Assembly (NCBI RefSeq): GCF_006345805.1
Contig: NC_042997.1
Location: forward strand, 41,850,001 to 41,914,000
DNA: 64,000 nucleotides
Origin: Octopus sinensis
Taxonomy: Eukaryota
Reading direction: 5' to 3'
Below, piece after piece: positions 1 through 64,000 of the stretch. The first letter of the stretch is position 1; every line of letters begins with the position of its first letter. Made by a program: the position numbers and the translations under genes. The notes beneath the pieces were generated by a model that was not told the DNA's origin, did not search any database, and was given only the letters and a program-made list of their open reading frames with translations.

Positions 1-113
1 TTTCAGGTTCAGTCCCACTGTGTGGTACCTTAGGCAAGTATCCTCTACAATAGCCCCAAGTCGACCAAAGCCTATGAGTGAATTTGTTAGCCAGAAACGG
101 AAAGGAGCCTGTC

Positions 114-158
<45 letters not shown>

Positions 159-410
159 ATAGACAGACAGGTGTGTCCCTCTCCCGGTCTTGAAAACATA
201 TGATTGTTGTCAATGAATGCCATTCCTTTCCAAAATTCTGTGAAAGCATATCTAGCCAGGTCTAGCAGAAACATTACCTTGCTTGGAAACAAGTACAGGT
301 TGGCAGCAGGAAGGGCATCCAGCTGTAGAAAATCTGCCTCAATAAATTTTGTCCAATCCATGCAAATGCAAGCATGGAAAAGTGGATGTTAAAATGACGA
401 TAAAATTGAA
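1..410 (+). mobile_element. SINE with family-A head and alternative (GAT)n-type tail; starts before the window
   Basis: A-head/CORE-like part, (TG)n, then ggaagggcatccagctgtagaaaa...gcatggaaaagtggatgttaaaatgacgat. Confidence 0.75.
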
Positions 411-434
411 ACAAAAATTTGACCAACATTCTTG

Positions 435-560
435 GTGGTGATTTGGCAGAGTCATTACAACATTGGGCAAAATCTGGCATTTATTCTAGCACTTAGCATT
501 CTGAGTTCAAATCTAACTGAGGTCAACTTTGATTTTTATTCTTCCAGGGTCAATAAATGA
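435..560 (+). mobile_element. SINE family B, partial
   Basis: ttggcagagtcatta ... ttctgagttcaaat ... gaggtcaactttg. Confidence 0.7.
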
Positions 561-869
561 ACGTCTTCTTTCAATATTTGTTTGAGCTCTTTGTATTCTG
601 ATTTTAAATTCTGCTGAGGCCTACCTGGATAGTAGACTTAATGTCACCCACATTAATGCCATCACCTGGTCCTTGAGCACCCTTAATGGAGTCTACTCTG
701 TTGCAAACATATGAACTAGGACCCCTGTTTGAGGATGACACCCTCCTTCCCTCCCACTCACCAGTCTTCAAGGCCTTGTAATAGGTCTTGGGTACTGCTT
801 TTCCTGCTAAGAAATAAAAAAAGATACAGAAAATTCTGACAGATTTATCACAATGAAAGAAAGCCTTAC

Positions 870-996
870 CTCAACACAAGCATACTCTTTGAAGACAGGT
901 AAATACTCCTGCAGGCTAAGTATTTCCAACCAAGAGTGTATATCCAAGTGTTTACCAACCATTACTTTATTTTTATGGCGCCGTTGTAGCACCAAT
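870..996 (-). CDS. Coding exon (127 nt) for the N-terminal part of a SAM-like domain: (R)LVLQRRHKNKVMVGKHLDIHSWLEILSLQEYLPVFKEYACVE
   Basis: Minus strand reads ttttattttcctttttacag|ATTGG...GTTGAG|gtaaggc, a strong acceptor and donor around an open frame. The pattern W-L-x2-L-x-L-x2-Y-x3-F matches SAM helices 1-2. An internal ATG (GTAATGG) has good Kozak context. Gene identity not established. Confidence 0.75.
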
Positions 997-1191
997 CTGT
1001 AAAAAGGAAAATAAAATGTCTAAATTTATTTGTATTTTATGAAACATTTAAAAATATTAGAGTCTGTAAGGTTAAAAACAAAATAGTAATTTCATCACAA
1101 ATCACTTCCAATAATCCCTCATTTGTCCCTTTTTTTGTTTTTCTTGTTTTTGGTTTTCAAATTTCAAAGGCAAAATTTTAAGCATATTTAA

Positions 1192-1410
1192 CCCTTTAGT
1201 ATTTAAACCGGCCATATCCGGCCAAAATAGTTAATCTGTTTTATGTTCAAACTGACCAGATCCAGGCTCTCACACCTACCCTTCAATGTTATTCTACATT
1301 AAGTAATTACACCATCAAGATCTTGAAGATATGAGATAATGCACGATTAATTCAAATCAATGGGAATCAATAGGCATTATGTTTGATGGAATAATCTGAA
1401 CACTAAAGGG
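1192..1410. mobile_element. piggyBac-type MITE (about 220 bp)
   Basis: TTAA|CCCTTTAG ... CTAAAGGG|TTAA. Confidence 0.85.
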
Positions 1411-1509
1411 TTAATTGGTTGATGCTTAATTCCAATCAATCAATTTTACCAAATACAAATTATTGAGCCAATGTTTCTGATCTGTCAGAAATAATAGCTA
1501 AATCTCCCT

Positions 1510-1963
1510 GTACCTCTGAAAAACCTAAACCTTGTATATAATACGCACCCCTTCTCTAACTTGAGTCGTGCGTGATTAAGACAGCAGCACCTAGTCGAAC
1601 AAACACTTCTGCACAAGCGTAATACAATAATGGTGATGTTCTTAACTGTTATATGGGAATGTAAATATGTTTGCAAATTGTTTTTGTTACATGTTGATCT
1701 GTGTTCTTTTATTTTAATAAATGTTGCTTACAGCAAGTTATGGATTATTCTTTTATGACTTCATTGCTTTCAGGCTTAGCTCAAGATATTTTGGTGCCCA
1801 ACACCACAAAATGCATCTGAATAAACATTGCCGGACAGCAAATAGAGACTCGGACATTACTTAGAAAATATTTTTCATTTTTAACCTAGTATATAGTACG
1901 CACTAGGGATTTTGACCTTTAAATTTTGGGAAAGAAATGTGGATTATACTCAAGGATTTATGG
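1510..1963. mobile_element. Tc2/pogo-like MITE, left end missing, different interior
   Basis: Shares both flanking segments and the right TIR (ggattatactcaaggatttatgg|ta) with the other two copies. Confidence 0.8.
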
Positions 1964-3170
1964 TACATACACAAACATATACATGCATATGTATATATCA
2001 GCAAAAGGATATAAGCAGCAGTAAGGAACAGAAAAAAGAAAGATAAAAACGCAAGTGACACGCCTTTGTTACTCTGGCTGTGAAGTCAAAAATACAGTGA
2101 ACCGATGATTGATCTACAGGAAACCTGTAACCAATGATGCTGTAGTTTATATATTGCAATATAAAGTATATAAATACAGAATATGCCTCTCCTTGCAGTG
2201 CACAACATTATCTTTATTTGACTAATTTAATTACTGCAACATCTGGTTAATGTGCATATAAGTTTGTAGAACTAGTATTTTATCTGAACATCAAATAAGT
2301 CTAATATCGTCTTGTAATAATCCAACAGGTAGAGGCTGTTATCAGTGTTGTTCATATATTGGCAATCTGTTGCAGAGAGTAGCTTTATGAGATATTTTAT
2401 TCTAAACGAATCATCTACATGGTGCATTGCAATGCAGAGATTCTGGGAAGATAAATAAACACCACTACTGCTGCCTCCAAAGTCTGCATTTGATGGTTGT
2501 TTTTGTTGTTATTTTTGTTGTTGCTGGTAAGCTCTTGTTCCAACTGTGACTATTTTATTTATTTATTTTTTAGATATAGTATATCATTTTCAGATATAGC
2601 ATTTCAATTTCTTTCATTTTTTTGTTTAAGAATAGAAGAGCATGTTTTGAATTTGAGGGTATAAGTTGTTTTTAGTTTGTCAAGCAGTCACATAAAGGTT
2701 CCTTAATTGTTATTTGTATTTTTGTTTGTTTTTTTATTATACCTGAATAGGAATCATTAAGATCCTTTCTGCTTCTCTTGGATCATTTACCTTTTTCTGA
2801 CCCTATTTCTGTGGAAATAAATCCTCTTTATTTCAATTAATTTTGAAAATACTGAAGAGTATTAAGATAAGATTGCCAATATATGAACAACACTGATAGC
2901 AGCCTCTACCTGTTGGATTATTACAAGTAAGACAATATTAGACTTATTTGATGTTCAGATAAAATACTAGTTCTACAAACTTATATGCACATTAGCCTGG
3001 TGTTGCAGTAATTAAATTAGTCAATTATAAAGCACTTGAGCAAAGCAATAATTTTATGAGATATACATTTATCTTTTTGATAACCAACCCACCCAGAACA
3101 ACCTTGGTTCTAGAATACAAACTTGCAGTTTTAAAATCATTTAGAGTAAAATTTTCCATTAAAATTTCAT

Positions 3171-3388
3171 ACTCTTTTACTCTCTTTTACTTGTTTCAGT
3201 CATTTGACTGCGGCCATGCTGGAGCAGCGCCTTTAGTTGAGCAAATCGACCCCGGGACTTATTCTTTGTAAGCCCAGTACTTATTCTATCGGTCTCTTTT
3301 GCCGAACCGCTAAGTGACGGGGACGTAAACACACCAGCATCGGTTATCAAGCAATACTAGGGGGACAACCACAGACACACAAACACAT

Positions 3389-3439
<51 letters not shown>

Positions 3440-3604
3440 TACGACAGGCTTCTTTCAGTTTTCGTCTACCAAATCCACTCACAAGGCATTGGTCGGCCCG
3501 GGGCTATAGCAGAAGACACTTGCCCAAGATGCCACGCAGTGGGACTGAACCCAGAACCATGTGGTTGGTTAGCAAGCTACTTACTACACAGCCACTCCTG
3601 CGCC
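3171..3604 (-). mobile_element. tRNA-headed SINE family A, full length, young
   Basis: Head ggcgcaggagtggctgtg with A and B boxes, CORE-like cttgggcaagt, central (TA)n, tail gaaacaagtaaaagag. Confidence 0.9.
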
Positions 3605-6376
3605 TATGTTGATTTATATTCCAAACATGAGTTTAATAATGGCAATCTTATCTTAATACTCTTCACTATTTTCAAAATTAATTGAAAAAAAGAGGATAAG
3701 AAAAAGGTAAATGATCTAAGAAAACAGAAAGGATCTTAATGATTCATATTCAGGTATAATAAAAAACAAAAATACAAATAACAAAAAGCAACAAAAGTCC
3801 GAGGGACATTCACTGTAAATATTATTAGGTTGATGCTAGGTTTCAGACATAGTTCTTTGTCAGACATTAAAGGAAAGTCCAGAGGAGATTAGGAAGAGAA
3901 GGAAGAGAGGAGACAAAAAAGAGAAAGCTAGGAAAAATACCTGTTGGTTAGTTTCATATGTTTGACCTCTAATAAACTATTTGGCTAAATTTGCCTGAGG
4001 TCAGCAATGAAGGAAGTGTTGAAGATTCTATCAGCCAATATTTTAGAAAAGTATTGTGATTAAATTACAGGGTTTTATTTCCTTATCACTCCTTTGGTTC
4101 TATCTAACAACAATGGTTCCAATAGATGTGTCAGCTGTGTAAAGGTGGAACAATTTTCCACAAGACAAATATTGTAGATTTTAAAGGAAAAAATCCAGCC
4201 CACTTGCACATATATGGAAAATAGATATAAATCAATAAAAAAAAAAAGAAAACCACACACATTCTTTTAGTTGTTTCAGTCATTGAACCTCAGCCATACA
4301 GAAGTCCTGTTTTGAAGGGTTTAGATAATCAAATTGAACCCAGTGCTGATTATAGGTCTTGTATATTTATTGATCTATCTCTTTTGGTTGAAACTCTAAG
4401 TAATGGGGAGGGGCAAACAAACACCAGAATTGTCAAGCAATGAGAACTATATATACAACACCTGTGCATAAATATACACGTACAATAAAGTTGAAAGAAT
4501 AATTAATTCATGTTCCCTCAGATTATTCTACTAGCTGGTCACAAGGTGGAACTGCAGAGATAATGACCACATTCAACATGATTCTAACTAACTGATATAT
4601 ACACAGAGTTTCTATCAACCTGAGGCTACGAAAATACTCACCATGTTGTTGCAAAGTGAAATTCTTAGTACACAGCTATGCCTGCACAAAAGGGAGGCAA
4701 TGCAGACCTAATATAAAAATAAACGTGAACAACAAAACTGATTTTAATGGAAATCTTTCGCTTTCATAAGACAAAGCTTCAAGGTGGGTACACACATGCT
4801 ATATGCATAAATGCATATGCCTATAAATGTTATATGTAAATGAAACAGATTTGACACTCAACATATGAATGACACCTACTGTGTCAAAAAGTTATATATT
4901 TTCATTTGAATTGCAGTGATGTTAGGGAAAATTCTACCATCTCACATTGGATATGCATACATACATACATACAGGCATACAAACACATATACAAATATAG
5001 GTGCAGCTTTAGCTCTGTGGTTAAGAAGCTTGCTTCCCAGCCATGTGGCCCTACTGCATGGCGCCTAGAGCAATTGTCTGTTGTTATAGCCTCAGGTTGA
5101 CCAAAGCCTTGATTGGATTTGGTAGAAGGAAACTGAAAGAATTATGATGTGCATGCGTGTGTGTATTAGTGTCTGTCTCCACCACTGCTTGACTTAATGT
5201 GTACTAGGGTTGACTTGTTCAACTGGGTGCCCCAGCATGGCTACAGTTCAATGACTGAAACAAGTCAAAGATAAAAGACTAAAGAAGAGCCAAGAATATC
5301 AGCCCAGAACCGTTAGAGCATCAGATGAGTTACTTTCAGGGATCTGTTACAGCTTTTTAGAGATCTGTTTCCATTTTTCACATTTTGAGTTCTAATTTCC
5401 AAGGTGCAGAATTGGCAAGAGCAAATCACTCGACCACAGGATCACCCTGTCCAACCTGCCAGTGGCCAGTATAGACTGGCAGGCTCGCAGTCATCTTAGA
5501 CAGCCCAGCAATGGCATGATGACGTTTCATCAAGCTTTTGTTAGAAAATAATTGGATGGAAAGTGTATCTAAAACTACATTATATCAGGTGCCCTTTACT
5601 TTATCAAGATAGCAGAATGTGATTAGAGGGAGATCTGGTTGTTATTCATAGCATTTCATTGGCTCATATATGCATTCCATTATGGGACATGTTGTAAGAG
5701 TTGTTCTATATACTAAGACTGATTCAAAACACTTTATCCTTGCACAATACAAAATACATTAGACAATGAGAGAGCTTGTACATGGTCGCTTACTTTGTTA
5801 AGAATAGTAATGAAATCTCTTTTAAATCACACCCGATTGTTTTAAAAAGGAATGTCACACTGGATAATGTGATCCAAGGGACCTGGCAGAGACTTCCTTT
5901 AACATAAGCCTCCTTGAACAAGCTTGACCTTAGCTAAACAATAAGCACTGGTCTCTCCCCACCACCAAAAAAAAAATTTATTAAATAGATTTTAATTCTT
6001 CTAATTTAAAGAGAAATTCAAAAGATTTTCTAGCAATTCCCTATAGAAAATATTGGCATATATGTAATAGATTTGTTTGTGGAAAGTAGTAAATATTTTG
6101 TATTTAAATTAAGGTAACCAAGTAAAAAGACTGATTTAACAGTGTAAAATGAGAATGGTAAGGAAACTAGACATCTTATTCTTTGTCATACTGACAGCCA
6201 CCACAGTAATGTCTTCTCCTCTATGTCTTTGAGACTGCTTCAGACAGGTGTTGGAATAAACAGACATAGGGGAGTGGTTGTGATGGGAGAAAAAGTTAGA
6301 GTGTATGTGTGAGGGTACAAGATAAAGAGATAGAGTATGAGAATAAATAGTGAAGGTGAGAAATAGTGTGTGTGTG

Positions 6377-6413
<37 letters not shown>

Positions 6414-7164
6414 TGTGTGTGTGTGTGTGTGTGTGTAGCTAAACAAATGTCAAGGTGAGTTACATGAATGGAAGTAACATTCAAAAATTCAAACTATATC
6501 AAAGAAATTTAAAAAGTATGTTTAGAAAAAAATTAGTTTAAGCAAAGTAAATATTAAGGAAGTGTGTGTGTGTGTGTGTGTAAAGAGAGGAAAGATAAGA
6601 TTAAAATATAAACATTTGGAAATGAATCTAACAAAATAAAACCTTAGAAATCCTAAAAAGAATTCACCTCCTCCTCTAACAAATACCTCAACCACATTCA
6701 AAACTATAATTAATGTATTATGATTAATGAGGCCTTACCTCGATCTTGTTGCTTGCAACTCAGCTTTGAAGTAATTATAGCTCTATAAAATTGTGGTCTT
6801 TCTGATATAAATTATGGTTTTGATGGAATGTTAGAGAGATTTGGCACTAAAATGCAATGTAGCATTTATAGTACCATCATGCCACATGGTTTTGGCTAGT
6901 CACCAACTTTAGCTCCGGGAATAAGTTCAAATAAGTTTGCTCACTGTTTTCTGTAGAATGGACTAGGACTAATAAATGCATAATAAAAAGCTTTAACGCT
7001 TTGAAAGTTCATTGCCAAAATAATTATACAACATACATAGATAAACAAATATTGTTTTTAATAACATTTTGTCTAAAGTGGGAAAATTGTCTTCAGATGG
7101 GTAAATAAAATAATGCTATATGCACGCACATGTATGTGTGTATTTTTGTGTGTGTATCCGCCTC

Positions 7165-7432
7165 GACTGGCTTCTGTGCCGGTGGCACATAAAAAGCACC
7201 AACCGATCGTGGCCGATGCCAGACCCCCCCCTGGCACCTGTGCAGGTGGCACGTAAAAAGCACCCACTACACTCACGGAGTGGTTGGCGTTAGGAAGGGC
7301 ATCCAGCTGTAGAAACACTGCCAGATCAGACTGGAGCCTGGTGCAGCCCCTGGCTTCCCAGACCCCGGTCGAACTGTCCAACCCGTACTAGCGCGGAAAA
7401 CAGACGTTAAACGATGATGATGATGATGATGA
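7165..7432 (+). mobile_element. SINE family C ((GAT)n tail), young
   Basis: Duplicated ggtggcacgtaaaaagcacc module, aggaagggcatccagctgtagaaa, ends gttaaacgatgatgatg. Confidence 0.85.
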
Positions 7433-7795
7433 TATATATATATCAGGTCGCTCTTGAATGCTACTGGCATCATGTAATCTAGTACAACCTGTCATATGGT
7501 CGGGTCATCAGCAACTAAACTGGCAACCCCACCAGGCTTGCTTGGTGAGGAGGGTGTTGTTGGACACCCTGCGGAATGAAAAATAAGACCCGTAAAAGGG
7601 CAGATGAACTTCTGAACAGTCACAAAATGTCTAAATATCTATATACCTTTTTTTCTTATATATATATTTTTACTTTTAGATATATATATATATATTATTT
7701 TATATCTTTTAATTGCATATCTTTTACTTTTCTTTATACAATATTATTTATGTGATTCTTATTCACACATTGTACCTTTTTTATCTTTTTATATG

Positions 7796-7826
<31 letters not shown>

Positions 7827-7890
7827 ATATTTTTACTTTTATATACATATTTATATTTATTGCATACCTTTTGCTTTTTATTTTATTTAT

Positions 7891-10800
7891 GAGCGACTCC
7901 CCGTTGGTCACCGGAGTGATATAGAGTGTTTGAATGTTGGTTGGTATCTGGAATGGGATAGTTTACCTCATGGGCAGGTAGAAGCTCTTTAATTTTGTTT
8001 GGTAATCTACCTAAGAGAAGGAAATCTCTGAAATAAAACCTGAAGCCCTGGAAGCTCCTGGTTTTGTCAATTTCCATGTTACACTGGCGAAGGTCTTCTT
8101 GGGCCAATAGATGGGGTTAGCGCAGTGCATGCTTCACCCACTGAAAATTATTCATCTGCACAGGTACTTCCTGTACTTCAAATCTTAGTAAAATCATTGA
8201 ATTGGTTGGTTGGCAGAAACCTAAAAATACACTTGTAACTTACTCTAAAATGTCTCAAACAGATTCAGTAAATGGCAAAAAAAGGCTTGGGAATGTCAGG
8301 AGAACAGGTCTGGCTCAGCAGGTATCCCAGTGTATCACCAGCTGGACCCAGTCATCATCCTGCCACTGTGATCAAACAATCTTCAAGAAAAAGTAAAAAT
8401 AAACATCCTTTGAATTTTGGTTGTTGGAATGTGCACACACTTCTTGATGAAAATTTTAACAAGAGGCCAGAAAGGAGTTCTGCACTTATTGCATGTGAGC
8501 TTAAGAAATATTCCCTCGATATAGTTGCACTCTCTGAAACTTGTCTCTCTGGTGAGGGTCAAGTAAATGAACCTACTTATGGATATACTATCTTTTGGAG
8601 AGGCCTACCTAAGGGTCAGCATAGAGAATCTGGTGTTGGGTTTGCCCTCAAGAATACATTAGCATCCTCCATTGCAGAGCTTGCAAGTGGTATATCTGAG
8701 CGGATCATGTCATGCCGTATTAAACTAACAAAAGGCAGGTTTCTTACCGTTGTTAGTATTTATGCACCAACAATGTCCCATCCTGATGAAACTGTAGGAC
8801 AGTTTTATGATGATCTAAGACAATTATTGAGGAAAGTACCAATTTCTGACAAGCTGGTCATATTGGGAGATTTCAATGCAAGAGTTGGAAAGGACTATGT
8901 TTCATGGTCTGTTTTAGGTCAACATGGGATTGGAAAATGCTATAAAAATGGAGTAGCTCTTTTGACGTTTTGTACTGAGAATAGTCTGTTTAAGGAGAAA
9001 AATAAATATAAAACCACCTGGATGCACCCAAGATCTAAGCACTGGTATCACATAGATTATATTCTGATCAGAAAACGTGATATGAAAGATGTTTCTAGCG
9101 TTTGGGCGATGAGAGGGGCAGAGAGCTGGACTGACTATCATCTAGTGTGTGGAAAATAGATTTTACATAATGCCTAAAAATCGATAGTCTGGCCCTAAGG
9201 TATCCAAAAAATTAAATGTTGCAAAATTTAAATTATCAAGTAACTTGCAAAGATTCCACGATGCTATAGAAAGTATCAGGATGACCCAAACAATCTATGG
9301 GAAGATTTCAAAATAAAAGTATTTCAGGGTGCAAGTTCGTCAGGATTTAAATCACATAAGTCCAGTGATTGGTTCTCAGATCAGCAGAAATTCATGATCT
9401 ACTTTTAGAAAAACAAAACTTAGGCAATACACTTCTTTCTCAGTCCTTGAACCCCAACTCAAACGAAGCTTACAGAAAGCTGAAAGGGAAAGTGCAGACT
9501 GCTTTAAGGAAAATTAAACAGGAATGGTGGAATGATAGAATAAAAGGGGCACAAGAAGCAGCTGATAGAAATGATGCCAAGGGTTTGTACTCTTATGTTA
9601 AGGAGGTATATGGCTCAAAATCTTCTTCAATAGCTCCAGTGAGAACAGCAAATGGATGTTTGCTTTTGACTGACACCGTTTCTATTCATAAGTTCTGGGT
9701 AGAACATTTTTCTGCACTTTTGACTAGACCATCATCCACTGACATGAGAACGACAGAAAAAATTGAACACCTTCCAAATATAAAAGAGATGGCACTTGAA
9801 CCAACTCTAAATGACATTTATTTAGCTGTGAATAAGCTGAATAACAATAATAAGTCTCCAGGGTCTGATGGAATCTGTGCAGAAGTCTTGAAACCCTGAG
9901 GAGGGCATTTACATAAAATACTGAAGAACAGGGAATGTTTTTAATGTGACCAGACTGAAATTTAAAACAAAGGATTTACTTCACTCATTAGGGAACTTTT
10001 GTACGCTGACGATTGTGATATTGTCAGTCATTCTGAAACAGGTCTGCATTCTCTTGTATCTGTATTTGACTCAGCTTGTGATAATTTTGGCTTGACCATC
10101 AACTTGAAAAAAAAAAGAACAGTTGTCATGCATCAACCTGCATGTGGTGCTGTTTGTAACCCCCTAAAAGTTTTCTAAAGGGAAAGTTCGTCTACCTTGG
10201 AAGCTCTGTTCAAAATTATGGAAATCTTGATACAGAAATACAGTTGCAGACTCTAAGGGCAGCAAAAGCATTTGGTAGCTTGGAGTCACATGTTTGGTGC
10301 CAGCGATATATAAATAAGAATACAAAGCTGGCTCTTTACAAATCATTTGTCTTACCATCCTTGTTGTATTCCTGTGAAACTTGGACTTGTTATGAAAGGC
10401 ATTTTAAATTGTTAGAACAATTCCACAAAAAGTGCCTTCATCGCGTTTTAAAAATGAAATGGAGTTCTTTTACTCCAAACACAGATGTCCTTGCTTCTGC
10501 AGGCATCACTTCAATTAAAGCTATGATTTTGAGGAACCAATTGAGACGGTGTGGCCATATTGTTCAAATGGCAGATGAATGCATGCTGAAACGGCTGTTT
10601 TATGGTGAGCTTGCAGAGAGGAAACACTATCGGCGTAGACCTAAAGAAAGGTTTAAGGACAGCATAGGGAGTACTATGAAGTTACTATGAAGTCACTGGG
10701 AATGGTTCCAGATATAGAAATCCTTGCTTCGGATCGAGTTGGATGGCAAACAAAGGTCTGGAGTGGAGTGAAAGCATTTGAAGGGGCCAGGATAACACAA

Positions 10801-11200
10801 ATAAGGCTCAAAAGAGATCTAAGAAAGAATATAATGATCGGGAAGGTGAATGACAATGACCTTTTTGTGTGCACAGTCTGTGACAGACCATGCCTGTCAT
10901 TTGCTGGCCTCAAATCTCATTTGTGAACCCATGGAAAACAAACCTCCACCAACTATTCTGCCTATATGTCTGTGCACACCTTTGAATGCAGTGTATGCTA
11001 GAGACATTTTAAGATCCACAAAGAGCAGAACTTATCTGCAGCTCTTGGTGGTCTAAATCAGAGGTGCAATCTATGTGGATGTCTTTTCAGAACATTGGTT
11101 TAAAAAGCCATATCAGATGCCATGATGGTGCTAAGGTGTAGGTACAGGAAGTGGTCAAACTCTGCATAAGGAGTAGACAACCATACACACACACACACAT
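7891..11200 (+). mobile_element. RTE-clade (BovB-like) non-LTR retrotransposon, 5'UTR to 3' tail, decayed, with an internal RT deletion
   Basis: RTE-type 5'UTR motif (ctaagagaaggaaatctctga). APE endonuclease motifs (CWNVHTL, LSET, SIYAPT, LGDFNARVG, HIDYILIR), RT ELLYADD at 10002, LLYSCETWT, RRRPKERFKD, a terminal C2H2 finger and a (CA)n tail. Confidence 0.95.
8272..11125 (+). pseudogene. Broken endonuclease-reverse transcriptase ORF of the RTE element
   Basis: Fragments 8272-9159, 9369-9899, about 9925-10240, 10244-10690 and 10687-10926 are collinear pieces of one ORF separated by stops and frameshifts. Confidence 0.9.
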
Positions 11201-11236
11201 ATATAACTATAGAAAAATAATGATTTCATTATTATG

Positions 11237-11273
<37 letters not shown>

Positions 11274-11349
11274 AAATATTAGGGAATAAATCCAAATTTA
11301 CAGGGAAAAATCAGATTTAGGATTGAATCCAATTTTATAGTAAAATATT

Positions 11350-11697
11350 ATATTATATTAAATTAGAGATAAAACCACTATTAGGCAAATCAAACAATGA
11401 AAAACTTAAGCCAATACATAAAATTAATTAATTTATATTATTTTAAATATATATCAAAAGTATTAAAATTTAATAAAAGATAATGAGTAAAACACTACGA
11501 TCGTTTCATGGCTCGAATTATTACGAATTGGACAGCCATGAAACGATCGTAGTGTTTTACTCATTATATTTTATTAAATTTTAATACTTTTGATATATAT
11601 TTAAAATAATATAAATTAATTAATTTTATGTATTGGCTTAAGTTTTTCATTGTTTGATTTGCCTAATAGTGGTTTTATCTCTAATTTAATATAATAT
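11350..11697. repeat. Near-perfect long palindrome (about 164-bp arms, 20-nt spacer)
   Basis: 11350-11513 is the reverse complement of 11534-11697; I saw one mismatch (aaagataatg vs aaatataatg). Confidence 0.95.
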
Positions 11698-13169
11698 TTA
11701 TATATATATTACTTGTTTCAGTCATTAGACTGCAACCATGCTGGGACAATATCTTTGTAAAATGTCTTATTTTGTCAACCCCTGCACATTTGTAATACCC
11801 GTGTATACATTGTTCTAGTGTGAATGCATCCCTGTGCTAAATAGAAAAAAAATATTATTATTATTATTATTAATTGTTAGGAAAAACACCTTGCAGTATT
11901 TGTTTTAGCTCTTTAATTTCCAAGTTCAAATCACACAAAGATCAATTCTGATATGTTATCTTATTGATGATAGGGAAATGAAAAGCAGTCAAGTGTTGGA
12001 GTTTGATTTAACTGACCACAGTACTTAACCGGACAATTTTGAAGTGGGGGACTAAACCAGTCCCTTCAAAATTCCATCCTCCTCCTCCTCTCCGGCTAAT
12101 GCTGGGACCAATTAAATTTTGCTGGGATCCATAGAATTAAGTACCAGTCCAACACTAGGGATGATTCAATTATCTAGTACCCTCCTCCTAAATTACTTGC
12201 TTTGTGCCTAGAATACAAGCAATAATTACTTGTATTAGTTCTAATGACACTGTGAATTCAGACTTGTATAGTTGATAATATGTTGATAATATAAAATCTT
12301 CATTTTGATATCAACATTAATGATTTATGGAGCCAATGTTAGTCTTGCTTTATATTTGTTCTGCCTAACACTGATTCTGTCTCATTCTCTTTTGCTTCGT
12401 TCCCTCCTGTCCCTGATCCTCTCACATGGTATTCATAACCAAGGCAACTTCAGCCCTCATACATTTGTTTTACGTTGTTTTGCTATTTTCCCATGACCTT
12501 TGCAAGTCCTTAAGATCAATGTGACTTCAGTTTGAACTTCAGTAGGAGGAAATATGGATAGAGCAGGAATTCCAGAGCTTTACGGGTTGGGCAGAGGAGA
12601 GTGTTTAGTCCTAAGGCTATGAAGGTTAATAAAAATGGGATAAATGGTTGCACTGACTGGAGCTTGGGTGTTGGAGGTAGATGTAGATATTGGTGCAGGG
12701 GAAGGGGAACTCTTGTTTTTCATATATTGACTTTGTTTGTGAGTGTTTGTGGACAAATAGAGGAGGAGGAGAATAAGAAACCCCAGTAAATGAGTTGATA
12801 TTTATCCACAAAATCAGTTTTCTATGTTCTTTTACATTCTGAGTTCAAATCTTGCCGAGATGACTATCTTTCAACATCTTTGGGTCAATAAAAATAAGTA
12901 CCTGTTGATTCAACAGTACCTGCAAGCTGTTCCCCCTTGCAGGTATTTTGGCAGAGTTTCAGAATATCTCATGGCTCATAAGAAAAGAAAATGGTGGGGG
13001 TTTTCCCCTTCGTTTTTATGTATTACTATATTTCACACAACAATAATAATTATGATCTTTGAAACACATTTTTTCTATAAATTTCAATATTTTACATTTT
13101 TGCCCTCAACTTCCTTAACCTTTTCCTTACCAAAGAAGTATGGGGCATCTATTTCAAAACTTCACTATT

Positions 13170-13218
<49 letters not shown>

Positions 13219-13768
13219 AACATCATGTATACTGTATTATAGATCCATTACAGCTAATCTTGCCAATCAGCTTTGCACAAGATATTACATAATCAGACAA
13301 CTAGGAGTCACTGCAATGGAAAAAATTGGCAACTGCTCTCTGTTACCAGAGGTGAAGAAGTGTCAATGCTAGTTTGTATGTTGGGGTGGGGTGGGTGGTT
13401 ATGATAGAGTAAACACATAAAAATAAATAGATTACGGAAAAACAAAATAATTAAAAAAAGATATTAAAATTTTAGTCAACCTAGAATGGGTCAGAGCACC
13501 CCATGACTGATCACCATTCTTCTGAGAGGTAAAATTTATCCCTACTTGTTCTGTTAGAACTATACTGCAGAGAATCTCTCTCATATTGGTATTTTGGTGC
13601 AAAATGCACTTTTGTTTATATTGCTAGCAGGGAGATAAATCCCTGCTGTTTCCAGCACCAAGACTACCAGATCATGTAATCCAATGCCTTAACAATTCTG
13701 TCAATAACATTCCTTTCTTTTTTTAGTCAATGAGGACAATTACATACATTTCATTCATACATACAATA

Positions 13769-14288
13769 CCGTAAATCTTCGAGTTAGTCCGCCCTTGAGT
13801 ATAATACGCAGGGGATTTTTAGGAGGCTGTACCTCTGAAAAACCTAAACCTTGTGTATAATACGCACCCCTTCTCTAACTTGAGTCAAGGAGGTCTATAT
13901 AACGTCCTTGGTTTGTAAAAATGTATACAGTAATGTCCTTTATTATTATTGTATATATAACATAATGCAAACGTGTAGCTTTTTTGTGCATTTTGTTTGA
14001 TGAAAATAAAGAAATAACAATAATAACAGTAGTAACGTTTAATAAATGTTGCTTATTGCAAGTTATGGATGATTCTTTTATGACTTCATTGCTTTCAGGC
14101 TTAGTTTAAGGTATTTTTGTGCCCGACATCACAAAATGCATCTGAATAAACATTGCCGGACAACAAATAGAGACTCGGACATTGCTTAGAAAATAATTTT
14201 CATTTTTAACCTCGTATATAGTACGCACTAGGGATTTTGACCTTTAACTTTTGGGAAAAAAATGCGGATTATACTCGAGGATTTACAG
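13769..14288. mobile_element. Tc2/pogo-like MITE, complete
   Basis: TA|CCGTAAATCTTCGAG ... CTCGAGGATTTACAG|TA, non-coding interior; homologous copies at 47515 and 1510. Confidence 0.85.
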
Positions 14289-14642
14289 TATTCGAAAAGT
14301 TAAAAAGGATACTTGCAAAGACAGAGGAGTAGACTCAACAAGTTATCTAAAAATGGGAGAGGGGAAGGTAAAAGACATTACACAGTAAATGTTAGGACAA
14401 GTTTAAAGATTATCTGGATAAAATATAAATAATTGTATAAAGATAATTAAAATTTTCATAGAAAGCCAAATATTTAAAACAAAATGCTATTTTTTCTAAA
14501 CTTGAGCTCGCTTGATTGGTATAGAATAGTAGCCCACAACTTTGATCATCTTCACTCTCATCAGCTGTTGCCGAATGACATGTACAAATGATTTGCTTAT
14601 AGTGATCAAATATTTGTGCCACACATTAGCTCCCCCCACCAT

Positions 14643-15775
14643 CAGAGTGGTGGAATGCACCGCTTTATATTAACTTTACTGATTTTGAAAAAGCATTTGA
14701 TAGAGTACAGAGGGAAGGCTTATCGAAAATTATGCAGCACTATGGCATACCAGACAAGTATATATCTCTAATAAGAGCAACTTACCAAGGAATGTCATGC
14801 CAAGTTTTGCATGGAAACAGAGCTACAGATAAATTCGAAGTAAAAACAGGAGTTTGACAGGGCTGTACACTTTCTCCCTTTTTATTTCTACTAGTTATAG
14901 ATTGGATTATGAAGGAAACAATGATTGAAAGCCAAACAGGCATTGAATGGATGGATGCAGACGCTCTAGAAGATCTCAACTTTGCAGATGATATAGTGCT
15001 ACGTTCACAAACATATAGCCAAATGCAAAATAAAACGTCAAAATTAGAAGCAATGGCTGCCAAACTAGGATTGAAAGTCAACCGCGACAAATCAAAAATT
15101 ATGTGCATTAATGAAGAAAGCAGAGAACGTATTAAACTAGAAACCGATGAACTAGAGGATGTAGCCGAGTTTACATATTTAGGTAGTAAGATAATGTTTT
15201 CAGGTGGCACCGATGAAGATATTAAGACGAGAATAAGTAAGGCAAGGACCACTTTTCACTTGTTAAAAAAAGTATGGAGCACAAGTGTAATTTCAATAAA
15301 GAACAAAATAAGAATTTTTAACACAATCGTAAAAACGGTGTTATTGTATGGGGCTGAGACATGGTGAACAACAATTAAGTCAAATAATGAAATACAATCA
15401 CTTATCAACAGATGCTTGCAAAGTATTCTTAAAATTAGATGGCCCGAACATATAAGCAATATGGAGCTATGGCAAAGATCAAATCAAGTTTCGATTAGGG
15501 AGCAAATATTGAAGAAAAAGTGGAAGTGGATTAGTAGCACAATTAGAAAAGACACACCAAATGTAGCGAAAAGTGTTTTAAAGTGGAAACCGGTTGGATA
15601 TAGAAGGAGAGGTAGGCCTAAGAACTTGTGGCGGAGATCAACACAAAAGGAACTAGAGAAAGGGGGACATTCATGGCAGAGTATAAGTACAGAAGCGAAA
15701 AATTATGCGACATGGAATTCAATTATAAGTGGCCTATACTCCGCATTGGAGGGTTAAAGGCAGAAAAAAACCCAA
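14643..15775 (+). mobile_element. 5'-truncated RTE-clade LINE of a second family (RT domain to 3' end)
   Basis: One frame reads YINFTDFEKAFD...GV*QGCTLSPFLF...LNFADD...FTYLGS...LLYGAETW*...RRRGRPK with only two stops. It ends in an A-rich tail. Confidence 0.92.
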
Positions 15776-16174
15776 AAAACCCCCATCAAATTGACATTGC
15801 CTGAACAGGGGCATAGTATACCATATTTCAGGTGTTGTATAGCATATATCAGGTGTTGAAATGACTGTAGAGCAATGTGAGCTGAAGTGTTTTGCTCAAG
15901 AACACAATGCACCACCTGGTCTAAGAATTGAAACCTTAGTCACTAGGCCATGCATCCTCACACTCTCACATTACACTGTTTAGGTAGTGACATCTATCAT
16001 CCAAAAAGAATGCAAATGCCCAAGTTTCTCAGGTGTCAGAGCAAACAAGAAAAGGTATTATTTATTATTTACATAAAACATTTAGTAGACATAGAAAATT
16101 AATCCAATACACTACAGCTTGGAGAAAAATGGTTCTTAAATCCTTTGTCTCTGGTAGAAATCTCCATAATATCA

Positions 16175-16575
16175 TTATCATTTTAACTTCCATTTTTTCA
16201 TGCTGGCATGCATCGGATGGAGTTTACTGAGGTAGATTATCTACAGCCGGATGCCCTTCCTGTTGCCAACTCTCACCTGCTTCCAAGCAAAGTAATGTTT
16301 TCCCATGATCAGGCACATTTCCGCAGGAAACGAATGGCACTACTTGTATGGCAGTGATTCATTGTATTGGAAACGAATGGCACTACTTGTATGGCAGTGA
16401 TTCATTTACAACTATTATGTAATGTGATGACAAGGACAAACAAAATAAATATATACACTGAAGAACTTCTTTTGGTTTCTGTCTAAATCCACTCACATGG
16501 CTTTGGCCGATCTGGAGCTATAGTACTATTTGTTCATGCTGCCATGCAGTGGAACTGAACCCAAAACCACGTGGT
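16175..16575 (-). mobile_element. SINE with A head and (GAT)n-type tail
   Basis: Same modules on the minus strand; contains a 43-bp direct duplication at 16326-16406. Confidence 0.7.
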
Positions 16576-16864
16576 TGGGAAGCAAACTTCTCAACTTTAT
16601 TTTTTAGATACCAAGATTTCACTAATAAAGTTACAGGGAAATAACAAAATGAAGAAATTCTTAATCACTCTGCAAATCTGTCAACGCAAATTGTGGCCTT
16701 ACCAGAGATTATCCTTATACATACATACACGCGTATGTGATTGCGTGTGTAATGTCGAAAAAAATATTTATCATTTATTGTTTCTTCTGTCAGTTTAATT
16801 TATATTCTAATAGCGACTGAAAAGGTTTTGGAAATGTGTGTATTCCTGATACTTCTTACATATA

Positions 16865-17027
16865 GGCGCAGGAGTGGCTGTGTGGTAAGTAGCTTGCTAA
16901 CCAACCACATGGTTCCGGGTTCAGTCCCACTGCGTGGCATCTTGGGCAAGTGTCTTCTGCTATAGCCCCGGGCCGACCAATGCCTTGTGAATGGATTTGG
17001 TAGACGGAAACTGAAAGAAGCCTGTCG

Positions 17028-17122
<95 letters not shown>

Positions 17123-17322
17123 CTGTGTTTATTCCCCTAACATTGCTCGACAACCGATGCTGGTGTGTTTACGTCCCCGTCACTTAGCGGTTCGGCAAAA
17201 GAGACCGATAGAATAAGTACTGGGCTTACAAAGAATAAGTCCCGGGATCGATTTGCTCGACTAAAGGCGGTGCTCCAGCATGGCCGCAGTCAAATGACTG
17301 AAACAAGTAAATGAGTAAAAGG
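16865..17322 (+). mobile_element. SINE family A, full length, young
   Basis: Near-identical to 3171-3604, opposite orientation. Confidence 0.9.
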
Positions 17323-17880
17323 GTAAACAGTAAGTAAGGGAAATAACTCGCGCTAAAAGTATTTGACAAGTTAATTACGAGCAACAAGGACGATATATGT
17401 TTGTTCTCGGTCTTCTCAGATATTGCTTTGTTTAAAAAGAGCCTGGATCAAACCTCACGCACATAGTTGTTATTTTTAATTGGCAGAATGTTACGAAAGT
17501 GACTCAAGAAGCGAAAGTTTCGAGCTAACTTATATTCTGGAGCAAATGTTTTTACAGCTGTTTAACTAGTCAAGTGTGAAATAGAACTTTATAAACCTGT
17601 TTTCTTTTGTTCAGGCATGCGAAGTGGGGCAGATAGAGTTTTCTACCTTTGTTGAGTAGGAACAAAACAATTACTGTGGAATTTTTTAAAACTTAATAAC
17701 GTCATGACCAGTCGTCCTGCGACCATAAAAACCTCACAGTCGTTGTGTAGGTCACATCTATACGTATATAAAATTAAATGTGTTATAGGAATTGTTCTGG
17801 ATCTTTTAAGTTCTGAATCCAAATCTCAATTAGCTCAACCCAGCCCTTCATCCTTCGGGGGTTGAGAAAATAACACTGTT

Positions 17881-18081
17881 GCATTAAGATTACTCTATCA
17901 AATGTAACGCTTATTTATTCACACTGCTTGAAATTAATCATGTATTATCTCATAGTTTCAAGATTTCGATGATGAAATTTTAGAATGACATTATAGTTTA
18001 TGTGTGAAAGACCAGGTCTGGATGGTTTGAATATAAAACAAAATATTTAGGCCAGATATGGCCAGTTTAAAAGCTAAAAGG
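17881..18081. mobile_element. piggyBac-type MITE, left end lost
   Basis: Interior matches the family; ends in gctaaaagg|ttaa. Confidence 0.7.
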
Positions 18082-18486
18082 TTAAACTATCAGTCAAGAA
18101 CAGGGGTCAATGTTTTCAACTAAACCACAATCATCTACAAGCTGCTGACCTTAAAACAGAAACAACTATTAATCCACCTTGGTTATTTTTACTTTGATTT
18201 TGATTGATAACTGGGCAGCACCATACACACATACAAATGCATGCATAACACACATATATACATATACACATACAATTAAGGAATAAATCAAAGTTTCTCA
18301 ACCATTTTTTTACCTCTGGACCCCTTTAATTCCCATTTTATCCAGATGGACACTCCTTGCCATTTGAAGTTTAAAAAATCAGATATCTTTATAATTAAAT
18401 ATTATTAGGAATTTTATTTTAGAAAATAGATAAAATATTTTGTGTTATAGTAAAAGTATAACCAATTTATTGCACATAAGCATAGA

Positions 18487-18874
18487 GGCGTAGGAGTGGC
18501 CGTGTGGTAAGTAGCTTGCTTACCAACCATATGGTTCTGGGTTCAGCCCCACTGCGTGACACCTTGAGCAAGTGTCTTCTACTATAGCCTCGGGCTGACC
18601 AAAGCCTTGTGAGTGGATTTGGTAGACGGAAACTGAAAGAAGCCCATCATATATATGTATATATATGTGTGCCTGTGTGTGTATGTATGTTGTGTATCTG
18701 TGTCTGTTCCCCCAACATCACTTGACAACCGATACTGGTGTGTTTGGCAAAAGAGACTGATAGAATAAGTACTAGGCTTACAAAGAATAAGTCCTGGGGT
18801 CGATTTACTCGACTAAAGGCAGTGCTCCAGCATGGCCACAGTCAAATGACTGAAAAAAGTAAAAGAGTAAAGAG
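18487..18874 (+). mobile_element. SINE family A, small internal deletion
   Basis: Same head, core and tail. Confidence 0.88.
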
Positions 18875-19419
18875 TATAAATTTTGACAATGAAATCTTCT
18901 ATGGACTCCAGTTGAGAATCCCTGGGGGTTTATGGACGGATGCTCTGCTGGTATGATTGATAAATTTTCAGTTGGTTCAATATAGTGAATCATAGGTTGG
19001 GTACTCCACAGACACTAGCAGAATCATTATGACATGATTACACCTTTTGAATTACAGGTACGGCCAATCTGACAGGATGGTACACAGTTTTTGCTTGCTT
19101 ATTTTCATTTGCATGACTTCAACTAACCCAAATCTATGGTAGAAAATGCTTGTGTACAGTGCTGTGCTGAAGCAGTGAACCCAGGATCCACAGTTGTAAA
19201 GCAAACTTCATAACCATTCAGCCATGCTCATGTCTGCGTGCACACACACACACAAACACACACACACACACACACACATTTTTCTCAATACTGGTTCAAG
19301 AAAATTCTGCTCCTGTTGACAGTCATACAGAAGCAGCAACAATGTGATGCTCTCTACAAATACATGCTCACACACACACACGTGTGTGTGTTTGTGGGTG
19401 TATGTACACACATCTATAC

Positions 19420-19559
19420 CTGTGTGTGTGTGTTTATATATGTGCCTGTATATGTGTGTGGTGTGTATAAAAATATGGGGGTTTATATATATATATATTA
19501 TGTGTATGTCTGTGTGTTTATATATATATATATATACATATATATTATGTGTGTGCATT

Positions 19560-19594
<35 letters not shown>

Positions 19595-19666
19595 TTATAT
19601 ATATAATGTGTATGTGTGTTTATATATAATGTGTATGTGTGTTTATATATATTATGTGTATGTGTG

Positions 19667-19710
<44 letters not shown>
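19420..19710. repeat. Compound (TA)n/(TG)n minisatellite
   Basis: Recurrent tatatatata-atgtgtatgtgtgttt units. Confidence 0.9.
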
Positions 19711-19712
<2 letters not shown>

Positions 19713-19814
19713 AATGAAGCATCCAGCCGTAGCTGCACAGCTGCTGTTAAACAAGGCCTGAACAATTATAGGTCACCATATCAGTTGCTGAACTATTATC
19801 TCCTCAATTTTACA

Positions 19815-19851
<37 letters not shown>

Positions 19852-20165
19852 GTGTGTGTGTGTGTGTGTGTAAGTGTGTGTGTGTAAGTGTGTGTGTGTG
19901 TTAATTATTGCTTATTGTCTTTTGTTGCAATTTCATTTAGGCCTAATTTATTAATTTGGATTGGAAGGGATAGATACAGAGTGAGAGAGTGGTGGTGGTG
20001 GTGGTGGTGGTGGTGGTGGTGGGGCAGCTACAGATAACGAGAAGGGAGAAAGAGAAAGAGAAAGAATGTGAGAGTGTGAGCATTTTGTGGTTATACACAC
20101 ACTTTTGTTTTGTAATTGTGGTGTAACATTCCCAGACCTTTTCAACTTCATTCTCTGCAAACATC

Positions 20166-20369
20166 TCTCTCTCTTTTACTCTTTTACTTGTTTCAGTCAT
20201 TTGACTGTGGCCATGCTGGAGCACCGCCTTTAGTCGAGCAAATCGACCCCGGGACTTATTCTTTGTAAGCTCAGTACTTATTTATCGGTCTCTTTTGCCG
20301 AACTGCTAAGTGACGGGGACGTAAACACACCAGCATCGGTTGTCAAGCAATGCTAGGGGACAAACACAA

Positions 20370-20420
<51 letters not shown>

Positions 20421-20583
20421 TGACGGGCTTCTTTCAGTTTCTGTCTACCAAATCCACTCACAAGGCATTGGTCGGCCTGGGGCTATAGCAGAAGACACTT
20501 GCCCAAGATGCCACGCAGTGGGACTGAACCTGGAACCATGTGGTTGGTTAGCAAACTACTTACCACACAGCCACTCCTGCGCC
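20166..20583 (-). mobile_element. SINE family A, full length
   Basis: Same head, core and tail. Confidence 0.9.
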
Positions 20584-20993
20584 TATCTCTTTAAAAAGAA
20601 AAGAAAATTACTGTATGATATGTATAAAATAATTCAGTAACTGATAAGGTGACCTAAAATATGTTCAGGCTGTGTGTAAAGCAGCTGAAGTTATGGTCAG
20701 ATACTTCATTTAATTTGCAATGGAAAAAGAAACCCATTTGGCATCATTCTTCTGGTTTCATTAGATGCTGCTGAGATATTCTGAAACTCATGTAACATTA
20801 ACTTTGATTACCCCTTTAAGATTTTGATGTTTGAATGATTAATATTGTTGCTGTTTATCCCAGAGCCAGCTGTGATTGGGCAGACCCCCTGATTAAAGGC
20901 ATTCTAATTATGTTTACCCTGGGCTGACCTGGAGCTAAACAACAATACTAACAATGTTAATCCCATCTAGAGCTTAAGTGCTACTCTAATAAA

Positions 20994-21234
20994 GCAGTGA
21001 GCAGGCAGAATCGTTAGCACGCCGGGTGAAATGCTTAGCGGTATTTCGTCTGCACTACGTTCTGAGTTCAAATTCCGCCGAGGTCGACTTTGCCTTTAAT
21101 CCTTTCAGGGCCGATTAAATAAGTCCAGTTACACACTGGGGGGGGGGGGGGTGTGCGATATAATCAACTTAATCTGTTTGTCTGTCCTTGTTTTTCCCTT
21201 CTGTGTTTAGCCCCTTGTGAGTAATAAAGAAATA
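20994..21234 (+). mobile_element. SINE family B, full length
   Basis: A box (ggcagaatcg), B box (gagttcaaattcc), domain gaggtcgactttgcctttaatcctttcagg, 3' tail. Confidence 0.88.
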
Positions 21235-21342
21235 GTGCTACTCTAAGTTACAAGCAAAAAAAAAAAATTTTTAAAACAATAGAGAGAGAGGGATGGGAGA
21301 GGGGGAGAAGAAAACCCACCTTAGTTGTCAATCTAGCTTTAA

Positions 21343-21571
21343 TCCTTTAGCATTTAATACTGTCAAATTTAATACTTATCCATTCACATTGTTTTGAATT
21401 AATCATGCAGTATCCTGTAGCATTGAGATTTCAACGATGTGATTATTTACTCTGAGAATGACATTGTAGAGTAGGTGCAAGAAGCATGATCCGGCCAGTT
21501 TGAATATAAAACAGGCAGAATATTTGGACTGGATATTTGGGCTGGATATGGCTGGTTTAAATGCTACAGCG
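21343..21571. mobile_element. piggyBac-type MITE
   Basis: ttaa|tcctttagc ... gctacagcg|ttaa with family interior. Confidence 0.8.
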
Positions 21572-21804
21572 TTAAATATCCTGGAGGTACACTTCCCCTC
21601 TAATTGCACATGTGGTACATAGTAACTGGTAAATGTCTTATTAATTCACAGAGTTCAGTTCAAATACTTTTCTGAACTGTTGAAAAGTTCCATAATTGTC
21701 GAAAGAAAGAGAGATTTAGTTTTCATAAATATAAAATAGGATTATTAAATAACTCACAAAAAACTTTAGGAGTGTGAATGTCAGTCACAGCTGTGTCATT
21801 AAAA

Positions 21805-21939
21805 AGTTCACATTGCAACCATGGTGTTTTGGGTTCAGTTCCCACTGCGTGGAAACTTTGGCAAGTGTTTTCTACTATAGTTCCAAGCCAACCAATGACT
21901 TTTAAGTGAATTTGGTAGACAGAAACTGTGGAAGCCTTT

Positions 21940-21984
<45 letters not shown>

Positions 21985-22195
21985 CTTTGTAGTTATGTTT
22001 CCCCCCACACCCACCCTACAGCTTGACAATCCACGTTTGCTTACATCCCCTGTAACTGAGCAGTTTGGCAAATAGAGACTAAAACAATAAGAACCAGACT
22101 TAAAAAGTATGGGGCTGATTAGTTTGACTAAAACCTTTGAAAGTGGTGCTCCAGCATGGCCCCAATCTAATGGTTGAAACAAATAAATGATGAAA
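21805..22195 (+). mobile_element. SINE family A, older divergent copy
   Basis: Degenerate head, (TG)n centre, tail ccagcatggccccaatctaatggttgaaac. Confidence 0.75.
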
Positions 22196-22339
22196 GATAT
22201 TTCAATTTGGCTCCTTGTTATAGACAAATGTTGGTGAATAAATCAGCTTCCTTTAAAAACCACAGTTTGGTTTCAATACCTGGCTATAGCCATGTCACTT
22301 CATTTACATCATTTATGTTTCCGGGAAAGGTAAGGCAGT

Positions 22340-22520
22340 GAGATGGCAGAATTGTCAGCATCCTGGGCAAAATGGTGTTAAACATTCTGAGTTCAAATTC
22401 TGCTGAGGTCGATTTTGCCTATCATCCTTTTGGGACCAATAAAATAAGTACCAGTTGAGCACTGGGGTCAATGCAATTGACTTGCCCTTTCCCTGAAATT
22501 GCTGACCATGTGCCAAAATT
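22340..22520 (+). mobile_element. SINE family B
   Basis: Same A/B boxes and central domain. Confidence 0.8.
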
Positions 22521-22947
22521 GGAAATCAATAGCTCCGGCTCCATTTCATACATCCCACAAAATCTCCAGGAAGGAGAGAATAAAAATGAAATGAGGCAAT
22601 TGGGAGCAGCTGTTTGTGTGCTGGCAATTTGGCACGGCTGACTGAACATTGAACTTGTTTTGGTGACAGTACTTTTTGGCATTGGAGGCACTCACTCACA
22701 CTCACTCTCACACACACACACACTCGTAAGTGCGTGCACAAATATACACATACAGAGAAGGAGAGAATGAGACACTACAACTTATTAACTGAACACTTTC
22801 CTTCTCCTCATACACATGAAGAGAAATATCTTCACACACAAACACAAAGAAAGATTAAGAGAGATTAAGAGAAAGAAAGAGAGAATTAGGGAAACATTAA
22901 AAAGTTTAATATCAGATACACCAGTGTAGAATCAACAATGCCATATA

Positions 22948-23165
22948 TGAGGGGGTGATGAAAAGTTCCTGGCTTTGGTTAAAAGAAAATACAGGAGGAT
23001 CAGTCAATTATGATTTTATTCAACATATTCCCCCTCTCAGATTCACACACTTATTGCAGTGGTCCTTCAGTTTTTCCAAGCCCTATAAAAGAACTTGGCA
23101 GGATGGGCCTCCTACCAGGCCTTTCACAATACCCTTAAAGCTAGGAACTTTTCAGCACCACCTCA
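22948..23165. mobile_element. Mariner-type MITE (Hsmar2/MADE2-like ends)
   Basis: TA|tgagggggtgatgaaaagttcctggcttt ... aaagctaggaacttttcagcaccacctca|TA. Confidence 0.8.
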
Positions 23166-23740
23166 TAAGTAGCAGCAAAACAGCTGTGCCTAAGAAAACC
23201 ATTCCATACATCAAGAATTGGACATGCTATTCGTGAAGAGGGAAAATAATGGTAAAAGGAAGCACTTTAGAACATCTCTTGTCTTTGGTATCTCATATTC
23301 TGTTAACTAATGAATGAATTACACTAGTTTTATGAGATGGTGGGAAAAAGAAACTCCTTTAAAAGGGCACTTAAAGAGGTAGTTGTTTCCAAAATTTTTA
23401 GACATTAAAAAACTGATAAAGACGAACTGAAGATTCTACTTTTGTTGTTTTATTAAAGGGCACTCAACTGTAAATAAATTTTCTTGTCAAAGTAGTGTGT
23501 TTAGAGCTTGGTGTTAAGCTTATATGTAAACTTTATAACAAACTTAAGAACATTGCTTGTGTTCAAATATTGACTAAAATCCAAGGAAAATGAAAGATAT
23601 TGTTGTCATTTTGAGATAAGAAGAGGAATGGCAAGGTTAAGTAAAAGTCATTGTAAGTGCCAGGCTTCATAGATTTAGTGACCATACTTTGTAGATTATC
23701 TTTAATACGTTATGTAAAGGAGAAGTATAGCATTCAGTGT

Positions 23741-23986
23741 GCTGTCCTTTAGTTCAGATGTGGCAGGGCTGACTACAGTATGTAACTGACAGAGGTGCAT
23801 GTGTGTGTATGGTATATGTAAGCCTGACAGGTGTGTTCGTATGTATAGAATATATATACATAGTGAGCTGTCCTTTACATCAGATGTGGCAGGGTTGACT
23901 ACGGTGTGTAATTGACAGAGGTGTGTGTGTGTTTTGTATATATGAGCCTGATAGGTGTGTTTGTATGTATAGAATAGATATACATG
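23741..23986. repeat. Two-copy tandem duplication, period 126 bp
   Basis: gctgtccttt...cagatgtggcaggg...gacagaggtg...gagcctga...gtatagaata occurs at 23741 and 23867. Confidence 0.9.
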
Positions 23987-25579
23987 CATTCATGAGTATG
24001 TGCATGCAGATACATATACATAGATGTTTGTGTGTGTGTGTGTGTGTGTGTGTGGATATGTCAGTTAATAGATTTGATAATGGACTTTAGGTGACATTTC
24101 CATAAAGAGGGTAGCATTTTTTGCAGTATTTAGGTGAGTCTTTGAAATAGTCATCCACTTCAACACCAATCAACTTTTCTATACTGTCTAAATTGTAACT
24201 GTGTTTAACAGTATTTATAGTACCAATTACCTTGAATACTAATGACCTTAGAACCTTGAACCAAAAATCACTGTCTTGAAAGACTGAGGTCATAGAATAA
24301 ATTGACTTGCTGACATTTCACAGTTGTTAAAGCCCCAATTTTTATCAGCATTTCTTTGATAACTAACAGTAATCTGCACATAGATTATTGGTTTTGCTTA
24401 AAATAAATATATGTCTATATTGAATTTTCAGCAAAGGACTAAACATTCAGAGGTGTATTTCACAAAACCTTAGATAATGTAGATACTTCTTAATTTTGAT
24501 GTTAATGTGAATACTTCCTCTTTCAAAAGAGTAAGTCAGTGTTTAACTTCAAAACCATTAAGCAAACTTATGGCCTCTGTTATCTGAAGTTATCGTGAGT
24601 CATAAAAGTAATTGCTTTGTGATTTAGCAGCGGTGAATGAATGAATGAAATTGGGGGGGCCTCTGATCCATGTGAGTACAGAAGAGCAGGATATTAGCAA
24701 TTATTACATCTCAGATAGGTTAACAAGTTAAGTGATTAATCATGCTAATAATATTAGATTCTCTAAGGTTGAAATATTTATTGCAGATTACTTAGATATA
24801 TTTTACTAGTTCAAGCTTAATTTGTATACAACCCATGAAAGTGAAAGAGTTTATTATTTTGACATTTTTTGAAAACTTAAAAACAAAAAAATAACCAAAG
24901 TCACACAAACAGTTATATTTTATTAGTAGAGTAAATAATCAAAGAAATGTGTGAATGTGAAAGAGTATATGTTGCTATTTCTGATGATGATCCTTTTTTC
25001 GTGGAAACTGCACATCTTATAACTTTCCAAAGCTACGTATCAAAGACCAGGCTCCTTCTTCAGGGACAAAAAAAGTTTTCATTCTTGTTCAGATGCTCTT
25101 CTACAAAGACTCACAGAAGAGTACCTCTCATATATCTAGGCTGTTGCTGCACATACAAACACCCAACACTGTTAACAAGAAAATTCATCAACCTAATAAG
25201 CAAAGATTCACACACTAATATGTTACAACCAGCGTTGGTGCTAGGAAGTGCAAGGCCCAATTAGAGAATTGTCAGTAGGGCCCTCTACTCTAAAAAAGCT
25301 GAAGATTGATGTTTTATGCTTTGTGTAATATGCCAGCCAAAAAGTACTGAAAGTTTGAGCCTCTACCATTAGCAACTATGATATACTAAAAAGTCAGCAT
25401 AGCATCGTCTGCTTGAATGTGTGCTTGGAGCCCTCTCTTGGTACAGGGCCCAATTTGAACATTTGTCTAATACGCTTAAAATCAGCCCTGGTTACAACCA
25501 CTAAGCTCATAGCCATATTAGTATCCTTCTTTCTCTATCTCTTCTACTGCTGTTACGATGACTTCTGCTCCTCTGAAAC

Positions 25580-25831
25580 ACTGGGTTGGTGCATAATTAT
25601 TGTGGATTTTTTTCAACAAATTTTATTCAACAAAAACAATAATATTTAACAAAGAACATCTTTAAGTGACGGTCAGACCATCTGACAAGCAAATGGGAAG
25701 CAGTAATTGAAGTAGATGGGGAATATGCTCTGGAATAATCATTTAAAGATGTTTTTGTTACATATTGTTATTGTTTTTGTTGAATAAAATTTGTTGAAAA
25801 AACGCCACAGTAATTATGAACCAACCCAATA
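25580..25831. mobile_element. Mariner-type MITE with long (about 90 bp) inverted ends
   Basis: ctgggttggtgcataattattgtgg... pairs with ...ccacagtaattatgaaccaacccaata. The terminus resembles the Hsmar1/MADE1 TIR. Confidence 0.8.
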
Positions 25832-26439
25832 AGTTTCATACCAATTCTATCCACCTCTTGCTTCCATGTTTCTTCCTATCTGCATCGTTATGTCTCACCT
25901 AACTTTCACATTAATACCTTTCTTGATCCTTGTTTACTATTACTATAGCTACCTGGAACCCACTCCTCCTCTTTTAGGTTCTTTCTACAGTCATCAATAT
26001 CAGCAATCTTACCAATCTGATAAAACTTTAAAAAATAAATCAACAAACTATAGACAAGCATCTGGAAAATATTCTTCAGCATATCTTCATGCTGCTGGAG
26101 CTATTTCATTTTACTTGCAGCAACTGAACATTTCATTCTACTTAACACACACATATACTAAATATTATGGCTTTAGCCTACAAATTTGATTGTAGTCACT
26201 AACTTTGAAAGTTCTGTGAAATTGACCAACAGTTTGATTGATTACGAGGACAAAACTGGGATGCAGTTTCCTCACAGTAGAACACACTCTCATAGTGCCA
26301 CATCATAATCAAAGAGAAATTTCTCAGAGAGGCCATTCTTTAGAGAATCAATTTTTGGTGCTCGCCAACTAATTCTAGAGTGTAGCTCAGTCAAATTGTT
26401 ATTAGTTAGAAATATGTGCTTTATACAATGGAATTAAGT

Positions 26440-26668
26440 TGAATCCTTTTAATAATGATTTCAAATTTTGCCACAAGGCCAGCAATTTCAGAAGAGGGGG
26501 TAAGTTGATTACATCAAGCTCAGTATTCAACTGGTACTTATATTATCAACCACAAAAGGATGAAAAGCAAAATCAACCTCGGCAGAATTTGAACTCAGAA
26601 TGTGAAGACGGACGAAATGCTGTTAAGCATTTCGTTTGGCATGTTAACAATTCTGCCAGCTCACTGCC
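26440..26668 (-). mobile_element. SINE family B
   Basis: Same modules on the minus strand. Confidence 0.8.
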
Positions 26669-28315
26669 TGAATTCTTTCAATAATGTTTTGAAACTAACT
26701 GAATTTCTTGGGTTGAGCTTAGTCGTATCTAGTGCCCATTGTCATTGCAGGAACTCTGAGACTAGAGGTGAAAATGAAGAAAACATTTGATGGGTTGTGG
26801 CTAACCACTTCTTTGATTCCTGTAAATTACCCAGCAGAACAACACACAGAGCAGCCAGTTTCAGTTATATCTGGTAGCAAGAATCAACAGGAGAACTATT
26901 TCCATGTGTACTTTCTAACCAAAAACTGGCTCTATACTCAACAAAGTGCAGAAGACGAAGCACAGCAAAATATCAAGTTCCATTCAAACTGGAGACTTGG
27001 TCTGAATAATTACAACAGAATAGACTCTGCTGAAAGATACCCAAGGGCTGGGTGGTGGTGTTAAACAAATGAGGTCATTACTATTTTATTGTGGTATACT
27101 GTTGTTGTTGCTTTGTCCAAAGTTTTCCCTGATTTAGCAAACCTATGTTCAAAGGCATTCCACTCATGACCATCTTGTCTTTTTTACAGACAAAGAGTAC
27201 CCTGGACCACAATATCCAATATGTTCTCTTTAGGACAGTAGTGTGCGATTTCAAGATTAGGCTGCTGTTTCTAGCAGGCTAAATGACCCTATAGTAGAGC
27301 CCCTTTGATGGCTCATCATGATACAAGGTCTTTTACCATACTACAAGCATCATTCACACACTTACACACACACACACACAAACACACAATATAACAATGA
27401 ACTGAAGACAATAGATCGCTCGAAGTATTCATTAGAATTAAAAATGCATTTTGCAAACTGCGTGATGTAATTAATGCCAGAATTAGATCTAATAGTAATG
27501 TAGTTGTTAAGTTACAAAGAAAATAGAAAAAGTCCTGTTGTCAACAAAGGATTTCCCTCTTTGTGCACAAATGGAAAATGGTATAAAGTGTGTAGACATA
27601 GTGTCATGCTATATGGCAGTTAAAGCAAATGAACAGGACATATAATGTTTGAATGCCAAACATACACACACACACAAACAAACACACCATGTTTCGTTTC
27701 TCTTTATCCTCTATGGCCTCCTTCAATCAAGGAAGGTTGCCATCTATATATATTTGTGCAATACTGGGCAGAGGAAGAATGGTAGTTACCCATGCAACTG
27801 TAGCCTTTCCGCTACACTGATGTTTAACCCAAAAGAAAGACCATAAAAGCTGAATAGAAACCTATTGTATATGTGTGAGTATATGTGAAACTTTGTTTGT
27901 TCCTCATTACTTGACAACCATTGTTGGTTTGTTTATGTCCCAGTGAATTAGCTGTCTAGCAAAAAGAGATCAACAGAATAAGTGCCAAACTTAAAAATAA
28001 TGACTGAAAACAAAAAAAAAAGTGTTCTGTTGCAGTCATTCAGTGAATAGGTTGTGATTACAGAGGTGATAGATCTAAATCCATTGTCATCTGTCTAAGC
28101 ACCAAAACCCCTGGCCTTTCATTTGAATGCATTTGACAGAATACACTTTGTTATAAGCACTGAGTGTTATATCTAAATGTTCCACTCTCTATTACAATAA
28201 TCAATGAGTCATGGCTTCTTTCTATCTTTTTTACTCCCACTCAAAAGAGCTTGAGCTCCATTAAGGAAACAGTGGCCATAGGTGTTGTCCCTTGTTTGTT
28301 GACTAAGCTATTTAA

Positions 28316-28535
28316 TCCGTTAGCATTCAAATTACTCTGTCAAATGTAATGCCAATTTACTCACATTGTTTTCAATTATTCATGCATTATCCAATAGCTT
28401 TGAGATTTCAATGATGTAATTGCATATTTTTAGAATGACATTGTAGGCTAGATCTGAGAAGCTACATCTGGTGAGTTTGAACATAAAACAGGTCGGATAT
28501 TCAGGCCTGATATGGCCACTTTGAATGCTAAAGGG
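28316..28535. mobile_element. piggyBac-type MITE
   Basis: ttaa|tccgttagc ... gctaaaggg|ttaa. Confidence 0.8.
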
Positions 28536-28620
28536 TTAAAAATTTATTTGAAATATGTCAAAAACATAATCTAGAAAAGAGGATCTAAAGAGCTGGACAT
28601 TGCCCAATATCCTAGATTAA

Positions 28621-29003
28621 TCCTTTAACATGATGCCAGTGTTTTGTAACTGGCATGTAAAAAGCAACCACTACACACTTGGAGTGGCTGGCATTAGGAA
28701 GGGAATCCAGTCATAGAAACCATGCCAAATTAGATTGGAACCTGGTACAGCTTACCAGTTTCAGTCAAACCGTCTGACCCATTCCAGCATGGAAAATGGA
28801 TGTTAAATGATGGTGATGATGAATACTCTGTCAAACATAGTGCTTGTTTCCTCCAATTGGTTTGAATGAATCATGTCTAATCTTGTAGTAACAAGATTTC
28901 AATGATATGATTGTATATTTTTACTGTACGGTAGGTGTGAAAGACTGAATGTGGCCAGTGTGAACGTAAAACATGCGTAATATATGGGTCTGATGCTAAA
29001 GGG
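28621..29003. mobile_element. piggyBac-type MITE interrupted by a (GAT)n-tailed SINE
   Basis: ttaa|tcctttaacat, SINE insert at about 28633-28821, MITE resumes at aatactctgtcaaa and ends gctaaaggg|ttaa. Confidence 0.75.
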
Positions 29004-29316
29004 TTAATAAAAAACAGAAAGGAAAGACATCTTGGTCAGTGCAAATATAAACCATGTATCAAGAAATGGATCTCGTGTTGATGATGAGTCTTATCTTTTT
29101 GCAGTGTTGGTTTATTTACATCCCCATAACTTAGCAGTTCAACAAAAGAGATCAACAGAATAAGTACTAGGCTCAATTTGTTTGACTAAACCCTTCAAGG
29201 CAGGGCCCTAGCGTGGCTGCAGTCCAATGACTGAAACAAGTAAAAGATAAAAGGTAAAAGCTTGGACCGCATCAACGCTATGAGAACAAGAAGACCTGTA
29301 TCAAAGAAACTATTAA

Positions 29317-29524
29317 CCCTTTAGTACTTAAACCAGGCCATATGCAGCCCAAATATCTTATCTGCTTTGTGTTCAAACTGGCCCGATCTGGCCTCTCACA
29401 CTTCCTCTGCATTGCCATTCTTAAAATAAACAATCACATCATTTAAATCTCAAAGCTATATAAGACAGTGTAGTGAATAAATAAGCATTGCATTTGACAG
29501 AATAATCTGAATGTGAAGAAAGGG
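29317..29524. mobile_element. piggyBac-type MITE
   Basis: ttaa|ccctttag ... aggg|ttaa. Confidence 0.8.
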
Positions 29525-30379
29525 TTAAATGTGATTGAACCCAAGACCACATGTTTGTGAAGCCAACTTCTTATCCATTCAGCCACACCTGTGCCCAAAC
29601 CATATGTTAAAACACACACACACAAGCGAACAAAAGAAGGGAAACAAAAGAAAACAGATAGCTCATTAAGCAGCAGATGTACTTAATAAACTCTGCTGTA
29701 AGAAATGAGGTCAGTGGTCAATACTGTTACCAATGGCAAAATAGGTTGGTGGAGAGTGATGGGGTGGGAGAATTCCAGTGGATATTTCAGGTGGAGTCTG
29801 TTTTAGCATAAAACAACTACATGGTTTCTTACTTATGGCAGATAAGAAAAGAGTAAATGAGAAAAAAGGACTAAGGGGAAAAAATAACATTGGGAGGGGG
29901 TGGGGGTGAATCTACAATAAAAACTACAATGAAATTGAGTTCCATACTTAATTGCTTAATTGTTAAAGAAGAAAATCAAAGTTATTTAGTAATGTCTAGC
30001 AGAAACAGAGACCAATAGAATAAGCACCAGGCTTAAAAAATAAACACTGGGGTTGATTTGTTCAACTAAACACCTCAAGATGGTACCCCAGCATGGTCAC
30101 AATCCAATGACTGAAACAAGTAAAAGATATAAAAGATGTCTGCATAAAGTCAATAGATGAAGAGGATCAGTGGATGAATGGAGAAGCAGTGTTGAGGATT
30201 TAGTTGTTTCTCTACAAACTCAGTTTGAAGCAGACAGAGGTCAACTTTATTTTCCAACTTTTCACAAAGTCAATAAAGTCTGAACCAGATAAGTATTGAA
30301 GCCAGTGTAATTGACAATTCACCATCCTTAGATGTGAGGTTTTGTGCCCAACATCAGAATTGAATATACATACAAATGC

Positions 30380-30990
30380 ACATAACCTATATGTTGTGAC
30401 GCACATACAATACATTCAGTCATTTTAACACACAGACACATACATACCTATTAGTTGTGTGACATACTTATAAACCTATTAGTTTATGACATATATTCAC
30501 AAACAAAGACCTATAAGTTTTATATAAAACACACATTAGTTTTATAACACGCACTGATGCAAAAATAGACAATTTTATAATATGCATACACCCAAACACA
30601 CATCCTACTTATTAGTTTTATGTGACATGCACACTACAAAACCACAGAGTTGTTAGTTTTAAATCACACACACACACACACACCTACATGAAAGTTTTAT
30701 AACATAAGCAGAGAACAATAAGTTTGAACACAAACATACACACACACATACATACATACAGAACTGTAAGTTTTATGACATAACTAGATGCATACATACA
30801 CATTGCTATTAGCTTTATAAAACACCCTACACACTAGTGTTACAATACACCCTCAGCATTTGTCAACATATGGGTATGTCAGATATCATTTCATACACAC
30901 GTACACAACAGTTGCATAACCCACATATGTAGCCGAGTTGGTTATAAAACACACACGTAATACATACACATATTGGTTTTATAACTTGAC
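30380..30990. repeat. Degenerate minisatellite: (T)ATTAGTTTTATAAC-like motif with CA-rich spacers
   Basis: About a dozen motif variants at irregular spacing of roughly 25-75 bp. Confidence 0.7.
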
Positions 30991-31304
30991 ACAGCTGCAC
31001 CTGTTATATTGTTGTTCAATTGATTCACTTATTAGAATACTCACCATTCAAGTAAAGAAAACTGTGGTAGTGGTTGGACTGCCAGGCCACTGCTAGTCCA
31101 GCAAACCTCGTCAGCTGGTAAATAACCAACCATTTAGCATAAAGCTATTGATTTGTGTTATATGGTGATGCTAACATCATGGAAATGGTTTATATTACTA
31201 ACATCTGTAAGAGGAAACTTTCACCCATCACTCCAGTTTAATGTTTCACTTTGAATTCTCTCAAATATACAAACTGTGACATTTGTTGTATATGTATTTA
31301 CTTG

Positions 31305-31745
31305 TTTTAGTCATTAGACTGCTGCCATGCTGGGGCACTGCCTTGAAAAGCTTAGCTGAACAATTCAACATCAGTGTGTTTTGTTTGTTTGTTTGTTTGT
31401 TTTTTTCTTTTTGAAGTTGGGTACTTATTCAGTTGGTCTAATCTGCCAAAACCACTAAGTTATAGACATAAACAAACCAGCACCAGTTGTCAAGTAGTGG
31501 AGGGAACAAATATGAGCATACAAATACAGACACGCACACACACACACACATATATATATAGAGAGAGAGATAGATATAGATATACACACACAATGGGCTT
31601 TCACAGAGTTTCCATCAACCACATTCACTCACAAGGTATTGATTACCCCAGGATAGAAGACACTTGCCCAAGGTGCCATGCAGTGGGACTGAATCCAAAA
31701 CTATATAATCACAAAGTGAGCTTCTTAACGACACAGCCATGGTTG
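31305..31745 (-). mobile_element. SINE family A, older divergent copy
   Basis: Tail, microsatellite and head recognisable on the minus strand. Confidence 0.75.
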
Positions 31746-32869
31746 CTGTGCCCCAGCATGGCCACAGCCTTACGACTGAAACATGTAAAAGAATAAAAGA
31801 ATTAAATAAATGGATCTCAGTCAATTTCAATGATGAGTATTTCGGCTGTTCCGACAAATGACCTGTTTACTCTTGTATAAGTGGCTGAGTATCCCACAGA
31901 CATTTGTAACCTTAATATATGCCTCAGGCACAATTAGTGAGATAGTGTGTGACAAGATGGCCCCTTCAGTTCAACTACAGTTCATCTTGATGTGTGGCCT
32001 CCATACAGTTTTTATCTACCCAGCCTCCCCCACAAAGCTTGGGTTGACCCAAGGTTACAATAATAGACACTTAAAAATGACCTATAGTAGGATTGAACAA
32101 GGGACTTCCTGATTATGAAATAAACTTTTTATCCCCTGGCCATACTTTTATCTATAATACACACACATAAGTATTGGTGTAGGTATGGAAGAGTGATTAA
32201 GTTCTATTATATATATATGAGAAATAGTGAATAAGGAAATATTAGAGACAGTATTAAGAATGAATAATAGTAGAGACAAATTAAGTCAAGCGGAGAACCA
32301 AAACCAGATTACAGGTTCAGTTTGCAAATAGTTTCTGTCCACAGCGCTTTCTAAGAATGTAATAATAATGCAAAATTCTATTCTATTTAAAGAGTATGTT
32401 TTTAGCATTTTTCCTTACATATCAATACAGTCTTGACTTCTTGATATGCAAAACAATGAAAATAGTAATAGTTCATAAATTCTATTTTATTTTAACCCTT
32501 TTGTAATAGTGTTAGATTAATAAAATGTGATAGTCTTCTCTTTATTAACACTATATCACCTGTTTTAATAATTCTTAATACTTCAAGTATTATGCTCATC
32601 ATCATTTAATGTCTAACTTGTATATTGGCAAGGGTTGAACAGTTTGACGAAGTCTTACAAATTGAAGGATTGCATCATGCACCATTGTCTATTTTGGCAT
32701 GGTTTCTGTGCCTGGATACCTTTCCTAATGCTAATCACTTTACAGAATGTATTGTGTGTGTGGAGGAGGGCACTAGCAAAGCAAAGGGCTTAAAGTGGAT
32801 CTTATAACTGAAGGAGAACAAGAGAAAGTGATGATTGTAAATCTTATGTTAAGAAAATGACAATATTTT

Positions 32870-33050
32870 TTCTACTATAGGCACAAGGCTTGTAATTTTG
32901 GGGGAGAGGGCTAGTTGAATACTTTGACCCTAGTGTTCATCTGACCCTGAAAGGATGAAAGGTAAAGTCAACCTTAGCAGTATTTGAACTCAGAATGTCA
33001 ACCTCAGCAGCATTTTGATTGATATGCTAACGATTCTGCCAACTTGCTCT
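32870..33050 (-). mobile_element. SINE family B, decayed
   Basis: aaaggatgaaaggtaaagtcaacc ... atttgaactcagaa. Confidence 0.75.
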
Positions 33051-33373
33051 TTATGACAAAATTGGAAGTGAACAGGCTTTAAGAATTCTTTATGCTTACA
33101 CAACGGTACTGCATATGCCAGCAATCATCATTGTCATTGCAGAATAACTGATATTTCAATAATTTATTTATAAAAGTATGAAAATGTTTTTGTTACATTA
33201 AACCCTAACCCTTAAATAATCTGAATAAGACTACTGAATAATGTCTTTCTGCATATTGATAATTTTAGTGCTATAAGGATTAACAACCTAAGCGGGTGTG
33301 AAATAGTTTCAATGATGCATGAAAAGTGGGCCACAGATTCTGTTAAAGTAGAAATTATTGAGATATCCCAGGC

Positions 33374-33438
33374 ACTCACCTGGAAAAAAATAAATGATAA
33401 AATAAAAAAAGAAAAGTAAAAAGAAAAAAAAAATTAGT
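33374..33438 (-). other. Candidate recursive splice site (zero-length exon / ratchet point)
   Basis: Minus strand reads ACTAAT, then about 50 nt of AG-free T-rich tract, then TTTTTTTCCAG|GTGAGT. It lies on the strand of, and inside, the inferred long intron. Confidence 0.5.
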
Positions 33439-33674
33439 CCTGTTTCAGAGGGACATTTACCTTTTGTATCTCTTCCTCGCACTTGAATGCCAGGCTTAAG
33501 ATATATCCTCAATAACAGCAAAAGAGGAAATATTTGAACAGCTGATATCAAAAGACATTCCTCTATAATTTATATGCTGCTCTCTGATGTTGATATTTTT
33601 TTACATTTTTTAGGTTAATTTCTCAATAAGCATATCACCTCAGAGCAAAGTTGGGTGGATAACATTTTAGAGAT

Positions 33675-34080
33675 GTACAGGTGCAAGCATGGCTGTGTGG
33701 CAAGAAGCTTGATTCTCAACCACATGGTTCAACCCTACTGCATGGCACCTAGGGCAAATGTCTTGTATGATAGCCCCAGGCTGACCAAAGCATTGTGAGA
33801 AGATTTGGTAGGCGAAAACTGGAAGAAGCTTGTCATATATGTATAGGTATGTGTTTGTGTTACAGTCTCTTTGGCTTGACCATTGCATAGCAGTTGTAAG
33901 CTAGTGTCATCATGATGCAAACAACATCCTTTGTATCCAATCATCCATGTGTCTGGTTATGGGGAAATATTACTTTACTTGGAAACAGGAAAGGCATCTG
34001 ACCATAGAAAATCCACCTCAACAAATTCCATCTGACCCATGCAAGCATGGAGAAGCAGACATTAAAATAATGATGATGAC
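33675..34080 (+). mobile_element. SINE with A head and (GAT)n-type tail
   Basis: Same module order as 1-410. Confidence 0.7.
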
Positions 34081-34884
34081 AATTCTGTGAAACCCAAACA
34101 TTAAGCCAATCCCTTTATAAATCGCCAGAATTCATAAAGATGGTGTTTGTCTCTTATTTCCATAGCAATAAGCTGATAACCAAGAATAAGATGCTATCAT
34201 GTCCAGCAGAGTTAACTTTGCAGTTAGGCAAAACTGAACTCAGTACTGCAAGTTAATGAACCACTCACCAATACAAGCTAATTAACTCCTCATCAATGCA
34301 ACATTGCTGTGGCTAGTGCTGGTTGCAGCAGGGAATTACACCAACCACAGAACCTATTCACAGACTTTTGAGGCAATGAAGGTTACATGGTTGCTTCAAC
34401 CTATAAGAAGTAGCAGTTAATTATCTCACAGATCACATCCTGTATGTTTTCGGAAAGGACCCACTGGATGTCATAGTTTTAGATATGCAATATTCAAGAA
34501 AAGACAAAATGATCGCAGTCAGAACATCATTGATTACAGTTCTGCTGGATCAGGGCTGACTTGAGACTAAACAACAACCTAGTCACAATTAAATGTCATC
34601 ACCATGGATACAACACAGTGCCATTAATAGGATCTGAACTATTGAACTCTCAGCTGGTTGCTAAGTATCCTATTGACTTGTCCACCCTCATGTACATATG
34701 CTCCCATTTAGCTATCTTCCATAGGCGACCAGTAAATGACATACCTAGTACCAGCTTATTTACCAACAGCAGACTAAGTACAGTTATGCATATACTGACC
34801 TCACAATGACATGAGTGTGTTATAAGAATTTTGGATCTTTACTTCAAGAATCTGAATTTATTATTTTTTAATTTTTTTTTTTTT

Positions 34885-35200
34885 TTACTTGTTTCAGTCA
34901 TTGGACTGCGACCATGCTGGAGCACTGTTTTGAAGAGTTTTCATCAAACAATTGACCACAGTATTTTTTTTTTTTAATCTAGTACTTATTCTATCAGTCT
35001 CTATGATTAACTGCCAAGTAACAGGTTAGTAAACTAACCAACATTAACCATAAAGTGGTGATGGAAACAAACAAAAAAGATATATACACACACATATATG
35101 TATATAAGCTCTAGTTTCTATCTACCATAGTCAGTCACAAAGCGTTGGATCAGTTAGGGGCTACAATAGAAGACACAGGTGTTGTGCAGTGGGACAGAGT
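34885..35200 (-). mobile_element. SINE family A, older divergent copy
   Basis: Tail and part of the head recognisable. Confidence 0.7.
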
Positions 35201-35464
35201 AGCTGTATGGTTAAGAAGCTTGCAAAAGGGTGAGGAGTAAAATGTAGGCAAATAGTGACTTCTGCTAAGATAATATTAGCAGTGAACCATGGACATTAGT
35301 GTATATATGTGGAGAAAAGTATTTCCAGAATTAATTCAAATACATAAGTACTGTATTTCATGACAAATATGGTTTTGAAAAAGTTAACTTTTGTGTTATC
35401 AAACACTGAAGAATTTAATAAAATAACAATAATTTCCTATTATTGCCAGCTAATTTACATTTAA

Positions 35465-35626
35465 CCCTCTTATACCAGCAATATCCGGCCAAAATATTCT
35501 ACCGGTTTTATGTTATTCTCAAAGTTAATCGCATCAAAATCTCAAAGCTATGAGATATTGCAAGATAAATCCTAAACAATGTGAATAAAGTATTTCATTT
35601 GACAGAGTAATCTGAATGCTGAAGGG
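35465..35626. mobile_element. piggyBac-type MITE, internally deleted
   Basis: ttaa|ccctct ... gctgaaggg|ttaa. Confidence 0.75.
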
Positions 35627-36556
35627 TTAAAAAAGGAGTAATAAATAAATTATTACACTTGTGAGACAGGTATAATAAGCTAATCAAATAGACTTTTGGA
35701 ATAGTTATCACTACTTCATGGAGAAGAAGGGCAAGGAGTTGGGTGATTGTTTAATAAGTTAATTACTAATCTTTCTGTAAATAAAAAAATTGGCAGTTGG
35801 TAATAGGAAAATACCAAAATAATTGTTATTAATAATTTAGAACATAAATTTTGTATGAAATTTTGATGGACGGTTTTAATTTACCTTATTTTCTGGCAGA
35901 CAAGTCAATGTAGTACACAATGTAACCATGTAGTGTAAACATTCAAACATTGTCCCTATCTTCCCAAATCCTACTGCATTTCACATAGAAGTTTTTGGTT
36001 TTCCAAAGTTGTGTTGATTTGTAAGTCAATCTACCATTTTTGGCAGTAAATTTTTGTCTGAAAAATTTAACTTGTGTGCTAGAAAATATGGTAGATCCCT
36101 TTAAAACAGGAAGTTTGTATTATAGAACCAGGGGCAGCCTCAGGCAAGTTTGTATCAAAAGGGTCAAATCACAATTGAATCTACTGAAACAATCTCTCTT
36201 ACTCATACTTGAAACAACAGATACATACCCAGAGGCAGATATGTGAACTACTGTGCAACAGGGTGTTATCTTAGTAGGACAGCTTAACAGACAGATTAAT
36301 TCATAAATAATTCTTTAACAAATTTAATCATGAACATTTTTAAGGATTGGTATCAAATTTTCAAAAGGACTGCGAAAATATGACATAATATATAATGAAA
36401 CAAGTTGAGTGTGAATTAAAATGGGAGTAAGAGAGAGATGTGTGTATATGCTCACACATCCAAATGTATATATATGTGCATGTGTATAAATATATATATA
36501 TATATACACACACAAACTTAAGCATATATATATATCTACACATACACTCACTAATG

Positions 36557-36595
<39 letters not shown>

Positions 36596-36984
36596 GCACA
36601 CACACTTTATATATATATATTGTAAATAATTTTATATAGAACTACAAAAATGAGAATAATTATGGAATGTTCTGATGGAGTCATGGGGTGCTGTCTGTGA
36701 AATATGATGTGTCTGGGAATTTTAAATCTAACTAAACCTGTCACTCTCCAAATCTGACCATAGCTGATTTTTCTCAGAGAGAAAAAGAGAATGTATAGAA
36801 TGTAGAAAAGAAAGAGAAAAGGAGAAGAAATGGTACTTTACCAACTCCAAAAAGATAAAAGGCAAACTTAACCTTGCGAAGATTTAAACTAACAACTCTG
36901 CCAACCTGCTGCCTGTACACATGTATGTATATACACATGTATAAATACAGACACACAAATCTATGTACAAATCCACATGCATAA

Positions 36985-37405
36985 TTCTTAAGAGGTTTGC
37001 TTTCCACCCTACCACATGGTTTCAGATTCAGTCCCATTGCATGGCCCTTGGTCAAGCTCTGAGTCAACCAAAAACCTTGAGTGGATTTGGTAAATGGAAA
37101 CTGAAAGGAACTTGTCATATATAAATGTATGAGTGTGCATGTATACATGTTACTGTCTCTTTGCCCTGACTTCTTGATGTCATGATAGCTGTAAACAAGT
37201 GTGATCATCATGCAAGCAGTGTCCGTCATTTACAATCTTCCTTGAAAACATATCTGGATAAGGGGAAATGTTGCCTTACTTGGAAACAGGTGAGGGTTTG
37301 TGATAGGAATGGCATTCAACCATACAAAATCTGCCTCAACAGAATTCCATCCAACTCATGCTAGCATGGAAAACTAGATGTTAAACTGATCGTCATCATC
37401 ATCAT
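36985..37405 (+). mobile_element. SINE with A head and (GAT)n-type tail
   Basis: Same module order as 1-410. Confidence 0.7.
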
Positions 37406-37458
37406 GATCATCATTAATTTTAATGTCTGTTGTCCATACTGGCAAGGGTTGGATGGTT

Positions 37459-37490
<32 letters not shown>

Positions 37491-37516
37491 AGTTTATATA
37501 ATTGCGCATAGAGGAA

Positions 37517-37757
37517 TACATTAATCAATGAAATTCCAAATTAGTCTGATTTTCACATTTTATTATTTACCATTTTCACAATTTTACAATATGGAAATAA
37601 ACTAGTACCTTCATGTGGACAGTTGCCAATGGTGGGACACAGCTCTCACTACATAAACCTCATGATTGCGTAAGGCATGAAAGTACTAATTTATTTCAAT
37701 ATTGTAAAAAAATTGTAAATAATAAAATGTGAAAATCAGACTAAATTGGAACTTCAT

Positions 37758-37768
<11 letters not shown>
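37517..37768. mobile_element. Foldback MITE with about 100-bp imperfect inverted arms
   Basis: aatgaaattccaaattagtctgattttcacattttattatttac... mirrored by ...gtaaataataaaatgtgaaaatcagactaaattggaacttcatt. Confidence 0.75.
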
Positions 37769-37788
<20 letters not shown>

Positions 37789-37790
<2 letters not shown>

Positions 37791-38939
37791 GGGGGTGGAC
37801 AAAATAATGGAAACACCTAGCATCATAGCATTATAATTTTGAAATATCTATAAAACCATGAAAAGTTTGTTTATTTTTATGTTTTGAATTTATTATTAGT
37901 GTTGCTTAATATGTTTTGCTAAAATTGCCGTTTCCTTTGAGATATCAGAAAAAGGTAATTAAAATTCATTAAAATGACAGATTTATCGGACTTTCATAGA
38001 GGTCAAATTGTTGGTGCTCTTATGCCAACAATTTGATGTTAGGGACTGTCAGACTCTTATGCGAATTGTTAGAAAGGATCACAAAATTACATCCAGCTCC
38101 AAAATTACTGCAGAGCTTAATGACCACCTCGAGAACCCAGTTTCCACAAAAACTGTTCGCTGGGAGCTGCATAAAGCCAGATTTTACAGGAGGGCTGCAA
38201 TTAGAAAACCACCACTTTCAAAAAAAAAAACCATTGCAAAGCGTTTAGAGTGGAGTAAAAACCTACAGAATTGGTCCCTAGAGCAGTGGAAGAATCTTAT
38301 TTTCTCGGATAAGTCATCCTTTACCTTATTTCCAACCGCCAGTTGAGCATACGTGTGGAGACAGCCAAAAGAAGCATTTGACCCAGACTGCCTTCTTACA
38401 ACTGTTAAACATGGAGGAAGATCTGTGATGATCTGGGGGTCTTATATCTTGGAAATCTGCCAGCCCAATGGTTTCCCTTCATGGCAGAATTAATAGTCAA
38501 GACTATTTAAACATTTTATCTGACCAAATTCATCCTATGGTTATGGAACTGTTTCCAGAGGGAAATGCAATCTTTCAAGATGACAATGCACCAATTCACA
38601 CAGCTGAAGTTGTTACAGAATGGTACGAGGAACATTCTAGTGAAGTTGAACATCTTATCTGGCCACCACAGTCCCCAGATCTCAATATTATTGAACATTT
38701 ATGGTGCATTTTAGAAAAACAAAGAAGGAGTCAATATCCTCCGCCATCATCACTACAAGAACTAGAGACCATTTTAGCTAAAGAATGGACAAAAATTCCT
38801 ATGGAAACAATTCAAACTTTGTCCGAGTCCATACCTTGTAGAATTTAAACTGTAATTACTGCCAAAGGTGATACTACCCTATATTAAAATAAATTTGCTT
38901 GAAATTTTAAGGCGTTTTCATTATTTTGTCCAACCCCTG
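37789..38939 (+). mobile_element. Tc1-family DNA transposon, both TIRs present, defective
   Basis: Terminal inverted repeats (t)agggggtggacaaaataatggaaacacc and ggcgttttcattattttgtccaacccctg, flanked by TA in a (TA)n context. Confidence 0.95.
37974..38887 (+). pseudogene. Tc1 DD34E transposase, disrupted
   Basis: MTDLSDFHRGQIVGA start, a deletion in the DNA-binding region, then FSDKSSF, FQDDNAPIH and SPDLNIIEHLW, split by frameshifts and stops. Confidence 0.92.
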
Positions 38940-39584
38940 TATATATATCTTCACATACTCAAACACGTATATATGCAGAGATATGGTCCTGTTGGGCTCA
39001 TTAGTTCCTGTCACAACATCTAACCCATGCCAGCATTGAACATGGACATTAAATGATGTTGATTGAATATGATCCAAAGTAGATTTGGCTGTTATTTCTA
39101 GATGATCTCAGGACCACATAGAAGCTCCCTTGTTGGCTCGTTACACTAGGCTAGATCAGTTAGGAGGCAGATGTTGCTTGTATTCATTTCCTGCAACATG
39201 AATACAGGCTATGTTGTGTTACAGCAATAATTCATTGCCTGACCACATTACCAATGTTGCACCAAAATCCTTTTATTTATTTAATTATTTGCTTAAAAAC
39301 ATTTTTATTTATGTTTGTGATTAGCAGCATGAAAGTCTAACATCTTAAGGATGGGGGCTGAGGCTTCCATCACAATCACACACCGACCCTCTTCCATATA
39401 CATGCAAAAAACCTGTCATATTTGTGTGTGCATTTTATAAATAAATGAATAAATATATATATATATATATATATATACATGTGTGTGGGTATATATGTGT
39501 GTATATATACCGAATAATTGTCACATATTATATTACAGATATGTGTATATGTGTATATGCATATAAGTATATGTATATATGTTT

Positions 39585-39718
39585 AGGAAGGGTATCCAGC
39601 TGTAGAAACATTGCCAGATCAGACTGGAGCCTGGTGCAGCCTTCTGGCTTCCCAGACCCCAGTCGAACCGTCCAACCCATGCTAGCATGGAAAGCAGACA
39701 CTAAATGATGATGATGAT
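39585..39718 (+). mobile_element. SINE family C, 3' part
   Basis: Near-identical to the 3' half of 7165-7432. Confidence 0.85.
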
Positions 39719-39801
39719 ATATGTATGTGTGTGTGTGTATATATATGAATGTATGTTTGTGTGTATACATATACATATGTATATCTGTGTGCATACGTAT
39801 G

Positions 39802-39838
<37 letters not shown>

Positions 39839-40414
39839 CACATACATACATACATACATATAATATTTTATGATATGCCCCCTCTCCAGTATTATTCTGT
39901 TATTATTCCTGCTAACTTCAAACCCTTTTATAATTCAGCATCTGATCATTGTAATCAGGTTCTCAACCAACCTGTTTTACACACCTATAGTATTCGTATC
40001 CCCAGTTGTTAACATCTGTTCTCATATCACAACCTCTCCCATATGCAATCATATAAACATACAAAGCACTTCTGCAAATCTTTTAACGCACTGACATGCA
40101 TGCATACAAGAACACCTTTAATATCTTCACTTAATACTAGTACCATACTGCGGGTACTAAATCTGAGTGGGAACTCAAACATTTTACCCAAGGTAATCTA
40201 GTACATCACTTTGGAAAATACATGCCATATGTTTGGATGACATCAAACCAGGTTTATAATTAGTAATGAAAATGTGAAATAGAAATAGTGGGGAAGTATA
40301 TATTAGTACTGTACCTCAAACATATATATGTGCATATCCCTGTTTATACAACTATAAGGAAAAAGTACTCAGTATGCAAAATAAGGTTAATTACAATAAT
40401 GGTGTAAAATTTTA

Positions 40415-40610
40415 GCACAAGGCCTGCAATTTTAGAAGGAAGGATTAAGTCAAATACACTCCAGTGCTCAATTGGTATCTTATTTTATTGACCCTGTAAG
40501 GATGAAAGACAAGGTTGATCCCAATAGGATTTGAGCTCAGAATGTAAAATGCCAGAAGAAATGCTGCTAATTATTTTTACAACATAATAACAAGTCTGTC
40601 AGCTCATTGC
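40415..40610 (-). mobile_element. SINE family B, decayed
   Basis: Same modules on the minus strand. Confidence 0.75.
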
Positions 40611-41805
40611 CTTAAGATTCATTGTCATTTAATATCCACTTTTCCATGCTTGCATGGGTCAGATGGAATTTACTGAGGCAAATTTTCTACTGCCAAATGC
40701 CCTTCATGTTATCAACCCTTGTTTCCATGACAAGCGTACACACACACACCTGATGGGCTTCTTTCAGTTTCCATCTACCAAATTCACTCATAAGGCTATG
40801 GTTGACTTGGTGCTATAATAGAAGATACTTACTCAAGGTGCAGTAAGTAGATTTGGTTGATGGAAACTGAAAGAAGTCCATCGTGTGTGTATGTGTGTGT
40901 GTGTGTTCCTTGTTTTGACATCACATGATAATTGTGAATGTATGTGGTTGTCATACACCATACAGGCAATGTCATTCATTTCTAATATTCTGCAGAAACA
41001 TGTCTGACTATGAGGAAAATATTGCTTACTTGGAAACAGATGAGGTTTGGTAACAGGAAGGGCACCCAGCTGTAGAAAATCTGCTTCGGTAAGCTCCCCC
41101 ATCCAACCCATGCAAGCATGAAAAAATTCACATTATGATGATATATTACATTGATTGACAAAACAATGAAGGTATCTGTGAATGCTGCAACAATTAACAG
41201 CCAAACCTCCTTAAAATTACGAGAGAGAGAGAGAGATTAGATGATGTATTCCTAGGTAAACTTTGTCAAAACGAAAATAAATAACAAAATGACTTATCAC
41301 TGAAATGTCTTTGAGTATAAGTCTGCTCAAACAGAGCTGATGTGGAGTGAAACAATAATAATAAGCAGTCAGATTTATTGACAAAATACATCATTTATAT
41401 GGAGGGAAATCATTCAATGGTTGTCAACATAAGTTGGCATTCTTGAAAGATTTACACCCATAATAAAATCTATTACCTACACTTTAATAAAGCAATATTT
41501 TGAGTCAATGAGAGAAACCGCATGTTGTCACACAACTTGTAGGAAATAGTTATTTTGCAACAAATTACACCCGAGTAAAAAAAAACCCCAGGATGATTAT
41601 GATTGGAATACCATAGATCATATATCAGCTACATCAAAAGTAACCACGGGTTAAACAGCAGTGCCAAAATATTTCACATAAGTCTATCAAACTTATTCCT
41701 TCTTATAGTTCTGATAATAAAACAAAGTAACTGCACTGCTTGCAATAAAAAGTAAAATTACAATATTTGATTATTAAATAAACAGTCAATCAATTTTTAA
41801 ATCCC

Positions 41806-41845
<40 letters not shown>

Positions 41846-41974
41846 TTGGTTTTGTTCCTCCTCATATTGTAATAGTTACAAGTTCACTCAGCATGAGGGT
41901 GGGGCTCACGTATCTGGGGTGGTGTTTTTTCAATACTCCCTCCACCACATACACAGTTATGGGCTGTATTAAAA

Positions 41975-42100
41975 TAGTGGCTGTGTGGTTAAGAAGGTTG
42001 CGGTTTCGGGTTCAGTTCCATGAAGCATCTTGAGCAAGTGTCTTTTACTATAGCCTTGTGAGTGAATTTGGTAGATGAAAGCTGTGTGGAACCCACTGCA

Positions 42101-42133
<33 letters not shown>

Positions 42134-42315
42134 GGATCACCACTTGACAATGGTAATTGTTTACATCTCTGTAACTTAGCAGTTCAGTAAAAGAGGCTGA
42201 TGGAATAAGTACCATTCTTCAAAAAATAAGTACTGGTGTCAACATGTTTGACTAAACCCTTCAATGTGGTGCTCCAGTATGGCCAAAGTCCAGTGACTGA
42301 AGCAAGTAAAAGATG
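41975..42315 (+). mobile_element. SINE family A, older divergent copy
   Basis: Head, (TG)n and tail recognisable. Confidence 0.75.
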
Positions 42316-42626
42316 ATCCTGATAAAGAACCCTTCACTCATCAACACAATTCAATAATTTACCTATCTTCAAAACAGCAGATAAAAGCAAGTTCTTTCGC
42401 TATTCTGCTGCTATTACAATAGTTGGTGATCTTTCAGAGAAGGTCTATCAAAATTGAAAGTGTTTGGCAATTTCTGTAGAAAATTTTAATTCCTTTAATT
42501 TTTTTTCAGCTGAATTGCTTATGTTTATGTATTTTTTGTGCACATTTGTATATTTATGTATGGTTGTGTTATACATACATACTCAAATACACACACATAC
42601 ACAAATACAAATACACACACACACAT

Positions 42627-43044
42627 ACTCTTTACTCTCTTTTTACTCTTTTACTTGTTTCAGTCATTTGACTGCAGCCATGCTGGAGCACCGCCTTTAA
42701 TCGAACAACTCGACGCCGGGACTTATTCTTTTGTTAGCCCAGTACTTATTCTATCGGTCTCTTTTGCCGAACTGCAAGTAATGGGGACATAAAAACACCA
42801 GCATCAGTTGTCAAGCAATGCTAGGGGGACAAACACAGACACACAAACACACACACATACATATATATATATACACATATACGACGGGCTTCTTTCAGTT
42901 TCCGCCTACCAAATCCACTCACAAGGCTTTGGTCGGCCCGAAACTATAGTAGAAGACACTTGCCCAAGGTGCCACGCAGTGGGACTGAACCCGGAACCAT
43001 GTGGTTGGTAAACAAGCTACTTACCACACAGCCACTCCTGCGCC
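42627..43044 (-). mobile_element. SINE family A, full length
   Basis: Same head, core and tail. Confidence 0.9.
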
Positions 43045-44136
43045 TAAATATATATATATATATATACACACATACACACACAAAAAGAAAATACATAAAG
43101 ATAAGTGATCCTTCTGAAAAAAAAAATTTAAGAAATAAAAATTATTTTATGAAAATTGCAGAACAAATACTTTCAGTCATGATAGACTTTCTCTGAAAGA
43201 TTGCCCAATAATTTATGCTCGTCTAAACATTTTGATTCTACACTTTCAAAAAAAATACATCACTCACTTCTTCCCCTTATTCTGTCTTCATCCAAAACCC
43301 TGCACTTGGTGTTTTGCCCAATTCTTCCTGTCTAGAACTTGCAGTCTTCAAGGGAAATATCTTCCCCATTTATACTCCAGCCTCAATTATTGAGCTTCTG
43401 TCAGCACCAACCTTAAATGGGATTAATTTTAACTGTTACCTATTTCACCAATGAAGCAAGGCCTAGAAAGGTTATGAGGACAATCTTTTAACTTCAATCT
43501 AAGATGTAAAAATAATACTCCTGATTTATATTTACAAAATCCCTTTATTATTGTAGTTTGTAATGACACCTGTCACTAAAACAACATTCAAGGCTGTGTT
43601 GTTTATCCACAACCTTTGCAGAACTTACTTATAGTTTTATATTTTCACTGTGTTATGGAAAGCAGGTCATCTCTCAATAAACTTCGCCCACAATAGTCTT
43701 TCAAGTTTTTCAGAGATGTTTACCAGTAATACAAAGTATTGCATTTGAAATGGAATTTAGGACATTTGCGTTTTAAATGACTTACTAAAAATCAACCGTA
43801 GCTTTGTACACATCAGTTTATATTTTGTGCCCTGCCCTGTTTTGATTATCTGGCAAACTAGTTTTGCTTGATCAATAGCTACAACATACACTTATTCGTC
43901 AAATATATCTTTCCTGTGTTGTATGTCTAAGATTTTGTCACCTGTAGCTCCCCAGCCTTATTTAAACCCAAATTTCTTAGTCTATTTCAATACTATTAAG
44001 CAATTATTTAAACATGTACTACTCAGTAGGTTTCCTTATTCCTTAATTATAATCTTCTGACTCAATACATAATGTTACAATCTTCAAAACATCTGACAGT
44101 CAAGTATTTCAATAAGGATGGCCTTCTTCATGGCAT

Positions 44137-44529
44137 ACTCTTTCTCTCTTTTACTTGTTTCAGTCATTTGACTGCGGCCATGCTGGAGCACCACCTTTAG
44201 TCGAGCAAATCGACCCCGGGACTTATTCTTTGTAAGCCCAGTACTTATTCTATCGGTATCTTTTGCCGAACCGCTAAGTGATGGGGACGTAAACACACCA
44301 GCATCGGTTGTCAAGCAATGCTAGGGGGACAAACACAGACACACACATATATATATACATATATACGACGGGCTTCTTTTCAGTTTCCGTCTACCAAATC
44401 CACTCACAAGGCATTGGTCGGCCCGAGGCTATAGTAGAAGACACTTGCCCAAGATGCCACGCAGTGGGACTGAACCTGGAACCATGTGGTTGGTTAGCAA
44501 GCTACTTACCACACAGCCACTCCTGCGCC
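44137..44529 (-). mobile_element. SINE family A, full length
   Basis: Same head, core and tail. Confidence 0.9.
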
Positions 44530-44557
44530 TGCATGTGTACAGAGCATTCTTCTTTAA

Positions 44558-44778
44558 CCCTTTAGCGTTTGCATTATTCTACCAAAATTAATCCTTTTTC
44601 ATCCACATTGTTTTGAACTAATCATGCATTATTTTGTAGCTACGAGATTTTGATGAAGTAGCTATTAATTTTTAAAACGATATTGTAGGGTTGGTGTGAG
44701 AGACCAGATCTGGCCAGTTTGAACATAAAACAGGCAGAAAACTTTTGGCCGGACATGGCCGGTTTAAATGCTAAAGGG
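44558..44778. mobile_element. piggyBac-type MITE, well preserved
   Basis: TTAA|CCCTTTAGC ... GCTAAAGGG|TTAA. Confidence 0.88.
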
Positions 44779-46829
44779 TTAATGAATAGAAACCTAAACT
44801 ATAAAGAACATCAAAATCACCCTGATGGTATGTATACCAGGCTTCCCATGAAGGCTCAAAATATCACATGACATGGGCACAAGACCAAATAAAAGATATA
44901 TGAACACCATTTCACCCATCTCTACTATTACTATTCTTGCTCAAAACAGAGCAGGCTTTAGTGGGCATTCCTATCATTCTGAACACCAGGCCATATCACA
45001 TTATATTTCAGAGACTTCCATACCCTCTTAGAGAAGACCACTCAGACACCATGATATAATTGCTGAGATACACAACTTAAAATTAAGGACCTACCAAGGC
45101 TAATTGGGGACAGAGATTCCTGGTGCATTTGGGTGAAATGCATCTCTGTTGCAGCTACTAAAAATGACAAATTTCTTTTTAAAACAAAAGCAAGAGTTAG
45201 GTATTCATGTCAGAAAAGAAATTCCTTGCTTCATCAATTATGAAATAAAAAAAAAAGACAGAGAAAGCAAAATACATGTTGGGATTTGGTGAGATTATAA
45301 TTATTAGGAATATGGTATTGAAGTTGGAAGACAGGAAGAGATTACTCATTTTAAAATAGACATATGATTTGAATTAAATTGGAATTTTATGTCCTTTATT
45401 CTTACAGTTTCATATTTCATGAATTTGATTTATTAACCACATTTAAAAAAAAAATAATAATAAATCATCCCTCAAAGGAGAGAGAAAAGCAGAAACCAAA
45501 ACAAACAGAAAAATGTATTTCAAACTAAGACTTGATTAATCTTACAAATCATCCTTAATCAGGGCCTTAGAAAATTATCTTATTCAGGCTGTGTGTAGTC
45601 TATCTTTCAAGAACAATATTTTTCCTTCAAATAATTCCATATGACAGAACTTTGCAGACAAATAACAAATTTTAGGTTAAGTAGCATGTTATGAAATACG
45701 ACAGAACAGGAATTCAGAATCGGGTTTTACAGAATATTTAAATATTTCAAAGAAATATTTTGTGAAAATTAATGTAATTGATCCTCTGATAAAACAAGGA
45801 AGGATTTGAGGTTTAAATGTTTGGCTTGTATATCAATTGAAATGCAGAGCATGACATCCTGAAACTGAACTCAAAACATTGCAGTATCAATGAACAGATT
45901 CACATCATCACAATAATGGAAGAATGAAGTAATTTCTAAATAAGCATGTCATATGTTTACACACACACACACATCCACATATTTTGGGGTATGTGACTTA
46001 TGTCCATTATAAGTGTGTGGATGTTATGTAATGAATACATTTTAGTGGTCTAATGGTGCCAACCTTAAACATACACAGTTTTTAACTTTCGAAAGAAAAA
46101 GTTGGGTGTTTGCTGGTGACTTTATTTAATTTGTTTGTTTAATTTATGCTGTTTTGTTCCCCTCCTTGATTTTGTATAGTTGAAAAAGTAGGACAGTTGC
46201 TGAATATTACACATTCATTAAATCTTTAACTCACATATACGTAGGATGACCGAATCGTATTTTTTTCATCTCAGTATTATTCAACAAATGAAATGTAAAT
46301 CTGTTGTATTAACAGTGTTGTCAGAAATAAATTGACATTAGAAATGCTGATGATTGTTCTTTGCAGTTTAGTTCAAAGCTGGTCTGGTTCTCGACAAGAG
46401 ATTTCACAAATACCAAAATCCTAACTCTGTGAAACTCAAACTAAGACAGTACCACTCTCATTCTCTGGTTTTCTCTCTTAGACAAAGAACAAGGTCAAAA
46501 GTAGGATAGTAATTGAGAAGTGAAAGGGAAAATAAGTTGGGAAGAAATTCCTCCAGAAGGATGGAAGTCTTAGAGAGCAAGGATAAAACAAAATACTAAG
46601 TGTAAGGTTTGGATAAACCCAGTTTCAACTCATTAGTAGGTTTCTACTTTGCCACTGTCTCCTTAACTCTTTCTTCCTTTTAAACTTGCTGTAAACAAAG
46701 TAAAGATAGCAAATGAGTAGAACAAGTGATTAATTTAGGAGCTAATAAATACTTATTTTCATTTTATATGATGCATTTGTGAAGAACATTATCATAGGTT
46801 ATGGGTTGCCACTGGTAAGAGTAACAAGA

Positions 46830-48140
46830 GGGTAATTGTGTAGTTCAAGTTAAGTAGAAACTGAGTTGCAAGTTGAAGGTGTGGTACAACTTGAAGGGTG
46901 GGGGCTACTTGGAGTTGAAGGACAGGGGCTATGGTTAACTTTGGAACCAAACTGAGGTCTCTTTCACCATGACAGGAACTTTGACTCATAGTGTTATTAG
47001 AAAAGAAGACTCCAGGACCTATATTGTTTATTGCTATCCTTTTCTTTCCTTTCTAGCTACTTGGGGTCAGAAGGGTCTCACATGGTGTTTGCTGCCACAT
47101 GTGTAACAGCTAGGTATTTTACCGTGAACTGTTAGTCTCATGTCCTATGATTCTACACTTACAATGGGACACAGTTTCAGAATGACTTTATGGTCTTAAG
47201 GGATCATAATGACTCGCTATTTCATGTGGATTTCCTGAAATTATATATATTGTTCTTCATCACATCTACACTTATCAATGCTCATGATGCACGACAAAAA
47301 GCTTTAGTGTTGCTGTCAATGCCATCAACTGTCATTCTTTGTGTTGAGCTGATCCATACACTGGCAAGAAGAGACTGAGAGACACCCTCCCCACCCATAA
47401 GTCCCTCCAGTAAGTGTGTATCTTACTATGTTAGCTTGCTGTTCTACTTCATCCTCAATCTCCAAACCAAACATGTTTATCAGGGTGTCCTTTAATTCAT
47501 CCTCAGAAAGCATACTGTAAATCCTTGAGTATAGTCCACCCTTGAGTATAATATGCAGGGGAAAAACCTAAACCTTGTGTATAATACACACCCTTTCTCT
47601 AACTTGAGTCAAGGAGGTCTATATAATGTCCTTGGTTTGTAAAAATGTATACAGTAACGTCCTTTATTATTATTGTAAATATAACATAATGCAAACGTGT
47701 AGCTTTTTTGTGCATTTTGTTTGCAGAAAATAAAGAAATAACAGTAATAACATTTAATAAATGTTACTTACTGCAAGTTATGGATGATTCTTTTATGACT
47801 TCATTGCTTTCTGGCTTAGCTTAAGGTATTTTTGCCCCCGACATCACAAAATGTGTCTGAATAAAAACTGCTGGACAGTAAATAGAGACTCGAACATTGC
47901 TTAGAAAATATTTTTCATTTTTAACCTCATTATAGTACGCACTAGGGATTTTGACCGTTAAATTTTGGGAAAAAAATGCAGATTATACTCGAGGATTTAT
48001 GGTATAAAATATTAACCTTCTCTATGATGCAAAAGGATATCAGCTTTCTGTATGCCTGCTTTTGGATAAATTCTTTGGCCAAAGAGAGACAGTCCTTCAT
48101 GGCACACCCGTCACATACATTTCTATGACTGAACAATGTC
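46830..48140 (-). pseudogene. Decayed gag-like/ORF1 relic with a CCHC zinc knuckle, split by the 47515 MITE
   Basis: Minus-strand frame reads MRLTVHGKIPSCYTCGSKHHVRPF*P at about 47065-47140, followed by P/S/T-rich sequence and preceded by LSEDELKDTLINMFGLEIE. Confidence 0.6.
47515..48002. mobile_element. Tc2/pogo-like MITE, complete
   Basis: TA|CTGTAAATCCTTGAG ... CTCGAGGATTTATGG|TA; highly similar to 13769-14288. Confidence 0.85.
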
Positions 48141-48467
48141 TATATTTAGAATCTTTTGGTTGGCTTCAACAATTGCAAAGCTGAGTGTTGTTGACGTTGC
48201 ATTTGTTGTTATTGTTAAACAAATCACGAAAATCATTCTCCTATATGTCAAAAACCACCAAACATCATTGATTTGGTTTCAAAATGTTTTTGCTCTGATT
48301 CTAGTTTTTTTTTTTTACTTCTGTTTTTCATTTTTCTTTTCCCTGCAGTTGTCAAGCCTTTTGTTTGCTGACATTTTGTGGTGAATGTCAACCAACAAAA
48401 AAAGTATCAAAAATGCCCTTTTTTATTCTCTAAACTTAAGCAAAAAATTTAACAACAAACTGCTCAC

Positions 48468-48697
48468 CTTACTTTGAATGAATTGACACAGAAAAAGTAA
48501 GCTATTGTGGGAACAATCGCACAATAAAATCGCACAATAACGGCGGCCGAACTCGTGAGCGCTCGCCTCTGTTTTCGGCCTGCCGATTCCTCCTCTTCTC
48601 GTTTTTTTCCGATCGGCGGCGGCTGCTTCCCGAGCTTCCGCCGCTGCCGCGCTTTGTTTTTTTTTTTGCTCAGAAATGAGACTGCTGTGAAGTACAT
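48468..48697 (-). other. Candidate first/upstream exon of the SAM-domain gene (CpG-rich; 5'UTR or N-terminal extension)
   Basis: Local GC/CpG-rich island in AT-rich DNA, ending in tandem donors AAA|GTAAG and AAG|GTGAGC. The 77-codon ORF 48464-48697 joins the 870-996 exon in frame through the second donor. Confidence 0.5.
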
Positions 48698-48734
48698 CTT
48701 GTCATGGTAAAATCCAATCTTAATATTTCTAATA

Positions 48735-50155
48735 CAGGCATAAGGCCTGAAACTTATGGGAAGAGAACAGTCAATTACACTGATCTTAGTACTTGACTGG
48801 CACTTTATTAACCCCTGAAGGATGAAGGTAAAGCTAGCCTAAGTAGAATTTGAACTCAGAACATAATTAAACAGTTTCTAATGGCTTTACCAATAATAAT
48901 GATAATAATAAAAATAATAATTCGTTCTATTATAGGCACAAGGACTGACACTTTGGGGGGGCTGTGGTGGGGGTAGTTGATTACGTCAACCCCCAAAAGG
49001 ATGAAAAGCAATGTTGACCTCAGTGGAATTTGAACCCAGAACAACTTTACCTATAAAAATAATAGTTTCCAATTTAGGTACAAGGCCAGTGATTTTAAGG
49101 GAAGGGGACTAATTGATTACATTGAGCCCAGTACTTGACTGGTACCTATTTAATCAATCCTGAAAGGATGAAATGTAATGATAACCTTGGTGGAATTTGA
49201 ACACAGAATACAAAAGAGCCAGAAGAAATGTTACTAAGCATTTTGTCATGCTAAACAATTCTGCCAGCTCCATGTCTTAATAACAATAACGAAATTCTTT
49301 GAAATAGTAAAATTAACAAAATAGAAAAAATATATTAAAAAATCCTATTTAAAATTCTGCAGGATATTAAAGAAGCAAGCTTGAATACATTAATTATAGA
49401 GATAAAAACATAGAATGGATACCATATTTTTATTCTAACCAGATGTTGTTGACAAATATTATGTAGAAAAATTATTAATATTAGAAAAGAAAGAAACTCT
49501 TATAAATAAAACCACAGTTGTAAATTTACAAACCTATTTAATTTTGAATCAAGAGAACATATCCCAAGGATAAGCAAAACAAGGGGAAATATGAAGACTT
49601 AGGATGTTGACCGCAATCTGAGTAATGGAAACTGTTAAACTTAAATCTGTAAAAAAACTTGCAGACAACAAAGAAGTATTGCAATGTTTTGTTTTTTTTT
49701 GCTGTTAGTGATGGCTGTTGTTTTTTAACCTCCTGTTAATTGTGACTGAATAGATCCATGAGCAAATGTGGTCAAGTGAAGTTCCTGTTATATTTTTTTC
49801 AGACAGTATATCTCAGATTAACCCCTTAACATTTAATCCAGTCATATCCGGTCTGAATATTCTTATTTCTTTATTGTCCACACGAGGCTAAACATAGAGG
49901 AGACAGACAAGGACAGATAAAGGGATTAAGTCGATTACATTGACCCCAGTGCATAACTGGTACTTAATTTATCGACCCCGAAAGGATGAAAGGCAAAGTT
50001 GACCTCGTCGGAATTTGAACTCAGAACGTAGAGGACAAACAGATTAAGTCAATTATATCGACTCCAGTGCGTAACTGGTACTTATTTAATCGACCCCGAA
50101 AGGATGAAAGGCAAAGTCAACCTCAGCGGAATTTGAACTCAGAACATAGCAGCAG
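48735..50155 (-). mobile_element. Cluster of five co-oriented SINE family B units
   Basis: gaatttgaac(t/c/a)cagaa B-box segments near 48850, 49030, 49195, 50015 and 50135; the last two form a young head-to-tail dimer. Confidence 0.85.
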
Positions 50156-50270
50156 CGAGCTAACAACAACGTATCTTTCACACACCCTAAATCTTGAAGT
50201 TAGAAGATAATTCAAAACAATGTGAATAAATAGGGAACACATTTGCCAAAGAAGTATGAATTCTAAAGGG
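49822..50270. mobile_element. piggyBac-type MITE interrupted by a tandem SINE dimer
   Basis: ttaa|ccccttaac ... ctaaaggg|ttaa with a SINE insert at about 49870-50155. Confidence 0.75.
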
Positions 50271-50879
50271 TTAAATTATCCTGTACCTGTTTTTTTTTTG
50301 TTTTTTTTTGTTGTTTAGGACAGTAGAACTGACTTAATAATTTCTAGTGTTAATGGTTGTTTGTTTAGATGAGGAATGGGCAACCTTTTCCACACAGCAG
50401 GCTACATGAGACATGGTTCACCAGCAGGCAGGCGGCACTACTAAAAGAGTTCAAGGGAATTTTTTGTTAGGCATGCTCAGTTTGTCCAAGACTGGTTTAG
50501 ATCCATGTGTTTCCTAAATGAAGCAAACCTAGAATTAAAGGCATTCCAACCATAACCATGTCTTTTTTTTCTCCTTTTTCCCCTTTAGATTCATTCTTCA
50601 ATTATAAAATGTTAGGGAGTGATAAGAGAGTGATCTGACTGCTATTTCTAGCGGATCAGTTGACCATGGATACTGCATATCTAAAATAGTAGCCCCAATG
50701 TAGTAGGTTGATCTTCTGGATATAATAGCCAAATGTTTCTCAAAGGTCACACCTCATAGCTTGAAATGATAAGTATGCATTCATTAATGTAATTCCTAAT
50801 GTACAAAAAGACAGGATGGGCTAAATAACAGCATAAAATAGAAATATTTAAATTCAAGCGTATATTATTTATTACTGAG

Positions 50880-51290
50880 TAGGTGCAGACTTGTCTGTGT
50901 GGTTGAGATTTGCTTCCCAACGATGTAGCTTTGGGTTCAGTCCTACTGCATGGTACCTTGGGCAAGTGCCTTCTACAATAACCCCAAGTCAACCAAAGCT
51001 TTGTGAGTGGATTTAGCAGATGGAAAGTGAAAGAAGCACATCATATATGTATGAGAGTGTGTGCTCGTGTGAATGAATTTGTATTTCCCCTTGTATTCGG
51101 AGGGTGTTTCCATTTCTTGACATAAACAAACCCAGGCCAATTGTTGTTTGATAGACTGGAAGATTATTAATTCACTCGGAAACATGTGGCGACTGGTGTC
51201 AAAAAGCAAGTCTAGCCATAGAAAATCCTGCCACAATATATTCTCATCTAACCCATGCAAGCATGGCAAACTAGATGTGACAACGATGAT
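50880..51290 (+). mobile_element. SINE with A head and (GAT)n-type tail
   Basis: Same module order, more decayed. Confidence 0.65.
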
Positions 51291-51484
51291 TATTACTGGG
51301 AGAAAATAGACTGGCTAATTAACCCTTCAGTTTCCATTTTGTGGTCAACATCATCTTTATGTTGTTTTTCAATGCTGGCACAAGTTAAAAGGGTCACCAC
51401 TGCCTTATGTCCTCCTATATGGGGACCATGTCTTACTCATGTTCCATTCTTGCATGATTTCTATGGTTGGGTACCCTTCCTAAA

Positions 51485-51885
51485 ACCAACCACTTTACAG
51501 AGTGGACAGGATGCATTTTATCATGACACCAGCACTACAGAGGTTCTTATATTCTTTGCAAGAATAAAGTTACCTCTCTATCCTATGTGACTTAATTCAG
51601 TTACCAACCACTTTACAGTGTGTACTCAATGTATTTCATTATGGCACCTGTACTAAGAGAGGTTGTCATGTCCTTGGCAAGACCAAAGCCTCTTGTCTGT
51701 CCTATGTGTTTATTCACCAACCACGATACAGAATGTACTGGATGTATTTTATAATGGCACCTGCACTAGAGAGGTTGATGTGCCCTAGGCAAGACCAAAG
51801 CATCCTCTCAATCTAATGTGTCTCCATTCATTCCCTAACCACATTACAGAATGCACCGAATGCATTTTATTGTGGCAGCAGTGGT
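51485..51885. repeat. Tandem array of about 115-bp units derived from a SINE internal segment
   Basis: Units start with accaaccac/ctaaccac near 51485, 51603, 51716 and 51835; the first is continuous with a minus-strand family-C tail. Confidence 0.75.
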
Positions 51886-52648
51886 GGAGATGTCAATGAG
51901 AAAATATTGACAGGATGTACAAAATGCGATCTCAAGTAACAATTAACCATGAGAAAATAATGACTAATTTTAATAACCACAACAAAAGAAATTAACGGAT
52001 AATCATTGGTCAGATGTTAAAAACTAAAGATTTGGGAAAATACTATTCAATTCAGTTGTGTTGCTGAAAGTTCATTTTGTGTTCATATACTAAAATGTCA
52101 TTGTAATTGCTGTGAACATAGATTTTTTTCTGCTGTTGTTTAGATCTGCCCTGTATGATTTCAGGTATTCCAGCCACGACTAAATCATGTTTTTATAGAT
52201 TAAGATAGCAGGGAAGAGAACCGCATAAAACTACTTTGATGACTTATAGTGTTAGTGGTGGCTAATTTTAGTTAGTTAAAACAATAACATCCAGCTGGAT
52301 AACATACAAAGTCAAAAATATCAGATATATGGCCAATATAATATTTCTGGTGTTTTTCTATTTCTCAGAAAGGTTTGACAGATTTCAATTTTGGTAGGAT
52401 TTGAACTTAGAATTGTAAATTAACCAGAAGAATTAAGAAACGAAATGTGTCAAAATTAAGACATCAATGATAAACTTATCTTTTATAATATGAAATAGTC
52501 AAGTGAACAAAATATAGTATGTTTTTAAAGCTTGGTACTCTTTTGCTGAATTGCTAAGTTAAAGGAATGTAAACAAACCAACACCAGTTGTGTGGGGAAC
52601 AAGTACATATGCACAGTCCCTCTTCCAGATCAAACAAATAACAGCTGA

Positions 52649-53135
52649 CCCATTAGTATTTAAACTAATCATATCTGGCTCAAACATCCTACTTGTTCTA
52701 TGTTAAAATTGGCCAGTTCTGGCCTCTCAAACCTATCCTACAACGTCAGTCTAAAAATAAGCAATTCATCATCATCATCGTTTAACGTCCGTTTTCCATG
52801 CTAGCATGGGTTGGACGGTTCGACCAGGGTCTGGGAAGCCCGGAGGCTGCACCAGGCTCCAGTCTGATCTGGTAGTGTTTCCACAGCTGGATGCTCTTCC
52901 TAACGCCAACCACTCTGTGAGTGTAGTGGGTGCTTCTTACGTGCCATCGGCACAGGTGCCAGGGGAGGCTGGCAGCGACCACGATCAGTTGGTGCTTTTT
53001 ACGTGCCACCGGCACGGAAGCCAGTCATGGCGACGCTGTCAATTGAAATATCAAAGCTACAAGATAATGCATGATCGATTCAAAACAATGTGAAAAAAGC
53101 ATCACAGCTGACAGAGTAATCTGAATGCTAAAGGG
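52649..53135. mobile_element. piggyBac-type MITE interrupted by a (GAT)n-tailed SINE
   Basis: cccattagta ... gctaaaggg|ttaa with a minus-strand SINE insert at about 52767-53060. Confidence 0.75.
52767..53060 (-). mobile_element. SINE family C, nested in a piggyBac-type MITE
   Basis: Reverse complement of 7165-7432. Confidence 0.85.
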
Positions 53136-55639
53136 TTAAGAAAACAGTTGAAAATCAAGAAAGTAGGATAACAATTTAGGCATAAGGTAAAAGTATGTGA
53201 CATTCATGCTTTCCACAAAGTTATTAGCAATATAAATGGAGTGAATTAGGTTAAAAATGGGGATCAAAAGTGGGTTGTAGATTTAGACTACTGGAATCCA
53301 TCACCTCAGTGGCAAAATTAATAATAATAGTCTGTAGACAGTATGGCTGGGTGTGTTTGTTGGGAAGAATGAAGAAAGACATGGAGTAAATATTGTAAAT
53401 AAACTTATCCTATTTACACAGCGACAATCAATTCTAAATTTGAATAAACATTTCATTTCCTCTTCAATAAACATTCAGCTCTTTAACAAAACATGCGGCC
53501 GGCAGAAAGTGTGTTACGTAACCCTGGCCATACACATGTAGGCTTCTGAACGAAGAGATTTAATAGGTTACAAAGAATAGGGAGAACACTGGAATAATAC
53601 GATATAAAAACAAATGAAAGGACAAAACAGGAGACTATATGTGTGTGTGTGTGTGTGTGTGTGTAGCTATAATGAAGCAAATGTTATCCAGAAATATATA
53701 AACTGTTTAGTGACAAAATAGACACACTGAGAGCTACATTTCCTATAAAAGTTTTCTATGTTATAAAAATAACATTACTAAAAAACTGTGCATTTGGTTT
53801 TGCTTTGTGACTCTAAACTTGTCTTTAGAATATAACAAAAAAAAAAAAAGAGGGAAATGAAGAGGTAGAGTTCATATATGTATTCATTTAGATGGATGTG
53901 TCAGAGCATGAGCAGGTTTAGAAGGTGTGCCTCAACAGATCAATCAGTGAAGTGTTAAAAATCATAGATCTAAGCTCCTGTCCAAGTCTAATTTAGCAAT
54001 AGGCATGAGTTTACAGAGCCTATAGTAGTAGCCAGAGGTAAAGTTGTGATCAGCAGAACTTTGTAAATGCCTAACAAAAATTTTCATCTTGGATATTCTT
54101 AGAAGTGGAGCCTGCCTGATGATGAGCCGCAGCCCTCCTGATCAGGAGTCATGTCTCATGTGACCCGCTTCTTGAAAAAGGTTACCCTTACCTGGCCTAT
54201 AGTTTGACTAGAAATGACAGCCATAACAAACCAAGGGATAGAACCAGCATACATCTCAGTTTGATCTAAAGAAATAAGATCTAAATCTGATAGCTTGTTA
54301 CTGAATTGTAACCAATAGATTTGTGCCCATATATTTGCCACAAAGGGCAAATTATCAGCTGTATGAATGAACCCCTTACTAATTTGGCAATTTATTGAGT
54401 AGCAATGAATTATGAAAAACAGTGATTTTGAAGTTATTTAAATAAATTGCAACTAATCATAAAACAATTCCTCAGACGTAGTAGAGAAGTTGGTTGGACA
54501 ATGGCAATTAGCTTAGGGGCTATAGAGAAAGATGAAAGCTGGAAGGAAGAAACAAATGGCTAATTTATGATGAAAACCCAGAACAAATTAACAATCAACC
54601 TATTGTGTTAAGTGGTGTCCTTAATATGGATATTAGCTTTGCTTCTGTGAGGGGTTTTATAATTCATAATAATGAAGCACTGATATTTTTAATCAATAGA
54701 ACTTGATTTTTTTTTAAGGATTTCTAATATATGTAACAAAGCTTTCACCAACAGCCTTGTAACATGTGCTGTAAAGAACTTGCAATACCCCAGACACCAG
54801 TATAGTATTTAAAGGGATAAAACATGCACTTCTATATATATATAACTTCTATTGCTGTCATAATTAGTCAAATGTTGCTCTTATATATTCAACACTAAAG
54901 TCTTTCTCACTTTAGTCATAATTGATCCAGTGTAGGGATAGGTAACACCAATTTGCATATTGCAAAATGCATTGTGCACTTCAGGTATATGACAAGGTGT
55001 AAATCGGGATTTTTCTAAGAAGCTACATACTTCGTAGATAGTGTTTGTTCAATCACAGTACATACAGCAATATTAGAACACAGTAGTAGACTGAGCTAAT
55101 GATGGGCCCTCTATATGGTCGCTTGACCTACTAGAAACAGAAGCCAAATCCCTCTGGTCTTAAACAATTAGATATAGATGCCCTTAAAAAATCAGGATGA
55201 TCAGAGCTTCACATTTTTTTTATGATAGGTTTACTGAGTCAAAGTTGACCTGGGGTTAAATAACATAGCAGTGGATCAAAGTATACATCGACCAGTAATC
55301 CAGTGTTCAAGATACACAATAATTCACAGTATATGCTTACTACAAAATATACACACACACACACACACATTTGTTGCTCAATGTCTCCCACACAAACACA
55401 CAAACTGGTGAAGCAATAACTGCAGACACTGGAGATCAATATCAACACATTACACAAACTATTAAAAATTTACACGTATCCATTCACACATCAGTAGATT
55501 AAAGTCTCAATACATTCGCGAATCAATGCGAGTGTATGTGAATATGATCGCTGTTGAGAGTCCCTACTACTAGAAATAGCAGCTCTCGGTCTACACGTAG
55601 CAGTCTCTAAAAAGGACATGATGGACAAGAAGGTAACGA

Positions 55640-55800
55640 ACTGGCAGAACTGTTAGCACGTCTAAGTTCAAATTCTGCCAAGATCAGCCTTGTCTTTCAT
55701 CCTTTTCGAATGCGATGAAATAAGTACCAGTTGAGCACTGGGTCGATATGATCGATTAGCACCGTTCCATATCAAATTTCAGACCTTGTGTTTATTAGTA
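55640..55800 (+). mobile_element. SINE family B, internally deleted
   Basis: ctggcagaactgttagcac ... aagttcaaattctgcc ... aataagtaccagttgagcactggg. Confidence 0.75.
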
Positions 55801-58431
55801 GAAGGTATTATTACAAAGAAAAACAAAACACGGGATTGTCATATCTTGAATGCCTTTGTCAAAGGTCTACTCAACAACTGCAGCCAAACAGTCAAGGAGG
55901 AAGTCTTAAGTTTCAACGGTGGCAGATAAGAGATGTTCAAATAGAATTGTTGGCAAATGAGGAGTGCTAACAAAGAGGTTACGAGTTGTGCGTGGGTGGA
56001 GGCAGCCTTCGAAAGGAAAAGGCCAGATAGAGTGAATTGGGAGGGTGAGAAAGACAATTGGGAACTTGACCTGTGAACTTGTAACCTTTCAACAAACGTT
56101 ATTATTATTTCAATAGGTGGGAACATGTAGTAGAAACATGTTAACGTAAATGCATTTACGAGTGCCGGAACACGTTGACCTTTCCTGGGAATTAATTTAC
56201 TAATAACCAGGAAGAGGAACAAGTGTGTGAACTGAAGTTATCTTTTGCCTATCTATTGTATGTATCTTTCTCGGCCATCTATTATCTTCTGTCAAAGCAT
56301 GATTATAGTTATTCACGCTAAGATGAAACAGAATTTATTAATGAACAATACATAAGAGAAAACACTATGGTCCGAGGGGCGAGAGATGGTCATCGTCAGC
56401 AACAATAAACAGTTAATAGAATTAGTTGGTGTGAAGATGAGTTCCGAAATTTATCTCCAGCTTTAAACCTTTTTAACAAAGAGAAAATAATCGAACACGC
56501 ATAAAGAGAAGGCCGATCGAAGACTGAAACTCAACTTAAAGCATCGAGAACATATACGTTGTACAAACATAACAAAACATCTGATATGACCTATATAAAA
56601 AATGAAAAATAAGGCGAACGATCAGTTGACATTTTCCAGTTGCGAGTCAACACGTTACATTCTTTGACAACTATATATTTAAAGAGGTCTTAGTTGAACC
56701 CTTTATGGACGGGAAACCCAGGGTAAACTCATAAACCGGCCATCACCAGATAAAAATATAGACTGCTCTATTTCTTAAAGTGTGCTTCTTCGGATTTATG
56801 TTTTTTTAAAAACTATATATATATATATATAATCACACAATTGTTCGTAATAGAAATCTTGTCAATAAGTATTGAAAGATATTAAAGGAAGACAAACAAT
56901 ATTGTAAAATGTATTAGAATTTTAGCCATGAAAGAATGCCAAGTTATAATCCTTTTCTTCATTTAATGCTATGTGAAAAGACTATATTATTTGCAATACT
57001 TTAAGAGAAATCACAAGTGTCAGCGAACGAAGTAATGGTGACGCGATTCCATGGTAACCCTTTTACTTCGTTTGCGTTGCTTATGCCGCTTGAAATGGAT
57101 ATGTTGGATTCAATAATGAATATTCTGGTTGTTCGATCAACTGAACTGCCTGCTCATTGATTTATAATGTGAGAAAGTACTCATGTACTCTTAATCTTAT
57201 TCACAAGCAGAATTAAGATTATAGTGCGACACTGTATGGCAAAGCACCCCCCCCCCATTCTCGGAATTACAGTCGGGCTGACAGAATTATGCATTTTCCG
57301 TCAGTTTTTGTTTCACTCTCAAAGCTTAGCTTGACTTATGGCTACAATAGAAGTCACTTGACCACGATGACATGAATTGAGAACAAACCCAGGACCTCAT
57401 AATTGCGAAGCGAACTCTTTAATCACTTGACCAGGCTTGAGTCCTAATGAATCAAGTGGTACTGCACCGCTGTATGAGAAATCAAAATCGTGTATCTGTT
57501 GTTTCACAAACACCTTGATGTGACATACTGTTACACGTTTGCAACAAATGTAGTTAGCCTTTAGCCTCACGCGTTGGACTTCACACACAAATATTCTCTT
57601 TTATTCTTTTTAAAAAAATTATTTCACAGTAAACATATTGCGAGGACGGGTTTATAAGTGGGACAGTCAAATTTTAATGAAATCAAAGACTTTTGCTGTA
57701 CACAACTTAGCCATAGTTAATTTTGAATTTGTTTCCACAGTCACTACACAGTGCGTGTGTAATTACTTACATACGGAGCATACATACAAAAACAAATAGG
57801 CTCCCAGCGTGCTTCAAACGTGTAATGAAGTGCTGAGTAACAAAGCACATGCAATTAAGTTGCACATATCCAACTTTTAGGTTGTCATAATAATTATTAT
57901 AGGTTAGAAAGACAGTATTTAATGACTAGCAGCTTGTTTTAATTGACCCCGCTGACACTGAAGGCGTGTAATTAGAGCAACGTCAAGAGGTAGATCGGAA
58001 GGAGTGAGGTGGGGGGCAGAGCAGAGAGAATAGGTGTATAAGATTAAAAACAAAACCAATTGAAACTACGTTGTTCTGACAATCTTAATGCGTAAGATTT
58101 TAAGAAATGAATGAGCCGACGTGGGAAAGGCGTTGGCGGGTTTCCCATAGGTTTAAATCCCACTCTTTATTTCTCTAAAAACAGGGAGAGAAAAACAACA
58201 GTTATAGAGGTAGTGACGGGGGTATTCTTATTACTTCTGTATTTTCTTTAAACAAACAAGGTAGATTAATAGTATCATGAATATTGATTACGTGAGTAAG
58301 GCATGTCATTGATTGAGTCGACACATATATGTTGCTAATACTTGGGTTATTGGATCTGGAAGGACAAAATATTAATCGGTTTCGCCAGAGTATGAACTTC
58401 AGACCGAGTATAATGAAACTATACTGTAATA

Positions 58432-58595
58432 CAGTGGTTCTCAACCTGTAGTCCGCAAAATAGTACTAGAGGATCGTGAACTGAATTCAGAATATCATAT
58501 ATACATACACACACACACACACAAGGATAAGCATATTAAAAGGGTCCGTGGGAAAATTCATTTAAATAAAATAGCGAAAATGTTGAGAACTACTG
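58432..58595. mobile_element. hAT (Charlie-like) MITE
   Basis: TIRs CAGTGGTTCTCAAC / GTTGAGAACTACTG and an 8-bp target duplication ctgtaata / ccgtaata. Confidence 0.85.
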
Positions 58596-60616
58596 CCGTA
58601 ATAAATCTAGTTTGGCACTTTAAATGCTTCAATTATCTTTACATCCCTTCGTTGTGTATAGATAATAATAATAATAATTAATAAACCAAAAATTATTGTA
58701 GATATAGATGAAACTGAAGAAATACAATGAGTTTACAGAGATACACACTTGGGCGAAAGTAAAGAATAGGCACACCCGATGTTTACAGTTTTTGTTACAC
58801 CGAAAACGGGTGGAGTACGTAAGTTTATTAAAATACTTGGGATTGAAACCAAACCGTGCATTCGACTCGCCTGGAATTTTCTCTCTCTCTCTGACCTCAA
58901 TGGTTTTATTTAAAAAGAAAAAATAATAATAAACGATTGAAGCAGGTGTGAAAATAGTTATGTTTAAGATAGCTGTTATCAAATTTCTGCTCTGCTGGAG
59001 TGGTTTTGTGAGAGTAATCAGTTAAAATAGCTTTGGTAGAAAAAGTTTTTAGTTTTAATTCGACTTGTTATTAATGTAAATGGAGGTGATAATAGTGGGA
59101 AAAAAGACGAAGTGTTTTGCTCTGGAATTAAAGTATGTAGTGGTACTAGTATCGTATGTAGTATATGTTGTATAAACTATCAGACTCTGCGCACAAAGTA
59201 GAAAAAAATTAAATACAGAATATACGCGAACTAACAGCGAGCGAAGGGTGCTTGAATGACAGACGAAGTGGTTGGATAGAAAACTACTTCAGTTTATGAG
59301 ACACGAGTGTGTAAATATACGTACCTGTATAAATCAGGGGACTTATCCGTAAACAGTATGTTATCATAATCCGAATAAGAGGACATTCTCCGAAAGGATT
59401 TCATCATTGAAGAACTGGGCTGCAGGTCTCCTCTCTCGATATGTGTAATGTATAGAGAATGGAGAAGTTTTTAAACCAACTTCTGTTTTTCCCGTATTAT
59501 TACCTGTTGTTAAATTTTTTCTTTATTCGTTTGTTTGGTTGCCGAACTTTGATAAAACTAACAAGTCAGTACTGGGATTCATGGTTAATCTTAATCGTGT
59601 ACAGTCCAATGATTCGGTCGCTTAAAGTTGATTTTATTTAATAACAAGTAAATACGCAGATGGAAAACTTGTCAATAGAACAGTGACCATCCTACATTGT
59701 CATTATAAAAGTTGTCAAAAGCAGGTAATATTATATATACTCATATGTAAGTAAGTATATATACTTACTTATACATACATACATAACTTAGTAGAAGCGG
59801 CGGTGCGATGTTTAGCTGTCTATTACAGGTAGTCAAATCATTAGCAGCCACAGAAAGGGAAGGAAGACTGATAGTTTTCCTAAATGTAGAGGCGGTCTAT
59901 TTGCCGGTAATATCTGACACCTTATTCATTCTCATACTGTTGCTTGCAACTAATTCAGTCATAAACTTCGCAGACACAATAATACCCACGCTCACTCTGC
60001 CTTCTTCTCACCTCTTCTCTCCTGTTATTCTTCACCACAAATGTTTTCAATAAACAGTCCCGTAACGCTGTCTATTGTTTTCGCCTTATTTATTTAACGA
60101 TGTGAGGGACACACACACATAAAGAGAGTGATGTTTATATATTTATATACACACAGCTGTCTAGAACGCGGGAAATAGTACTCAATACAAGATTATTATT
60201 AAACTTATTCGGATGATGCAGTATGTACCGTTACTCCGAGTTCCTGCCTACAACCTCTTTACAAAGAGTATATATATATATAAGGGGTTAAAAAACAACA
60301 AATTAGATACAGTTTATTTTCTACCGTATCATATATATATATATATATATAAATTGTGGTGTAAAATAGCGCTCACATTTGGAAGTTTCGAGCTGTGGAA
60401 CCACTGGTACCATCCGTATAAACAAAATAATTTTTCTCTTCTCTTTGAACATTCGTCTACCTATACCGAAGGATTGACTAAGTTAAGATTTTTGAAGTTA
60501 TTCTGCGATCATCGATTGTCAAACGTGTTGAGAGAGAGGAAGGGGTTGTTTTATCACAATAGAAATATTTTGCTTCCTCATATTTGTCAGAAATATTTAT
60601 GAAATTTTCTACAAAG

Positions 60617-60685
60617 ACCTTGGGCAAGTGCCTTCTGCTATAGCCTCAGGATTTGGTAGATGGAAACTGAAAGAAGCCCATCGTG

Positions 60686-60735
<50 letters not shown>

Positions 60736-60969
60736 CATACATATATATGTGTATATACATACATACATACATACATATATATGTATATATATATATATAT
60801 ATATACATATATACATACATACATACATATATATGTGTATATATATATATACATACATACATACATATATGTGTATATATATATATATATACATACATAT
60901 ATATGTGTATATATATATATATATACATACATATATATGTGTATATATATATATATATATACATACATA

Positions 60970-61009
<40 letters not shown>

Positions 61010-61043
61010 TATGTGTATATATATATATATATATATACACATA

Positions 61044-61113
<70 letters not shown>

Positions 61114-61165
61114 CATACATACGTGTGTATGTATATATATATATATATACATACATACATACATA

Positions 61166-61197
<32 letters not shown>

Positions 61198-61200
61198 CAT

Positions 61201-61231
<31 letters not shown>

Positions 61232-61257
61232 TATACATACATACATACATACGTGTG

Positions 61258-61293
<36 letters not shown>

Positions 61294-61575
61294 CATATAT
61301 ATATGTGTGTGTGTGTGTGTGTGTATATATATACATACATACATACATACATATGTATATATATATATACATGCATGTATACATATATATGTATATATGT
61401 ATGTGTCAGTATCCCCAATATCGCGTGACAACCGATGTTCCCGTAACTTAGTGGTTTGACAAAAGGCACTGATTGAATAAGTACTAGGTATACAAATAAT
61501 AAGTCCAGGGGTTTATTTGTTCAACTAAAGGCGATGCTCCAGCATGGCCACAGTCAAATAGCTGAAACTAACAAC
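60617..61575 (+). mobile_element. SINE family A, 5'-truncated, with a hugely expanded central microsatellite
   Basis: CORE-like part at 60617-60685, about 720 bp of TA/TACA/TG repeat, then the normal tail. Confidence 0.85.
60687..61405. repeat. Very long compound TA/TACA/TG microsatellite
   Basis: Directly visible; it produces the spurious I/Y-rich ORFs in all six frames. Confidence 0.97.
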
Positions 61576-61969
61576 TGAATAAAAGGGTACTCTTCAGAGT
61601 GTGTACTTTACAATTATATCGTTATTTAATATGAAAAAGAATATTGGTAGACACAATATTTTTTAGAAATTTCAAGTTTCATTTTGTAAATCTATGTGAT
61701 GTGTGTCAGTATATATGTGTATGAGCACACCAGTTTGTTCTTTTTTCATCTATTAAATTCCTTTGCTTTGTGCCGTTGCTTGGCCTGCCTGAAATAGAAA
61801 CTGCAGAATGGATAATGTAGTCCTGGGTTCATTATTTTAAAAAAGAGAAAAAGAACCCAGAAGTCCTTTTATCATAGGTTTCTTTAATTAGTCCTGAGCT
61901 GGAGTAAAATAAATCCACATTCATGACATCATATATATATATATATATACATATATGTATATACATATA

Positions 61970-62376
61970 GGCGCAGGAGTGGCTGTGTGGTAAGTAGCTT
62001 GTTTACCAACCACATGGTTCTGGGTTCAGTCCCACTGCATGGCACCTTGGGCAAGTGTCTTCTACTATAGCCTCAGGCCGACCAAAGCCTTGTGAGTGGA
62101 TTTGGTAGACGGAAACTGAAATACGCCCGTTGTATATATGTATATATATATATGTGTCTGTGTGTGTTTGTGTGTCTGTGTTAGTCCCCCTAGCATTGCT
62201 TGACAACCGATGCTGGTGTGTTTATATCCCTGTTACTTAGCGGTTCAGGCAAAAGAGACCGATAGAATAAGTACTGGGCTTACAAAGAATAAGTCCCGGG
62301 GTCGATTTGCTCGACTAAAGGTGGTGCTCCAGCATGACCGCAGTCAAATGACTGAAACAAGTAAAAGAGTAAAGAG
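61970..62376 (+). mobile_element. SINE family A, full length
   Basis: Same head, core and tail. Confidence 0.9.
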
Positions 62377-62511
62377 TATACACGTGTGTGTGTGTGTGTA
62401 CATGCACGGATGACTGAAGATCTTTTTCTTTGCATGATACATAACATACATACCTCTCTTGAGTAAAGTTTGCTTAGCATATAGGAAATCATCATCATTA
62501 TTATTACATAA

Positions 62512-62720
62512 GGCGGTGAGCTAGCATAATCATTAGCATGCTGGATTAAATGCTTAGTGGTATTTCGCCCATCACTCTGTTCTGAGTTCAAATTCCTCTG
62601 AGGTCAACTTTGCCTTTCATCCTTTTGGGGTCAATAAAAATATGTACCTATTGTAAAACTGGAGTCAACGTAATTGATTCATCCCCTCCCCCATAATTGC
62701 TGCCCTTGTGGCAAAATTTG
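62512..62720 (+). mobile_element. SINE family B
   Basis: ggcggtgagctagcataatc ... ctgagttcaaattcc ... central domain and tail. Confidence 0.82.
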
Positions 62721-63135
62721 AAACCATCATTATTATTATTACAGAGGTTAGGTTGTTTTTTTTAGCTGCAGGTCAGCTTTAACTAAGCTGTAATCAGAGA
62801 TATTCCAGTTCTACCTATCCTGCCTTTTTACTGAAGTACAAGTGACACATTCGTGTATGTGATTTCCGAGAGGTTTGCAGCTATTTCTATCAGGTTGAAT
62901 GATCACATGGAGATATCATCATTGACATGTAGGCCAAATTTATACCAGTAATATAAGTAGTAGTCGAGCACTGAGTTTATGTAAGGGATTATAATCCTTC
63001 CTCACCATAACCTTAGGACTTATGCCTCATTATAGGTGCAGGCATAGCTGTGAGGTTAAGAAGCTTGATTCCAAACTAGGTGATTTCAGGTTCTGCATGG
63101 AAGGTGGATGTTACACAATGATAATGATGATGATG

Positions 63136-63179
<44 letters not shown>

Positions 63180-64000
63180 TATAATTATTAGGGAATATTA
63201 CTTCTTAGTACACAGGAAAAGGACATTCACATTCGATGTTCTAAAATGAACATATTTTTTACTCCTTAAATTTTTAATATTCAGTTATTATTTTTATTTA
63301 TTTTTTATTTGCATTTCTATTCATTTGTACGTTGATAAGTAAGATTATATCGAAGATATAGAGTATCATGGACATATATAAGAGGTAGGGAGGAATCTAG
63401 ACCTGAAGATTGAGAGTATGTCGACCCGAGTAAGTATTGAAACTAGATACCTCGTAGCTAATCGATACCGATGTACTTTCATGAAACACGTGTAGTCTCA
63501 TAAACGGAAAATACAGGATTCAGAATAGATATAGTTTGTATAAGATTTAATTTTTAACATTTTCGGGAGTGGTCGGGTATAAAATCTTTCAGTGTTGATT
63601 GAGTTGAAGGTGGTTCTGTCTCTATACAAATATATATGCATAAATACATGTATATATATATACTGTAAAACAAACTGGGAGGAAAGAGACGGAACGAAGT
63701 GAGAATTCGAAAAATCGAAAATTCAAACGAACCCGACGCGAAGCACTGTCAGACAATAGTGTAATAAATAAAATATATGCATACATACAAACATATATGT
63801 ACGTACCGACATCTACATGTATATATACATGCATATATAAATATATATATATACGTACAGGACATCACAAGAAGACGAAAAAATCAACAGAACGAAAACG
63901 GAGAAGACATTTTGTTACAACAGAAGGACAGAGACATGGAACAAGATGAAAACGAAAACGGGAAAAACATTATGTACAGCAGAAAAACGAAGTACAGGAC

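What the first reader, a model, noticed from the sequence alone, without database searches (positions are those of the whole stretch)
33374..33438. Textbook recursive splice site in a roughly 47-kb intron
The minus strand reads GGACTAAT-TTTTTTTTTCTTTTTACTTTTCTTTTTTTATTTTATCATTTATTTTTTTCCAG|GTGAGT. That is a branch-point consensus, about 50 nt of AG-free pyrimidine tract and CAG, followed immediately by a full donor consensus. It lies in unique sequence, on the host strand, and would split the inferred intron into about 15 kb and 32 kb. Recursive splicing is established in Drosophila and in long vertebrate neural introns; I am not aware of it being characterised in cephalopods. Function here is inference.
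Basis: partly seen in the sequence, partly recalled or inferred. Interest (0 to 1): 0.8.

Follow-up and report, generated by a model that had tools for sequence, protein, structure and literature searches.

The report
Candidate recursive splice site, unproven
Deep inside an inferred 47-kb first intron lies a sequence that matches the fly "ratchet point" signal for removing a long intron in two steps, but no RNA or cross-species data could be reached, so its use is a well-founded guess.

Summary
The sequence is exactly as described. On the minus strand, a 52-nt pyrimidine tract (58 nt without AG) ends in CAG|GTGAGT, with AG at 33381-33380 and GT at 33379-33378.

The 9-mer alone occurs at chance frequency. 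The combination does not. Of 413 AG|GT sites on both strands, this one ranks first for donor strength and first for upstream pyrimidine content (35/40, next best 29). That gives roughly 0.002 per window, judged after the fact.

It lies in window-unique sequence, on the strand of the inferred host gene. That gene has a CpG-rich exon 1 ending at 48473 or 48468 and an exon 2 at 996-870, which is conserved in a relative. The site would split a 47,476-nt intron into 15,093 and 32,383 nt.

It meets most fly ratchet-point sequence criteria tested, including TT at -5/-6, and the donor is regenerated after ligation. No convincing downstream "RS-exon" donor is present.

Every route to orthologous DNA or transcripts failed, and so did the controls, so conservation and use remain untested. 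The cephalopod origin was not verified either.

Verdict: a good candidate for a known mechanism, with about 0.4 probability of real use. Chance juxtaposition is the main rival.

The parts
33374..33382 (-). Core CAG|GTGAGT. The acceptor AG is at 33381-33380 and is followed directly by the donor GTGAGT at 33379-33374.
   Evidence: One search gives the sequence. In one search it is the best donor-like 9-mer of 7,442 GT sites on both strands (approximate PWM, 13.52 bits). In one search it ranks first of 413 AG|GT sites.
33382..33433 (-). Polypyrimidine tract of 52 nt: 47 pyrimidines, 5 A, no G. TT is at -5/-6. The AG-free zone of 58 nt reaches 33439.
   Evidence: 35/40 Y, next-best AG|GT site 29/40. 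TRF sees it as a low-complexity 19-nt period.
33402..33437 (-). Candidate branch points matching yUnAy: CTAAT (A33434, -55), TTTAC (A33417, -38) and TTTAT (A33403, -24).
   Evidence: Read. Any A in a T tract matches this pattern, so it does not discriminate. Fly ratchet-point branch points lie at -36 to -21.
48468..48660 (-). Inferred exon 1; its 5' end is not defined. It is the CpG-richest unique spot of the window and ends in tandem donors: AAA|GTAAGG (exon ends at 48473) and AAG|GTGAGC (exon ends at 48468).
   Evidence: One search gives the sequence. One search shows 20 CpG per 300 nt, o/e 1.2-1.4 against 0.36 overall. One search scores the donor at 11.83, sixth best in the window. One search shows it is unique.
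870..996 (-). Exon 2. The acceptor AG is at 998-997 and the ATG at 962-960. It encodes 31 aa resembling the start of a SAM domain (sub-threshold) and ends at donor GAG|GTAAGG.
   Evidence: It is conserved at 28/31 aa, with an intact acceptor and donor, in Logan contig L001 from run SRR11869391.
33380..48472 (-). Proposed first recursive segment, 15,093 nt (15,088 nt if the donor at 48467 is used).
   Evidence: Arithmetic.
997..33379 (-). Proposed second recursive segment, 32,383 nt, removed from the regenerated donor (AAA|GTGAGT or AAG|GTGAGT).
33204..33212 (-). Only weak candidate for a downstream RS-exon donor: AGG|GTTAGG, 170 nt after the ratchet point. A second candidate, TGT|GTAAGC, lies at 33099 (+280).
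   Evidence: 6.06 bits, 96th percentile of all GTs. About half of random 300-nt stretches would hold one this good.

Best explanation
The site is a zero-nucleotide recursive splice site (ratchet point) in the first intron of a minus-strand gene whose second exon opens a SAM-like domain.

Proposed mechanism, all inferred:
1. RNA polymerase transcribes the strong acceptor at 33380 about 15 kb after exon 1. That is 32 kb before the acceptor of exon 2 exists.
2. The exon 1 donor (48472 or 48467) is therefore spliced first to AG 33381-33380, using a branch point in or just upstream of the T tract. This releases a 15.1-kb lariat.
3. Ligation places exon 1 directly in front of GTGAGT and regenerates a strong donor (AAA|GTGAGT or AAG|GTGAGT).
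4. That donor is then spliced to the exon 2 acceptor at 997, removing the remaining 32.4 kb.
5. The mature mRNA is identical to the product of one-step splicing.

Shown: the sequence, its rarity within the window, its strand, the reality of exon 2, and the regenerated donor. Inferred: that exon 1 and exon 2 belong to one transcript, and that the site is used at all.
For: - Sequence: full-consensus acceptor plus donor, with TT at -5/-6, a feature of 99.5% of fly ratchet points.
- Rank: first of 413 AG|GT sites in both donor score and pyrimidine content. It is the only one of 13 AGGTRAG sites with a Y tract.
- Geometry: fly recursive introns span 11-133 kb with a mean of 45 kb, and their segments average 18 kb. 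Here the intron is 47.5 kb, split into 15.1 and 32.4 kb.
- Prevalence in flies: 63% of introns longer than 40 kb carry a recursive site.
- Human parallel: recursive splicing is more frequent in first introns whose upstream donor has CG-rich flanks. Here it is a first intron behind a CpG island.
- Host strand: exon 2 and its acceptor are conserved. The donors at the CpG island are on the minus strand. LINE and Tc1/mariner remnants inside the intron all lie on the + strand, antisense to the host, as is usual for introns. Long Y tracts form 12 clusters on the minus strand against 3 on the plus strand.
- Not a repeat copy within the window, and no RNA gene at the site.
- The regenerated donor is strong.
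Against: - No RNA evidence of any kind and no conservation data. Every route failed, and so did the controls.
- The core 9-mer occurs at chance frequency. The post hoc probability of about 0.002 per window implies many chance sites genome-wide, and the number of windows the first stage read is unknown.
- No good downstream donor lies within 170 nt to define the cryptic RS-exon that current fly and vertebrate models require.
- The best branch-point match is at -55, outside the fly range.
- Three other acceptor-like sites with equally long Y tracts lie on the same strand at 45470, 36772 and 20027, so strong-looking acceptors arise here without obvious use.
- In mammals only nine fully suppressed intronic ratchet points were considered definitive, so a motif alone predicts poorly outside flies.
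- The link between exon 1 and exon 2 is inferred.
Confidence: 0.4

Rival explanations
1. Chance juxtaposition. A low-complexity T-rich tract (A-rich on the + strand) happens to end in CAGGTGAGT. The site is ignored by the spliceosome or used only as splicing noise, and it is not under selection.
For: - YAGGTRAGT occurs at the shuffled expectation.
- The tract is low complexity and is one of 12 such clusters on this strand.
- The window-level probability of about 0.002 is post hoc and scales to tens or hundreds of sites per genome.
- There is no RS-exon donor nearby.
- No conservation could be shown.
Against: - The site ranks first on two independent measures among 413 AG|GT sites, by a wide margin (35 against 29 of 40 Y).
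- It is on the sense strand.
- Its geometry is typical of fly ratchet points.
- A strong acceptor transcribed 32 kb ahead of the true one has a large kinetic head start, so complete neglect would itself need explaining (inference).
Confidence: 0.35
2. The AG at 33380 is the acceptor of an unannotated alternative or cryptic exon that begins with GTGAGT, like the Ubx mI/mII exons or a vertebrate RS-exon. Such an exon would be 170 or 280 nt long and would sometimes be included in the 5' part of the mRNA.
For: - Weak donors lie at +170 (AGG|GTTAGG) and +280 (TGT|GTAAGC).
- Current models hold that ratchet points are recognised through such exons.
- If the ATG at 962 is the start codon, inclusion would alter only the 5' UTR and would be tolerated.
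Against: - Both donors are weak and no better than expected by chance in 300 nt.
- Neither the six-frame search of this segment nor the single-frame search of the 80-aa ORF across the site found any protein or ORF relative.
- The far stronger GTGAGT donor at the exon start should win the competition.
Confidence: 0.1
3. The site is not in the host pre-mRNA on this strand. Exon 2 is fed from another first exon lying between 33 kb and 1 kb, or the CpG island at 48.5 kb belongs to a different transcript. The motif would then be intergenic or antisense and irrelevant.
For: - No transcript links exon 1 to exon 2.
- The search with exon 2 found no annotated or transcript-derived protein, only a genomic ORF.
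- Other strong minus-strand donors exist at 16276, 6738 and 21319.
Against: - The only unique CpG island in 64 kb sits at 48.4-48.8 kb, with two strong minus-strand donors at its edge.
- The other CpG-dense windows overlap, at least in part, sequence repeated within the window.
- Transposon ORFs are on the + strand and Y tracts are in excess on the minus strand, both consistent with minus-strand transcription across 3-46 kb.
Confidence: 0.15

Closest known systems
Drosophila zero-nucleotide ratchet points (Burnette 2005; Duff 2015; Pai 2018)
   Same: Acceptor and donor juxtaposed around AG|GT, an unusually long pyrimidine tract, TT at -5/-6, a strong GTRAGT donor, a sense-strand position deep in an intron of about 45 kb, and segments of 15-32 kb.
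   Different: No junction, saw-tooth, lariat or conservation evidence. No evident cryptic RS-exon donor at about 50 nt. The strict branch-point match is at -55 rather than -21 to -36. The taxon is presumably not an insect.
Vertebrate recursive sites with RS-exons (Sibley 2015, as summarised in Joseph 2021, PMC8605326)
   Same: A long first intron, a regenerated donor, and possible competition with a downstream donor. First-intron position and CG-rich donor flanks match the human trend.
   Different: Vertebrate sites depend on a defined RS-exon, and only nine fully suppressed intronic ones were considered definitive. Here the candidate RS-exon donors are weak.
Predicted recursive site in the locust NPF1 230-kb intron (PMC8892266)
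   Same: A motif-based prediction outside Drosophila, in a genome with expanded introns.
   Different: The locust site had some wet-lab support from U2AF65 RNA immunoprecipitation. This site has none.
Cryptic acceptors born from antisense retroposon A-tails (Alu-type exonisation; own knowledge)
   Same: The tract is an A-rich, AATAAA-containing run on the opposite strand, in an intron full of + strand retroelements.
   Different: No repeat body, target-site duplication or second copy was found next to the tract. No genome-wide repeat library was available to settle the point.

Membership tests
Zero-nucleotide ratchet point (fly type) | 3' and 5' splice-site consensus juxtaposed at AG|GT | tested here: met
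   CAG|GTGAGT at 33382-33374. It has the top donor score of 7,442 GT sites.
Zero-nucleotide ratchet point (fly type) | Prominent pyrimidine tract with TT at -5/-6 (99.5% of fly sites) | tested here: met
   52-nt tract, 35/40 Y, TT at 33385-33384.
Zero-nucleotide ratchet point (fly type) | Lies on the sense strand of a long (>11 kb) intron | tested here: inconclusive
   The intron of 47,476 nt is inferred from the CpG-island exon 1 and the conserved exon 2. No transcript was available.
Zero-nucleotide ratchet point (fly type) | Ligation to the upstream exon regenerates a functional donor | tested here: met
   AAA|GTGAGT or AAG|GTGAGT, in silico.
Zero-nucleotide ratchet point (fly type) | Exon-to-ratchet-point junction reads, saw-tooth read density, recursive lariats | not testable with these tools
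   No RNA-seq access. The protein and ORF collection held no transcript-derived product of this gene.
Zero-nucleotide ratchet point (fly type) | Motif conserved more strongly than flanking intron | not testable with these tools
   Six-frame handles for the site gave no hits, and neither did the control segments and exon 1. Metagenome scans for the site and for an exon 2 control were both empty. The representative-protein search was empty. The negatives are therefore uninformative.
Zero-nucleotide ratchet point (fly type) | Branch point 21-36 nt upstream | tested here: inconclusive
   yUnAy matches lie at -24 and -38, and the best match (CTAAT) at -55. The pattern is not discriminating in a T tract.
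Zero-nucleotide ratchet point (fly type) / vertebrate RS-exon site | Short cryptic RS-exon closed by a weaker downstream donor (about 50 nt in flies) | tested here: inconclusive
   No donor scoring above 0 lies within 170 nt. AGG|GTTAGG lies at +170 (6.06 bits) and TGT|GTAAGC at +280. The PWM is approximate and not species-specific.
Antisense retroposon-tail cryptic acceptor | The tract is the A-tail of a recognisable repeat on the other strand, with target-site duplication | tested here: not met
   Segment 33045-33675 has no other copy in the window and no flanking direct repeat. A genome-wide repeat library was not available.

The most novel reading that the evidence does not exclude
The site is a constitutively used, evolutionarily conserved zero-nucleotide ratchet point in a cephalopod. 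It would be the first documented outside insects and vertebrates. That would imply fly-type recursive splicing is either ancestral to bilaterians or was recruited again when cephalopod introns expanded. Many long cephalopod genes might then depend on it.
Probability: 0.25. Interest if true: 0.6.

Novelty: new member of a known kind. Interest (0 to 1): 0.35.

Why it matters
Recursive splicing is documented in Drosophila, mouse and human, and predicted in locust. The paper library held nothing on cephalopods or molluscs.

A verified site here would extend the mechanism to a third major animal lineage. It would also give a concrete locus for asking how genomes with very long introns keep splicing accurate.

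On its own this is a single motif. Its value is as a seed for a genome-wide sense-versus-antisense scan and for one cheap RT-PCR.

Tried and rejected
1. Fetching the orthologous site through ORF handles. A six-frame translation of the unique segment 33045-33675, with the T tract masked, was searched against 5.8 billion proteins and gave no hit at E<=10. A control query covering neighbouring unique segments and exon 1 also gave no hit. The method simply does not reach deep-intron sequence of the one relative available, which is about 80-86% identical near exon 2.
2. A representative-protein search with the 80-aa ORF across the site gave 0 hits.
3. Exact look-ups of window ORFs (the 126-aa transposase remnant 5 kb away and the 295-aa LINE ORF), meant to obtain an annotated same-species locus, were not on record.
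4. Metagenome scans for a 27-mer across the site and for a conserved exon 2 24-mer as control were both empty.
5. Retroposon-tail origin: no in-window repeat copy and no target-site duplication. It is not excluded genome-wide.
6. An RNA gene at the site: the Rfam hits in 30-37 kb are all sub-threshold matches to low-complexity CA/TA repeats elsewhere. No tRNA was found.
7. Identifying the host gene and taxon: exon 2 gives only sub-threshold SAM matches, and no named homologue was found. The run accession was not traceable in the literature.
8. Burnette 2005 and Sibley 2015 could not be read. Their content is cited only through Duff 2014 and Joseph 2021.

Full report
**Observation.**
On the minus strand, 33440-33374 reads GGACTAAT, then a 52-nt tract of 47 pyrimidines and 5 A, then AG|GTGAGT. 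AG is at 33381-33380 and GT at 33379-33378. The nearest upstream AG is at 33441-33440, which leaves 58 AG-free nucleotides. TT occupies -5/-6.

**Is it more than chance?**
- The core is not. YAGGTRAGT occurs twice on both strands against 2.39 expected from dinucleotide shuffles. With a 10-nt pyrimidine run it occurs once against 0.41 expected.
- The rare thing is the combination with a very long tract. Only 82 positions in 15 clusters of the 128 kb have at least 35/40 pyrimidines without an AG.
- Multiplied by about 3e-5 per position for AGGTRAGT, this gives about 0.0025 per window.
- A non-parametric view agrees. Of 413 AG|GT tetramers, this site ranks first for donor score (13.52 bits on an approximate matrix) and first for upstream pyrimidines (35/40, next best 29). 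The chance of one site topping both lists is 1/413.
- These figures are post hoc. Extrapolated, they still allow tens to hundreds of chance sites in a gigabase-scale genome, and I do not know how many windows the first stage read.

**Surroundings.**
- The site lies in a 631-nt segment (33045-33675) with no other copy in the window. Interspersed repeats flank it at 32942-33044 and 33676-33860.
- I found no target-site duplication or repeat body that would make the A-rich + strand run a retroposon tail.
- No RNA family or tRNA lies at the site.

**The host intron.**
- Exon 2 (996-870, minus strand) has a good acceptor, an ATG at 962, 31 codons that weakly resemble the start of a SAM domain, and a GAG|GTAAGG donor.
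- It is real. A Logan genomic contig from a related organism (run SRR11869391) keeps 28 of 31 residues, the acceptor and the donor. The flanking intron is only about 80-86% identical.
- Exon 1 is inferred. The only unique CpG island of the window lies at 48.4-48.8 kb (o/e 1.2-1.4 against 0.36 overall). It ends on the minus strand in two donors 5 nt apart, AAA|GTAAGG and AAG|GTGAGC.
- Three observations are consistent with minus-strand transcription across the region. All LINE and Tc1/mariner ORF remnants between 8 and 39 kb lie on the + strand. Long pyrimidine tracts form 12 clusters on the minus strand against 3 on the plus strand.
- No transcript joining exon 1 to exon 2 could be found.

**Mechanism proposed.**
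- The acceptor at 33380 is transcribed 15 kb after exon 1 and 32 kb before the exon 2 acceptor, so it should be met first.
- Splicing to it would place exon 1 in front of GTGAGT and regenerate AAA|GTGAGT or AAG|GTGAGT.
- A second reaction would then remove the remaining 32,383 nt.
- A strong intronic acceptor is harmless only if what follows it can be removed. That is a reason why such a pair, even if born by chance, would persist and be used. This whole paragraph is inference.

**Comparison with known systems.**
- Fly ratchet points have the same architecture. There are 197 sites in introns of 11-133 kb (mean 45 kb), with segments averaging 18 kb. TT is at -5/-6 in 99.5% of them, and branch points lie at -36 to -21.
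- In flies, 63% of introns longer than 40 kb carry a recursive site.
- The present site meets the sequence criteria and the geometry.
- Two features are not clearly met. The strict branch-point match is at -55, although yUnAy matches exist at -38 and -24. There is also no convincing downstream donor to define the roughly 50-nt cryptic RS-exon that current models require. The best candidates are AGG|GTTAGG at +170 and TGT|GTAAGC at +280, no better than chance.
- Outside flies a motif alone predicts poorly. Only nine fully suppressed intronic sites were considered definitive in mammals, though newer work suggests more. Human recursive splicing favours first introns with CG-rich donor flanks, as here.
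- Three other acceptor-like sites with equally long tracts on the same strand (45470, 36772, 20027) show that strong-looking acceptors arise here without obvious use.

**Conservation and expression.**
I could not test either.
- Six-frame ORF handles for the site gave nothing, and neither did control segments including exon 1.
- The 80-aa ORF across the site gave nothing.
- Exact look-ups of nearby ORFs were not on record.
- Metagenome scans for the site and for an exon 2 control were both empty.
- Because the controls failed too, these negatives say nothing about conservation.
- The taxon could not be verified either.

**Verdict.**
- I give about 0.4 to real recursive use. Chance juxtaposition gets 0.35, a cryptic or alternative exon acceptor 0.1, and a site that is not transcribed on this strand 0.15.
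- If true, it is a new member of a known kind in an undocumented lineage. The paper library holds no report of recursive splicing in cephalopods or molluscs.
- The decisive tests are junction, saw-tooth and lariat reads in nascent RNA, one RT-PCR, alignment to related genomes, and a genome-wide sense-versus-antisense motif scan.

Noticed in passing
window 48697-48468 and 996-870, minus strand: Exon 1 ends in tandem donors 5 nt apart. If the distal one is used (exon ends at 48468), an ORF from ATG 48697 (MYFTAVSF...) runs without a stop through exon 1 into the frame of the exon 2 ATG. That would be a possible 88-aa N-terminal extension. With the proximal donor, that frame has a stop in exon 1. 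The single substitution in the 34 nt between the exon 2 acceptor and the ATG in the relative (CAT to CAC) is synonymous in this frame.
   Followed up: partly
window 48305-48349, plus strand: A strong acceptor-like site on the opposite strand lies just beside exon 1: a 40-nt pyrimidine tract ending in TTTTCCCTGCAG|TTGTCAAG. It could be an exon of an antisense transcript, or chance.
   Followed up: no
window 8272-10690, 14909-15757 and 38008-38848, plus strand: There are LINE remnants (Exo_endo_phos, RVT_1, DUF6451) and Tc1/mariner-type transposase remnants (HTH_Tnp_Tc3_2, DDE_3). All lie on the + strand, antisense to the inferred host gene.
   Followed up: partly
window 33676-33860, with copies at 61966-62157, 43045-42853, 16861-17044, 18497-18670, 3605-3430, 44531-44339, 20584-20411 and others: An interspersed repeat of about 190 nt is present in at least 10 copies at 75-78% identity, in both orientations. 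Self-matching repeats cover about 31% of the window. ARAGORN found no tRNA gene anywhere in the window.
   Followed up: partly
window 60600-61470: A microsatellite block of about 0.9 kb, rich in TA, CA and TATG, has a GC content of 0.27 in that 2-kb bin. Smaller CA/TA blocks lie at 19.2-19.7 kb, 31.5 kb and 36.4-36.6 kb. These give sub-threshold Rfam matches to mir-297 and mir-466, which are artefacts of low complexity.
   Followed up: partly
whole window: The genome is strongly CpG-depleted (o/e 0.36). The most CpG-dense window, and the one lying in window-unique sequence, is at 48.4-48.8 kb. Long AG-free pyrimidine tracts are four times more frequent on the minus strand (12 clusters) than on the plus strand (3).
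   Followed up: partly
window 45470, 36772 and 20027, minus strand: Three further acceptor-like sites lie on the host strand inside the same intron, each with at least 35/40 pyrimidines and an AG-free zone. None is followed by a donor. They are potential cryptic-exon acceptors, or evidence that such tracts are common and unused here.
   Followed up: no
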